Shown here: positions 1-64,000 of the stretch, in pieces
How positions within the stretch are numbered: position 1 is the stretch's first letter
Layout of the letters: each line of letters begins with the position of its first letter
Source of the DNA: Cyanophora paradoxa CCMP329
Taxonomy: Eukaryota; Plantae; Glaucophyta
Assembly (NCBI GenBank): GCA_004431415.1
Contig: QPMI01000011.1
Location: 41,909 to 105,908 of the forward strand
Length of the DNA stretch: 64,000 nt
Direction of reading: 5' to 3'
Made by a program: the position numbers and the translations under genes
The notes under the pieces: generated by a model
The model's database searches: none
What the model was told of the DNA's origin: nothing
The model's input: the letters and a program-made list of their open reading frames with translations, nothing else

Positions 1-1373
1 CGTGCATGCACTACCGTAGTACGGCATGCGCGCGGCGCGCGCGCGGCGCGCGCTGCAGGCTGCAGCTGCTGGCACAGCTGGCGCGTGCATCATGGAAAAT
101 ATATATATATATATGACAAGCGAGTCCCTGCGGAGCAGGAGTGGCCTTGGGTCTTGGGGACTCAAGGCGTGAGGGTGGCCGCTCTTTGTTTTTAGAACGC
201 GTACGGGGGCCCGCAACCGCGCGCGGTTATTACTAGTATATATATTTACTGCTGCAGCTGTTGAGCCCGGAGAGGACTACCGTAGTACGCGGCTGTACGC
301 CGCCTAGTAGCCTAGTAGCTTCTAGCCTAGTAGCTTGGTCTAGCTAGCGCCAGCGATTCGTGCCGGCGCCACGGTGCGCCACTGCGCCACGCCGCGCGCG
401 CCGCGCGCGTGGCGGTCTCGTACCGAGTCGATCGTACGCGTATATCGATATCAGCTGCAGTGACTCTGAGCTGAGCGAAGCGACGCGTGACGCGCGCGGC
501 TCGGTCACGTGCACGGCCGCGGTGACTCCAGCCTACCAGCCGGGTACAGAGGCTTTTTGCAATTTCCATCGGCGAAGGGGAAGCAAGCTGGAAGCCAATG
601 ATATTTGCGCTTGTCCGTGAATGGGGCGATTGAGCTTTTTGGCCAATGGCGATCGGGCTTCACGCGAACAATTTCGTTCGTACGTGCTGTTAGTGCTTGT
701 TAGAGGTGTCACATTTGAAAAGTAGCGCCGCCATCGTGCTCCCTAGGGTCGAAAATGGGTACCTAGGTCCAAAAATTTTGTCTATAAAATCAAGTTGAAG
801 TTTGACACAAGATAGGCACAGACCTAAGGGCCTCTCCTTTCCCCAAGGCCGATATCATGGGATTGATGGCCGGCAATGGCCCATTGGCAATGATCCGTGT
901 GGCATCCTGCAAATTTTTAGAACACGCATGCTCACTGCAATTTAAATTTAATGCATGGATCCGGTACCGTACGGTCCGTACCGGACCGTACGGTACCGTA
1001 CCGGCGCCGGTCCGGCGGTCCCGTTCATCCCGTTCATACCAGTACGTATACGTGCAGCTGGACCGGAGCTCGAACGTCACGTGACTCATGCACGTCACGA
1101 GTACGACCGGTCGGTACCGGTTCCAACTTACCGCCGTTATGTAACGTTTTTAGCCCTATGGGCCTAGGAGCTGGCGGGTACCGCAGAACGGCTGTACCCC
1201 AATTCTGCGCGGCCGGGTACTGCGGCAGATAGACCTAAACCCTCTTTACCAAACCCGAACCTAGCTATAGCCCGGCAAGCTGTGCCAGCTTGTTAGCACG
1301 CGTTTGCAGTGGAGAATAGGATCGTGGGCGCCCCGCCGGCAACGCACGCCCCGCAGCGCTCAGCACGCGTCTC

Positions 1374-3163
1374 ATGGACAGCTCGCCGGACGTGTCCACG
1401 CGCTCCAGATCCGCGCGTGGGCTGGAGACTCCGATCGATATGCCCGGGGCGTGCGAGGGACCCGATGAGGCGCTCGAGCCATGCATCCCCGATTCGACGC
1501 TGCGGAAGGCGCTGTACTGGGGCTTGGCCTCTATCCTGGCCGCAGGCTTCTGCGTCGGATGGTGCGCTCAAGACGAGCGAGCTCGCCCCCGCGCCGGCGC
1601 CCGGCCCTAGATCGCCATTCGAATTCCCGCGCTCCGTGGCGGCACGTCAGCGCGCTAGCTGCGCGTCTCATGTGCCGCCGCAGCTTCTTCCTCTACACGA
1701 AGACCGACGTGCTGGAGAAAGGCATCAACGCGACGAAGGGCACGGGGCCGTGGGCCGGCCTCGTGCTCTCCTGCATGGTCTTCGGCTTCAGCCTCCCCGT
1801 CCCCGGTGCGCCCGCCCGCGTGCATCCATCCCAGCGCGCCTTCCCGCGCTCGCTCGCTCGCTCACGCCGCGCGCAGGCCACCTGACGTTCGTGCTCGCGA
1901 CGGGATTCATTCTGGGGACGTGGTACGGGTGCGCGGTGATGATCGCCGCCTCCTTCGCCGGCGCCGCCGCCTGCTTCTTCGGATGCCGCTTCCTGGTGCG
2001 CCCCAATCCTCCCACTCCGCGCCTCCGCCGGCCCGCCGTCTGACATCGTCGCCCCGCCCGCCGCGCCGGGCGCAGTTCAGGGACTGGACGCAGGAGAAGG
2101 CGAAGGGCATCAAGATGTTTGACGCGTTCAACTACCTCTGCGAGAGCAAGGGCCTCCGCATGGTCATGCTCGTCCGATTCATCCCCGCCCCGTGCGCCCC
2201 GCCGTACCCCTGCGCCCTTGCGCCCCCCCCCTCTCCCCCCCCGCCGGGCCTTGGGTTCGAATCCCGGCGCGCAGCTTCGGGATATGGAACGGAATCATGA
2301 GCGTCATGAACGTCAGCACGCGGTACGCCCCCGTCGCGCTTTTGGGGTACCACGTTCAGCCGCATGCCGAGGCGGGTACCGCAGCGACTACATGATCGCC
2401 ACGTTCGTGGACCTGCTCCTGTACACTCCCCACGTGCGCCACGACTTTCCCTCTCCCCCCCCCCTCCCCCTTTATCTACCCCTCCTCCTCCTCCCCCTCC
2501 CTTCCCCATCTACCCGCTCCACCCCCCCCCCCCTCCCCCCCCCTGAACACGGCCTGATCAACGAACCCCAGGTGTACATCGCGAGCGAGTGCCGGAGCGT
2601 TGTGGAGCTCCTTGCGGGGGAGCCCGTCGACGTCACCACCTCGCAGAAGGTACGGGATCGATTCCGGAGGGGTCCTGTTTCCGATGGCCGTCTAATCAGT
2701 GAGATCCCACCCCCTTAGATCGCCTCCGCGGTGGGTATCGCGATCAGCGCGATCGCGACGATCTCCGTTATGGTCTGGACGACAATCGAGATCAGGAGGC
2801 GGGTTTTCCCGTACCCCCCGACAAGCCAGTCTCTTCTCCGCGGTCTGAGCTTGCCTGTCGGTCGCCAGGCACGGGCGGGAGGCGTCCTTGGCGCTGAAGG
2901 AGCGCAAGCGTGCAGAGGCGGCCGGGCGAACGCTCCTCGCCACAGGCGCCCTGCGCTCGTGCGCCCCTCCGATTCATTCATTCCTTCTGCTTCTTCGCGT
3001 ACTCCCGCGAGCTTATTCCCCCTCCCCTCCCCGGCCCGCCCGCAGGGACGACGTGGAGGCGGCCGTACCCCCCGGGGCGCCGCCCGCGGCCTCGGCCCCC
3101 GCCTCTGCTCCCTCCAGCGGAGCGACGTCGCCCACGATTTCCATGAAGCATACGTATGCGTAG
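1374..3163 (+). CDS. TVP38/TMEM64-family (VTT / SNARE-associated Golgi) membrane protein, multi-exon
   Basis: Exon peptides LTFVLATGFILGTWYGCAVMIAASFAGAAACFFGCRFL, GLRMVMLVRFIPAP|FGIWNGIMSVMNV and DYMIATFV...VYIAS fit the VTT domain. GT-AG introns with CTGAC/CTCAC branch points. ATG 1374, last exon ...MKHTYA* 3163. Exon borders approximate. Confidence 0.75.
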
Positions 3164-3663
3164 CAGGGGCCGGGACCGGGGACAGGTAGGGGTAGGATAG
3201 CTACAGTCGAGCTCGCCGGGCCGCACAGTTAGCTCCCTTTCTTTATTTTGTCCCTCGTGCACAGTTTCATGGTAGCCAGCGAACGATTAGTGAGATGCAG
3301 ATGCGTTTTAATGTGGTATCTATTTGCAGTCTGTTAATTACAGTTCGAACAGTCGATCGATATCAAATGTGCATGCAAAGAAACTGAAACGGCTGAACTA
3401 TGTACGTTACACGTGCACATTGTCGCGAGCTCGAGTGGCGAGCGCGCTGGCGTTGCCAATTGCAAGTTGCAATTGCAACTGGCTCCTTGCGGATGCGCCG
3501 GCGGTCTAGATCTAGATCTGTGTACTGGCCTGCAGCTGAACGCTCCCGAATCCGCGGGCCGGGCTTCAAAAAAAGAAAGGGGATATCGACGTAGTCCGGA
3601 AAGAAAAGCAAGCTGATAAAAAAGGCGGGAGAATGCAATAAGACGCTGAAAATGAATGCGGCG

Positions 3664-6600
3664 CTAAGTCGGCTTCAGCTGTGCCAGACCGCCGGCGGAG
3701 CTAGAGGCGCCGGCGGCCGGGGCGAGGGAGGCGGGGGCGGCGGATGGGGCGGCGGGGGAGACTCGGAGCAGGGCGGCGGGGGGTATAGTAGAGGCGTCCC
3801 GCGTCACGCGGAGGTTGCGGGCCGACCCGCTGCGGACCATCCCGCGGCCCTCCGAAGCGGCGGCAGCCACGGCGGCCACAACTGAGGGCGGGAGCGGAGG
3901 GACCGGCGCCGCGGCCGGCGCGGGCGCGGGCGCCAGCAGAGGCGACCGCTCGCTCGGCCCCTCGGACCCCCGGCTCCCCGTGCGCTCACGCGGCTTGTGG
4001 GGCGCGGCGGTGCCGTACCCCCCGTGCCCCCCCTGCGCGGCCAGAGCCGCCAGGTTGGACGACGAGCCGTACCCGGCCAGGCCCTGGCCCCCCAGGCCGG
4101 CTAGGTTGGCCGAGGAGGGCGCGCCCCCCGCCAGCTTCAGGGGCCGCCCGAGCTGCGCCGGAGTCAGCGGGGGGTACATTGAAGAGGGGGGTACCCAAAT
4201 CGCGGACCAGGAGTCCCCCGCCGGGCTTCCGGAGGATGGGTACGCGCTTGTGGATGTCGATGAACTGCGAGGAAAAGAAGGAAAGGGTGAGGCGCGCGGC
4301 GCGGAGGGTACAAGACTTTTCCGGCTCTCTCTTTTCTTTCAGAGGGGTACGCGCCTGATCGGTCTCGTCGACGATTTCCTCCTGGATCAGCTCCTCGATG
4401 ACGTCCTGGGGTACAAGCAAGTTGGGGGGGAGGGAGGCAGGGAGGAGGGGGGCGAGGGGGAAGGGGCGGACCTCTAGGGTACAGATTCCGATGTTCTTCC
4501 ACTTGGTGGGGAGGAGGGGCTGTCCGAGGGCGTCGGTCGGGGGTACAGGGGGAGGCGGAGTACGTGACTCACCGGCACGACGGGACCGTCTGGCTGGCGC
4601 ACGATGGCCAGATGGGTACGGCCCGACTGCGCGAAGAGATTCAGTGAGCCCGGGAGGGGGTTACGAATTTCTCACCTGGAAAACGTTGAGCATGGCGTCC
4701 AGCTTTGCCTCCGGGGGTACGTACGCCGGCGCTGCGCCGAAAGGCGTGAAATCTACGCTTGAGGCGGCGGGGCGAGAGAGGAGCGGGACGCACGGCGGCA
4801 GAATTGATCCGTGAGGAGATCCCTGACCCGCAGCTTCTCCGAGGGGTTTACTAGGATCAAATTCTGCGGAACGGGAGAGCACCGGGATCAAAACAGACGC
4901 CGAGGAACGTTCCTCCAGAGAATCGGCGGGGGAACGATCACCTTTACGAGCATGATCGCGACGATGTTGTCCGCGTTGCCCTCGTAGCTGAAGGGGAAGG
5001 CGCCGAATCGGTAGGCGCACGGGGGTCGAGAGTAAGGCGGAGGGGGTACGCGAACACGGGGATGCGCGAGTGTCCCCGCTCCCAGCACGTGCGAAGGAAC
5101 TCGAAGTCGACTGTACCCCACCCCGGTCAGAACGGGTCGGAGGGGTACGCGGGCGGGGCCGTTAGTCACCGATCGTGTCGGCGGACACGAGGTACACATC
5201 CTCAATGGGGGTCATGACCTCAGCGACCGCCCTGGGATGGGGGTATGAATTAAAGATCGCGCGGCGGCGGGGGGGTACAGGAGATCGCGTACTTGTGCGA
5301 GAAGTCTGCGGCGGGAGGAAGGGAAGCCGCGGTCGGAGCTTGCGAGGATGGGTAGGGATTGGGCGTAGGGGTACGCGTACCGAGGGCGCCCTTGAGGATC
5401 GTCGTCTCGTCCTCGCTGAGTACCCCGTACTTGTTGCGAGAGTGGACCTGAGAGGGATACGCGTCAAGAATGGGGTGGACGGGCCGGGCGGGGATGCGGG
5501 TTCGTACCTCGATGAGGCCCTTTAGCTCGTCCTTCGAGTAGACCGTCCCGAGCTCCTAGGAGGGGGCGTGAACGGGGGTACGCAGGCGTCCGCCGGGGGA
5601 GGCGGGGGTACAGGGGCACCTGGCCAAGGATCTTGTCCAGGGTCCAGGCGATCGGGAAGGCGAGGGGGAAGAAGATAAGACGGAGGAACTTCACAAACCA
5701 CGCTGCCGGGATCGGTGAGTAACTCGCGGGAATCGATTATCGAGATTAAGCGTACCCAGGTGCGCCCCGACGGCAAGGCCGTGGCGGGAGCAGATGCTCT
5801 GGGGAATGATCTCGCCTGCGCGCGCGGGGTACAGGTTAGAGCGTGGCGGGGTACGGCAATTCGGGAAGGTGCACGCGCGGACCGAAGAACATGATCGACA
5901 CGGTGGAGGCGACAAAGGCGATGGCTCCGTTCCCCCCCGGGATCGATTCCAGCTGAGCGCGGGCACGCGTCAAGCGGGGAAAGAGGGGCCGAGGCGCGGC
6001 GCGGCGAGGGGGGTACGAGACTACGCGTTCGCACCAGGAGCGGCAGCACTTCGTTCAGCGCCGTGTTCGCTAAGAGCAGCGTCACGAGGAGCAGGTTACC
6101 CTGCATTTGTATTGATTCGAATTCGAATTTGAATTCGAGTCCGGGGCGGGCCCGGGGCGGCGCGCGCCTTCTCGCGTATGGGCAGGATCCTCTGCGCGTG
6201 CGGCGCCTCTGCGCTCGACGTGCTCGCGATGATCTCCAGATCGATCTTGTCCAGGCTGCGGCGGCCGCGGCGGTCAGGCGCGCCTCATTGCGGATCTTGG
6301 GCTCCGGAGCGGCCCAGGAGCTGCAGCGGTCAAGGGAACCAGTCCTCAAGGATCGGCCGCTGCTGAACGCAGGCCGCATGCGGCGCATTCCTCTACAAGC
6401 TAACACGGCGGCGGCGTTTCGCGCACCTCATAAGGCCTGCGCAGGACAGCGTATCGACGGCGGTCGCGTCAGCTCTAGCTAAGGCGGGCGGCGGAGGCGC
6501 GGCCGCACAATCACGCACCCAACGTGAGGCCGGCGATCATGCCTGAGACGAGGACGACGCAAATGGACACTGCGCGCCATGCAGATCAGCGGCGCTCCAT

Positions 6601-6740
6601 GCGACGGCCGCGCGGCGGCGGAGCGCCGCGCTGCGTGGTACGCGCGCACCGACGATGAGGACGGGTGTCTGGTACTCGCCGAGCCACGCGAAGCCGTGCC
6701 CGGCCGCTCCGGGCGAGGGGTCTATCGCGAAGGATTCCAT
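3664..6740 (-). CDS. CNNM/DUF21 + CBS-pair metal transporter (MAM3/CNNM-like), multi-exon
   Basis: Exon motifs LDKIDLEII, QGNLLLVTLLLANTALNEVLPLL, GEIIPQSICSRHGLAVGAHL, FFPLAFPIAWTLDKILG, AVAEVMTPIEDVY and DVIEELIQEEIVDETD. ATG 6740; low-complexity tail ends 3664. Confidence 0.9.
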
Positions 6741-6930
6741 CGAAGCGTCTACAAGTGCGCGCGGGCTGAGAGGTTCTTCTGCACGCCGCAGAGCACGCTG
6801 GAGGCCCGAGAAGCGTCGCGTTCTCGTGAAAGAAAATTGACCCCTCGAGGAGTGGAACCCGGTCTAGTGTCGCCCGCCGGAAAGCGAGGCGAGGAGGGTC
6901 GCCATGAAAGGCTTCAAAGGTGCGTCCCTG

Positions 6931-9900
6931 ATGAGCTGACGTGGCACGATGCAGCGGCGACTTTGTCCGATGAGCATGCGCCAAGTCCGACTGTCGGACG
7001 CACGCAGACAAGCTGGCCAAATTGAAAGAGGACTTGGCCCACAAGGACAAGCCGACAGCATTGCCTTCGCGCGAACGTGTGCGTGTCTCGCGCCTCGCCG
7101 CGCTTCCCGGCTCCTGCGCTCATACGCATTCGTCCGCCAAGCAGCAGACCCATGAGGACGCGAGTCCGGTGCGCCATTCCATGGTTGTGCTGGCAGGAAC
7201 TCGCCGCTCGTTTCCGCTGCCGGTTCCCGACAGCCCGCCGCTCAGGGTCGGTTGCATGCGGGTGCCGAGCTGGACCTCACGGAGCGGGAGCTGCGCGAGC
7301 AGCGCGAGAAGTCTCTACTGCAAGCTGTAGAGCTCCTGCAGCAACAAGTCCGCGCTCCGGGCCGCCGAATCAAATCCGCTCGTTGAACCGCCGCGCTCCG
7401 CTTCGCTTGCAGGTGAAGGAGAAGGACATGCTTCTCGCGAACATCAAAACGAGCGCAAAGTCGCGCATCGGGGAGCTCCAAGACTCGATGCAGCAGGGTC
7501 GCCGCCTCGAAGACGTTCTGGTGCTCTCCTCGCGCCGCGGGCCGTTGTGCAGTTCGAATGCCGACGCGCCCGGGGCAGGTCGACGCGGAGACGAAGGTGT
7601 CGAGTATGCTCGAGGAGATCGGGGGCATCCTCCACACGCGCTCGTCCGAACCGGCGAGCCTCGACGACAAGCTGTCGGCGCTGGCGGCGCGCGTCTCGCA
7701 GCTGCAGCACGCGTCGGATGCCGGCAGCGACGTGGGCTTGCACGACGACGCGTCGGTGCGCAGCCGCATCGACCACCTGACGCACCAGAACCGCGTGCTC
7801 GCTGACAAGGCGAGCGGGACTCGCCTGCGCGCGGGCGGCGCCCCGCTCCGCTGACGCCCGCCCTCGCAGGCGCTCGCGCTGCAGAAAGAGAACGACGGGC
7901 TGCACGCGGCGCTTGCGAAGGCGGCGGGCGCGGCGGAGGCGGCGGCTGCGTCGAACCCCGCAGCGGTCGCCGAGCGGGTCGCCGCGATGGAGAGCGAGCT
8001 GTCCAAGTGCAAGCGGCGGCTGGAGGAGGCCGAGCAGGCGAGCGGCCGCGCCGTGCGCTCCGCCCCGCCGCCGGACTGACGCGGCCGCGGCAGGGCAAGC
8101 GGGACGCTCAGCTAATGATCGCCCAGTTCTCCACGGACCTCGCCGAACGGTGCGGCCCTGCTGCGCTAGGCTCTCGCCGCGGGCCTGAACCCGCCGCGGT
8201 GCACAGGGACAAGACAATTGCAAAGCTGAAGCAGACGGTACAGTACCCGTCCCGATGGAGCCCCGCGCGGCTTAGCCGGCTAGCAGATGAACGCCATGGC
8301 ATCTGGCGCGGGCAACGAGCACTCGGCGGAGCTGGCGCAGCTGCGGGAGGGCCTGAAGGAGGCGAAGCGAGCGGCGGGCGACGCCGCGGCCGAGGTCCGT
8401 GTACCCCCCCCCCCTCGCCTCCCCCTCGCGGGGCCGACCGCCGCGCCAGGCCGCGAGCCTCCGGTCTCGCGTAGCGGAGGCCGAGCGTGAGGCGGCGGAG
8501 AAGGTCCACCTCCTCCAGGAGAAGGTGGGCCGATCCCACCCCCGCCCCGCGCCCTGCGAGCCGCGTCCGACGCGGCGCGATGCGCGCACGCGCAGCTGAA
8601 GGCCGCGGAGGCCGCGGCGGCGGCCGCCGGATCGCGGGCGGCGCCGGCGACAGCGGCGGCGAGCGATACGGAGGCGGCGGAGCTGCGCGCGCGGGTGGCT
8701 GAGCTGGAGCAGGCCGTCGCTGAGGTAAACAAGGCGGCAGACGCGCGGGCGCGCGAGCTCGCGGAGAAGCTCCGCGCGGCGGAGGCGGCACGGGAGGCGG
8801 CGGAGGCGGAGGCGCGCCGCGCGGCCGCCGAGGCCGCCGAGGCGCAGGGGGCTGTCGTCGCCGCAGCGGCGGCCGCCGCCGCGCGGCCTCCGGTCGACGA
8901 GGCTCACCTGAAGCGGGAGGAGGAGCTCATCGGACAGCTGGCGGAGGCCCGGCGCGAGGCCGAGGCTGCTAAGACCGTGCGCGGCCTGTTTCCCGGGGTA
9001 CAGCCTCTTCCTCACGCCCCGCAGGAGTCCGGGACGCTTCGGGCGCAGGCGGAGGAGGCGATCGCGAAGCTAAAGGTTCGCTCTGGGGTACGGGTACGGC
9101 GCCGTTCGTTCGGCCGACGGGGGCACGCAGGCCCAGGCGAAGGAGGCGCTTACCAAGGCCCGCGGGGAGGCGGCGGCGGCGAAGGAAGAGGCGGAGGCGC
9201 TGCGGGGCGGGTGGAGGAGCGGGCGGCGCGGCTCGCGGCGCTCGGCGTGGAGCTCGGCGCCGCCGAGGGCCGCGCCCACGACGCCGACGAGCGCGCCGCC
9301 CGCGCCGAGGAGGCCCTCGCACGGGCCGAGGAGGCGGCGGCGGCGCTGCGGGCCGAGGCGGAGGCCGGGCGGGCGGCGGCGGCGCAGCTGGAGCAGCTGA
9401 AGACAGCGGCCAAGGCGAAGATCGTGGAGCTGACGGGCCAGGTGCAGGCGCTGCAGCAGTCGCTGGCCGACGCGGAGGGGCGGGCGGCGGCGGCGGCGGC
9501 CGGCGGCGACACGGCGGCGGCGGCGGCGGCGGCGGCGGAGGCGCAGCAGCTGCGGGAGCGGGCGGCGGGGCTGGAGGCGGCGGCGGCGGCGGGGGCGGCG
9601 GAGTGCGAGCGGCTGCGGGCGGAGGTGGCGGGCCTGGAGGGGCGGCTGCGGGAGGCGGCGGAGGCGGGGGAGGTGCGGAGCCGCGGGGCCGACGAGGCGA
9701 TCGCTGCGGTGGCGGAGGCGCGCGCCGAGTGCGACGCGCTGCGGGAGCGGGTGCGTTGCTTCTTTTCTGCCGGCGCCCGCCCCTCCGCTTCGCTCCGCTC
9801 AGCCGCTGCGCAGGCGGCCGCATTGGAAGCCTCTCTGGAGGAGTCGAGCGGCCTGAACCGCGCAGGAGTGGAAAAGGCGCGGGCCTGCGCTTGCTTTCGT

Positions 9901-12900
9901 CGGCGCGGGCCGCGTGCTCAGCGGGTGGGGCGCCGCAGGCCGCGCAGCTCGAGGCGGCACTCGCGTCCCTACAAGAGCAGCAGCGCGCTGCCGTGGAGCG
10001 GGTTCGTGAGAGGCGCCGGCCGCCCCTTCCCGTCCGAATCTCGGTCCGATCGCCGGCCCGCAGGCCGCGGCGCTGGAGGCGGACCTGGCCGCGGCACGGG
10101 AGGAGGCCGTGCGCCTTCAGTCCTCGGCGGCCTCTTCTGAGGCCGAGCGGGGCGCACTAGCCGCACAGGCGGGCCCCCCCCCCCCCCCCCGCGCCCCCCC
10201 CCCCCCGCCCCCCCCCCCCCCCCCCCGCCCTCTCGCCGCCTCTCCCGCCGCCTCTGACGGGCGTGCGCGCGCGCGTGCAGCTCGAAGCCGCGGCGGAGAG
10301 GGAACAGGCCGCCGAGCGGCGCGCCGCGGAGCTCGAGGCCCAAAGCGAACGCCTGGCCCGAGAGGTGCGCCGATCCGATCCGGCCGATCCGAGCCGAGCC
10401 GAGCACGCGCCGACGATTTTTGCAGGCCGCGGCGCTCGCGTCCAAGGTGCGAGAGCTAGAGTCGGCAGCCTCGGAGCAGGGCGGCGCGGCGGCGGAGGCG
10501 GCGGCGCTGGCCAGCGAACGGGCCCGCGTGCTCGCCGAGAAGGAGGAGGCCCTGGCGGAGGCGCAGGCCGAGGCGCGCCGGGAGCGCGCGGCGCGGGAGG
10601 AGGTGCGCCGCCCGCCTTGCCTCGCCGTGCCGCTAGGCCGGCCCTAACTTCTCGCTCGTCGTCCGCAGGCGGAGGCGCGGGCCGCGGCCGAGCGCGAGGT
10701 GAAGGAGGAAGCCGAGGCACGCGCGGCGGCGGCGGAGCGCCAGAGCGAAGAAGCGTCCGAGCGCCTCGCGGCGGCCGAGCGCGAGGCGAGCCGCGCCCTC
10801 GCGCCGCCCTCGATTCCGCTCCGCCGATGCGCCGCTCAGGTGGCGTCGCTGCGCGAGGCGGAGGCGGAGGCGCGGAGGCTCGCGGAGGAGGCCCGGGCCG
10901 CGGTGCGGCGTACCCCCCTCTCCTCTCCGCGCGTACCCCTCAATCGTGGCGGCAGGCCGCGTCGCGCGAGGCGGAGGGCGGGCAGGAGACCGAAGCGCTC
11001 CGGAAACAGGCGCGCCCTCCGCCCTTGATCGGGCGCGAGCCGCGCAGCGGGCGCTGAGGCGGCCGACAGGTCCAGGAGCTTAGCGCCAAGGTGCAGCTGG
11101 CGAAGGAGAAGCTGCAGAACGCGAAGCAGCTGGTGGAGCAGAGCAAGGCGGAGGCAGCGGCGGCGCGGGAGGAGGCGGAGGCGCTGCGGGGGCGGGTGGA
11201 GGAGCGGGCGGCGCGGCTCGCGGCGCTGGGCGTGGAGCTCGGCGCCGCCGAGGGCCGCGCCCACGACGCCGACGAACGCGCCGCCCGCGCCGAGGAGGCC
11301 CTCGCACGGGCCGAGGAGGCGGCGGCGGCGCTGCGGGCCGAGGCGGAGGCCGGGCGGGCGGCGGCGGCGCAGCTGGAGCAGCTCAAGACGGCGGCCAAGG
11401 CGAAGATCGTTGAGCTTACGGGCCAGGTGCAGGCGCTACAGCAGTCGCTCGCCGACGCGGAGGGGCGGGCGGCGGCGGCGGCGGCCGGCGGCGACACGGC
11501 GGCGGAGGCGGCGGCGGCGGAGGCGCAGCAGCTGCGGGAGCGGGCGGCGGGGCTGGAGGCAGCTGCGGCGGCGGGTGCGGCGGAGTGCGAGCGGCTGCGG
11601 GCGGAGGTGGCGGGGCTGGAGGGGCGGCTGCGGGAGGCAGCGGAGGCGGGGGAGGTGCGGAGCCGCGGGGCCGACGAGGCGATCGCTGCGGTGGCGGAGG
11701 CGCGCGCCGAGTGCGACGCGCTGCAAGAACGGGTGCGGGCCATCCTCTTCTGTGGTCGCCGCTCGCTCACGCCGCGCAGGCCGAGGCGGCCGAGGCGCAG
11801 CTGCGGCAAGCAGCGGAGCGGGTGCGGGCGCTGGAGCAGGCCGTCGAGGCGGAGCGGGGCCGGGCCAGCGAGGCGGGCGAGGCTGCCGTGCTGCTGGAGC
11901 AGGCCCGGGCGGAATGCGAGGCGCTGCGCGAGCGGGTGAGCCCTCCGACGACGATGCCCGCCGCTCTCTCTGTGCTGACGCTGCGGCCGCTGCAGGTGGC
12001 GGTGCTGGAGGAGGCGCATGCAGAGGCGGCACGGGCGCTGGCGGCCCGAGAGGCGGCAGAGCAGCACGTGCGCGCCCAGTCCGTCCTCAATGGGTTTCCC
12101 CCGGTCCTGACCCGCCTTCCTCTTCGATTAGGGCGTGCGGGAGGCGCGGGCGGAAGCCGACCGGTGGCGGGCCGAGGCGCGCGCACGCGCCGCCCCCCAT
12201 CCTCGCCCCACCCGGCCCCGCTTAGGCGGCCCCGGCAGGCGGAGCGGCAGGAGCGGCGGGCGGAGGCGGCGGAGGCGGCGGCGGGCGCGGGGGGCGAGGC
12301 GGCGTCTCGGGGGGCGCTGGAGCTGGAGCGGGCGCGGGCCGAGTGCGAGTCCCTCCGGCAGCGCGCCGAGGCCGCCGAGGAGGAGGTGCCCGCGCATGCG
12401 CCGCCCCGCCCCCAACGACCGAAGAGCGAACGACGCACACATAGAAAGTAGAAACCGCAACTCATAGACCTGAACCTACATCGAAACTAGAACCGCAACT
12501 CATAGACTTGAACCCCGGATAACTTGATTACGAACCGGATCCACGCCAACTATACTACACACTAACTGGGAGCGAACGATACATAAATAGAAACCAGAAA
12601 TCATGAACCGGATCCTATGAAGCAAAACAACTGCCTAGAGTTTTTTGTTGTTAGGCCTTCTCAGCTAACTGGGGCGGGGCCAGGCGCGGGGGCAGCACCG
12701 GGAGCTGATGGAGGCGCGCGCCAACTTTGGGGAGGCGGAGGAGGAGGCCGAGCGCCGCGGCGCCGCCGCCGCCGCCGAGGACCTACAGCGCGTGCGCCGA
12801 AAACTTTCGATCCCGATGCAGAGGCTCTCCTAGCCCTTAGTTCTCCCTCTGACCCGCGGGCCGACACAAGCTATCCGTAATCTAAGCCAGCCTTAAAACG

Positions 12901-15900
12901 CCCATGCCCCCCCCTTCCCCCCCCCCCCACCCCTGATCCCGGGGGTACGCAGGCGGTGGGGGAGCTCTCGGCGCTGCGCGAGGAGGCGGCCGGCCTCCGC
13001 TTCGACCTCCAGGGCCAGGCCCGCCCCGCCCCGCCCCGCCCCGCCCCGCCGACCGCCAGGCTCGGGGCCAGATAAACATAACCGAACATATCCGACTGAT
13101 ACCTAGACCGCCCCACCCCGCCCCGCCCCGCCCCTCCCCGCCCCGCCTCCTCCCCGCCCCGCCCCGCCCCGCCCCGCCCCACCGTGCTGGCTGACGGGCG
13201 GGGCGGGCAGCGGCACCGGGCGGAGCAGCTGGAGGCGGCCCTGGCGGGGCGCGAGCGCGAGGCCGAGGAGGTCCACCGCGCCCGCGAGGTCTGCCCGCCC
13301 GGGGCTCGGGCTTCAGAGGGGCGAAAGGAGGGCGCTGGGGGGCGGGCGCTGGGGGGGGGCTCAAGGCTTGTATTTATATTCCGGTATAGGCCGGGATAGG
13401 AGGCCTTTCCTATCCCGCGCATCTTAAGGAGGCGCATCATGCGCGGGATAAGGCTTAAGGGGGGCTCAAGGCGGGATTTGGACCCAGCAAAGATAGTATC
13501 GCTAGCTCTTCTCTGACGGGGCGGGGGGCGGCAGGCGGAGGCGGAGGCGATCCGGCGCCTCTCCGCCGAGCTCGAGGCCCGCCGCCGCCAGGTCCCACCC
13601 CCCACCCACCCCACCCCCGCCCCCGCCCCCGCCCCTGGCAACGAGACCGATTTCCGAGCCGGCGCCGGCGCTTCTCACTCTGGATCGGGGCAGGTCGAGG
13701 AGGAGGCGGCGCGGGCGGGGCGCCTGGAGCGCGAGCTCGAGGCCGCCCGCTCCGAGGCCGTGCGCCTAAAAATAACTCGACCTCCCGTCTAAAAATAACT
13801 CGACGCCCTCCCTCTCTCGCCCGGGCAGGGCGCGCGGGCGCGGGAGGCTGCGTCCCCCTCGGGCCTGGAGTCCCAGGTCTCCGCTCTCAACGCCGAGGTG
13901 CGCCCAGGGCTGCAGTTGTAGAGCCTGTCGACTAACTGAATCTAGCTTAAACTTCGGGCCTTCTCTTCTAACTAAGGACCTTTAAACCGAAGAGATCCTA
14001 TAGAAGCTGTCGACTAACCGAAGAGATCCTTCACCTCGCTTATGATTTATCTAGCTTAAACTTAGGACCTGTTCTTCTTCTCACTAAGGACCCTGTGAAC
14101 GTTTTGTGTGTCAGGTGCGGAGGCTCTTGGAGGCTCTGGAGCGCGCGGAGGCCGAGGCGGAGTCCGCCCGGCGGGAGCGGGCGCGCCCCTTTAAATTTCT
14201 CCCGCTTCACATTTCAACATTAAATTTGATCTGATGGCGCGGGGCCCGCAGGAGGTGGCGGCGGCGGAGGCGGCGCGGGAGTTCGGGCCGCTTCGGGAGC
14301 GGGTGCGCAGGGCGGCCATTCTCCTTTTCATTTGAAGGCTTTAGGCTTCGCCGCCCGCGCCGGCGCTCGCGGCAGTCCTAGCTCCTCGATCTGAGCCGCC
14401 GCCCCTCACATAAGCCGCGGCCAAACGGGCCTCTGACGTCGTCCGACCGGCCACCGCCGCCTCTAAGCGGGCCGCCGCCTGGATCCTCGATCTGCCAAGC
14501 GGGCCGCCGCCTAGATCCTCGATCCTCGATCTAAGCCGCTCAGCGCCTCTGACCTCTGACCGCCCGGTACCCCGGGGCGCAGGCGGAGCGTGCGACGGCG
14601 CTGGCGCAGCAGCTCCAGCTCCTCAAGACCGCCGTGCGCTCGGAGCTCTTTCCCGGGGCCGGCTGGGGCGGGCCGGGGCGGGGCGGGCCCAGGAGGAAGC
14701 GCGGAGCGGCGCCGAGAGCCTAGAAGAAGGCACCGAAAACCTACTGTAGCTGGCAGCCTAGAAGAAGATGCGCAGGAAAAGAAGGCTGACGCGGGAGGGG
14801 CCCCGGCGCGCAGGCGGCCGACCACGAGCACACCATCGCCCGCCTCCAGCAGGTGAGGCCGCCGCCGGCTTTGGGCGCCCCGTGGGGGGCGAGCCGCACG
14901 TGCGGGCGGAGCCTCCCCGTCCTTTCGCCCTTTCGCCCGGGGGAGCGAGGGCGCCGCCGGCTCCCTCCTTTCCTCCCCTCAAGCCCCGCTCTGGGCGCCC
15001 TTAATTCCCCCGCGCAGACGCAGGCGTCCCTCTCCCACCGCGAGCGCGAGAACGCCGAGCTCCAGGTCCGCCGTCTATTTATATCCCCATCAGGAGCACG
15101 CGATATTTTCGATGAAGCCATAACATCTTCTTCTGTTAGGAGCCTATCTAGGATATATTGTGAGAGATCTAGGCCCCACCTTCTATAACATCTTCTGTAG
15201 TGTGAGAGATCTAGGCCCCACCTCCCCATCAGGAACACGCGATAGCGACCAAGCTCTAGCCTCCTCTTCTGCTCGGGGCCGGCCATATATAAGCTCTTCT
15301 TCTGTTAGGAGCCTATAGTTTGTAATCAGAGGGAGAAGCTAGCTAAAGATTTAGCTTGAAGGGTCGGGTCTCGCGGGCGCCGTTGGGCTCCGGGTCCCTC
15401 CTGAGCCCGCCCCCTCCCTCGGCGCAGGAGCGGGCGGGGCAGCTGCAGAGGGCGGCGGAGGAGGCGCAGGCGCAGGCCGCCAGGCTCCAGGTCCGCCCGG
15501 CCCGGCCCCGCCCCCGCGCCCTCCTCCCGCCCCTCCTCTCCCGCCGGCCGAGCCCCTCCCGCACTCCCGCACACCTCCCCCGCCCTCCGCCCTCCGCACA
15601 CCTCCCCCGCCCCCTCTACCCTCCCCTCGCCCCGGTTTTCTTCTCCCCGCTAACTTCTCCGGCCGGGCGCTCCCGCCCCTCCTCCTCCTCCTCCTCCCCC
15701 CCCGCCGCGAGCCGAGCCCCCCCCGCCCTCCCGCTGCGCAGGAGCGCTTCGCCGCATGGGCGGCCATCGGCGACCCGTCGCAGCTCCAGGCGAGCCCGCC
15801 CCCCGCCCCGCCCCGCCCCGCCCCGCCCTAGACAGAGGAAGATAGCTCTAGATGACATGATTACTAGACCGCCAGGGGCCCAGCGCGCCCCGCCCAGCCC

Positions 15901-17230
15901 GCCCCGCCCGCCCCACGCCCCGCCCCGCCCCGCCCCACGCCCGCCCGCCTCCCACCCCTGCACTCACGCAAGCTTTGAGCCCCTGACCCTAGCTGTAGGC
16001 TAGCCCCAGCTCACCGAGCCCGGCCGGCCCCCTCCTCCTCCTCCGGCCTCTGTACCCCCCTCTGAACCCTGTACCCCAGGCGGAGCTGGAGGCGGCGAGC
16101 CAGAACCTGGCGGTCCGCGAGGACGAGATCCGCCGCCTCAAGGGGGTACGTACTGAATTCTTCCTTCCCTACCCTTCCTTCCCCCCCCCCCCCCCCCCCC
16201 CCCCCTTCCCGCACCCAACCAATGAATGCGCCCGCCCCGGGCCGGTCCCGCTCCGGGCCCGTTCCGCTATCGCGCTTTTTGTGCTAGGGCCTTCCCCTTC
16301 CTTCCCCTTCCGGGGCCGGTCCCGCCCCGGGCCCGTTCTTGTGTCAGCGGCCTCAGCTCCGTCGGCTTACGCTTCGCGCGCGCGCGCAGGCGCTGCACCA
16401 AGCGGAGGCGAAGGCAGCCGGCGGCGCGGTGCGCTTCCCCTCCGAGCCCCTAGGCTCCCCCTCCCGCTCCCGTCCCCGCCCCTGCGCCCGCGACCGCGGG
16501 TGGCCGAGTCTGTTTGAATTTTCGCCGCAGTCTAGATCTATACCAGGCTGAGGCTGACCCGCCCTGTCTCTTAAATAGATCTCTTAGATTCCGCTTTCTA
16601 GACTCTGTGATCTCAGATCTCCCTTAAAGGCCGCGGGGGGCCGAGCCTGCTTGAATTCTCGGCGCAGGCGGGGGACGTGGATCGCCTGAAGGCGGAGGTC
16701 GCGAAGCTCAAGGAGGAGAACGAGGCGAGCCCGCCGCGCCGCGCCGCGCCCGCTTCCAAGCTCTAGATCTCTTACATTCCGCTGTTATTAAATCCGGAGG
16801 ATGCAAGCCTGTGGCTGAGCTCGAGGCTCACTCGAGCCTTGTTTCCAAGCTCTAGATCTCTTATAAAAATTACATTCCGCTGTCTAGACTCTGATCTAAG
16901 ATCCCTTAAAATCCCGCTGTTAAAATCCCTTAGATCGCCTGAAGGCGGAGGTCGCGAAGCTCAGGGAGGAGAACGAGGCGAGCGCGCCGCGCCGCGCCCG
17001 TTTTTACGCTCTAGGCTTTGATCTCAGATCTCTTAAATTCCGCTGTTATCAATTCCGCTGTCCAGGCTCTGATCTCAGATTCGACGGCTAGATCTAGCTA
17101 TAGATCTCTTTAATTCTGCCGTTCTCAGAGTCTCGAGGCTGACCGGCCCCTTGCTCTGCGCCGGCAGATGATCGGGGTGCTGCTGAGGGAGGAGCGGAAG
17201 CGGTACGCCCTCGCCACGCGGAAGAAGTAG
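6931..17230 (+). CDS. Very large Ala/Glu/Arg-rich coiled-coil protein (golgin/myosin-tail-like), many exons; start uncertain
   Basis: Heptad-rich exons (LLANIKTSAKSRIGELQDSMQQ, LEQLKTAAKAKIVELTGQVQALQQSL) separated by short GT/GC-AG introns. Last exon MIGVLLREERKRYALATRKK* ends 17230. Confidence 0.65.
9165..11737 (+). repeat. Near-identical ~570 bp exon duplication (about 9165-9755 vs 11148-11737) inside the coiled-coil gene
   Basis: Same peptide RVEERAARLAALGVELGAAEG...ARAECDAL in ORFs 8695..10140 and 11091..11939; both copies end at the same GTGCG donor. Confidence 0.95.
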
Positions 17231-18500
17231 GGGGGCGGGACGGCGCCCGGCGGCCCCTAGCTAGCTGGTCACGTTCAGAGTATTTGCTGCCACAGTGTTG
17301 CCTCTGCAGTATTTAGATGCGCTTCGAATCCTGCACCAAACGTCTCTCATTGTGCATTCCGATGCGCATACGCATACGAATTTCCAACCCCCCATCGGGT
17401 TTTCGGCCTTCGCGTAAGCGTCTAGAGGTTGCCCTACAGGCTATCTACAGCCCCTCGGGGCCTGCGGGCTGCAGGCCTGCGGCCCGGCCCTGCGCATGCT
17501 AGATGTGCTTGTAATTGGCCCAGTGGAGCTGGTCTCAGATCTGAGCTGCCAGCTGGCTGCCTGGGAGGCTGGGACTCTGCTGCCAGACTGCTGGGACTCC
17601 CAGCCTGGGAGCCTGCCCCTCACTGTGGGCCTCACATGAGTGCGTGACGGTCCGCGCCAAGTTACCGTACCGGGAAGCATTTGATTGGCCCGGCTGGGAG
17701 CGGCTGGCCGGCTGCTCGGAGCCTCGGATCATGCAGCTTTATGCTCCGCTGCCTCCGCATTAATGATTACCCCTAGCGGGGGGTACCGGCGTATCGTCAG
17801 GCGTCATGCATATCAACCTCCAACATCATGCATATGCAGCTGCTCCGGAATCCGCGGTCGCCGGGCCGCGCCGCGGCGGCCGGGCCGGGATCCGCGGCCG
17901 GATCCGTGCAGCAGGCTGCCACTGCCTGCCAGCAGCAGCTAGCTAGAGCAGCTAGCACATGCCGCAGTGCAGGTGAAGTTAGCTGGAGAAACCGCGTTGA
18001 AACTAGTACTATAGCTAGCTGCAGCTTATGGCATGTCACGTCATTATCGAGCGGCGACACGTACGCGCAGTGCCGCAGTGCAAGTGCAACGGCTTTTGAA
18101 ATCCCCGGCCGCGGCCGCCGGCCGCGGGCCTTAAAGCTTGCTATTAGCTATAGGCCTCTCAGGTCTAGATTCGGAGCTCCTCTATTCGGAGCTCGAGCTC
18201 CTCGCGAAATCGATCGTCCAAACCTTGCCGCAAATCTGAACTGCAACTGCGGTCTGCGGCGCGGTCGACGTCTGGTGCGGCAGCTGCGGTCTGGATCAGC
18301 CGCAGCGGCGCGGGGCCGGCCGACGCCCCAGCGCAGCACCCGGCCGAGGCGGCGAGGCCGCTGCTGCGGCCGCGGCGCCGGCCGTGCGCGGGCCGGGGGC
18401 CCTTCTATCGGAGTCTCTTAGTTGGCCCCCGGCCCCTGGCCTGTACGAAGCGTGCGGTCGACGTCGCTCAAGCTTGAGCGGCCGTAAGCTTGCGGGGGCC

Positions 18501-21500
18501 ATGGATCCGGATCACGATGAGTTCTCCGCCGAAGCTGCAGCTGGCCATGGCGGGCCCCGTGCGGCGTTTTCATCGTCGGCGGACCCCGTGCACGTTCGGA
18601 GCGAGCGCAGCCATTCCGAGTCGGAGCGCGGCGGCCGCGGGTCCGCGTCCTTGTCCTTCGGCGTTGGGCTCGGCGCCCGCCTTCAAGCCGACTCCGACTT
18701 GGCCGAGAGCGAGCCGCCCCGTGCCGCGAGCGCCAGCCCCGCCCCCAGCCTCGTCGAAGTCAGGCCCCGCGGCAGCCTTCAGCTCTCCGCAGGATCGGGC
18801 CCCAGCCCGGTACCCAGCTCCTCCGCCCTGCTCCGCCCCCTCCTGTCCCCTGCCAGCCCGGGTACCGTCGCCTCCCAAGCCGGCAACTCGCGCCGCGGAT
18901 CCTACGTCTACGTCTTGAATCAGGCCCGTTAACCTGTACCCCTGCCAGGCCGACTGTCTACCCCCTGAAATCTGGGCTCAGATGAGCGAGGCGCTTGGCC
19001 TGAAGGCGCAGGGAGGGGGCGAGGCGACCGCCAAGCGGAACGTTCTCGCCCTTCTCGTCATGACCGGTAGCCCCGCCCTCGCGATCGCAGTTCAGGTACC
19101 CCCCTGTTCTCCTTCCCCCCCCCCTCCCCCTCCTCCCGGCGCGCCTCGCGCGTCCGCTAAGAAGGATTCGCGACCGCAGATGGCCCTTCCGTACCCCTTG
19201 CTGCCCCCCAACTACGCTCGCCTCGCCGTCTGGATCTTCGGTTCGAATCCGCCGGGGTCGGGTTCCCCTCTCGCGTTGCTGACAGCGGCCGGTGCCCCCC
19301 CTCGCAGCCTGCGCCCCTGCCGGAATGCAGACGTGTACCTGGTTCTGCGTGTGCCACAGGATACCGGCCTGGTGCTAACCGCCTATCCCCTCCGTTCCCC
19401 CCCCCCTCCCCCCCGCTGCATCTGACCTTGTACCCCCAGGCGGATCCTCCCGTCCTGGCTAGCCGTCTACCTAGCCGTCAACATGTGCCTGCTCCTCCCA
19501 ATCTCCGTCATCCGTGATCGTGCGTACCCCCGCGCGCCCTTCTCTGCGCTGTACCCCGCTGAAAGCTATATATGCCGGCGGTCAGTTTCGACCCTTCCTT
19601 TCGGGTACAGCGTCTGCGCGGCCAGTTTCCTTCTTTCGAACCAGGTTCAAATCCGCTTGAGATCTCATTCGATCTCGAGTCTAATCTGATCTGGCGCCGC
19701 CGGCGCCGGCGCCAGGTCAACGCGCGGCTGCACTCGCTGGCGCTGCGGAGGCTGCAGCGGGCGCGGGCGGTGGCGGCGGCGGCGCGGGGCGCGCCACTGG
19801 GCCTACCCCCCGGGGGGGGCCTCGAGGCGAACCTCAAGCTCTTCCTCGGCTTCAACACGACGTCGGTGTTCGTCACGTTGCTCCCCATCTTGTGCGCCCG
19901 ATCCGCTTCGCTTTGCTCATCTAGTTCTAGCTCTTGCTTCTTATATAGCTCTTGCTCTTGCTCTTGCTTCTTATATACAGCTTTTTATATATAGCTCTAG
20001 ATCTAGCGCTTCGCTCTGCTCGGCCAGCTCTAGCTCTTGCTTTTTCTTACTCGTTCTCGCAGGTACCTCCTGGCCTTCTCCGTCCTCGAATCGGCCTTCG
20101 GGCAGGCGAGCGCGAGATCTAGAGGCTCCCCCCCTCTTCCCCTCCTATAGCTCACCTGACTGACTTCGTCCCCCCCCCAGATCGGGCTGAACGTGCTGAT
20201 GTCGGTGCTGACGATCACGCTCATCTTCCTCATCGTCCGCCGCTTCGGCGACGACCTCGCCGGGGTCCGTGTACCCCCGCCCCGGCTTCCCCCCCTTCCC
20301 CCGCCTCCCCGGTCCCCTCCGATCCGCACCTTTGGCTAGAATTTAACAAGATGCACTCCCCTGGCCTCGCCTCATTCAAAGGCCTTGCCATCGATATCAC
20401 CCCGCCCCCGCCTCATGGTGGCCGGCAGGTCCTGCCGCACGGCGACGCCACCGTCTGCTACGTCATCTCCGCCCTGTGCGTCCCCAACTCGCTTCAGGGC
20501 CGGGATCGATCCCTCTCTTGATGCCCTTGATGAATTATTTGAGTTTGACCTCGAGCGGCGCGCCCCCGCAGGTTCTCGTACCGGGTCTTCCGCCAGTTGG
20601 CCTTCTTCCGAGTGCGCGTTATCGAGTGTGGCGCTCGCGTCTGCACGGCTTGCACCGTCTTATCGCGAGTCCCACCCTCGCCCCCCGGCCCGGGCCCGCC
20701 CCGCCGCAGATCAAGAACGACGCCGTCTTCGTCGCGTCCCTCGCCCTCGAGGTGCCGCCGGCGCCGGCATTTGCAGAGAGTTTGCTTTGGCTTGCTGGGA
20801 CTATCCTATATATGCCTACTGATCATGATTTAAAACGTGATATTAGCGTGATAAAACTATCCTATGCCCAGGCCAGGCTCTTATAATTATAATTATCTTG
20901 ATTAGCATTGCTAGTAGGCGAGACGTCCCTGGGCCTTGCCTGAGCATGAGCCTCGCGGCAGATCGTGACGTTGGTGTTCCCGGTATCCCTCCTCTTCGAC
21001 CGCCTCGCCCGGGCCTTCCTGCACCGGGTCCCCCGCGGCCTGTACCCCTTCCGCCGCGTCTCCGACGCCCCGCCCCCCCTTTCGAGCGCGGGCCCCGCGG
21101 CACAGCCAGCTCAGGTGCAGGTTTTAATTGGAGTCACAGTGCGCTGTTTTGGGTCTCTTACGTACGCGCAGCGACCGTCGCAGCCGCTGGCCCCGGGGCG
21201 GCCGAGGGCCGGAAGCCTGCAGCCTTACGCCGTACCCCTCGGCCGGAGGCGCTCCGAGCCGGTGTCAGACTCCGAGGAGGCGCCGCCCCCGCGGGTTGCG
21301 CACCGCGCCTGGCGCTCGGCACACGCGGAGGACCCCGAGGGATCCGTGCACGGTACCCCCGCCGCGGCCTCGGCGGCTGCGAACCCCGTACCCCTCTCCC
21401 GGCTCGACGGGGGGGTAGTGCATGTCGTCGGGGACGGCGAGAGCCCGTACCCCGCCTTCTCGCCGGCCTCCCTCGCGTGGTCGCCATCTCCCCCGGGTCC

Positions 21501-23544
21501 TTCGCCCCCCCTCTCTCCGGACCGCCCCGGGCCCCGCAGGGGCTCCGCATCCGGACCCGGATCCGCCCTCGAGCTCCACCGCCCGAGCACCAGCAGCAGC
21601 GGCGTACCCCCCGGGCTCCCGGGCCCCGGCGACAAGCCGAAGGGGTACAGCGCGGCTCTGGCCGCGCCCCGGCCCCCGGCGTCGACGTCGACCGCCACCT
21701 CCGGATCCGGATCCGGAGCCGGAGCCGGAGCCGGCGCTCGCCGCGGGTCGTGGCTCAGCGCTGGCGGGGCAGCGGCGCCCCCGGTTCGAATCCGAGTGGA
21801 CTCGGAAGAGACGGCGCGCCCCGGGGCGGCGGCCGCGGGCGCGGGCGCGAGCCAGCTGCAGGCGACTGCGCGGACCGCTCCGTCGGAGGCTGTACCCCCG
21901 CGGAGCTTCCAGGAGAGCGTCGGCGAGGAGTCTGTACCCTTGAAGGCGCGCGCCCCCAGCCGCTCCACCCACCCCGCCCGCGCCGCCCTCCTCACTGAGT
22001 CACCGCGTCGTTCTGCACAGGCGGGCGCCAGCTGCAGCGACGGCGCGGCGGGTCCGGATCTCGAGTCGGGCGGCCTCAGCGGAGGAGGAGGAGGTGGCGG
22101 CGGGGGGGTACGCCTCTTCTCGTTGGACTCGCTTGTTTCGGATCCGGAGGCGGCCCCTCGCTTCGGCGCGGGCGCAGCGGGCGCGGCGCCGGCGCCGGCG
22201 CCGGTGGCGCCCCTCGAATTCGAAGCCAACGCGCGCGGGGCCGCGGCCCGCGCCTCGGTGTCCTCGGAGGGATCCCTCGGGATGGACGCCGGCAAGGCGG
22301 TCGGGGCGACCGGGGCCCCCGGGGGGTACGACGAGCGCGAGGACGTGCAGCTCTACCACATGCAGAGCGGGATCAGGTGCCGCACCCTTCCTTCAATTCT
22401 GCTTCAAGCAAGTTCTGGACTAGCGCTGCCGCGCTGCGGCATTTCCCTTAAGCTTTTACTTCGTCCGGCTTAGCTCGTCGAGCTCGAGCGTGGGAAGATG
22501 AGAGAGGGCTTCGGATTCAGGAGCCGCGCTGACGAGGGGCGGGTCCGGGATCCGGCGGGCGCGGGGGGTACAGGTCGGTGGTGCTGCTGCAGGCGGCGGT
22601 CTGCTGGAGCGCGTCCCTCGTCTTCGTCGTCGGCGCCAGGTCCGAGTTCGACCTACCCCCCGCCCACTTCCCCCCCCCCTTCCCCCCCTCCTCCCCTGAC
22701 CCTCCCCGGGCGCATGCCCGCCCTTTAAATTTCACGATCTCGAAAGGCCCTAACCCGGTGACCCTGCCTCCCCCGCAGCATCGCGCGGTGGGGCCCGGCG
22801 TCGCACTACTTCCCCTTCGACCCGGCCGTCTGCTCCGGCGAGACCTTCTCCAAGGCCGTCGCCTTCTCCCTCGTCCAGGTGCCCCGGCCCGCGCTCAATG
22901 ACGAAAGACAAGAAAGAAAGAATTCGAAAGACAGTCGCGATATCAATTTTAGTTTCAATTTTAGATCCAGCGGCCATGATCGTGATCATGGTCCCCGCGC
23001 GCGACCTGACGGAGCTCGGGCTGACCTCTCTCGCCCCCGGCCCGGCCCGCCCCCCGCCAGGCCCTCGCCCACGGCGTCGCCCTGCTGGCCATCCAGCTCG
23101 CCGGCCTCGCCTTCCCCCGCCTCCGCAGGTGCGCATGCCGCCCTCGCCGAGGCACAGGTCGAAGCTCACGCTATTACAATCAATTTATAATTATTATATA
23201 TCAAGAACTCATGCGTCTCTGGAAAGAGCTAATTAAGAAAGTTAACCTTATATAATTACTTGGACGCTCACGCTCGACTCGCCTCGGCTCGCCCCGCAGC
23301 CGCCTGGCGCTGACGGCCTCGTGGCGCATCCTCCGCGAGCGGATGGGCGTCATCGGCCTCCTCTGCGTCGGCGGCACCACGTGAGCCCGGCCCTCGCGAG
23401 ATCCTCTGTATCTCACCCGAGCTTTAGCTTAGGCTAAACTAATTATAACCGTTGAACTGCCCTCGTAGCATGGCGTTCCTCGCGCTGTATCGGGAGGCCA
23501 ACATCTACTCCTACGTCCACCTCGAGGACTACGCGCCCTCGTGA
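18501..23544 (+). CDS. Multi-pass membrane protein with a large low-complexity cytoplasmic loop, multi-exon, unknown function
   Basis: ATG 18501. Hydrophobic exons (ALLVMTGSPALAIAV; LKLFLGFNTTSVFVTLLPI; IGLNVLMSVLTITLIFLIVRRF; VLLQAAVCWSASLVFVV). Long Pro/Ser/Gly exon ~21170-22376. Ends ...VHLEDYAPS* 23544. Confidence 0.55.
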
Positions 23545-24700
23545 CCGCGATCCCCATTGGAGTCGCGATGGGCTCCGAGGCTCGAGATCGCGCCGGCGAG
23601 TTTCTTTCTATTAACTGAGATCGATTAATATTTTTGCGAGCCTTTATACAATTAAGTATGACAACTGCCGGGCTGCGGCGTTACGTATGCAGGGCCGTGC
23701 CCGGCCCGGCCGGTCTCATGTATTTTTAGCACGTGCACTACTGCACTCGCGATCGTCGTTCTCATCTGCCGACTTCGATTAGTTTCGAGTTCAGGCTTTG
23801 CTCGAATTCGCTGCAGTTTATTCGCTTATCATTAATATTCAATGATTCTGCTTGCAATTGTGTTTCATGGTATGCTTAGCTCTAGCTCGTCTTTGATGCG
23901 TGTATTAATTCAGATTCACTGAATGAGGCCTTCAAAGCTTGTCGGGTGCAGTGCGCGTGCACGTGTTGCGAGCCTCGGAGGTCAGACACGTACATACTGC
24001 GACGTCGACGTCGACCTGCAATCCGCAGCGCTGCTGCTGCAGTGGCGTTCGCGCGCCGCGGGCGTTTCGCGGCTTGGCGCCCAGCGCAGGCGGCGCAGCT
24101 TGTGGGGGGGTACATGCACCACACGTTGGCCGGCAGCGCCTCTGCTTCATGACTGCAGAGACCGCAGCGGAGAGCACAGTCGCAGTCGTTCCGCGTCTTG
24201 AGGACGCGCCGCTCGCCGACCGCATTCTTGGTATCCTCGCCGAGGGAAAGAGCAGGTTTGAACCGCCCGCGAGCGCCGCCGCCGCCGCGCCCCGGGCCGC
24301 GCGCTCACGAACGCGCGTCCAGGTTCCTTGCCAACCTTGAGGAAGGTGTGTCGCGCCCGCGGTTGCCAAGGTTGCAGTCGCCGTTGGCGCCGCCACAAAG
24401 CGGCCCGCGCCGGCGCTCTCTCTTATGCGGTCCGACCGCAGCTATCTCTGACGGCCGGGAACTCTTTGAGTCCCTCCGAGCCTCCACGCGGGAACCAGCC
24501 CCGGAGGACGATTATCTGAGCGGCCTCGCACAGGTCAGCAGGGTCTCCGCCTCTGGGACTTCGTCCCTCCGTCCTTCCAGCGCGCTCCATCGCCCGATTG
24601 CTGAATGACCGTGCACCATTCGCATTCCTAATCGCGCGCCATGCCGCAGCACTTCGCCAAACCGTCGGGGACCCAGGAAGCGCTCCAGGCGGCTACTGAG

Positions 24701-26194
24701 ATGATGCAGCTCACTCCCGAAGAAGCGAAGACCGCCATCGTTGTGACGAATGTATCGCCCGACGCCAACGGCGGGTGCGTGCTGAACTAGTCCTGTCTCC
24801 CGCCACGCGCAGCTCACCGCCCCGCGCGGCGCAGCACGCTCGTCGACTTCTTCTCGTTCTGCGGGACGATCAAGAAGCTTCATCTGGAGCAGTGAGCCCG
24901 CCCGCCGCGCGCTGCTGCGGGCGCCGCTCATTCCATGCGTTTCGTAGGGAGCCCGGCGCCACCGGCCGGCAGGTTGCGTGCGTCGTCTTCTCCGACGCCG
25001 CGGCCGCCGAGACCGCGCTGCTTCTTTCTAACGGTGCTTCCTTTTCTCTTGCCCATGTTTCCTTCGCGCCGCGCTGATGTGCCGCTTTCGCAGCCGTGAT
25101 CATCGACAAGCCGGTGTGTTCGCTCTCGGAAGAGCGCCGCCGCGCTCGCGTCCGACGTGCGCGCGACGGCAGGTGGCGATCATGACGTACGCGGCCGCGA
25201 GCAACCCGCAGCCGGCGGCGCCCGCGGGCGCCGAGGCGGCCGCCTCGGCCGAGCCCGCGAAGAAGGGCTTCTTCTCGTCGCTGAAGGAGAAGGCCGCCGA
25301 GAAGATGAAGAACCTCGACAGTGCGCTCGGATGGATTCGGCGCCGTTCCCGCGCTTCCGCGACCGACGCCCGTCCCGCGCAGGCGAGCGCGGCGTGCTCA
25401 TGACCAAGCTGAAGGCGGGCACCAACAAGATCGCCGACAACATGCGCGAGGCGAGAGAACTTCTTTGTCTATCTAGAAGTTTAGCTTCCTGACGGCCCCG
25501 CGCAGGCCGGCAAGGCGATCGAGGAGAAGATGCGCCCGGCGCTTGAGGCCGGTGCGAGCGGGCCCGCACGCACGCATGCTCGCACGCCGCAGCGCCTCAC
25601 GCCCTCGCTCGCTCGCGCGCAGCTGGCGAGGTGGGCAAGAAGATCGACGAGAAGACCCACATCAGCGAGTTCGCGGGGGTCGTCAAGACGAAGACCGTCG
25701 CCGCCTCACAGAAGGTCGAGGCGACCTATAAGGAGGTCGCCGACAAGGTCGAGAACAAGGTCAGTCGAATCGAATCCCGGATCGAATCCGGATCAAATTG
25801 CTCGGAATTCGATCCCGCCCGCCGCCGCAGATGATGGAGAGCGCTGTCGTCCAGAAGGGCGTCGCGAAGATGAAGGAGGCGAAGAGCAAGATCGGCACCG
25901 AGTTCAAGGGGGTTCGTCGATTGCGCGGATCGAATTCGGTATCGATTTGCGGGCGAGCCTCGGCCGACTCTGGGCCCGCAGGTGAAGAGCAAGATCGACG
26001 CGAAGCTCGGCCGCTCGGGCTCGTCCCCCACCGGCGAGTTCGCCATCGCTCCGGAGGAGGGCGAGGCGGGCGAGGAGGCGTCGGGCGACTCGATCGACGC
26101 CGCCGAGGGCGCCGAGGCCGCCCCGGAGGAGGCCGAGGCGCCGTCCGCGGAGGCGGAGGCCCCCGCGGCCGCCGCTGCCGTCGAGGCGAACTAG
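24701..26194 (+). CDS. RRM-domain protein, Vip1/BPA1 (binding partner of ACD11)-like
   Basis: Spliced product ...IVVTNVSPDANG|TLVDFFSFCGTIKKL...ACVVFSDAAAAETALLLSN|AVIIDK matches the family signature DFFSFCG / AETALLL; Lys-rich helical region and acidic tail follow. Confidence 0.8.
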
Positions 26195-26472
26195 GCGCCC
26201 CGCCGCCGCTCTTTTCTCTTTTCTCGAACCGTGACAGATTGGCAGATCTCCCCTTTCCTTTTTCCCTAGGCAGATTGGTTTTCCTGCACGCCCCCCCCTT
26301 GCTCTGTGGGCGGGGCCCGATGTTAGGTCCTGGCTCTGATTCGCAGTACAGAATGCGCTTTGCTTTGAACCCCTCGATCCTTTGGGAGAGGAGCTAGAGC
26401 TAGAGGGGCTCGGGCTCGACTCGAGTGAGAGCTCGAGGCCCAAAGCGGCTCGAGCTTGGCTCCGCGATATCG

Positions 26473-27649
26473 ATGCGCCGGCTTTGGAAACCCGCTCGGC
26501 CACGATTGAGCACGGCGGCGGCGGCTCCAGGAGTCGCGGGAGCAGCGGCGGGGCTCCGGGCGCTCGGCGGGCTGATTTCCGGTCCGGCCGTTCAGCTTGC
26601 GCTGCTCTCCGGCGGGCTCGCGGTGGGATTTGCGGTTTGTTGCGGGGAGCGTCGCGAGAGGAGGGGGCCGCGGACCCTGCGCGCCGCGGAGCTGGCCGAC
26701 CGGCTCTCGGCGCACCGCCGAAGCGCAGAGCACGCCGCCGTGGAGCAGGGACTTGGTGAGCTGCAAAATTCGAATTTGAATCTATTTGAATATTAATCAT
26801 ACAAGATGATTTCGCGTCGTGAGCCGAAGCAATCCCTGCGCCGCAGCTGCTCGTGCGCCCGGAGAGCTTCCCCCGATCGACGTCGAGGAGGATCCGGCGC
26901 TGCTCGGCGTCGGCCGCGTCTCCGTGCGCTTCTCGGTTCCGGCCGCGGCGAGCGGCGAGAGCTCCGAAGTTGGGCGGCTGCTGGAAATCGCGCGGGAGGC
27001 GATAGATTTCTCCCTGAGCTCCGGATCGAAAGAGCACGCTGCGCTGAGTCACGAGCCGCAGCACGACACGAGACTGCAGCCGGCGCCAGGCCCAGGTGCC
27101 CCGGCAGGACGTGCAGCTAACATTGACTGAATTTCTAACTGAATTTCGAGTTCTTCGCAGCCGCTGTCTGCCCTGGCCAGCTACTCTCCCCTAAGCTGCA
27201 GACGCCATCGAGGACAGACGCTTTCCTCTTCGAAGCGAACGCAAAGGGCCCCGGTCCGAGCAGGAATGATTCAAATTTCCGACCGTCGGACAGGAATTTG
27301 ATCTGCGTTGCGTCAGCGGGGCCGCCGCGGCTGCGCGCGGCGGAAGCTGCCTTTGACGACGCGTGGGGCCGCGGGCGCTCTCTCGCCCTGCGCGTCGCTC
27401 TGGCGGGTGCCGAGAGCGCGACGCCCTCCGCCCGCGTCGAACTCCGCGCGAGTCCGCGAGATTCAAATTCGATTCATGATTTCGTATCAAATTTGATCTG
27501 ACCGAACTGCAGCGGGCCGCGGGCGGATGAGCGAGCGCGAGCTTCGCCTCGTCGAGCGCCTGTACGACCGCGTCTTTCTCGGACGGCCGCTGGACGCGCC
27601 CGCGCTCGAGCCTGCGGATTCGCGAGCGCAAGCGCAGGTTTCGAATTAA
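26473..27649 (+). CDS. Hypothetical spliced protein (possible N-terminal targeting peptide plus TM segment)
   Basis: Plus-strand introns (GTGAG ~26756; GCGAGT...CTGCAG ~27448-27512) and a plausible last exon MSERELRLVERLYDRVFLG...; no family recognised. Confidence 0.3.
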
Positions 27650-27855
27650 ATGTTCACCCGTTCGAATTCACCCGTCAGCGCTCGCAGTTATCCCAGTAAC
27701 TCATTCTGTACTCGAAAACGCGTGCATTCCGCCGAAGTGAAGCAGCCCCCCGCGCTCGAGCTTGCCGTGGTGCCGCAACGCCCAACGTGCATTCTGAACG
27801 GGGGCGGTCCGGGTCGCGCCGGGCGGGGGGTACAGAGGCGCCTGAAGATAGATTT

Positions 27856-30800
27856 CTACTTTGGGAGGCGCTTGAGCCGCTGCAGGACGGCGTTCGCGTG
27901 GGCCTCGAGGCCCTCCACCTGTACCCCCGGAGTCGGTAGGGGGGATGAAGGCGGGGAGGGGCGGGGTACGGGGTCACCTGGGCGATCTTGGCCGCGGCCG
28001 GGCCAACCTTCCGCAGGCACGCCTCATTCAGGCCGATGAGGCTCACGATCTGTACCCCGGCGGGTCGGAAGGGGGTACAGGAGGCGATCGGTAGCGAAGG
28101 GGGTACGGTACCTTGACGAAGTCCCAGACGTTGACGGGGCTCGCGAAGCGCGCGGTACCCCCGGTGGGCATCGTGTGCGAGGGGCCCGCCACGTAGTCGC
28201 CCAGCACCTGTACCCCCGCGTCAGGATAAGGTACCCGTGAGTACAGAGTGGGGGTACGCGCCTCGAACGACTGCTCGCCGAGGAAGATGCCGCCGGCGTT
28301 GTTGATCTGGAGAGGGGGGGACGAGCGGGGTTCAGGAAAGAGGGGTACGCGATACGACGGTGCCCGGGGCGGGTGCGGCGAAGCGCGCCTTGTTCACGTG
28401 CTCCCACGGGTCCTTGACGAGGAGGCAGAGGTGCTCCGCGGCGTACTCGTTCGCGATCTCGAACGCCTCGTCCAGATCCCTGTACCCCCAGAGCGTCGGT
28501 TCGGGGATTTGTGAGGCGTACGGGTGCGCGAACGCACTTGGTGAGGACGATGGAGGAGTTCTTCGAGAAGGCCTGCGGCGAAAAAGAAGGGGAATCAGAA
28601 GGGGTACCCCCGAAGGTGCGGGGGGTATGGCGCGCCTGCTCGATGGTGGTCCGCCGCGACATGTTCTTGGCCTGCTTCGCCGCGGCCTCCCGGACCTGTT
28701 CGTTCGCACGTACCCGCCTCAGCGCCTTCTTCTTCTGTACCCCGCACGTGGCGCTGGACCGGCCGCGGGGGCGGGCACCTTCTCGGCGAGGGCGCGGGAG
28801 GGCGTCAGGAGGGTCGCGGAGGCCATCACGTCGTGCTCGGCCTGCGGGCGGGGTGGGGGGGCGTGCGTGTCAGGGGTCCGGCGGGGGCGGCCTTATGTCA
28901 ACCCCAGCTATCCCGTGCCCGCGTCCGCCCCTCCTAGCTTTCCCAGCATGCAGCCCATCCCATCCATGATCGCGGCCCGAGAGGGGGCAGCCTGGGGCGG
29001 GTCCGGCCGGCGGACCCCGGCTTGAGCCTTCCAAGCCTCCCGGAGGAGAGATGGAAGCAGGCCACCCTAGACCTAGTCCTAGCGCTAGCCTGTCCACCCC
29101 ATGCGGCCCCAGACAAAGGCGGCCATGGCGACGAGGTCGCTAGCGCCATCCATCCCTTCGAACCATCCCATCCCATCCATTTCAAGCCCAGCTAGCCCCA
29201 GCCTCCTAGCCTCCAAAAGAAGGAGGGAGCGGACCTGGGCGAGGAGGTCGCTAGCGCTACTAGCCCGTCCCACGCTAGCCCATCCATCCCGTCAAGCCAT
29301 CCCATCCATTTAAGCCTTGAGCTTAAGCTTTAGCCTTAAGCTTTGGCCCAGCTAGCGCAAGCTTTAGCCCAAAGAGGGGGCGGACCTGGGCGAGGAGGTC
29401 GGCGGCGGCGAGCTCGGGGTCGGCCGTGTCGTCGGCGACGACCATCGTCTCCGTCGGGCCCGGCAGCCCGTCGATCCCCACCATCCCTGCACGGCGGGGC
29501 GGGGGCGGCGCCTCAGGGGCGGCGGCGGAGCGGCGCGGGGCCGGCTGGCTGGCTGGCTGGCTAGCTGGACGGCTAGCGGAGCGATTCCTTCTCGGTTGGC
29601 TAGCCTCAGAGGCGGCGACCCTTCTAGTCTCGATTGGCTCTGGCCCCCTAGCTAGCATCTCGACTAGCCTCGCTTTGCTCTGGCTCCCTCGGCCCTTCTG
29701 GCTAGCTAGCTCTGGATCTCGACCGGCGGGACGGCGCGCGCGAGCGCGCACCGAAGACCTGGCGCTTGGCGAGGGTGACGAAGAGGTTGCCCGGCCCCGC
29801 GATCTTGTCCACCTGCGGGGCGGGGGTGAGCGAGGCTGGGCTGGGCTGGGCCAAGGGCGCAAGAGGCTGGGCTGGGTCGAGACTCGCTTAGCGACGGGAG
29901 AAAGACTACGGCGGGCGGTCGATGCTAAGGCTCGGGCATAGGCATAGACTCGGGAATAGGCATAGGCTCAGTGAGGCTAAGGAGGGATGGGTGGGCGAGC
30001 GGACGGCCGCGGGGCGACGCTAACGGATGGTTGGGGGTACGGGCGGTTGATGTAAGCGGGCGCGCGAACGGGTGGGCGAGGGGCGATGCTACAAGGGCTC
30101 GGGGGGCGAGGCGGGGCAGTGGCGTCCCGGGCGGCCAGTCGGGCGCGCGGGGCGGGGAGAGGGCGAGGGGGGGACGATCTCACGTTCTAAGTAGGGGCGA
30201 CGCTAAGGCTCCGGCAGGGGCGGGGCGCACCTTGCGGACGGTCTCCGTGCCGTACGCGAGCGCAGCGATGGCCTGCGCGCCTCCCGACACGTACACCGCG
30301 TCCGCCTGGGGCGCCCCGGGGCGGATCAAATCTTCTCTTTTCGAGGAGGAGGAGGAGGAGCGGGGGGGCGTGGGCGGGGGGGGGGGGGGGGGGGGGGGTA
30401 CCTTGACGATGTCGGCGGCGACGAGGATGGCGGGGTGCGGAAGGCCAGTGTCCCTGCGCACGCGCGCGCGCGGGTCGCATCTCGCATCCGCGGCGGGCGG
30501 GCGGGCGGGCGGGCGGGCGGGCGGCGCCGGAGGCTGAGGCGCCACGCACTTCTGCGGCGGCGTGATGATGCAGACGAACTTGCAGCCGGCGACCTTTGCG
30601 GGCATCGCCGTCATGATCACGCTGCTCGGGAGCGGCGCCGTGCCGCCCGGCACGTAGATGCCGACGTTCTCGATGGGGCGGATGAGCTGCCCCAGCGTGC
30701 CCTCCTCGTTGTTCTCGATCCACGTCTGGGCCGGCTGCCTCCTGTAGAACGCCTCAACGCGCTTCGCGGCGAGCTCCAGCCCGTCAACCGTCGCTGTGTC

Positions 30801-31217
30801 GCACTGCGCGTGCGCGTGCGCGCCGGTCGATCGCGCCCTCCCGGGGCGGGGCGCGGCGCGCGGGCGGCCCGAACCTGAGAGTAAGCGGCCATGATCTGCT
30901 CGCGCGACACCTGGAGGCCCGCCTTGGAGAGCTTGCACTTGTCCAGCTTCTCGGCCCAAGATACGAGGGCCTCATCGCCGCGGTGGCGCACGTCCTGGAC
31001 GATGCGGCGCACGCCCTCATCCACGCTAACTGGCTCCCCGAACAGCGCCTTCATGCCGTCCAGCACGCTCTGCGGGACCTTCCAGTCGTCCCATGCTTGC
31101 CTGCGTGGCGCGTTGGCGAGCGCGCGGGGGTGCGCCACGGCTTGCTCACCGCTTCAGGCACGAGGCCTTGGCGGTGGGCACGTCCAGGATGCGCAGCTGA
31201 AGCGCCTCGTCACCCAT
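27856..31217 (-). CDS. hisD: Histidinol dehydrogenase, stand-alone, intron-containing
   Basis: [63 protein letters not shown]|[25 protein letters not shown] and [10 protein letters not shown]; ATG 31217, TAG 27856. Confidence 0.95.
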
Positions 31218-31399
31218 CTTGTTGAGTTGCGAACTGGACCTTCGTCGTACCCAACCGAGCAAGACCTAGCTGGCTCTGCCGGCGGCAGCGAGCGTGGAAA
31301 GCTCAGCACCGGGCAGCGCAGCTTAGCTAAGATCCACAGGACACCCAGCCTGGACCGTCTCGTTTATAGCTCGGCGGAGAGCGGCGCTCAGGCCGAGCG

Positions 31400-34300
31400 A
31401 TGAACAGGGCCAGACCGTCGTCAGCGGCCCCGACGGCGATCGGGCTCTCGATGCCGGCGACCACGCCCAGGCCGCCGCCGCCGACTGTGAGGCCGAACTC
31501 CGCAGCGCCCACGCCGAGAGCCCCGCCCCCGCCCGTGGCGCCTCGCCCAGCGTCGCACATTCTCCGGCCCGGGAGCGCAGCTGCATCCATGCAGGGAGCG
31601 TACGCGACCCCGCGCCAGTCCATCCACGCTGCGCAAGTGAGCGGGGCCGGCTATCCTTCCTCGGCCCCGGACCTCGCCCAGCACGAATACGGGTCCGTTG
31701 AGCTCTCTCCAGGCTCCGTTCAAAGCTAAGGACGGCCTTCGTGCAGGGAGCGGGCGCCCACGGCGTGGGGCGCTGCGTCCGTCGCGTCGACGCCGCGGCC
31801 GCCCGTCTCGCAGCAGGTGATGGCCTCGGAGCGGGCGCACATGGAGCGGCTCAAGGCGGACATACGCGCCGTCCACAAGCGATGCGAGGAGCTGCGCGCC
31901 ACCGCCGGCTCGCGGCGCGGATCGGAAGCCCCCGAGGCGACCTCCCGCGCCGGCGACGACATGGACGTCAAGCTCGCCCGCTACGGGTTCGTCAGCTCGG
32001 ACGGTGCGCTCTACGTACCCCCCCCCCGAGCGGCTCCCATTGCGGTACCCCCCCGAACCCCGCCCGGCAGCGCACCAGCTCGCGACCGCGAAAGTGGCCC
32101 TCGCCGAGCTGCTAGCGTCCAAGATGGCCGAGCTCGACCGCCTCCTCCTCCGTTCGGTCACTAACAGGGTCCGGCCACCCTTCGCCCTGCATACGACTTG
32201 GGCCTCCCTGAAAGCGCTGTACCCCCCTCCAGGGCAACGTAAGGCCTGCGGGCAAGGACCCTCCCGGCCTCTCCCACGCCCAGTCATTCTTCGGGGGTAC
32301 ACACCCCGCGCTCGCTGTATCCCCTCCCGATTCGACGTACCCCCGACCGATGTTGGTGCCCAGTTGCGGAGACGCTCCTGTCCCTGGACGACGCGATCTC
32401 GGCGAAGGAGGCGCGCCCGTACCCCCTTCCCTCCCCCTCCCCCTCCCCCCCACAGCTTACCTGTACCCCCAGCGCGAGGCGGCGGCGGCGAAGGAAGCGG
32501 CCGCGCAGGAGAGAGAGGCGCGGGAGGCCGCCGAAGGAGAAGCGGCGCTCTTGAAGGCGACCCTCGAGAAGGCGCGCGGCGGCGGCGTACCCCCGCCGAG
32601 TTTGTTCCCCCCTTTCTTACGGGGTACCCCGCAGGCGGCGGATGAGGTGAGGGTGATGCAGGCGCGGCTCATGGAGTACGAATCCGTGGGGGCCCCGAAG
32701 TGCGCCCCGCCCCCACTGCTCCGAAACTGTACCCCCGTTCGCACGCACACCCCTTTCGCCGCAGGCGTCGCATCTCCGTCGCCCAGCCCCCACCCGCCCC
32801 CCCACCCCCGCCGGAGGCAAGCCTCCAAATGGTCCCGCCCGACGAAAGCCTCTCACATTGTACCCCCGCTCGCAGTTCCGGCAATCGCAGCCGTGCATCG
32901 AGTGCGCGCGGAATCGGTCAGAGACTTCTTCGGCCCGCCAGCGCGCCGACGCCGCCGAGAACCACTCCCGCTCCCTCTTCGCCGAGCTGGCGCGTAGCCC
33001 CACCCCCCGCGTGATTCCGGTTCCCCTCCCCTCTCGCTGACGTGCTCCGGTACCCCAGGAGTCGGCCAAGGACCAGATCGCGAGGGACCGCGCGCTGGCG
33101 AGCCGCTTCCGCGCGCTGGCCGCCGCCCAGCAGGTGGGCGGTACCCCCCCGAATCTCGTTGCCAGCCGGGTTGTAGTAATCCCGAGGGGGTACAGGAGTC
33201 GGCGGAGGCGACGGGGGCGGCGGCGGGCCGCGGGGCGGCGGAGGCGGCGGCGGCGGCGGAGATCGCGCGCGCCGAGCTGGCCGTCGCCCGGGTGCGCCCT
33301 CCAAAGACCGCAGCCCCGACCTCTAACTTTTGACTTAGGAGGAGCTGCGGGAGCGGGGCCGGGAGCTGGAGGAGGCGCGGCGCCTCTGCGGGGAGCTGCG
33401 GGCCCAGCTGGAGGCCAAGGTGGGACCTCGAGGCCCTAAGCTCCAGCCCTAAGCTTCAGCGCTTAGCGCAGCCTTTTTCCACCGGGTCCCTCGGGGGGTC
33501 CGTGGACTCGAGCTAGCTGGCTAGTCCTCGAAGTCCTTGCCAGCTGGAGGCCAGGGCACGCGCCGCCCCGCCCCGTGGCCCGAGGGCCCTGGGACTAGCC
33601 AGCTAGCTTCCTCCCCTTCCGCCCCTTCAGCCCTTCGCGCAACCTTCGACCGGGCCCCTCGGGGGCCTTCCCCGGCCCCGACGGTCCTGAGCCCTAAGCG
33701 GCCCTTAGCGTCGCCCTCGCGGCCCTGGGACCAGCCGGCTGGCTCGCCCTCCTAGATCTTCGACCCTAGGGGCCTAGATCGCTGGCTCCAGCTGGCCGCC
33801 TGCGAGGGGCCTAGATATTCAACCCTAAGCTCACCGGCTTCTGCCCTGGAGCCCCAACGCGAAGCGCGGCCTTCGACCGGGCACTTTTTGGCCCCCCCCC
33901 TCGGCCCTGGTCGGCCCTGAGGGGGCATGGCCCGGGGGCCAGATCGGGGACCTGGCGGCAGCCATGTCCTCGAACGCCCGCCAGGTCCGCCCCGCCCCGC
34001 CCCGCCCCCGCAAAGCTTAGCGAGAAGATAAGAGCTTAGACTTGACAGGAGCAGAGCGGGCGCGCCTGCCTGCCCGGCGCTCCCCTCCGCCACCCCCATC
34101 CCCACCCTCGCCTTCCCTTCGCTGACGGCGGGGCGGGGCGGGCAGCTGCAGGCGGTGCGGCGGGCCTCCCTCGCGGACCGCGTCAGCCCCGACGAGCTCC
34201 AGAAGGTCCGTACCCCCCGCCCCCGCCCCCGCCCCACAGACCCGCCCCCGCCCGCCCGGCCCCGCACCCCTTGAAATATGGCTTCATTAGAACGCACCCG

Positions 34301-37300
34301 TCCCCGCTCATTAGAGCGCGCCCGCCCCCGCCCCCGCCCGCCTCGGCCGTTTTAGATAAGCCTCGATGATCTCCAGAAGGCCCGCGCCCGCACACCCGCC
34401 CCCGCCCCCGCCTCTCTGCGTGTCCCCGCGCGGCTGAGCCGCCGCGCCGCGCCCCGCAGATGAAGGACGCGTTGAACGCTGCCAAGGTACGCGGGGCAGG
34501 CCAGAACAGAACAGACGCGAGGCCCGGAGGAGACGACTCGCCCGCCCCTCCGCTCGGCTGACCCGCTCGGGCGCGCGCGCTCGGGCGCGCAGGCGGAGGC
34601 GGAGCGGCTGCGGGCGGAGGCGGAGATGGGCCGCGGGCGGGAGCGCCAGCTCGAGCGTGAGCTCGAGCGCCGCGGTCGCCTCCTCCAGGTGCGCCAAGCG
34701 AGAGCCGCCTTTTCTGTTTATCTTTCTTATCAATCCACTATCTATTAGAACCTCTGTCCACGAACCTCTATCTATCCATCTAAAGACTTAGAACCTCTTT
34801 CACGCACCTCTCGCCCCCGACTGCCTCGCCCCGCTGAGGCCGTCCTGTCTATCCCACACACCTCCCGCCCCCGCGCATTCTTCTCCGACATCGACTTCCT
34901 CGCCCCGCTGAGGTCGCGCCTGCCTGCAGGACCTGGAGTCCGGGGCGGACCATAGGGCGCAGGCGTCGCGGGGCGCCGAGGAGGCGGCCCGCCGCGCCGC
35001 CGCCGACGAGCGCGCCCGCGGCGAGCAGGCGCGCCGCGCCGCCGCCTTCTCCTCGCTCGCCTCTTCTCACTTCTTCTTCTTCTCACAGGCAGCGGCGGAG
35101 GCGCGGGCGGCGGCGGCGGAGGCGGCGGCGAAGCTCGCGGCGGAGCGGGAGGCACGCCGCGCGGACCAGGCCGTCCACGCCAGGGAGGTGCGGGGAGAGA
35201 AGTCCAGATCAAACCTAGATAGATCTAGATGCGGTCCGCGCGCCCTGCCGGAAAGACGCCGGCGTTGCCTATCTCGGACCATCGACCATCGCAGGGCGAG
35301 CTTCCAGATCCAAATCTAGATGCGGCCCGCGCGCCCTAGATTGCCGGAGGCAAAGGAGTAGACTCCGGCGTCGCCTTCCCATCTCGGACCCTCGCCCCTC
35401 ACCCTGACTTCTTCCTGGCCCTCGCCCTGACCTCTTCCTGGCCCTCGCCCCCGCGCAGCTGCGGGAGGCGGAGGCGCGATTCGAGGAGGAGCGCGGGCGC
35501 CTGCGCGCCGCCGCCGAGGCCGCCGCCGAGCACGCCGCAAAGGTGCGGGAGAGGCGGGCGGCCCGCCGGCCTCGGGCTTTCTGGTCCTCGGGGGCCGGGC
35601 GAGCTGGCTAGCTAGCTAGCGTAGCCTTCCCGCACCCCGTGCCCGGCGACGGCTTCCTTCCTTCGCATGCGTGCCCCGCGACGCCGCATTGACGCGCCGC
35701 GTTGACGGGCCTTTGGGGGTCGATCGCAGGCGGCGGCGGCGGGGCGGGCGGGGGGCGAGCTGGAGAAGGCGCTGGCGGCGGCCGAGCTCGCCGCCCAGGG
35801 CCTCCGCAGGGAGAAGCAGGCCCGCACCCGCGCCCGCCCCGAGCGCCGATATCCGACAGACCTCAAGATATCCGCTGACCGCGGGGCCGGCGGGCAGGCT
35901 GCGGAGGAGGGGCGGGCGCGGGCGGAGGAGGCGAAGGCGCGGGCGGAGCGCGAGGCTGCGCGCCTCGCAAGGGACCTCGCCGAGGTGCGCCGGGGCCGGG
36001 CTGGGCGGGGGCGGGGCGGGGCGGGACGGGGGCGGGACGGGGTGGGCGTAATCAGAAAGATAATAGTTCCGTCCCTCTCTCGTCGCTCTGTGGTGGCCGG
36101 GGCGCGGCGGCGGGACGGGGTGGGCGTGATCAGAAAGATAATAGTTCCGTCTCTCTCTCTCTCTCTCGTCGGCGGGGGCGGGGCGGGGCGGGGTGGGGCG
36201 TGATCAGAAAGATAATAGTTCCGTCCCCCCCTCTCTCGTCTTTCTGTGATGGCCGGGGCGCGGCGGCAGGCGGAGCGGCGGGAGCGGGAGGCAGAGGCGG
36301 CGGGGCGGCGGGAGGCGCTGCGGGCCGACTCGGCCGAGGCCGAGGGTCGGCGCCTCGCCGCCGAGCGCGACCAGGTGCCCTCGCCCAACGGCGCTCAAAT
36401 TCCGTTGACGCTGGAACTAAACAAACTAATATGAGCTGAATCAAACTAGACTAAAACTCCGAACCAGATCAAAAGAATTTCGATCGCGTTCTGCTCACGT
36501 CCATCGCAGGCGCGGGGGCGGGCGGTGGAGGCGGAGGAGCGGGCGGAGCGGGAGGCGGCGGCGGCGGCGCGGCGCCTCCGGGACCAGCTCGACGAGCAGG
36601 CCCGGGTGCGGCCTCTCTCCCCTTTCCCGGCGCCGCCCCGCCCGGGAATAAGGACAAGGGGAATAAGGCGGGAACAACAGAATAGAATAAGGCGGATGTT
36701 CGTAGAGTTTCGAGCGGGTTCGGGTCTTACTAATCCCCGCGGGGATAATATAATAAGGCGGGGATACGGATAAGGACAACGACACGCGCCGTTAGAGATG
36801 TTCGTAGAGCTTCGAGCGGGTTCGGGTCTTACTCCTTCCCGCGGCAGCTCAGCCCCGCCTGCGAATAAGATGTTCGCGGGGTGCTGTAGACTTGGGCGGG
36901 TTACGGATTCTGACGTGCGCGGGGGCGGCAGGGCGCCGCCTCGGTGCACGCGCGGGAGATCGAGCAGGTGCCGCACGCCACCGCCCCAACCCCCGCCTCC
37001 GCAATGTGTTTAACCCGCCGCCCTCCCTCCCTCGCGCCTCGGCGGCAGGCGGAGCGGCGGGGCCGGGAGGCGGTGGAGGCGCTCGCGCGGGAGGCCGACC
37101 GCGCCGCCGCCGCTGCACGCCAGGAGGCGAGCGCCCGCCCGCCCGCGCCCCCCCTTGAGCCCTTGCTTGAGCCTTTCGCCCAGGCTACAGCCTAGGTTGA
37201 GGCTTTAGATCTAGGCTCTAGATCCTAGGTCTCTAGATCCAGCTCAAGCTGGAGCGTGGGCCGCGCTCCAGCGAACCCGTTTCGAGACTTCGTTCTGAGC

Positions 37301-38942
37301 CTCCTCGTGCGACGTGCAGGCGGCGGGGGCGCGGGCGGAGGCGGAGAAGGCGCGGGCGGGGGCGGAGCAGGCGCGCGCCGAGCTCGCCTCCACCCGCCAG
37401 CGCGTCGCAGTGCGCCCCGCCCCACCCCCGCCCTCCCCCTCCCCTCAAATTCATCATCCTCTCCTAGCAACCTCCTCGCAAAACGCCGCCTTGCGGCCGG
37501 CGCCTCCCCCGCCTCTTGTCCTTCTGACCCCTCCCCTCCCCCCCCCCCCCCCCCCCCCCCCTTTCCCCCTCAGACGGAGTCGGCGGCGGTGGAGCGGCTG
37601 AAGGCGGAGCTCGAGGCGGAGACGGCCACCCTGCGCTCCATGTCCTCGTTGATGAAGCGGTGCGAAGAGCGAAGAAGCGAGGGATAGTGTAATTAATTAG
37701 GTCTAGAAAGACATAAGAAATAGGGTGGGCGGGTGGGCGGGAGGGCGGGGGAGGGCCACCCTGCGCTCCATGTCCTCCCTCATGAAGCGGTGCGAAGAAG
37801 TGAGAAATAGGGTTAGCTTTAGATCTTACTAGTGAAGCCGGCGTCGAATCCAACCCAACGGCTCTGATTGCATGACGAAACTCCGGCCCCTCCCCCCACG
37901 CTGACGGCGCTGACGACGAGCCCGGCCCCCCGCGCGCGCAGGCGGCTGATGAGCGAGGGCGTGGACGTCGAGGGCGAGCTCTTCCCCCACGCCCCCGGCG
38001 CTGGCGCTGGCGCCTCGGCCGCGGCGAGCCCGGGGGCCGCCTCGGCTCGCCGGGGCCCTCGCTGGGCGACCTCCAGCAGCAGCTCGCCGCCGCCGTGCGC
38101 CCCCTTCCCTCCCTCGCGTTTCTAAGCGAAAGACCCTGCGAAAGAGCGCTAGCTCAAGGCGGAACAAAGCTGACGCGGGCGGGCGGGCGGACGGGCGCGC
38201 AGGTGCGGGCGAAAGAGGCGGCCGACGCCCGCGCCCTCGAGCTCCAGCGGTGCCCCCGGCCCCCGCCCCCCGCGGCCGCCCGCGCGCTCGCTCAGCCTCG
38301 CTCTGCTCTGCTCGGAGGCTCTAGATCTGACGCCGCGCCTCCCCCCCGCGGCTGCATCCGCGCTCGGCCAGCCTCGCTCTGCTCTGCTCTCTCTGACATC
38401 TCGGGGCCCGGCCCGGCCCGCAGGCGGCTGGACATCTCGGGGCGCGCCGCCGCGGAGACCGCCCGCCTCCGCGAGTGAGCGAGCGGGCCCTCTCCCTCCC
38501 CCCCCCTCCCCCCCCCCCCCTCCCTCAGTAGTCCCCCCCTCAGTAGTTGCTAGTTGCTCACGCCCGCCCCCGCCCCCGCAGGCAGATCGAGGAGGAGTTC
38601 GGGCGGGAGCGCGCCGACCTCGAGGCCCGCGTCCGCGTGCGCACACACCCCACCCCCACCCCACGCCCACCCCACCCCTCCCCGTCCCGTCCCGCGCCCG
38701 GGGCCGAGCCGAGATCTAGACCCTGGGACCTCGAATTCGAACCCCATGGCCATGTGCACATTAAACGAGGCCCTCCCGGAGTCTCAGCGGGCCCTCGGGG
38801 AATCGAACCCACGCCCTCTTCTCTCCTTCACGCGACGTCTCCCCAGATGCTGGAGCAGCGGCTGGCGAGGAGCGAGGAGCGGGGAGCAGGAGCCCCGGGG
38901 CGAGGCACACCCACTGCCACCCACCGCCTCGTGCGCGGCTAG
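31400..38942 (+). CDS. Second large coiled-coil protein with a Pro/Ser-rich N-terminus, many exons
   Basis: ATG 31400. Exons such as MASERAHMERLKADIRAVHKRCEEL, AVERLKAELEAETATLRSMSSLMK and QIEEEFGRERADLEARVR. Last exon MLEQRLARSEE...LVRG* 38942. Confidence 0.55.
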
Positions 38943-39396
38943 CCGCAATGCAGGCTCCGCCGCGGCGCATTCTGTATGTTTGAACAGTGAACAACTTGCA
39001 GCAAAGATCTACATGAACTAGTGCCAGTGGCAGAAACTGACTGACAGCTAGCGCTATTATAGCGAGTGCACGTGCGTCGACGTCCGGCGATCAAATTCGA
39101 TCTTGAGCTTTGATTTGACGTTGAGTGTGTTGTACAGTGAGAATTTTGTGCTACTCCCGCCGGGCCGGGTCTCGCGCGTATCCTTCGCTGGCGGCCCGGG
39201 CCGGCGCCCGGCATAACACCGCCCGGCGGCCGCATGCGTCGGCGATCAAATTCGAAGCACGTGTGGTTGTACCCGGCCCGATCGCGAGGAGGCAAGCCGA
39301 CGTAAGCTTATAGCTACCTGCTTCCTGGCTACCTGCGCGAGCGCCAGCTGCGTGCGCTGCGTGCCTTGGTGAGCTCCCAGCGTAGCGCGGCCGACG

Positions 39397-41985
39397 ATGA
39401 TCATGAACGCGGAATCGAGCGACGTCGACGGCGACGCATATGGCGCCCCGCGCTGGAACGACGATGCACCTTTCGAGCGCACGCATCACTCTGTATACCA
39501 GGTGCGCTTCCCCCGCGCATTATGACATCCTGATCGGCGCGGCGCCGGCGCCGGCCGCGGCCGCGGGCACGGGCGCGCCACTCGAGCTCCGAATTCGCGC
39601 AAGCCCGTCCTTAATGTGCGCTATCGCAGGGATACAATCTGTTGGTCGCGGCATCTGGCACGAATTCGGGGCCCTCGCGCGACTGGCTGCGCGCTCTCGC
39701 CCTCCTTCGCACTGTCGGCCTCCTCCAGCTCTCCGCGCTCGTTCTCTGGCTCCCTGGCTGCATCTTCTGCGACGACTCGCAGTCGAACATCTTCCTTTTC
39801 TTCCTCCAGCTCCGCCCGCGTTTCGCCTCCTGGGGTGGCTTCCTCGCCCTATTCTGGACGTCAATCGCCCTCCTCGCAGTCCTTATCGTCTGCCTGTTCC
39901 TGTTCTTCTGCAAGCGCAAGACTGGTCACAGTTCGTGCTGCGCCCCGCTGACTGGGCTCTTCTTCCGCTGATCCCCGCGCCGGCGCCGGCGATTTGCGCG
40001 CGCAGAGACCTTGACGGCCGCCGTGCGCTGGTGGGTCGCGCTGCTGCTCGTGCTGGAGGCGCCCGCGCTGCTCGGCAGCTTTGGGCCCGCCATCGCGTGC
40101 CGCGGGGGCGCGCTGGAGGAGTTCCCGTCCGTCGACTGCCTGTCGCACAAGCATCTCGTGATCGCAGTCTTTGCGATCGCGGCCGTCGTCGCCGTCGCGT
40201 GCCTCTCCGCGGCGCCAGTGCTGCTCTTCGACCCGCGGCCCTCCGCGCACGCCGCCCTCGCCCGCTCCACGCCGCGCCCCGACCTCGCCCTCGCCGCCGT
40301 CAAGACCTTCCTCCTCCTCCTCGCCCTCGTGCCCCCTTGTCCTCCCCCTTTCTCCCCCCTTCTCGCGCACTCACGCCGCGCGCTCTCCCGCAGTTCTCTC
40401 GGGACCGGGGCGCCCTCCGGGGCGGCTTTCAGGTCGCCGGCGCCGCCCTCTACGCGGTGGTCTTCTACAGATGGTGCCGCCCCGGCCCCTGCGTCCGCGG
40501 CCGCCCGCCCTGCGCGCGCCCCGGCCTCTCGACCTCGCCTGCGCAGGCTGCCGCCGCTGCGGACGGGGGCTCTGCTGTGGGAAGCGTACCTCTCCCTGCT
40601 GCCCCTCCCCTGCGCGGCGCTGGGCTCCGCCTTCTGCGCCGCGCCGGGCTGCGCCGCCCCCGCCGCCTTCTGGCCCGCCCTCGCCGGCGTCGTCGTCCTG
40701 ACCGCGCCCGCCTCCGCGCTCCTCGTCCGCGCCCGCGCGGCGGCGGCGGCGGCGGCGGCGCGCAGCGAGCGCCTCTCTTTCCTCTGCGGCGACGCCTGCC
40801 ACGACGTGGCCACCCGCATGGCGCTCGCAGAAGAGCCGGACCACTCCGCCGCCAGCCGCTCCCTCGCCGCGCGCCTGGCGCCCCTCGGCCTCGGGGCGCG
40901 CCCCCGGGACGGGCCGCCGGCGCCCCCGCTCGCCGCCGCCCTGGAGTTCGCTCGGGCGGCCTGCGAGCGGCGCCCGCGCTCGGCGTTCCTGCACGCCCGC
41001 CTCGCAGCGGACCTCTACGATGTGCCCGCCCTGGCCCCCCTCTCCATGGTCCGGCCCTTGTGTCCCCGCGCGCCCCCCGCCTCTCCCTTTGCTTACGCTC
41101 GGGTCCAGGCCATGGCCCGCAAAGCCCGTCGGGTGCGGGGCGCGCGCCTATAGCTAGCCTCAGGCGGGCGGTTGCGCCGCGCGCGCCCCCTCCAAGTCCC
41201 TTAGGCGCCGCCGCAGATGCCCGCCGGCTTCGCAACCTCTTACCAGGCGCGTGCGCGCGTCCCGTGCGCCTGCCGTTGCGTTGGCTCACTCACGCCGGGC
41301 GCTCAGGCGTTCTTCCTTGAGCACCAGCGGGCTGTGGAGCGGGAGGAGTGGGGGGAAGAGGGCCACGACGTCACCGAGTGCGCCCCGGCCCCTTTAGCTC
41401 CAGCGTCCGATCGCGAGCCGCTGAGCGGCGGCCGCGCCGACCCCGCAGGCTGCTGGCCGCCATCGGGCAGGAGGAGCGGAGCGCCTCCCTCCGCGCAGCC
41501 GCCTTCTGGACCGTCGTCCGCACCGCGGAGCGCACTGCCGACAAAGGTGCGCATGTGTGCACGCGCGCGCGCCATTCTTCTCGGGAGCTGCTCTTCTTTC
41601 CCACGCGGCGGACATGCGCAGACGCGCGGGCCGGGCAGCGCACCGAGCTCTCCGTGCGCGCTCTGGCGGCCGAGGAGTCCAAGCAGCGCGCCCTCCGGTG
41701 CCCCCTCTGCCATCCGGCCCTAGGCCTCCGCCCCCCGGCCCGACTCGACCGACCGCGCCGCAGGATGTACGGGCAGCTGCTGCAGACGCACCCGCACTCG
41801 GTCCGCGTGCTCCGCCGCTTCGCCGCCTTCCAGGCCGCCCACCTCTTCGGTGCTTTCGAACGCTGGGGTCCGAGCTTGCAATTAAAGGGCGGCTCGCGCA
41901 CACGCAGACATCGAAGGGGCGATTCGGACGGAGGAGCAGGCTGACCAGCTCGTCGAGCAGCACCGTGTCGACCGCCTGCACGCCG
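39397..41985 (+). CDS. TmcB/TmcC-like multi-TM + TPR-like protein, 5' part; interrupted in an intron by the viral element
   Basis: N-terminal TM exons, then ALEFARAACERRPRSAFLHARLA, MYGQLLQTHPHSVRVLRRFAAFQ and DIEGAIRTEEQADQLVE, resembling the Y..LL..YP.S..VLR.YA.F / AD.LEE repeat of Tmc-type proteins. No stop before the donor GTGCGC at ~41985. Confidence 0.55.
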
Positions 41986-42042
41986 TGCGCGCCCCCGGCC
42001 GCGGCCCGGCCTCGCCCCGCCCCGCCCGGTCCGGATCCGGTG

Positions 42043-42313
42043 AGTAAAATGCGGAGTTTTAACCCTCGGCTTATCTTAATTGATTTTGTTGATATATCTC
42101 GTATATTCTATTTCAATCAATCGATAATCTGTGTATATCTTATCGAATATTCAATTATTTCGATTATTTTGTATTCTTTTCGATATTTTATCTTAAATTT
42201 CTCTTATTTTCCGATTAGTCTTACTGAGTCTATCGATAATCTGTATATATTTCCGAATAATATAACTGAATCTCAATTAGATCTTGCCTCTGGTTAAAAC
42301 TCCGCATTTTACT
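42043..42313. repeat. Terminal 271-bp quasi-palindrome with perfect 22-bp inverted arms
   Basis: AGTAAAATGCGGAGTTTTAACC (42043-42064) is the exact reverse complement of GGTTAAAACTCCGCATTTTACT (42292-42313); inner patches pair on the same diagonal. Confidence 0.95.
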
Positions 42314-42571
42314 ATGTGTGATTGGTCTAAAAGTTAATTGATTTAATCGATATTATATTCATGTACTTTCTCGATTAAATTTAATTAAATTTAATTCATT
42401 TAATCGGAAATATATCGCTAAACTCGATTAAGATCCATAAAAGATTCATTTGTTAAATAAAACAAATCGATCTCTTATTGAATTCAATCGTAATTATACA
42501 TGAAATTGATATGTTATTATCATGTTTTAATGATTCTAAGGGGGGACCCTTAGGATTTTTGAAATAATTGG

Positions 42572-43032
42572 GTGTGACAGGTGTGACAGGTCTATCCCAA
42601 ACTTTTGATAGTTCATTTTTATGTTATAGAAAAGTTTGGGATAGACCTGTCACACCTGTCACACAAACCATATTCAGTAAGGATCTCTTTTAATGTTAAA
42701 ATTTCAGTGTTAGTTGGTGTAGTTGATTCACAAAATGCATCCTGTCACACCTGTCACACAAACCATATTCAGTAAGGATCTCTTTTATAATGAAAAACTC
42801 AGTAACAATAAGTAAGAAGTTTATCTATGTAATTCTACTTGAATAAACAAATGAAATAATCGAGTGTGACAGGTGTGACAGGTCCATCCCAAACTTTTGA
42901 GAGTTCATTTTTATGCTATAGAAAAGTTTGGGATAGACCTGTCACACCTGTCACACAAACCATATTCAGTAAGGACCTCATATATTGTGAAAATCTCAGT
43001 GTTAGTTGGTGTAGTTGATTCAAAAAATGCAT
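42572..43032. repeat. Iteron palindromes: 35-bp arms (GTGTGACAG)2-GTCTATCCCAAACTTTT around a 23-nt AT loop; full copies 42572-42664 and 42864-42956, half copy 42741-42759
   Basis: Arms 42572-42606 and 42630-42664 are perfectly complementary; the flanking AAACCATATTCAGTAAGGA is repeated three times. Confidence 0.95.
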
Positions 43033-43067
43033 TTATACTCTGATTCATTGTTATTTCCTGTGAAATT

Positions 43068-43496
43068 TGAGTCAACTCAACCCACTTAGTCAACCCTCCC
43101 ATTGAATTCGTAACAAAATCCATATACTTTTACTACTTTTACGATTAATATGAGTCAACCTTGAGTCCACTTAAATATAAATATAATATAATAGGGGGAA
43201 TGAAGGGGAGATGCTTATAAACATATGATTTATTGAGCCTATGATACTTACATAGTCACGCTGGTCTCGTTAAGAGGATTCCGAATCTGGTTTTATCTTT
43301 GTAAGATGATGCGTTGGTGAAGAGATACATGCATTTTAGTGTTTTGTGTGGGATTTCATGTTATGACGTCATAATGACGATGCATATGTATATGATATAT
43401 ATGACATACCACGTGACTCGGGAGATCATGACGATCACGGCGATATGTTCATTGTCGTGATGTATATGTATATATATGCGGTGCAATCTGATTGGC
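43068..43496. promoter_or_regulatory. Cluster of canonical eukaryotic TF motifs (AP-1 x2, CRE, E/G-box, inverted CCAAT)
   Basis: TGAGTCA at 43068 and 43151; TTATGACGTCATAA 43361-43374; CACGTG 43410-43415; CTGATTGGC 43488-43496. Function inferred only. Confidence 0.4.
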
Positions 43497-43502
43497 GGAT
43501 TG

Positions 43503-43625
43503 ATAATTCGTGGTAGAAACCACTAGCTTAATTATAATTCGTGGTAGAAACCACTAACTTAATTATAATTTGTGGTAGAAACCACTAGCTTAATTATAAT
43601 TCGTGGTAGAAACCACTAACTTAAT
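43503..43625. repeat. 4 x 31-bp tandem repeat, each unit with a GTGGT-AGAA-ACCAC mini-hairpin
   Basis: ATAATT(C/T)GTGGTAGAAACCACTA(G/A)CTTAATT read directly four times. Confidence 0.95.
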
Positions 43626-43643
43626 AACAAAGAGATTTAAACT

Positions 43644-43727
43644 GTTATTTTATAGGTTATTTTATAGGTTATTTTATATGTTATTTTATATGTTATTTTA
43701 TATGTTATTTAATATGTTATTTAATAT
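43644..43727. repeat. 7 x 12-bp tandem repeat GTTATTT(T/A)ATA(G/T)
   Basis: Read directly; the unit changes stepwise along the array. Confidence 0.9.
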
Positions 43728-43974
43728 GTTATGGATAATGTTGGGGGTATAGTGTATCTGTTATGGATAATGTTGATAAGTTTCGTCGAAGTTTCGGTAT
43801 TTCGATTGTCGGCATCTTCAAACGCTCGTATTTCATTACCAGATTACGAACTCGCAACGTTCTGCATAGCGTTGTGAAGCGCTTGATAAGCTCTACAAGA
43901 CTATGTGTATATCATGGGCATATATGTATATGACACATACATATATTTGGAAAAACGAGTTTTCGGCTATGAAA

Positions 43975-45360
43975 CTAGCTAGTTTTGGTCCTTTCTCTTA
44001 GTGTTCTTTGAGGTTTAGGGGCTGTATATGACTCCTTATTAGTCTGAAAGTCATTATACCATCTCTGGCTATTTACCTCAGAAAGTTTCTGTGTCCCTGC
44101 TATAGTGAGCTTTTTGAGTTCCCTATTAACCTTGCCAGTCTTCTCCTTTCTAGCCTGTATCAAAGGCTTATCTGGGACTTCATTAGCAGCTTCTATGCCT
44201 TCTCTCCTTATAGCAGCATCAACCCTGGCTTCCTCCTTGGCTTGCTCTAAGGCATCCACTGTAGGGGTTTCTAGATATTCAACTGCATTCACAGGCAACA
44301 GCTCATGGAAAGCAAACCTGTTATCTATGATCTCACCAGTGGGACTCCTTAGCTTAAACTTAAAGCCTTCCCTACTATCAACAGTGTAAACCATCCTAGA
44401 CCAATTGTTACCCTGTTTAGCAAAGGGGTTCTTCTCAACTTTCACTCTAACAAACATGCCAGGCTGCATGGTATCAAGATAAGCTATTGATTTCTTAAAT
44501 CTCTCATCTTCTAATCCCACTATATACCTATAATGCTCCTCTGTAGTTTCGCCTGGTTTCATCTTAGTAGCTGAGTGGACTGTATTATTGTAATTATACT
44601 CAATATCACCTAACACATCAAAGAATCTAGCTGTGTTATTAGCTATGCAGTAGTTTGTGATCAGTCTCTTAATCTGCTTGTTAAAGGCTTCAATTCGACC
44701 TTGGCTTCTGTGGTCTGCAGTTCCACTCACTTGGTGTTCTATGTATTTACTAGATAAATACTCCTGGAATATTCGATTTTGGAACTCACTCCCAGCATCT
44801 GATTGAACCTTTACTATGGGTCTTGCTACTCTCATCTCAAGCTGTTTAAATGCAGCCAATGTAGTGAGAGCTGATTTATCCCTTATAGGTATGATATACC
44901 CAGTTCTCAGTGTTGATTCCATTGCAGTCATAAATGTATCATAGCCATTGTTTTGTTTCTTATAAGCTGGGAAAAAGAGCAAATCAATCACATAGGTATC
45001 AAGGGGTTGCCTAATTGGGACCATGGGATCTCTCTTCCTAGATATAGCAGGTGCATTGATCTGAACTACCTCTTGCTTTTTATAGAACTCTTGCAACTGC
45101 TTATAGGATTCATCTGGTAACTCAGCCCTCATAGCTTGAAGCCCTTTGTAACCAGTTCTCACATCATAGAATCTCTTGGCAATCTTGCTGGTTTCTTTCA
45201 CTGCAATTGCAACTGGAATCTCTACTGGGACAAGTTCTTTCATCTCTGATTTTTTAACAATTCGAGATTCTCCCTTTTCCTCCTTTGGAACTGTGATAGG
45301 CAGTAGGTTACCTTGCAGTTGCTCAGTGGTTCTCCTAACTATTCTTCCAGTTGCTGGCAT
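43975..45360 (-). CDS. Retroviral-type (rve, DDE) integrase, Polinton type; intact
   Basis: YVIDL (D), VQSDAGSEF (D), GRIEAFNKQIK (E), YNNTVHSATKMKP, and C-terminal GMFVRV...NWSRMVYTV; 461 aa uninterrupted. Confidence 0.95.
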   Translation of the reverse strand: MPATGRIVRRTTEQLQGNLLPITVPKEEKGESRIVKKSEMKELVPVEIPVAIAVKETSKIAKRFYDVRTGYKGLQAMRAELPDESYKQLQEFYKKQEVVQINAPAISRKRDPMVPIRQPLDTYVIDLLFFPAYKKQNNGYDTFMTAMESTLRTGYIIPIRDKSALTTLAAFKQLEMRVARPIVKVQSDAGSEFQNRIFQEYLSSKYIEHQVSGTADHRSQGRIEAFNKQIKRLITNYCIANNTARFFDVLGDIEYNYNNTVHSATKMKPGETTEEHYRYIVGLEDERFKKSIAYLDTMQPGMFVRVKVEKNPFAKQGNNWSRMVYTVDSREGFKFKLRSPTGEIIDNRFAFHELLPVNAVEYLETPTVDALEQAKEEARVDAAIRREGIEAANEVPDKPLIQARKEKTGKVNRELKKLTIAGTQKLSEVNSQRWYNDFQTNKESYTAPKPQRTLRERTKTS

Positions 45361-45363
45361 CTC

Positions 45364-48300
45364 TTAATTAAAAGGAACAGAATTAATACCATCTGGTAAG
45401 ATGTATCTCTTTGCATCAAAGCAGTTCAGGGCAACCCTTCTACTCACAGTGTCTATTATTGTGTGATCTGCCCTTCTCTTCTGCTTGGCAGTCACAGTCT
45501 TGCTTATACCTGCAAATAAACACTGCTTAAAATCATTAAATTGGAGTTCCTCAGTTGAAGTCCCAGAGAGCTTACTTCTCTCAATCTCAGCAGTTCTGAA
45601 ACTGTAAACTTTGGCTCTCAGACCCACATATTCCAATATAGCAGAACCTGGCATCTCATTTTTGTATGATCTGCCCTTCTCTTCTGCTTGGCAGTCACAG
45701 TCTTGCTTATACCTGCAAATAAACACTGCTTAAAATCATTAAATTGGAGTTCCTCAGTTGAAGTCCCAGAGAGCTTACTTCTCTCAATCTCAGCAGTTCT
45801 GAAACTGTAAACTTTGGCTCTCAGACCCACATATTCCAATATAGCAGAACCTGGCATCTCATTTTTGTATTTACCTGGGGTCATTCTGTTAGATCCCCCT
45901 AGGTCCAAGGCATAAGATATATTCTCTATATCTTTTTGTAGGGTCTTAGATTCGATATATAGACAAAAGGAGTCAGTATCATGGAATAGTAACTTTGCTT
46001 TTGTCCATTGGGACCTTACAGTATCATAGAAGAACTTGTAGTTATGCAGTTTGGCTGCATCCAGAACATAAGCCCCAATAGCAACTGGCTTATCTAGCTT
46101 CACATGCTTTGTGTAAAACTCAAAGGCAACTGCTTTTTCGTTTATGGGACTTGTTGATTTCACCAATGGGGAGGCTGCATATTTCATAAACAGTTTCTCA
46201 CTGTTTGCAATCTTAACCACAGATCTACCTCTGCAAGATTCAATGCATTTCCCATAGATTGAGTTATTCATGAGTTTATAGAAATCAGCCTCGAATTTAT
46301 TCACTGCTTTCCTTCTCATCTCAGTATTCAGCTCAATGTAGGGTTTCATTACAGGAGCCACAGTAAATGATAGGACCCTGTGAACCTTCTTTAGTTTCAC
46401 CCCTTTGTCCAACAGATACTGTAGAAGAGGCTCAGAAATCACATAGTTGGTCACAGAACCAAAGGTTGCAGTTAGCTTAGGGGTCTTATCAAGCTCTTCT
46501 CCTGAGAGATCTAATAGGCTCTTTTGATATTGTGATAATTCTGCATATTCTACTATTTTCTTGTTAATAATTAGGGGGAAATCACTGTGGTCTAGATATA
46601 GCCTAATTGGGTAATCCAGATCAACTTCCAGGAAACTGGATCTGTTATCTTGTGGGTTGAATTCGGTCTCCCATCTAAAATCACCAACTGGGATTGGCTG
46701 ACTCAAACAGTAGCCATACAAGTTGTTAGCATCAAACAGCATTATATGGGAGTTCTCACCATCAGCCTCAGCATACCTACAAGGCATTGTTGCAAAGCCA
46801 CCCCTGATTCCCCTCTCAACAAATTCGTATTGCTCTACATCACTTATAAGCTCTATTTTTGCCTTGGTGGTCCTAAGCATAGCATCCCAAGATAACCCAG
46901 GTGCAGATACATAATGAACTGGGTCCAATCCATATACTGAGTGTGAAAGCCTTCTGAAAGCCTGGAATTTGCTCATTAACTCATCTACATCAGCAGCCCC
47001 AAAGTCCATAAAATTACTTGCATCAATGAACTTGTAAAGACCCCATTGCAATGAAAGGTATTGATCAAAGTTTTTCGAAAGGATTTCGATTCGCTTTTTA
47101 TCACCCATGCCTGCTATTTTTCTGAAAATGAATGTCCCACAGTCATCCATTTGGTCAACAACCACTGCTACTTTTGTTTGCTTTGAGATTCTCCTATGGA
47201 GATTGCAGTTTCTGCATGCAGGTGCAATGTAATTACCTGTGTGGTGATCATGATCCTGCATTTGAAGTTTTCCTTGGTGAACCTCTCACTGCAAAGGTAA
47301 CAGTGTTTGGTAGCTCTGTAAATAGCCTTTTGCTCATCTGTGAGTTCATTCATGGGAATATTGGTGAACAGGAAATCGATTAGCTCTCTTGCTTTGGACT
47401 CCAAGCATTCAAACAGACCTCCCATTGGATCCTGACCCTCAAATCGAAACTCCTGAACATCTGCCCCAGTGACTATTCTAATGTTGACTGCTGAGACTTC
47501 CCTCTTGGATTTCGATGCATCAATGGGGATGCTTCTATGTTCAATCTTGCAGTAAACCACAACAGGAAGCCAGACAGTTTTCCTGAGGTTTTTCAGTCCA
47601 AACTCTATTGTGGTGTCAGGCTTAGGGGTGATTCCCTTTGAGAGTCTCCAATCAATGCATCTGTTTGAGTCCACATGAGCAGTCAGTTTAGCCTCAGACC
47701 TGAATCGAGATAAGCATGTATCACAGTAGTGTAACTTTTGATCCTTGGTTTTATCAAGGGCAACTCTGAGAAGTCTTGAAAGGGACATGATTGTAATATA
47801 GTGACCATTCCCTTCATCATCATGAATGAGCATTAGATTAATCTTTTGCTTTCTGCCTGGGTTGCTGGATTGATGTAGGGGATATATAACATCTCGATCC
47901 ATTCCAAATATGTTTATGCTGATGCCTCCATTTTGAGATTCGAATTTATCAATGATTTCAGCATCACAGGCAACAGGGAATGAGATGTTATCGAAATTGA
48001 GAGCCAGAGGATTGTATATGGTCGGTGAGTATTTCCATTTGCGATATTGTGTAAGCTCACTTCTCTTGTGGGAATTTACATCTTTCCTATGGATCCATGC
48101 CAAAATGGCATTTTCAAAGCAAGAATCATCAATATTTCGAATATTCACTGTAGCTCTCTTGGCTGCAATTGATTCTGGTGTTTTAACATAGCAGCCACCA
48201 GTTGGGGCATAACTCATAATAGCAACTCTTAGCATTTCGATTCTCTCCAATCGATAGCTATCAACAACATTCATCTGTTCCTGACACATTTGGGCTGCTT

Positions 48301-48811
48301 TATTCAGCTCAGTTCGAATATTTCTCGATTTGGTTAATACAAAATAATCGCTGTAAATGTATTTCGATATCCAAACCTGCGGATTGCTGACTTTAACGAA
48401 CTTGCAGATAAACGACAAGCGAACTTTGATTGCCCTGAATTGATCCAGACTATCTCTTAAACGTTTTGGTAGAGAGGTTGCAATTCTATCTAAATATTCA
48501 ATCACATCTACCACAACTTCCCTTCTGGCTCTGTATGTGAGCCAGCGATATAATTCATTCATGGCTGTTCCATCTTCTGCCTCTGGTTCTATTTGCCTCA
48601 GGCGATCGAGTTCATCAAGAGTCTCAACTTTATCATAGAGGTTATTGGCTTTTCTGGTTAATTTGGACAAAGTGGGTCTCCCCCTTGAAATAAATCCGAT
48701 TTCCCGGTCATATTCAGCCTCTGTGATTTCATGGGCTGCATACAGTGTTCCCAGTAATCCCATGAGTTCCCATTTCTTCTCTTTAATGAGTCTGTTGCTA
48801 ATTCGGGGCAT
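45364..48811 (-). CDS. Protein-primed-type family B DNA polymerase with N-terminal TP/vOTU-like region and EndoVII insert; split by a 1-nt deletion (~47255) and a 203-bp 3' duplication
   Basis: Polymerase motifs DANNLYG, KLMNNSIYGK, HDTDS, GKYKNE, GLRAKVYS and FDAKRY; LDPVHYVSAPGLSWDAML; CYLC...DHDHHTG...CRNCN; NIRNIDDSCF...GHY. Likely start MPRISNR at 48811. Confidence 0.92.
45464..45870. repeat. Perfect tandem duplication, period 203 bp, in the pPolB 3' end
   Basis: TGATCTGCCCTTCTC starts at 45464 and 45667; the peptide YKNEMPGSAILE...RRADHT appears in both ORF pieces. Confidence 0.95.
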
Positions 48812-48909
48812 TGTTCCTAACTTGTTCCTACTAAAAGGGGAGGTTTTAAATGGGGATAGTCCAAACGCGAAAATACTATATTGTATATATATAGAAGCAA
48901 AATAGCAAA

Positions 48910-49228
48910 AATGAATCCGGAAAGTCAAAGAACGCTAGAAATTTCAGCAATCCTGAGAAACATTAGAGAAAGGAATGCAACCTGTGAAAACGCAGAGTAT
49001 AAACGAATTCTATGCAGTTTATGTAAATGTGATGAGACAAGCTATGATCAGTTTGTGTGTGATCAATGCTTTACGACAGTCTGTATAGGGTGTATGAAAC
49101 AGCAAGAGGAAATAGTCGGGAATACAAAATGCCCATTCTGTAGAAACACATTACAGTATCCAGAGTTCACCTTGTTCAACATTCTGGACTACAATGCATG
49201 TGATGTGGAAACAATTACATTTGGCTGA
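48910..49228 (+). CDS. Small RING-finger (all-Cys C4C4-like) protein, putative E3 ligase
   Basis: CSLC-x11-CDQC-x4-CIGC-x12-CPFCR; ATG at about 48910. Confidence 0.7.
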
Positions 49229-49284
49229 GCAACAAAAAATGATTTAAAGAATTCTCTATATATATTAAGAGAGACAGAGGAAAA

Positions 49285-49539
49285 ATGCCACTCAGTGAAG
49301 CCCAGAAGAGAGCTATGAAGAGATACCAGCAAACTGAAAAAGGTAAGGCTCAAATCAAAAAGTTTAACGAAAAAATAGCCACACAGCTAAGAGATCTATA
49401 TCAAACCGATGATACCTATAGAGCAATGAAAATAGCAAGTTCATGTCAGCGAAAGTATGCAGCCAATGCAGTCTGCTTTGTCAAGTATTTGTATGATGTC
49501 CCTTACTCAAACAGAGGGAGAAAATCGAAACATGTCTAA
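49285..49539 (+). CDS. Small basic hypothetical viral protein
   Basis: MPLSEAQKRAMKRYQQTEKGK; preceded by an AT-rich promoter-like motif shared with the next gene. Confidence 0.6.
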   Translation: MPLSEAQKRAMKRYQQTEKGKAQIKKFNEKIATQLRDLYQTDDTYRAMKIASSCQRKYAANAVCFVKYLYDVPYSNRGRKSKHV

Positions 49540-49751
49540 ATTATTTTTCCCAGCATATTACTAGGCTGGGGATATGCTGTGTATTCGCTGAAATACCCAT
49601 TCATCCTTTTTGTATCTAAACCACTCGATATATCATGTGGATAAATTTCGTAGGGATACTTTCTCGATTTCCAACAAAAAATGATTGGGGGACCCAAAAC
49701 TACTTAAAGAAAAATCTTCTATATATATAAAAGGGACCCCGATCGCTGAAA

Positions 49752-52078
49752 ATGAACGCCAAACAGACTAAATCGCTCAAATCGCTCGCTAACTGGCTCA
49801 GATCTGATGAGGAACTGTCCAAAAACATGATTATCCCAGTGAAACCTGACAGCAAAGACCCTGTTTTCAAGCATAAGGGAGGTGCATGGTCCTGGGAAAA
49901 GTATGAGGAAGCGCTGGCAACTAATCAGTATGTATCTTGGGGCATTCTGCTCTCAGACAACATGATGGTTATTGACTTTGATGATGAGGAGGACTTTGAG
50001 AAATTCCGGGATATGTTTCCTGATGACTTTGATGCCAATCAGCCCATGGCAAAAACTAAAAAAGGCTATCATGTCTACTTTAAACGACCTGAGGAGTTCA
50101 ATAAACTCAAAATTACCGATAAGGCTCCTGGCTTTAAAGGCTTTGAGAAGGTTGACCTGAAAACAATCACTGGAACTGGAACTTCTGGACTGATCAATGT
50201 GTGTCCCAGTGTGAACAAGGCTTGGGTAATCTCCCCATGGGATGATACCTGTGATTTCAATGAGCCTACTGATGACTTCAAAAAGTGGATAATAGATAAC
50301 TACATCTATAAGAGTGAGTATACTGCTAATGCTACCTCACATGATGAACTGGAAAACAATATTATCAAAGAGCTGGTGGATATGGGATTTATGCATCCCA
50401 ATATAATCTCTAAAACTGAACTTGGCTTTAACTTTGATGCTGCTAACAAGGGACTCAATTGCCCATGCTGCAATGGTTCACATGAATCGAATAACTGGTA
50501 TGTTATGAAAGCTAAAGGAGATGATAACAAATACATTGTGTCAAGCTACAGTGGAAATTGCAAAAAACGATTCATCTGCATTGGAATGCAATCTGATATC
50601 TTCAATCTTATAGATAAATCCGCTGGTTCTGGTGGCGCTCATTATGATGTGAGTTTAGTATGCAAAGAGGTTCTTAAACATACATGGAGATACTCCAAAA
50701 AGTCATGGTTCAAACTCAATACTGATACTGGGATTTGGGAGCATGATGACACAAACCTAAAGATTTACCTAGATATAAGCCGTCTTGTTGTCCCCAATAC
50801 CTTGGAAGGGCTGTGCATTATAGTCAAAGAGCTTTAAAGGATGAGGAAAACAAAGCAGCTTTCGAAGAAAGATCCAAAACATTGATGACCATTGCCAAAA
50901 ATCTTAAACAATCAGGATTTCGCAAATCCCTTCTGACTGACTTGGTCCCACTGCTGAATGATGATGAATTCTTTGAGAAGATTGACACAGTTCCATATGT
51001 GATTGGATTCGAAAATGGTGTATTTGATCTGACCACTATGACTTTCAGAAAGGGTAAACTGGAAGATATGGTGAGCAAGACTGTGGGTTATGACTATACT
51101 GAAAATGTAGACCCCAAGAAAATAGAGCATCTCAATCAGATTTATAAAGAGATTGTGGATGATCCAGCAGAGCGAAAGTATCTTCTGGCATCCATTGCAA
51201 TTGCCCTTAGTGGATCAACTAAATCCCAGAAGTTCTATATGTGGACTGGTGCTGGTGCTAATGGTAAATCACTTGTTCAGGAATACTGCAAACAGATATC
51301 TGGTCGCTATTACAGCCCTCTCGAAATATCCTATTGGACTAAGCCTAAAAAGAACTCATCAGAGGCTACTCCTGAACTTGCCAAACTCCTTGGAAAGCGA
51401 CTTGTATTCAGTAATGAGGCTGAAGATGGTGATAAACTGCAGATCTCCAAGATTAAGGAGGTCACAGGTGGAAATGAAATGACTGTGAGAGCCTTGTTCA
51501 AAGACCCAGTTATCCTTACCCCAATGTTTCAGGTCTACATTACAACTAATGACAATTTGACTATAAATAAACCAGACTTTGCAATTCAAAGAAGACTTTC
51601 CTATCAGAGATTCAATAATATATTCAGAGAGAAGCCAGAAGCTGGTCAAAAGAAAGCTGACCCAACTCTGTTCACACTTCTACACAATGATGATGAGTAT
51701 AAGATGGCTCACATGAAGATATTACTGGATATGTGGAAGAACAAAGAGGTTGAAGAGATCTTAAGAAGTCCCCCTCAATCGATTATTGAACAGGGAATTA
51801 ACTTTATAGCTGAAAATGATAAGATTGGTGAATGGCTTCGAGATAATTTCGAGGTTACACATAATGCTAACGACTTTGTTTCCAGTGATATCATTTACAA
51901 ATCATACAAAAGTGTTGATGATAAAGTTGAATGTGTATCTGTTATGAAAAGAGTAAGGGAGATCTTCAATGTTAAATCAGAAAGAAAACGAGTTAATGGT
52001 ATTCTTGCCAGAGGATATATTGGGATTCGAAAGATAACAAGGGTTCAGGAAGACAATGAAGATGATGCCGAATATTAA
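49752..52078 (+). CDS. Prim-Pol (AEP) primase - Zn finger - D5-like SF3 helicase fusion; one frameshift at ~50796
   Basis: VIDFD and TKKGYHVYF (AEP motifs); CPCC...H...C; IGFENGVFDL (D5_N); Walker A GAGANGKS; LVFSNE; IKEVTGG; TNDNL...AIQRR. Adding one A at ~50796 joins both ORFs. Confidence 0.9.
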
Positions 52079-52119
52079 AGAAAACGATTAATGATTGAGA
52101 TTTACATATATTTTTATAG

Positions 52120-52240
52120 CCTTACTGAAAATGGTTTGTGTGACAGGTGTGACAGGTCCATCCCAAGGAAAGCCCTGGTGAAAAGTTGATTTTCAAAATC
52201 GATGGGATAGACCTGTCACACCTGTCACACCTGTCACACC
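52120..52240. repeat. Internal copy of the iteron palindrome right after the helicase stop (candidate origin)
   Basis: (GTGTGACAG)2GTCCATCCCA ... TGGGATAGA(CCTGTCACA)3 with a different spacer; CCTTACTGAAAATGGTTT is the near reverse complement of the terminal flank. Confidence 0.9.
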
Positions 52241-52306
52241 TATCGAAAATGACCAAAATTTGACAAGAATACTTAAGGCTTACTTGATTGTGTATAGTGA
52301 AGACAA

Positions 52307-52529
52307 AATGGCAAAGACTCTTGATGAGATGACCATGACTGAGTTAGATAAATGCATAAAGCATGGAGATATAGGGGCATATATCGAAATGTCACAGAGA
52401 TTGATAGGTTACAATATGTATGCAGCTAAACCAAAGAGAAATAGATCAGTAAACATTCACATTACTGTTTCAGTGTCTGAGAATGCAAACAAAAAACAAC
52501 AAAAGCATATTTACAAAACTTATCTGTGA
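52307..52529 (+). CDS. Small hypothetical viral protein
   Basis: MAKTLDEMTMTELDK...; AAAATG context; fills the intergenic gap. Confidence 0.45.
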
Positions 52530-52616
52530 CTTGATTGCAAGTATAAAGCCAATTCCTTTGTATATAGTTTTATAGCTGCCTCAGTGGCATACTGAGACCG
52601 CTTTTTCTCAATTATC

Positions 52617-52862
52617 TTATAGACCTGGGGGTCCATTGCTACTTTCAGTAGGCAAATAATATTTAATCGGTCTCCCTCTTGGTCTCTGCTCCTCTTTTTG
52701 GGCTTTTCTGCGATAATAGGATGCCAGGGCTTGCTGCTTTTTATACTCTCTATATGCTGGGTCCTCTCTATATCGTTTCTGCATTGCTAGAATGTGTCTA
52801 ATAGAACCCTCAGTAACAGGTTCATCACTGGTAAACTCGATTAAACTAATAGTGTCCTCCAT
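52617..52862 (-). CDS. Small basic protein with an AT-hook-like RPRGRP motif
   Basis: YYRRK...RPRGRPIKY. Confidence 0.55.
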   Translation of the reverse strand: MEDTISLIEFTSDEPVTEGSIRHILAMQKRYREDPAYREYKKQQALASYYRRKAQKEEQRPRGRPIKYYLPTESSNGPPGL

Positions 52863-53118
52863 TTATATTCCCAGAGAAAACGTTTTCTGCTGGCAGAGAA
52901 CTTCTCCTTGGATACTCCTGTTGCTCATATGTATACTCTGTGGGGTCTGCTGGCATTGACTCCACAGAAATCGTAGACCTCCTTCTCTCTCTTGCTTCTG
53001 AGGCATTATCCTCAGTATCTGACATCTCAAACTCCACTCTTGTCTCACAGCATCCACTGTGGCAATTGCTCACCACATGCAGACTGAACATCTCGAAAAA
53101 CTTTCGTATTATATCCAT
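52846..53118 (-). CDS. Small hypothetical viral protein
   Basis: 90 aa; TTATCT motif 16 nt upstream of the ATG; SNCHSGCC cluster. Confidence 0.5.
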   Translation of the reverse strand: MDIIRKFFEMFSLHVVSNCHSGCCETRVEFEMSDTEDNASEARERRRSTISVESMPADPTEYTYEQQEYPRRSSLPAENVFSGNINGGHY

Positions 53119-53140
53119 GTCTCTACTAAAACAGAGATAA

Positions 53141-53875
53141 TTAAAGCCAAACTCGTCTTTTATATACTGTTGGGGCTACTCCCTTTTCTACTTCAGCTTT
53201 GGTGGCACCAGGTTCAATGGTTCCCTTCTGGGTCTTTGTTTTCATTTCATCTACTGCCTGTTCATCGATTTGGTTCTCTTTCTTAGCAATAAACTGTTTA
53301 TCTGGGACACCAGTAATACCCATTTTATAGACTTCCTTTCGAAGCATCTCCTTTAGCTTGGCTCTCTCTTTCTTCTCAGTCACATACTGCTCCAAGGCAC
53401 TGGATTTGGCTTCCAGATCTTTGAGTTTAGCAGTCATCTCATCCCATTGAGCTTTGGGAATTCGATGAATATTTTGAGTGGGAGCAGTCTTATATGTGAC
53501 TTCACCAGCCATAGACTGAATTACTTTGTCTGATTCCTTACTAAGACCTTCACCTTTGCGAGCCAGTGAAAGATCTTGCAAGCCTAAACCTTTATCATCA
53601 GCAGCACCAATAATTCGCCTGGCTCCCTCAGCAACAGCCTTCATTTTCGAAGCTTCTGGTGAGATGTTGAGTTGGTCACTGGTTGAAGCCTGTGGGGCTT
53701 TGTCATCGACTGATTCCTCATAGGCAGCATTAAGAGGGTCTTCTTCTTGCTGTGAGGGCTTCACCGCATTCATACCATTGAATTTCATTGGTTCAGTATT
53801 AATGGATCCATTGTTTCCACCACCTGAATAGCCAACAGCCCCAGCTGGGATCCCTATCTTTCGTTTGGGAGGCAT
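53141..53875 (-). CDS. Hypothetical 244-aa protein (MPPKRK NLS-like start, coiled coil); possible core protein
   Basis: Intact ORF co-oriented with and downstream of MCP/ATPase. Confidence 0.6.
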   Translation of the reverse strand: MPPKRKIGIPAGAVGYSGGGNNGSINTEPMKFNGMNAVKPSQQEEDPLNAAYEESVDDKAPQASTSDQLNISPEASKMKAVAEGARRIIGAADDKGLGLQDLSLARKGEGLSKESDKVIQSMAGEVTYKTAPTQNIHRIPKAQWDEMTAKLKDLEAKSSALEQYVTEKKERAKLKEMLRKEVYKMGITGVPDKQFIAKKENQIDEQAVDEMKTKTQKGTIEPGATKAEVEKGVAPTVYKRRVWL

Positions 53876-53903
53876 TGTATCTTTATTAGAATGAGAGATA
53901 ATT

Positions 53904-54686
53904 TTATAAACCGCGTTTATATCGCATCAATTTATTGCTATGGACTTGGCTTTTCACTTCTTTAGGGGCTTCCTCTTTTTCTGGTGGTTTCAGTTCATCT
54001 TCTTTCTTCTTGGGCTTCCTGTGGAAGTGAGGAAAATCGAAATCTCCAACTAAATCGGCTTTATCAACATAGTAGCCCACATTATACTTGAAAGATGTAT
54101 AAACAAGGAACTGGTATGAGTGGACATACTCTTCAAACAGTTTATAGAAATCTTCTTTTCGAGGAAATGTCGAAAACTCCTCTGCAAATGCTTCCAGCTC
54201 TTTTTGATTGCTTGCACAAACCATAATTACTATATCACTATTGCAGCGAATTACACTTGCAACCTTTCGTAATTTCTGAGAGATAGTTATTATTGATATA
54301 TTCACATGTCTGCCACGAACATAAAGCATTCCAACTGTTTTATCTCGACTGAGATCCAGCTGGTCATTTTCTATCATATCCTCTAAAATCACCAGCATAT
54401 GGTTAAGTTCTTCTCCTTTCTCCCTTTTTGCCTCTCTTTCTTTTATAATTTTCGACATGTATTGGGGATCCCATGCACCCAGTTGAACAGTAGCAGCTTT
54501 GTCCCAGAAATGTGAGAATGAGGTAGCGGATATAATAAGGGTTGTATCAATCTTTTTGGCATCATGCAGCTGTTTCAAATAATATTTTACGGCTTCAGTT
54601 TTTCCGCATCCACTTTTACCTAGTATGAGTAGTCTGAAAGGGGGTTCTATCATTTCACCAGCATTAAATTCTTCCAGATCTTGCAT
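53904..54686 (-). CDS. A32-like (FtsK/HerA) DNA-packaging ATPase
   Basis: LLILGKSGCGKT (Walker A), LVILEDM (Walker B), RGRHVNISIITISQ and IRCNSD; likely start MQDLEEF at 54686. Confidence 0.93.
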   Translation of the reverse strand: MQDLEEFNAGEMIEPPFRLLILGKSGCGKTEAVKYYLKQLHDAKKIDTTLIISATSFSHFWDKAATVQLGAWDPQYMSKIIKEREAKREKGEELNHMLVILEDMIENDQLDLSRDKTVGMLYVRGRHVNISIITISQKLRKVASVIRCNSDIVIMVCASNQKELEAFAEEFSTFPRKEDFYKLFEEYVHSYQFLVYTSFKYNVGYYVDKADLVGDFDFPHFHRKPKKKEDELKPPEKEEAPKEVKSQVHSNKLMRYKRGL

Positions 54687-56103
54687 TGTTGTATATCTTT
54701 CTAAATAAGTACAGATAAAAATAATGCAGAGAGACTGAATTAATTCTGCGTAAACCATCTTTGTCGACAATAAGGAAACTATGCATGAGAGCGCGAACAT
54801 TAACATCAATTGTCTTATCTGAAGGCATGTAGAGGGTGAGGAATGAAGATGAGGAATTTGTCAGGTCAACAAATCCACTTTGAGCAATATTTCGAATTGC
54901 CTTTTCTCCATCAAGGCAGAATGGGAGTCCTGAAAGGACATAGCGATCAGCAACCTTATCCATGTTAGAGCATTTGAAGGCATCAGCAATTAGCTCAGCA
55001 CCTTTGAGTAGGGAAATTGGCTCAGTGGCAAAAAGTCGCTGTCCATTTATTTCAGTTGTGAATGTGATGTCTTTGGAGTTGGCATAGGTCTTAAGAACAC
55101 TGTGGGAGCCATTGGATTTGTCAACAGTTTCATGATCACGAACTGAAACAAGCAGAGCATATACAAGACCTGAGATTTGAGAGAGGTTAATTCGATTGGG
55201 TTGGGCATTGCCCTTGGCAGGGAAAGCACTAGCATCTACAAATCCAATATCAAGGGAGGGAATAGCCATGCCAGTTGTCTTAACCTTTTCAATGACAGTA
55301 GCGAAAAGCTCATCAGAAACATTAATAGCATGCATGTAAAGGCGAGGAGAAGTAATAGAAATAACAGGAGTTGTTGCACCAAGACTGAAAGTTGTGATAT
55401 TTTGACCAACATGGGCAAGTGTGGCATTAGCAGTATCACCAAGACCATCATCTTCTGTCTTATCAGCAACTGTCCCACCAACAACAGGGAGAGAGCGACC
55501 ACCATAGGAAGTTTCAACATAACCCTTTCCAGCATCCTTAAACCAAACAGTAACAACCATTTCACCAGATAAAGCACCAAGGGGAAGGTAGTGATTTAGC
55601 CAAGGCACAGGGATTTCAACAAAGAATGAGCCACCAAGGCGGTTGGTTCCATGAGCAGGGATGCCATGAACCATGCCCATTGATCGCTTCTTTTTAGCTA
55701 GTTGATCCTCCGAATAATAGACCAGGGGGAAATGAGCAAGGAAATCAGATGGAATATGGTAGGTGTAAGATCCATAGGTAATTTCAAGTCGCTGAACTAA
55801 AGCACCAACTGGGCGAGTGTATCCATTGCGAACTAGGTCAGTATCACCAGCAAACGTGATGGCTGGAAGGTCGAAAGCAAGTTCGAGTTTTCCACAGAAA
55901 TTGTAGCGAGGTAGCTTGAAGGAAATGCGATTTCCAACATTATTCTCAAAAGTATTGCTGGGATTCACAACAACTAGAACTGGCTTAGATTTGGATTCGA
56001 GACCAAGCATAAGGGAGTTATCCAGGAAAAAGGCTTTCGCCTCTTCTGGGGTTGTTAGGGCTTCTTTCAGCGAAAGTCTTTGAAGAGTGGAAGTGATATC
56101 CAT
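54664..56103 (-). CDS. Double jelly-roll major capsid protein (true stop probably near 54740)
   Basis: About 455-480 aa, beta-rich: GNRISFKLPR..CGKLELAFDLPAI, VGALVQRLEITYGS, FFVEIPVPW...YLPL, PRLYMHAINVS and VRALMHSFLIV. Sits between penton and ATPase; start MDITSTL 56103. Confidence 0.85.
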   Translation of the reverse strand: MDITSTLQRLSLKEALTTPEEAKAFFLDNSLMLGLESKSKPVLVVVNPSNTFENNVGNRISFKLPRYNFCGKLELAFDLPAITFAGDTDLVRNGYTRPVGALVQRLEITYGSYTYHIPSDFLAHFPLVYYSEDQLAKKKRSMGMVHGIPAHGTNRLGGSFFVEIPVPWLNHYLPLGALSGEMVVTVWFKDAGKGYVETSYGGRSLPVVGGTVADKTEDDGLGDTANATLAHVGQNITTFSLGATTPVISITSPRLYMHAINVSDELFATVIEKVKTTGMAIPSLDIGFVDASAFPAKGNAQPNRINLSQISGLVYALLVSVRDHETVDKSNGSHSVLKTYANSKDITFTTEINGQRLFATEPISLLKGAELIADAFKCSNMDKVADRYVLSGLPFCLDGEKAIRNIAQSGFVDLTNSSSSFLTLYMPSDKTIDVNVRALMHSFLIVDKDGLRRINSVSLHYFYLYLFRKIYNNARSGRI

Positions 56104-56155
56104 TATATTCTCTTTTATTATACTGCAACATAAAAATCTACCAATGATCCTTAAT

Positions 56156-57164
56156 TTATGCGAAGTTTGTAATAACTGGATAGGAAGGGTGAAGCTGTGA
56201 CATTCGCATCTTGAAGTATTCATAAACTGGGTCCCCAGCTGGCTCATCACCATAGCGAATTTCAAAGGTAAGATGAACAGGTTGACCCTCAAAATCAATT
56301 GGTTCATTAATAGCATTTACAATATCAACCGAGAAAGTGGATAATCCAACCTTTTATTATAGTATTTGTAAAGTGGGTGAGCTTCTGTTGAATTGTAAAC
56401 AACATGCTCACCATAGTCTTTATCAGGGACCACTATTTTGTGAAAGTAACCAGTCAGAAGACCATCCCCACATTGCACCAGATCACCCAGCTCCTTTACT
56501 CTCACAAACAAAACACTGTCCCTGGTCTTCTCAGGCTCAAAAGAAGATATAATGCCATTCACGCGACCACCAGTAAAGATTCCATCAGTGAGAGCATCAT
56601 AGACCTGTGATTGGATTGGGGAGTTACCATATCTTCCAGGATCAAGACCCAGCAGTCTAGCGGAACTCAACAGCTTTTGGATTGTTTGTTGGCTTGGGTT
56701 CACAGCTACTGAGAAAGCCAAGTACAATGGTACTGCTGAGTGGAATATAATTCGTTTCAGTGATTCATCCCATTTGCAGCGAATGGATGGTTGGGGATTT
56801 CTGCCTTCGAATTTAGAGTTAATTACATTCACCAGTTGCTGGTGGCTTTGGATGGGGGTGTTTCGACTTATAATGAATTGTTTCCATTGTTCATAGTCAG
56901 CAGCTGGGCGAACTGTTGGAATTCCTGAGCTTCCAGCTCCAGGAGTTTGTTCAGAATAATAAATGCTAAATGCATTGTCAACTGTCACATCTCCTGCTTT
57001 GGTTTCACCACTCACCATAGGGATACTGTTATAAATTCGGCTGAGACCAGTCTCACAGCCCTCACATTCTCATAACTACTGGGGAGTCTAGCCACAAAGC
57101 TTGATGTGGGACCATCACCAGAGATTGTATTAAATGAGCTAACCTCGATGTAATCCACAGGCAT
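56156..57164 (-). CDS. Minor capsid (penton) protein 1; frameshifts near 57030 and 56335
   Basis: Reconstructed N-terminus MPVDYIEVSS...SFVARLPSSYENVRAVRLVSAEF; LFVRVKEL; C-terminus VDIVNAINEPIDFEGQPVHLTFEI, typical single-jelly-roll penton ends. Confidence 0.75.
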
Positions 57165-57193
57165 TCTTCTTTTATCTATATTTATATATTAAA

Positions 57194-58124
57194 ATGAACC
57201 GGCTCGTTAATATTGATAGCAGGGATAGAAGCCAAGGACAAAATGAAAACTCTTACAGGGTCACCCTCACAACTCCAGTAGAGAGACCAAGGGAATGTAG
57301 GGTTCTCTATGCAGAGATTCCAAACAGTATCTATAACAGTGTGGGAACTGATCATCTAACAGTTCAGTTTAATTACCAAGATGGTTCATATAACCAAGTG
57401 ATCACACAACAAGTGTATCCCTTCCCAGTGGCTACATCAATCAGGGTCATTTTGGGGTCACACACCCTTATAATTATGGGCTGAACTATTCAAGCTTCCA
57501 AACTATTGCAGGCAAAACAGTAGCTTTTGAGTTCAAGATATTCTACAACCCAACAACCTATAAAGTGGAGTTTTACAGTAACCATGAGTTTCGTTTTATT
57601 GCAAGCAACCAGAGAATAGGAAAGCTTTTGGGTGTAAGTTCTACTGAATACACCACTGGGTATTATAGCACTCCTCCTGTTGGTGGATCTCCCTATCGAC
57701 CTGAGAACCTTTTAAAGTATGATGGCAAACCTATTACACCTGATCACCCAGCATGGGGAATCACCTTCTCAGGACCCAGACTCTCCTCTAAGCCCTTGCA
57801 ATATTATTTTGACAGCAGGAAGATGTCTGATATGAATGCTGAGCAGTATCTGTACATGCATATTAAAGAGCTGTCCCCTTTGCCAGCAGACACAATATAA
57901 TTCCAAAATCGCAACCACAAAACCAGGGAGCTATCCTTAGATTGCAATTGAGTAAAGATATAGGGGGCTATGTTTACCATAGTGGTGAACATGCAGAATT
58001 TATTCAAATCAATGACAGAAACCTGGTGATAAGGGAACTCACTGTGGAGTTTAAAGATTACTTTGGTGAACTGATTGATATGAATGGAATCGATAATTCT
58101 TTTCAGTTGGAGTTTATCGAATAA
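57194..58124 (+). CDS. Minor capsid (penton) protein 2; in three frameshifted pieces
   Basis: MNRLVNIDSRDR...YRVTL...VLYAEIPNSIYN; IGKLLGV; YLYMHIKEL; ELTVEFKDYFGELIDMNGIDNSFQLEF. Confidence 0.8.
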
Positions 58125-59670
58125 AGGCACCTGTAAAGTCAACTCTCATTGTGGGAGCATTCACATACACAAGGGGATAAATGCGAATATATCTTATTCT
58201 CAGAGAATAACCTATGTAAAAAGCATCCTTGATGCTGAGAGGGAACCCACTCAATAGAGCCACATCACCAGAGTTGTGAGCATTGTTAATGTTCTCACAG
58301 ACATATATTTTGTTTTGCCCATCTGATCGAATAAAAGACCAGTTGATCCCATCAGTGGATGTTGCCACATTGAAAGTCTTAATAAAAGCATTGGTGTCCC
58401 CTGATCCATAGGCAATCACAGAGGAGAGTTCAAAAGTATATGGAAAAGCAACTTGAAGGTATTCAGTGGGGGTTTCCCATATCTGTTCAGGAGCATAGGC
58501 TCCAGCTTCCCAGCCAAATGCTGAAGGTCTAGCCATGAAAGGCTCTTTACCTGTCACAGAGGATGAGGCAGTAAAGGCATCATCTGCAAGCTGATACCAA
58601 TTGGCATCCAAAGGAGGTGATGTAGTGAGAGTGGATGAAATGTAAGCCTTTGAAGGGTTCTTTAGTTCATAGTTTGCTACTAGAAGGCTGCAAAGCTTAT
58701 TGATCATATCATTGTTTGCTGCAATGTATGTTTCAGTGAATGCAAGCATGTCTGGGATCTTAGATGTGTCATCCAGGGAGCTTACTATATGATTTGGAAG
58801 AGGGACTGATAACCTATAGTATCTCCCATAATCCTGATCATAGTTGTAGGGTAAAAGCTCCTCCATTTTATCAAGGGCAGAAAGCTCACTTGCAGCCATG
58901 AGCATGTTAATCAATGGGCTTCCATCTGTTGAGGCAATCCATGAGAGAATACCCCAGCTGTTTACAGTCTCATAAGCATAACCCACATAATCAGACTCTA
59001 AATGTGGGTCTACCTCACCACAAGAGATGCTTATTACTATAATATCATCATCATCACTGTAAATCTTCTTTGCATGGCTGTAACCACACACACTGGGATT
59101 ATTGTTTCCCGAAATGGCACCATCAATAAGACAGACATATACTCCCCGATTGAAATCAACAATGCTTACAGGAGAGAAATATGTAGGAGCAGCAGAAGTA
59201 GCCCTAGCAGCAATCTTACAAGGCATAAAGTTGTAATTGTTGTCATTTGTGATAAATATTGGTTTCATATTCTGAGTATCAAAGGATGTGATCACAATGT
59301 CCTTAAGGGAATCCTGTATTAGTGATTCACCAGTAACTGAATTGATTGCAGTCTCCAAGGGTCCCACATCATACTTTGTGTTAAATAGGGCATTTTCAAT
59401 GATATTTCGAGGATTTGCGAAAATCAAGGGCAGTTGAGTTAGGTAAATATTGTGTAAATCGTTTGCTGTCAGTTTAGGTTCACCTGGTTTATCAGGATGC
59501 CTGATGTTTAACCCAATAGCAATGATCCCACCAGTGGAAGTTCCACTCACAAGATCCACAAGATCGATTATTCTCCTGCCAGTTCGATTTTCGATTTCTT
59601 TGAGCAGCCTGGTTATGATAATGCCCCTTGCACCTCCCCCTGACAAACTGAGAACTACTTTGAGAGGCAT
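58114..59670 (-). CDS. Patatin-like phospholipase fused to a C-terminal discoidin (F5/8 type C) domain; intact
   Basis: LSLSGGGARG, GTSTGG, ATSAAPTYF and IDGA (patatin); EYLQVAF...FIKTFNVATSTDGINW...RYIRIYP...TMRVDFTG (FA58C). Confidence 0.9.
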   Translation of the reverse strand: MPLKVVLSLSGGGARGIIITRLLKEIENRTGRRIIDLVDLVSGTSTGGIIAIGLNIRHPDKPGEPKLTANDLHNIYLTQLPLIFANPRNIIENALFNTKYDVGPLETAINSVTGESLIQDSLKDIVITSFDTQNMKPIFITNDNNYNFMPCKIAARATSAAPTYFSPVSIVDFNRGVYVCLIDGAISGNNNPSVCGYSHAKKIYSDDDDIIVISISCGEVDPHLESDYVGYAYETVNSWGILSWIASTDGSPLINMLMAASELSALDKMEELLPYNYDQDYGRYYRLSVPLPNHIVSSLDDTSKIPDMLAFTETYIAANNDMINKLCSLLVANYELKNPSKAYISSTLTTSPPLDANWYQLADDAFTASSSVTGKEPFMARPSAFGWEAGAYAPEQIWETPTEYLQVAFPYTFELSSVIAYGSGDTNAFIKTFNVATSTDGINWSFIRSDGQNKIYVCENINNAHNSGDVALLSGFPLSIKDAFYIGYSLRIRYIRIYPLVYVNAPTMRVDFTGAFIR

Positions 59671-59713
59671 CTTTTACTTATCAGGAATTTTATAAATCCA
59701 TATAGTAAAAGCC

Positions 59714-62700
59714 ATGAGCTTCAATTACCCACCCAATCTAGAAACCATTCAAGATGATAATGCAAGCAGCACCAAGCATGTGAACTTTGATAATATTAAA
59801 GTAAAGGGTTCAGTTTCAATTGACCACAGCTCTGATAATTCATCAAAGACTCAATCAAGGGAGCATGCTTTATCTGTGAATCAAACCGATCCAGATAAAG
59901 AGGATGTCAGTGTTGCTTTTAGTTTGGGTAATGTGAAAGCAAACCAAGTGGCAGAGATCAAAGCCACCAGAAGGAGACCTAGGAAACTGAAAACCAGTGG
60001 CACTCACCCAGATATACCTTCCAGGTTCGATAGTGGTCGATTGATTTTCAATGTTCAAGATGAGCAGGGCAAACAGAACACAGCTTTACGAATTTACAAT
60101 GAGGGCAGCACTGCAAAAGCTGAGGTCCCCAAGTATTGCAAGTGGGTCCATTGCCAATACAAATCAGGTCTCCTACACAAATGATGTCTACCCCAAGGAT
60201 ATTACATATGACTTTGCAAGAAATGAGCCTTTTGGTTCTTTACTCCAAAAGATGTCCATCAAAAAAAGCCATCAATTACAATCAACAGTAGCCCAGTCAA
60301 CCAGTAGCAATCCATTTGCATCCTGATTTAGTCGAAATGGATAGGCACCTTTTGCCTTTGTATAGCAATGTGAAAGACCTTGGAATTCGAACCAGGCAAT
60401 GGCGAAATATCCATGGCAGCAATGTGTATGCAAATGGAGAGAAGCTTGTTAGTGAGAAAACTCTAAGGGAAATCATTGAGCATTATGGTCCCAATGGACC
60501 TACTGTCCCATTCCCTATTCCATTTCCCAATGGACCACCCGATCTAACACCAAAGAAGCAGCCTGGAAGAGAATACACAGCAACTGAAGATGTAGCCTTT
60601 GGGCAGCATATTGTGAGTTGGGAGCAAGTTCGCAATAAACCTATAATTGAACCCAGAAAGCAAATAGATGAGCAGTATTTACCTCCTGAAGTCGATATAT
60701 TAGAGCTTGATGAATATCAATTCGTTCCAGATGAGGAAGAGTATTTACCAGATGGTTTCGACCCACAAGAGTATGAATATGATCAATATGACCCCAATGA
60801 GGAGGAAATATTACCAGATGGCTTAGACCCACAAGAGTATGAGTATGAGCAGAACTATGAACCCCATGAGGAGTATTTAGCAGATGGACATGATCCACAA
60901 GAGTATGAGTATGAGCAGAATTATGAACCACATGAGGAGTATTTAGCAGATGGTCATGATCCCCCAGCTGTTGACTATGAGCAACCCCATGACCCCCATG
61001 AGGAACTGTTACCAGATGGTTTGCAACCTGAGGTTTTCGAGATCTTCCCTGACTGGGAGCAAATAAACAATAAACCAGCGAGATATCCTCCAGAGGACCA
61101 CAATCATGACTGGGATGAGATCTTAGGCAAACCACAGAAATACCCACCAGAAGACCACAGGCATGATTGGGGTGATATTGATGGGATTCCAGATAAGTTT
61201 GCAGCAAGCAACCATGAACACACCTGGGATGAGATCAATGACCAACCAGAATTTGCAAAAGTTGAGCCTCTTGCTACTCTGGGAGTTTCTCTTTACCAGA
61301 CTTGCAATGTCCCTGAAAGGATCTTTTTGAATCACCACTATGTTCATGTGAATGGGACACTTGCGAATTCAGCTATGAGAGGACCACTTCATATTAGGAC
61401 ATTACCAGGCTCTTATAATCCACCACCTGAACCAGGAGCAACCATACCAAATATCTTTGTGTCAAGCTACATGGAGGCTGACATTCCCACAGATACATTC
61501 AGAGTCCCAACAGACCCAGCAACCTACCAAAATTACAACTCTGCTATACAGGTTCATGTAGCAGATGTAAGCAGTCTAGATGGATCAAGACCAATGATAG
61601 TTTTCAGTCGAGATAAATATTCCTATATTCCCATAGTGGGAACTGCAAATGATAACTATGGAAGGGCAGAGCTTGCATGGATTAAAACAAACTATGGTGG
61701 GGTTCTGGAAGCCAATCAGAGGATGGCTGCAAAGAATATTCACAATGAGACTATTTCGAGAGTGGTCACAGAGGATTATTAGAAGAGCAAGGATATATTG
61801 ATGAAGGTGAATTAACAAACATTCTTTCTCTTTTTGTGATCAAAAATGACACAAACCTTACAGTCACAAGTAACATTTTCACCAGTAACCTTTATACAAG
61901 TAACATTTACACCAGTAATCTATGGGCAAGCAATATTTACGGAAGTAATCTAGAAGTCGACTATTTGACTGTGAATATTGCAGCAAATCTACCAAATCAT
62001 CCTACATCCAATGTAGTTTTAGGTTGGATCGACAACCACACCCACACAAAAGATGAAATAACAGATTTTGCACATGAGCAATTTATGGGAGCATATAACA
62101 AATCCACATTAACATTCCCTCCCAGTTCCCATGGGCATTTATGGGAGCAAATCGTAAATCCACCATTAACTTTTCCACCTGATCCACACAGTCATGATTA
62201 TTCCCAGATCACCAACTGCAATCACAGACACCCTTGGAGTGAAATCGATCAACAACCAGTATTTGCACTGTTGAATGCGATTGGAAATGCGATTGGAAAT
62301 GTTTTCAATGGAGTACACTTTACCAATCCAGTAATACACCTGAAAGCTTTTTTGAATGATCATTATGTTAGTCTCAATGGGACTTTTACAGGTCAAACAG
62401 GAACCCCAATGGTGGGAACTCTTGCAGTAAGATTACCCAGGGATCCAATTGTTAATGGAGTTTATGATGGCATTTTAATGTGGAGTTAATGATACTTTCC
62501 CAGTATCTATGTAACGAATTATCACCCAGGAGAAACAGGACAAGTAGCCAATTTTTCAGCAGCAATTCAAGTTAATGTAACAGATCAAGACCATATGATG
62601 GAGCAAGACCTAAAATCGTGTTACAAGGGAGAAAGGTAAACTACCTTCCAGTTGCAGGACAACCCACAGATGATCATGGTAAATGTGAGATGTCCTGGAT

Positions 62701-64000
62701 TAAAACAACATCAGGTGGCGCCTTAGAAGTCAATCAGAGGATGGCAGCAAAAAACTTACACAATACAACCCTTTCAGGAGTGTCACAGATGATTACCTTA
62801 CCAATAAAGGTTATCTTACCTCTGCAGATTTAAGCAGTTATGCAACAGATGCAGAGTTAACAACAGCTCTTGCAAACTATTTGCCTCTTACAGGTGGGAC
62901 TGTCAATGGAACTGTGAATGCTACCACTCTACAAATTGGTGGAACCACAATTCCAAAAGGTTATGATTTTGATCAGTTAGATGTAGTTATCAACAGATAG
63001 AAGCGCAAATAATTGGACAGTCAATTGGACAGGACAAAGAACAGGACAACAGGATGTTATACAATACCACAAAATGATGAAGATTGTAATGGTTGTTTTA
63101 TGCGTTGGACAGTTCCAGAAGGTATGAAATCGTTTTATATTCAACTTTTACTGTGGCATACTTGTCGATATTTCGATATTTACGGGCAAACTGTAAATGG
63201 ACATCAACATTTCCTAAGACGAATAAATAACTATCAAGGACTTCAGGATGTTGCAGTTCAAGATGGAACATACCCAGCTATAATATTTACTTCAGTAAAC
63301 TGCGAATTTTACAGTAAAATATATGTTCAAGGGCGAAAAGGTCGCATTTATCTTACAGGTGTCTTTGGTTGGAGTCGACAAAGAGCAACTGATAATGATG
63401 CAGGATTATTGCATTACGATAATATTGCTTTCAATCCTGTTGGCAAATATTCCGAGTTTGATGTTGTAAGTGGTTGGAATAGCACAGGTGTAGCATTCCC
63501 AGCTGGGGCTTGGACAACAGCATGGAAACCCACAACAGATAACCCAGTAGAGGGTTTTATTGCAACCAGACAGATGATGAAAGTGGCAGTGGCTACATGC
63601 AGTGTGTTGTTCCAGCAGGAATGAAAACCTGTCACATACAATACTTATGTTGGACGAATTCAAGATATTTTGATATTTATGGATACCGCAATGGTCGTTG
63701 GAATTATATATGAGAGTGAATACGTATCAAAATGTTCAAAACACAGCCGACACAAATTGGCATTCGAGTTTATTATGGACTTCCGTATTTGATTGGGAAT
63801 TTCTCTCATATTGGAATTTTTGCAAAGAAAGGACGAATTCACATTGGAATGCTTGGATGGACAAAAGAAGTAGGAAGAACAGCACCAGCGAATGGTTTGA
63901 TTAGTTGGGATAATATTTACAGTCGTCCCGCTTTATTTACAGCCGCAGACCTCCCACAAACAGCAACATGGGCTGTCCAGACATGGCTTAAATCAACTGA
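59714..64000 (+). CDS. Giant fibre/receptor-binding-like protein (phage tail-fibre motifs), fragmented by multiple 1-nt indels, runs off the window
   Basis: Consecutive same-strand ORFs rejoin by single-base shifts (e.g. VTEDY|LEEQGYIDEGELTNILSLFVIKNDTNL at ~61780). Motifs LLP..NVKDLG...QWRNIH, W.EI..KP..YPP..H.H repeats, (T/A/G)SN(I/L)x pentapeptides and DLSSYATDAEL...YLPLTGGTVNG. The last ~1 kb could be a separate gene. Confidence 0.65.
60731..61030 (+). repeat. About 5 x 66-bp (22-aa) acidic coding repeat EEYL(P/A)DG(F/L/H)DPQEYEYEQNYEPH
   Basis: Read directly in ORF 60316..61782. Confidence 0.9.

Follow-up and report, generated by a model that had tools for sequence, protein, structure and literature searches.

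In the terminal resolution of parvoviruses and AAV, as in the fold-back patching of Streptomyces ends, a stem arm, a loop, a second stem arm and unique inner sequence follow one another, and the end primes or templates its own completion; some parvovirus left ends keep one orientation. The ends of ASFV and chloroviruses are likened, together with those of poxviruses, as AT-rich and incompletely paired terminal inverted structures, and the target-site duplication of Polintons measures 6 bp. For bocavirus, junction resolution is stated to be used at the left end. Poxvirus telomeres, in the sections of PMC8956199 devoted to them, have covalently closed strands and exist in two isomeric forms; a resolvase acting at a conserved resolution site produces them. 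The closest described systems are the integrated, rve-bearing small DNA viruses of the protist Halocafeteria: palindromes at the tips of the terminal repeats were reported for four virophage subtypes and one subtype of Polinton-like virus (PLV), they adjoin the target-site duplication, and hairpin priming was proposed as a model (10.64898/2026.07.28.741278). In the passages of that work on palindromes, the figured palindrome has 52 nt, the screen accepted gaps of up to 10 nt, palindromes are found preferentially in elements other than those with a protein-primed family B polymerase (pPolB), and variation in end length is not mentioned; the replication of the ends and their hand-over to the integrase are described there as unknown for most PLVs.

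We studied a 271-nt unit (42043–42313) in a window of 64,000 nt, the whole stretch of DNA that was analysed. We regard it as a longer, interrupted variant of the Halocafeteria-type terminal palindrome, and the idea of hairpin priming is already in print. Like the palindromes described there, it lies at the tip of an rve-bearing integrated virus, next to host DNA; unlike them, it consists of 22–28-bp arms around a half-decayed loop of 227 nt and is accompanied by both pPolB and PrimPol-D5. It occurs with at least two end lengths. The contrast with Polinton-like ends that had been drawn from the sequence is weaker than claimed, since terminal palindromes and a hairpin-priming model are reported, in the parts of the Halocafeteria work cited, for PLVs and virophages. 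Among the openly accessible titles listed for the termini and palindromes of these viruses, and in the passages of the papers cited here, there was no report of a long interrupted fold-back, of flip/flop isomers or of mirrored end bases that vary; the supplementary tables of the Halocafeteria work may list longer palindromes.

The GC content of the window falls from 69% (1–42042) to 39% (42043–64000) and, on a shorter scale at the same boundary, from 73% (41500–42042) to 28% (42043–42313). This boundary coincides with the start of arm 1, and the AT-rich part from 42043 onwards is an integrated, multi-copy PLV in a GC-rich eukaryote. Its right end lies beyond the window end (64000), and there is no third copy of the arm within the window. 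As in PLVs and Maverick-type EVEs, we found an rve integrase together with a pPolB, the latter in three frames in the window copy, and a double jelly-roll capsid together with an A32 ATPase, the capsid by ESM Atlas features only. The sections of PMC10120064 and 10.64898/2026.06.19.733378 on Maverick/Polinton elements and PLVs describe the same set of an rve integrase, a pPolB with an endonuclease VII domain, A32, capsid, lipase and a drop in GC; the present element differs from those described in its NCLDV-like capsid, in having both pPolB and PrimPol-D5, in its fold-back tip and in that no cysteine protease was seen within the window. The cysteine maturation protease of the Polintoviricetes group 1 Mavericks/Gosseviruses was matched by none of the ORFs scanned, and the window covers the element in part. 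Likewise, no HUH, resolvase or telomere-resolvase match was obtained among the ORFs scanned, the right part of the element lying outside the window.

The integrase (461 aa) is encoded on the reverse strand at 43975–45360, with a Pfam rve match below the cut-off (E 1.4e-4) and 1868 relatives at E up to 1e-10. In an alignment of 42 sequences (the window protein, P0002 and a further 40 from the list of 150 relatives), which was used to fetch 23 viral loci, D126 and D188 were invariant and E224 nearly so. The polymerase follows on the same strand at 45364–48811 (Pfam DNA_pol_B_2, E 4e-14): both halves match a single 1083-aa protein (P0004), a frameshift lies near 47260, and the end of the gene carries a 203-nt tandem duplication (99%) at 45455–45860. 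An Endonuclease_7-like fragment in the polymerase region scored below the cut-off (E 0.0044), PF02945 was present on 65 of 120 polymerase relatives among those listed, and literature searches on the endonuclease VII-like domain of Polinton polymerases returned nothing. A PrimPol with a D5-like helicase is encoded on the forward strand in two overlapping frames of the window copy (49752–52078; Pfam Prim-Pol E 1.3e-5, D5_N E 3.3e-10, DUF5906 E 1.1e-8), with a change of frame near 50750–50837. The polymerase and primase-helicase genes are thus each split over more than one frame in this copy, through either mutation or assembly error.

The A32-type packaging ATPase (53904–54806, reverse strand) was identified with Pox_A32 (E 8e-14). 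The ORF at 54664–56316 (reverse strand) is a probable NCLDV-like capsid, judging from ESM Atlas features, which score 0.97 against Capsid_N/Capsid_NCLDV clusters at a recognition value under the threshold of the tool; it had no Pfam match, one relative (P0001, 59%) and a pLDDT of 35 in single-sequence AlphaFold. A patatin-like lipase with a C-terminal F5/8 domain was recovered with Pfam at 58114–59670 (reverse strand), and repetitive acidic ORFs without a Pfam match, possibly fibre-like proteins, occupy 60337–62489 (66-nt and 57-nt repeats, and a 96-nt duplication at a distance of 1018). Searches of viral contigs for related loci, with the capsid, the integrase, the capsid pair and D5 as single-protein queries, returned no relatives. 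On the host side, we noted a coiled-coil-like gene region (9204–11737) with an internal duplication at a distance of ~1985 (92–97% over 290–300 nt).

Behind the terminal unit, an iteron-like inverted repeat with 35-bp arms and a 23-nt spacer occurs twice (42572–42664 and 42864–42956) and, together with a half copy, spans 42572–42956; a third, related repeat lies directly downstream of the D5 gene (52138–52239). They are built of 9-nt repeats set as 35-bp inverted arms, and those at 42572–42956 are, by their sequence, a candidate internal origin, possibly one copied into the terminal region. The iteron pattern had 0 matches in viral contigs, and Rfam had 0 matches on 41900–44000. Further in, two tandem arrays (31-nt and 12-nt units; 43503–43742) showed low depth in four runs; other copies skip ~43446–43802, so that this stretch varies between copies.

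The unit itself opens and closes with perfect 22-bp inverted arms, arm 1 at 42043–42064 (forward strand) and arm 2 at 42292–42313 (reverse strand). The arm sequence occurs nowhere else in the window at three or fewer mismatches, and two matches were obtained in 0/100 shuffles; the arms of the original prediction stand. Searches outside the window returned 0 matches in viral contigs, 1 in metagenomes (in a bacterial gene region) and 13 in prokaryote genomes; all of these 14 lacked an inverted partner, with 6 or more mismatches or too little space for one, and we set them aside as chance. Arm 1 is the outer element end in the window copy and begins with AGT, the GC content dropping at its first base. 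Directly outside it, the six host bases CCGGTG (42037–42042) are a candidate target-site duplication whose partner is not in the window; the AG at the start fits the Polinton AG...CT end motif.

Between the arms lies a T-rich inner segment of 227 nt (42065–42291) with 108 T and 60 A on the top strand, a bias that had been noted originally. The four inner patches described there are also real, provided that their second coordinate is taken to mark where the patch ends, with coordinate sums of 84356, 84356, 84357 and 84357. The supposed excess of pyrimidine:pyrimidine mismatches did not hold: their share (58% of the mismatches) matches the 56% expected from base composition, and a diagnostic role for them is not supported. 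Folded as single-stranded DNA, the whole unit reached -35.7 kcal/mol (z -7.4; 0/200 shuffles as good). This value was rejected as proof of inner pairing, since the arms account for it: the inner 227 nt alone folded no better than shuffles (109/300 as good), and with the arms held fixed 11/300 shuffles were as good.

Symmetry of the inner segment was nonetheless apparent when it was scored by position. On the exact anti-diagonal 35 of the 112 inner positions pair, as expected by chance (534/2000 shuffles reach this number), and the gapped self-complement score was reached by 21/2000 shuffles. With one 1-nt shift allowed, a statistic chosen post hoc after the patches were known, 52 of the 112 positions pair (46%; 3/5000 shuffles). 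Two runs of at least 7 nt on the axis occurred in 2/5000 shuffles, and three mirrored CG sites (42100, 42122 and 42144 against 42254, 42234 and 42212) in 17/5000. As weak direct repetition and palindromic CG-centred motifs also mark the inner segment, we used rotation and slide controls, which keep local repeats and motifs. Among 224 rotations, one reached 52 pairs, the half-length rotation that restores the same axis, and none of 110 slides of the right half did so. Because these controls agree with the shuffles, we consider the inner symmetry real and tied to the arms. Thus, of the inner pairing originally proposed, a symmetry on the arm axis beyond chance was retained, whereas the inner fold alone was no better than shuffles.

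A largely paired, poxvirus-like hairpin, as had been suggested, was not supported: at most 46% of the inner positions pair, and a pairing probability above 0.5 was predicted at only 12 of the 112, on either strand. Of the features of flip/flop telomeres, we found the AT-rich imperfect palindrome at a genome end, and did not find a hairpin that is largely base-paired with scattered mismatches. The likeness to the poxvirus telomeres of PMC8956199 lies in an AT-rich, incompletely paired terminal inverted structure, here belonging to a virus whose packaging ATPase is of the A32 type and whose capsid is probably NCLDV-like. The differences are that the present loop is mostly not predicted to pair, that an even mixture of isomers is disfavoured, and that the end is integrated by an rve integrase.

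The inner halves are also alike as direct repeats at an offset of ~112 (3/1000 shuffles), and the inner segment, a decayed palindrome on the arm axis with this weak direct duplication, carries CG-centred motifs spaced ~20–22 nt. The motifs run on past arm 2 to 42489, within an AT-rich continuation of the terminal region (42320–42540) that shows no significant similarity to the inner halves of the unit. CpG observed/expected was 2.47 in the inner segment versus 0.29 in the viral gene region, and CpG was enriched ~2.5-fold over the terminal region 42065–42540 as a whole, which suggests putative binding motifs that have been kept. Another fold-back, with arm 2 at its centre and the inner right half facing 42314–42426, was tried and rejected as not significant (298/1000 shuffles).

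The region was present in 20 of 22 listed public runs, all of one organism and available as assembled contigs. Among the contigs listed, we compared those of four runs over 41500–44500 and those of two of them (X1 and X14) over 42012–42350. In X14, depth was 32.6 in the single-copy flank, 4824 at the start of the unit and 4971 just past arm 2, which gives a rough estimate of ~150 ends per genome and a ratio of unit to adjoining DNA of 1:1. A diverged subfamily was also recovered: record 12 of X14 (350 nt, depth 478, ~15x the single-copy flank) covers the unit from end to end together with 62 nt behind arm 2, and since it did not merge with the main family across arm 2, its sequence differs there too. 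As originally expected, sister copies carry the unit, and in two subfamilies it is linked to the adjoining terminal DNA, in the diverged one on a single contig, which confirms the unit as the viral terminus and as part of an element family.

Outside arm 1, record 12 begins with ACACAT, the reverse complement of the six bases ATGTGT directly inside arm 2 (42314–42319, forward strand), and record 1 of X1 has the same six bases. The arms are thus 28 bp long in the diverged subfamily, which in both X1 and X14 also shows a loose end before 42047. Records 10 and 11 of X14 (record 11, of the main family, at depth 4308) have six unaligned letters before 42043 that would likewise mirror 42314–42319; depth at 42036–42071 in X14 was accounted for exactly by four contigs, and judging from the graph model below most copies probably have 28-bp arms. 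The mirrored bases are not a target-site duplication, because such a duplication is a direct repeat. The window copy lacks them: host DNA is joined straight to AGT, a junction confirmed by contigs in X14 (41655–42073) and X16 (41934–42072), while a gap in the cover of X1 over this junction was counted neither for nor against it. Since the window copy has no extra bases and sister copies have six, ends of at least two lengths exist. In addition, X1 and X14 show a GC-rich loose end after 42321, so that in one or more copies host-like DNA follows arm 2-type sequence and 8 further bases; this junction may represent the six bases plus two chance matches.

Orientation was modelled with toy assembly graphs (k=31, a simple pruning rule, random flanks and no within-family variants), which approximate an assembler. 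The X14 pattern, with six outer bases and unbroken sequence past arm 2, was reproduced with 15 copies in 29/40 runs when the six-base-extended ends were fixed and unflipped, in 7/40 at 15% flips, in 2/40 at 50% flips and in 0/40 in each of three AGT-end models. In X1, by contrast, the arm 2 contig of the diverged subfamily (record 7) stops exactly 8 nt past the arm, and the corresponding pattern (six outer bases and this stop, 8 copies) appeared in 0/40 runs with no flips, 5/40 at 15%, 1/40 at 50% and 0/40 in each AGT-end model. The variant-free rows of a separate toy-graph simulation agreed with the main one. The X1 stop could also be explained by a variant at 42291 or 42322, which is outside the scope of the model. 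In these models the two runs oppose each other on a minority of flips and agree on extended ends and on the absence of an even mixture. A strand-switch joint was found in none of the contigs listed, contigs being prone to drop rare forms. Modelled in this way, a 50:50 flip/flop mixture is disfavoured and the end appears mostly fixed in orientation, which is compatible with a minority of flipped copies.

Among the 23 viral loci fetched with the integrase alignment, perfect arms of at least 18 bp around 138–347 nt were found in four (L021, L022, L035 and L036), in three of which they lie within 400 nt of the integrase gene. The closest look-alike, L035 8710–8953 (244 nt, 27-bp arms, 190-nt AT-rich interior), is 390 nt upstream of an rve gene on a PLV-like contig with a Capsid_N-like gene; its residual inner symmetry was reached by 0/500 shuffles, and it is 67% self-complementary up to a perfect tip. 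The same contig carries a dispersed family of ~55-nt hairpins between genes. In L036 (6870–7324), 74-bp inverted arms surround 263 nt at the end of the integrase gene and overlap a second palindrome of 144 nt. L036 and L017 were rejected as like cases for want of inner symmetry (439/500 and 363/500 shuffles); L018 and L021 resemble iteron arrays. Intergenic fold-backs or iteron arrays were noted at L018 4657–4840, L021 3328–3628, L022 1962–2155 and L028 5891–5967; in L018 and L028 they are flanked by the integrase gene on one side and the polymerase gene on the other. All look-alike sites are internal in their contigs and, judged by sequence, serve as leads only with respect to genome ends.

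We tentatively favour, at slightly less than an even chance, a self-priming or self-templating end: the 271-nt unit is the outer tip of a multi-copy integrated PLV, and its free 3' end would fold back on arm 2 and finish the genome end, the opened end then being integrated mostly one way. Replication would start at the iteron-like repeats 260–640 nt further in, using PrimPol-D5, and would leave a single-stranded end; the free 3' end would fold back on arm 2 and take it as template or primer; this copying would keep the arms identical and add a few bases of inner sequence, giving 0 extra bases (window copy) or 6; and integration of the opened end would follow, for the most part in a single orientation. 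The inner palindrome would be a decayed product of snap-back synthesis that now acts as an unpaired loop and offers repeated binding motifs centred on CG. As for the two junction types, they could also reflect an integrase 5' flap that is kept or replaced, six bases being the length of a Polinton duplication. We favour this reading because the inner symmetry is centred on the arm axis, because the mirrored six bases fit a 3' end extended on the sequence inside arm 2, because the X14 pattern fits fixed, six-base-extended ends, and because the arms are perfect while the loop is decayed. The mostly fixed orientation, the mostly open loop and the lack of a nicking or resolving enzyme among the ORFs scanned point the same way, and terminal palindromes with a priming model have a precedent in Halocafeteria. 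Internally primed replication that needs end completion is plausible given PrimPol-D5 and iteron-like repeats both behind the helicase gene and near the end; primase-helicases have been linked to terminal repeats as proposed origins in passages of PMC11296320. Parvoviruses, AAV and Streptomyces show the same order of a stem arm, a loop, a second stem arm and unique inner sequence; unlike in those systems, no HUH Rep or telomere-associated protein was found among the ORFs scanned, and the element is a dsDNA virus with an integrase. As for the prediction of a fold-back terminus, a structure beyond chance with sister ends that mirror the bases inside arm 2 remains, whereas poxvirus-like pairing and an even flip/flop mixture are unsupported. 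Against a fold-back end, the virus encodes pPolB, and protein priming needs no hairpin; in Halocafeteria, elements without pPolB are the preferred carriers of palindromes; stable pairing is not predicted for the inner loop; and fixed 28-bp arms, with the six bases lost in the window copy, fit the contigs equally well without any active fold-back.

This last possibility, which we consider rather unlikely, would make the unit a frozen accident or duplicated binding site: a one-time snap-back or inverted duplication of an ordinary protein-primed, integrase-inserted tip, whose 28-bp arms are maintained through gene conversion or for their use as binding sites, with no hairpin in use and the six bases lost here. 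It agrees with the pPolB, with an inner part that is decayed and folds no better than shuffles, with CG-centred motifs that continue beyond arm 2 and with fixed orientation as the best fit to X14, and the Halocafeteria authors offer accidental annealing as an alternative in the text cited (10.64898/2026.07.28.741278). It does not readily explain arms perfect over 22–28 bp around a loop that is 46% paired, in a unit kept in a diverged subfamily; perfect arms around a decayed loop call for selection or for repeated copying between arms 227 nt apart. Covalently closed hairpin ends that are nicked and copied out before integration, as the original prediction held, with the nick some six bases into the stem and hairpin transfer yielding flip/flop isomers, are less probable still. 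The sister layout (six-base mirror, arm, loop, arm, inner sequence) is what a stem nick and copy-out would be expected to leave, the X1 stop 8 nt past arm 2 is better reproduced at 15% flips (5/40) than without flips (0/40), and some parvovirus left ends that keep one orientation offer a parallel. Opposed to this are the unbroken X14 subfamily contig (2/40 at 50% and 7/40 at 15% flips versus 29/40 without), the variant that could account for the X1 stop, the lack of a strand-switch joint among the contigs listed, even if contigs drop rare forms, the lack of an HUH, resolvase or telomere-resolvase match in the ORFs scanned to the left of the window end, and a loop far less paired than the poxvirus hairpins described in part in PMC8956199. 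The endonuclease VII-like fragment of the polymerase might be a candidate branch nuclease, but since PF02945 is found on 65 of 120 listed pPolB relatives it is not special to this element and is no argument for hairpins. Doubtful, too, is a pPolB-encoding, integrating PLV in which a nick six bases within the stem opens the closed hairpin ends, which are copied out before the rve integrase acts, a minority of the genomic copies being flipped isomers; if true, it would unite end replication of the poxvirus or parvovirus type with integration of the retroviral type in a single virus, and the ~150 genomic ends would preserve the position of the nick.

Far less probable are two readings that deny the unit its place as a genome end. 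An independent 271-bp MITE sitting at the virus tip would suit the short terminal inverted repeats, the AT-rich non-coding interior and the size, and is largely refuted: dispersed solo copies outnumbering the element were not seen, the depth at the unit start in X14 being close to that of the adjoining DNA (4824 vs 4971), and the diverged subfamily holds the unit and the adjoining DNA on one contig. Nor is there a MITE-type direct target-site duplication, as the six flanking bases are CCGGTG and ATGTGT in the window copy and are mirrored, not duplicated, in sister copies. It is just as improbable that most units lie between two inverted genome ends, at a circle or dimer junction, or are an assembly artefact: the inner-type six bases on both sides of the unit in one contig would fit, whereas a 1:2 depth of unit to adjoining DNA is predicted against the ~1:1 seen, and the host junction and unit were covered in 4/4 runs compared, with host-junction contigs in X14 and X16.

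Long interrupted fold-backs such as this one would be missed by palindrome screens with a 10-nt gap limit, and, as the four of 23 loci with perfect arms illustrate, may be under-counted. With ~150 ends per genome in X14, two or more subfamilies and ends of two or more lengths, the virus family of the window offers material on how the ends of such viruses are replicated.

Follow-up and report, generated by a model that had tools for sequence, protein, structure and literature searches.

The 64-kb stretch of contig QPMI01000011.1 analysed here (the window) carries a multi-copy integrated Polinton-like virus (PLV) of Cyanophora paradoxa CCMP329, in which a pPolB without proofreading motifs is found together with a Prim-Pol/SF3 primase-helicase and a 9-bp repeat that, on sequence comparison, is likely the origin of this protein. 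The reading we favour, with a probability of roughly 0.45, is a hybrid route of replication, whereby a phage-style origin would fire and the ends would still be finished by a protein primer.

The element and its left terminus

The left edge of the element (GC 39%) lies at 42043, where GC content steps from 69% to 39%, and a value of ~40% is held through base 64000. The element extends past the window, which covers the left end alone and 22 kb of the element. Polinton/PLV hallmarks were present, namely pPolB motifs A, B and C, an rve integrase (below the Pfam cut-off) and an A32 ATPase. The features in view, with strand where applicable and supporting evidence, were as follows.

42043..42313: left terminus with AGT start, 22-bp fold-back stem and 227-nt AT-rich loop (GC step; repeat and folding analysis)
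42560..43032: iteron units close to the terminus, comprising a half unit and two palindromes built from facing 9-bp repeats, predicted origin (repeat counts; matches at phage helicase genes)
43503..43732: tandem arrays, 31 bp in 4 copies and 12 bp in 7.5 copies (repeat analysis)
43975..45360, minus: integrase of rve type (461 aa) with its acidic triad (motifs; Pfam rve E 1.4e-4, short of the cut-off)
45364..47258, minus: pPolB 3' part, in which polymerase motifs A, B, C, TPR1 and TPR2 are intact and Exo II-III is eroded (Pfam, alignment, fold match)
47259..48811, minus: pPolB 5' part, TP domain, vOTU, zinc fingers and dead Exo I (alignment, model)
48881..49539, plus: two small ORFs, the first Cys-rich and RING-like by eye (no Pfam family at cut-off)
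49752..52078, plus: Prim-Pol, Cys/His motif and D5-type SF3 helicase, one gene (Pfam Prim-Pol, D5_N, DUF5906)
52096..52240: subterminal iteron unit repeated in inverted orientation just past the helicase stop, predicted to be the helicase's cognate origin (repeat analysis; phage primase-helicase architecture)
53904..54809, minus: A32-type packaging ATPase (Pfam Pox_A32 E 9.6e-14)
54664..56316, minus: candidate capsid protein gene (Atlas look-alikes, lead only)
58114..59670, minus: patatin-like phospholipase with F5/8 type C domain (Pfam)
60316..64000, plus: fibre-like repeat genes, continuing past the window (PHROG tail-fibre matches)

Homologs of the integrase adjoin pPolB in related loci (E to 2e-38). 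The candidate capsid protein had Capsid_N/Capsid_NCLDV look-alikes in the Atlas (score 0.97), with a recognition value of 1827 that is below the 2300 mark and makes this a lead only; it had no Pfam or PHROG match and no relative among viral contigs. Sputnik_MCP gave no match at E 0.1 in the element, while three virophage loci (L018, L025, L030) did match. Pfam recognised neither a maturation protease nor a minor capsid protein in the 26 ORFs that the visible 22 kb contains. Viral-contig scans with the primase, the pPolB 5' part or the capsid singly yielded no usable related locus, and a search of the pPolB 5' part against longer proteins, which is weak evidence, gave no match. No close relative in another host was found; the metagenome scan covered 11/64 parts and one of its two patterns was absent from the window's own protein, so close relatives may be missed. 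The copies differed from one another: the tandem arrays were missing in some (joints 43446-43802 and 43456-43804) and the two small ORFs were absent from one variant (joint 48856-49696). Loose contig ends at 43097 occurred in three runs, and may mark the inner TIR edge or a subfamily.

At the terminus, positions 42043-42064 are the perfect reverse complement of 42292-42313, separated by a 227-nt spacer. Folding of the terminal 271 nt gave -35.7 kcal/mol (z -7.4), a value which none of 200 shuffles equalled, and the spacer alone (-12.3 vs -8.4 ± 2.6 for shuffles) folded no better than shuffles. Of the fold-back terminus proposed in the initial annotation, the perfect 22-bp stem was therefore upheld and a fully paired hairpin was not, the left end being a stem-loop on an open AGT-type end rather than the almost fully paired terminal hairpin described for poxviruses in the available portion of PMC8956199. 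The short stem, unpaired loop and open end do not establish the hairpin-primed replication suggested at that stage. An AGT start is also found at Polinton ends (PMC8097293) and at locus L064. The contig of another copy (run X15) carries 42043-42559 with 9 other letters, and the fold-back is conserved there. Strand-changing joints at the terminus numbered 0 of 15 among the copies' contigs, which drop rare forms, and the terminal 22-mer had no match in viral contigs.

Partial loss of the pPolB exonuclease

The pPolB is without Exo I, Exo II and about 100 residues, which sets it apart from almost all of 201 relatives and agrees with the initial observation that it lacked proofreading motifs. The Exo I Asp is replaced by Lys (47540-47554), this Asp being found in 88/108 covered relative rows (16 gaps). 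Exo II, HNxxGYD in relatives (His in 162/164, Asp in 162/165), reads DQMDDCG, and the distance from Exo II (47136-47165) to YxLD is 74, compared to 152-295 in 145 relative rows. The Exo I Glu and the Exo III Asp (region 46974-47003) were the only exonuclease residues kept. Identity to relatives across Exo II-III was 0.21 (0.43 ± 0.04 amongst relatives, 0/23 as low). All pPolB domains were somewhat more diverged than average, with vOTU, palm, TPR1 and TPR2 within the relatives' range or at its low edge and the Exo domain alone outside it. The catalytic polymerase Asp residues were all kept, and Pfam DNA_pol_B_2 matched. The palm is 36-41% identical to those of Polinton/adintovirus/MELD-type relatives, and the modelled pPolB had adintovirus and MELD pPolB as top fold matches. 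Comparison with known polymerases placed phi29 polymerase (E 1e-16) ahead of poxvirus polymerase (E 4e-7), as fits a phi29-type pPolB and not a nucleic-acid-primed PolB.

A frameshift near 47255 interrupts the pPolB gene in the window; indel rows at 47254-47255 appeared in three runs, and the reading frame is unbroken there in other copies. The pPolB gene ends in a tandem duplication of 203 nt (45455-45860). Exonuclease decay private to the window's copy was considered and rejected by inference, because the motifs differ at most codons while 2505/2734 aligned contigs of run X1 are at least 90% alike; the deletion junction as such was seen in no other copy. It represents a further exonuclease loss, apparently an independent one, at a half-way stage.

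In the TP domain (48209-48430), VVDSY (48254-48268) stands where relatives read xGSxW, so the altered GSGW segment reported before LERI was confirmed. The linking (alpha2-beta4) loop is shortened; it carries Asp at a position occupied by Ser in 20/23 relatives and is without the Gly/Pro present in 19/23, and Ser185 and Tyr186 lie within it, shifted one place. Identity across the TP core was at the low edge (0.12 vs 0.15 ± 0.02). When the TP region was modelled, as the initial annotation had advised, the predicted structure kept the TP topology of helix, loop and strand and placed Ser185 within the loop, although the model leans toward the relatives' fold since their alignment was used. Its PDB matches were Y-family polymerases (~120 columns, E > 0.001), a match also reported for PRD1-like TPs (PMC11161782). 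The vOTU catalytic Cys (48110-48130) and His (47789-47809) were kept. Retention of the TP fold, vOTU dyad and TPR1/TPR2, with Ser and Tyr still in the altered loop, does not bear out the departure from terminal-protein priming that had been proposed.

The primase-helicase and its candidate origin

The primase matched Pfam Prim-Pol (26.1 bits, cut-off 22.8) and its AEP motifs were intact as first described (DxD, 49968-82; HxY, 50064-81; third Asp, 50151-62). Primase and helicase form a single gene, which a frameshift near 50790-50830 interrupts in the window's copy: the D5-type region starts within the first ORF (residues 280-346), and across the ORF overlap a one-base indel distinguishes the contigs of other copies. 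As for pPolB, this frameshift is not common to other copies. The helicase domain is 26-36% identical to giant-virus D5 (best PDB match, ASFV C962R), and the primase domain is a phage-like Prim-Pol; a giant-virus-like primase domain was rejected, as giant-virus matches span residues 280-346 only. Neither Prim-Pol nor D5_N was detected by Pfam scans in 210 ORFs from 111 related pPolB loci, so the background state is not one in which they are paired with exonuclease loss. The primase-helicase had a summed contig depth ~1/3 of that over pPolB; whilst not a copy number, this suggests many copies may lack the cassette or differ in it.

Iteron palindromes had been noted at the end and behind the helicase, and both sites were verified. 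An 18-mer of the iterons occurs 8 times in the window (100 shuffles gave an expectation of 0). Near the left terminus there are 2.5 units, made up of two palindromes (42572-42664 and 42864-42956) and a half unit (42741-42803), and an inverted unit (52096-52240), with its 9-bp repeats in two facing sets, starts 18 nt past the helicase stop. The segment 42572-52240 is thus flanked by inverted copies of the unit.

The prediction of an origin rests on the repeat adjoining helicase or primase-helicase genes in 13 of the 25 viral contigs that share a 19-mer with the element (about 10 independent, given three near-duplicate pairs). Ten of these had the repeat no more than 450 bp from the gene's 3' end, two ~2 kb downstream and one in-gene before a DnaB-type helicase. 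Both orientations were found in 12 viral contigs, all among the 13. Locus L046 has the same Prim-Pol, D5_N and DUF5906 architecture as the window. A control 19-mer gave 6 matches, none in both orientations; two of the six (duplicates) lay 130 bp behind a P-loop ORF and the sequence has a common 5-bp core, making it an unclean control. Facing sets of other short repeats lie behind 3/6 annotated phage D5-like genes, and no such repeats were found behind the gene in any of the 77 closest relatives of the helicase, which are mainly giant-virus D5, so that the kinship of the protein points one way and the type of origin another. In SaPI/PICI and SCCmec elements (accessible part of PMC7581432) and in phage primase-helicase origins (comparison loci L034, L036, L046, L214, L215, L219), facing sets of short iterons likewise follow the helicase gene immediately, and several phage contigs carry the same 9-bp unit. 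Those systems are bacterial, whereas the helicase here is nearer giant-virus D5 and the unit is repeated near a linear end.

Models of replication and their relation to known systems

Under the hybrid route, the facing 9-bp repeats would serve as the loading site of the helicase, as SaPI Rep and Cch2 suggest by analogy; once it had opened the DNA, the primase would start synthesis and pPolB would elongate. The linear ends would probably still be completed by the pPolB's own terminal-protein domain. The primase-helicase gene presumably came with its origin, which was then copied into the subterminal region, and helicase presence may have relaxed selection on the exonuclease, as published for mavirus and PLVs. 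Forks fired from the origin could leave a 3' overhang that the 271-nt fold-back structures, much as Streptomyces patches its ends; this step and completion of the ends by the TP domain are amongst the most uncertain. Streptomyces linear replicons have an internal origin, a ~300-nt 3' overhang with fold-back and TP-primed patching by a non-replicative polymerase (PMC4513846), and would serve as a working analogy without a claim of homology, the element having a different TP and no Tap. It is possible, if doubtful, that the iteron origin and primase-helicase were captured from a phage type and fire internally, and that pPolB was demoted to a proofreading-free end-finisher on the fold-back 3' overhang, with or without a functional TP.

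Complete loss of TP priming we regard as unlikely. The 3' end would then fold on the internal 22-bp copy and self-prime in a parvovirus-like manner, or the primase alone would prime, and pPolB would be DNA-primed. The conserved Ser position and Gly are indeed gone from the loop, the stem is perfect to the final base, which would leave a folded 3' end flush and extendable, and the fold-back is retained in another copy; yet TP fold, vOTU dyad and TPR1 persist, Ser and Tyr remain in the loop, 3/23 relatives are likewise without Ser at that place, and Pfam recognised no resolvase or nickase in the 22 kb in view. The same model has been published for Halocafeteria elements with terminal palindromes (10.64898/2026.07.28.741278), but these palindromes, in the portion of the preprint available, are mainly found with non-pPolB elements. 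Replicon replacement, in which the end module was invaded by a mobile primase-helicase that brought its origin and now uses host polymerases as pPolB decays from the exonuclease outward, seems improbable. Such a route was proposed by Barth et al. 2024, who describe, downstream of the end module of Gezel-14T, a copy of a TIR repeat (accessible part of PMC11296320), and pPolB-D5 pairs are transient states in the available text of the Halocafeteria preprint. The inverted unit copies bounding 42572-52240 and the slight excess divergence of every pPolB domain would fit; intact polymerase Asp residues, an Exo domain that alone falls outside the relatives' range, other copies in frame at the break and a higher contig depth over pPolB than over the helicase would not. 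Equally improbable is a mavirus-like arrangement of protein-primed ends, where the helicase merely unwinds for the exonuclease-less pPolB, the primase-helicase and repeats are optional and the fold-back is an end-duplication by-product or MITE-like unit. Loss of the exonuclease accompanied by gain of a helicase has been published for mavirus and PLVs (PMC11161782), the cassette has lower depth and deletion joints, and perfect inverted repeats of at least 18 bp, 40-420 bp apart, occur somewhere in 14/111 related loci. However, the terminus holds repeat units besides those behind the helicase, matching phage origins, the primase motifs are intact, and the 111 related loci are devoid of Prim-Pol/D5_N.

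The element resembles Polintons/Mavericks and adintovirus/MELD (PMC11161782) in its rve integrase adjoining pPolB, A32 ATPase and AGT end. It differs from Polintons of TP-vOTU-Exo-palm type in the dead Exo I/II, the ~100 deleted residues, the altered loop and the added Prim-Pol/SF3 and iterons. Mavirus-like virophages and pPolB-S1H PLVs (PMC11161782; PMC13215967) have likewise lost the exonuclease, possess a helicase and keep TP and vOTU. Most of their Exo domain is gone, whereas the element keeps a remnant in another pPolB type, retains both motif C Asp, has a primase and shows no virophage capsid family match. For Halocafeteria seosinensis virophages/PLVs, the example given is a 52-nt palindrome and the screen allowed gaps of no more than 10 nt (available part of 10.64898/2026.07.28.741278), in contrast to the 22-bp stem and 227-nt loop here; the main text of that preprint, as available, does not contain 'exonuclease' and describes no iterons. 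Earlier publications already cover exonuclease loss with helicase gain, the combination of pPolB and a D5 primase-helicase, and a hairpin-priming model for terminal palindromes.

With Nucleocytoviricota D5/C962R the element shares the helicase domain and, as a lead, NCLDV-like capsid features, and the resemblance of helicase and candidate capsid protein may reflect kinship with giant viruses. Its primase is a phage-like Prim-Pol, its polymerase phi29-type and its end not a fully paired hairpin. The initial proposal of an intermediate between Polintons and hairpin-ended Nucleocytoviricota was not borne out, given a phi29-type pPolB with a derived loss. Polintons with D5-like primase-helicases have been part of the scenario for Nucleocytoviricota origin since 2015 (PMC4405056), and the element by itself has no bearing on giant-virus ancestry. 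For PLVs, where the cited literature on the start of replication and on the shift from protein to primase priming is based on gene content alone, it supplies a candidate origin sequence with a phage match, paired with a half-way loss of the pPolB exonuclease. If capture of the origin is true, the element would show, in a living lineage, the step at which protein priming gives way to primase priming.

The element and its copies

Mean GC was 69% over bases 1–42042 versus 39% over 42043–64000. According to Pfam, the AT-rich part encodes an rve integrase, pPolB, a Prim-Pol, a D5-type helicase, an A32 ATPase and a patatin. Fibre-like genes are also present, a capsid protein is a probable further product, noted as a lead only, and the element continues past the window edge. 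The features relevant to replication are:

42043–42313, fold-back, 22-bp stem round a 227-nt spacer
42572–42664 and 42864–42956, facing 9-bp iterons near the left end
45364–48811 (−), pPolB
49752–52078 (+), primase-helicase
52096–52240, internal iteron unit behind the helicase stop

Across all 30 bins, contigs of three DNA-type runs gave depths greatly exceeding that of the flank and showed numerous variants; the element is therefore a multi-copy family, although contig depth does not equal copy number. The window copy has two split genes, pPolB (near 47255) and the primase/helicase (near 50790–50830). Contigs of runs X1, X2 and X5 carry a one-base indel at both sites, so other copies are in frame there. 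A 203-nt tandem duplication (2 differences) lies at the pPolB 3' end, where contig depth falls to roughly half, consistent with a single unit in other copies. These splits and the duplication may be mutations or assembly errors. Depth in X1 was 18–37 thousand over most of the integrase and pPolB versus 7–11 thousand over the primase-helicase, a weak hint that many copies lack this cassette or carry a divergent form of it.

Loose ends that recur between runs occur at 43097, 43173, 43217 and 53134, where other copies diverge into different sequence; these possibly mark the inner TIR edge (~1.05 kb) and a module boundary ahead of the structural genes. The structural module includes a fusion of a patatin-like phospholipase with an F5/8 type C domain (58114–59670), in place of which related loci have PLA2-like or F5/8 domains. 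The fibre-like genes contain an acidic 66-bp tandem array (60736–61004) and a duplicated 96-bp segment (61669–61764 and 62687–62782); several of these ORFs, as well as 57143–58124, look frameshifted. In the host part, a histidinol dehydrogenase gene with several exons was found at 29326–31153 (−) (3 of 98 ORFs scanned, 124 listed), and a coiled-coil gene (9204–9755 and 11189–11737) has an internal duplication ~1985 bp apart, 92–97% alike. Histidinol dehydrogenase belongs to a pathway that is missing in animals, which makes the host a non-animal.

Iterons behind primase-helicase genes

The features whose co-occurrence was proposed in the initial annotation, namely the fold-back, iterons, primase motifs and a pPolB without Exo I/II motifs, were all confirmed. 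Its iteron-origin reading gains real support: 13 of 25 viral loci carrying a 19-mer of the iteron are helicase-linked. The iteron 18-mer occurs eight times in the window (0 expected). Among the viral contigs scanned, the 19-mer was ≤450 bp from the 3' end of a DUF5906, VapE-like, D5_N or AAA_25 helicase gene at 10/25 loci (most of these genes also having a primase domain), ~2 kb downstream of a Prim-Pol/AAA_25 gene at two, and within the ORF preceding a DnaB-type helicase at one. The set includes three near-duplicate pairs. All 12 loci with the 19-mer in both orientations fall within the 13 helicase-linked loci. The other 12/25 have a single orientation only, and for several of these the one neighbouring ORF scanned encoded no helicase. 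A control 19-mer, not clean as it has a 5-bp core in common with the iteron, gave six loci, none with both orientations; two (duplicates) were behind a P-loop ORF without a Pfam family.

Among annotated phages, 13 records matched the internal unit, with 12 of the matches lying in primase/helicase genes. All came from Microbacterium phages, and two records equal the contigs of L038 and L052 in length and so are not independent of them. Behind six phage D5-like genes examined, facing sets of other short repeats were found in three cases, weakly in one and not in two. The 9-bp iteron also lies behind primase-helicases of several families (SF3/DUF5906, VapE-like and AAA_25 helicases; Toprim, PriCT-2 or Prim-Pol primases) in L033, L034, L036, L038, L043, L046, L048 and L055. 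This suggests that these proteins share a DNA-binding domain or that the origin sequence is convergent. SaPI and SCCmec origins are described, in the part of the source consulted, as iterons immediately downstream of the helicase gene (PMC7581432). A literature search on an iteron heptamer with primase, origin and phage returned no such origin by title or abstract start, and in the literature searched, which mostly excluded subscription papers, we found no PLV described as having a phage-type iteron origin.

The primase domain is similar to Prim-Pol clusters of phages. The best viral relatives of the helicase were 77 loci (26–36% identity; 39 of 64 parts of the collection scanned), mostly giant-virus-type D5 proteins of ~890 aa, with facing repeats behind the gene in 0/77; ASFV C962R was its best solved-structure match. 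In a helicase tree of 43 rows (built from a thinned viral set, with 15 rows removed because their Walker A pattern failed and with PLV, poxvirus and asfarvirus rows absent), the window joined L150 (100/98, with a long-branch warning) on the giant-virus side, with phages apart (95/90). This tree gives no direction of transfer, and the proposed ancestry to Nucleocytoviricota is unsupported. L150:1–9950 consists entirely of a perfect 4975-bp palindrome. Each arm carries three ORFs: one methyltransferase-like and one tyrosine-recombinase-like, both judged by eye in the absence of Pfam hits, and a PriCT-2/D5 primase-helicase. The contig may represent a small replicon with hairpin ends, or else an artefact of assembly.

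Among 210 ORFs of at least 230 aa from 111 related pPolB loci (42 of them at least 10 kb), there were no Prim-Pol or D5_N hits and one DUF5906 hit below cut-off. The sole case of a weak SF3-type (DUF5906) ORF among these loci is L060:3461–4192 (−), and the pPolB of L060 retains Exo I and II motifs.

Divergence of pPolB and the left terminus

No pPolB relative above 41% identity was found among the collections searched. The comparison set comprised 23 full-length relatives and a further 178 rows, some of them present in more than one collection. The Exo I Asp (88/108 covered rows) is Lys in the window pPolB, the Exo II His (162/164) is Asp and the Exo II Asp (162/165) is Gly, leaving the Exo I, II and III motif set incomplete. 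Exo II–YxLD spacing is 74 versus 152–295 in relatives (145 rows). The Exo II–III region (identity 0.21 versus 0.43 ± 0.04; 77 residues versus 171–298) is the only domain beyond the relatives' range; TP core identity is 0.12 versus 0.15 ± 0.02, vOTU 0.31 versus 0.35, and TPR2 has 107 residues versus 107–112. The vOTU Cys/His and every polymerase Asp are retained. In the literature searched, with subscription papers mostly outside its scope, we found no pPolB of this type described with a dead exonuclease. Two other proteins, P0050 and P0075, have pPolB-type C-terminal halves and, in place of the Exo I–II region, an unrelated N-terminal domain with motifs recalling, by eye, family A polymerases.

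The predicted structure of the pPolB 5' half (pLDDT 82) keeps the TP topology and places the loop VVDS between helix 162–181 and strand 186–200. Its PDB matches were Y-family polymerases, none at E ≤ 0.001, and its viral fold matches were adintovirus and MELD pPolB; phi29 polymerase was the best match of the 3' half. The sections of Krupovic et al. 2024 (PMC11161782) consulted report a Y-family little-finger match and place the linking Ser/Tyr in this loop near Gly/Pro. In relatives, Ser stands two places ahead of an aromatic residue in 20/23 and Gly/Pro occurs in 19/23; the window loop has Asp at that Ser position, Ser one place ahead of Tyr, and no Gly/Pro.

The first 22 bases of the element are the exact reverse complement of 42292–42313, and the terminal region folds with z −7.4. 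The spacer alone (−12.3 versus −8.4 ± 2.6 for 60 mononucleotide shuffles) shows no real folding; 42314–42571 folds better than shuffles. One contig of run X15 contains 42043–42559 with nine letters different. Perfect inverted repeats (at least 18 bp, 40–420 bp apart) occur somewhere in 14/111 related loci, whose contig ends may differ from genome ends. The left end starts AGT, and a TIR-bearing relative, L064, starts AGTAGT; vertebrate Maverick ends are given as (AGT)2 or (AG)3 in the portion consulted of PMC8097293. TCGAT occurs eight times in the first 520 bp of the element, at positions within 42121–42470, ~15 per kb versus 1.4 per kb elsewhere.

Models of replication

Several elements of these models have precedents in the portions of the literature consulted. 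This includes Polintons with D5-like primase-helicases, proposed to form a bridge to giant viruses (PMC4405056), the frequent AEP-S3H of PLVs (PMC12220804, PMC10120064, PMC12721341), and a pPolB accompanied by a D5 primase-helicase, along with terminal palindromes and a model of hairpin priming (bioRxiv 10.64898/2026.07.28.741278). Hairpin priming and loss of protein priming are both possible readings here; with an altered TP loop on one side and a kept TP topology on the other, we consider a loss of TP priming rather unlikely. For PLV primase-helicases, inverted repeats have been described as the origin, along with a model of replacement and a TIR repeat of which a copy lies behind an end module (PMC11296320). 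A replacement in progress seems improbable for this element. Mavirus and PLVs are reported to have lost the exonuclease and gained a helicase (PMC11161782; PMC13215967), and a mavirus-like helper role for the helicase is given the same low standing. Patching of ends is described for Streptomyces (PMC4513846). Over these rivals, we tentatively favour a hybrid (probability about 0.45) in which synthesis fired from the origin would combine with TP-primed completion of the ends.
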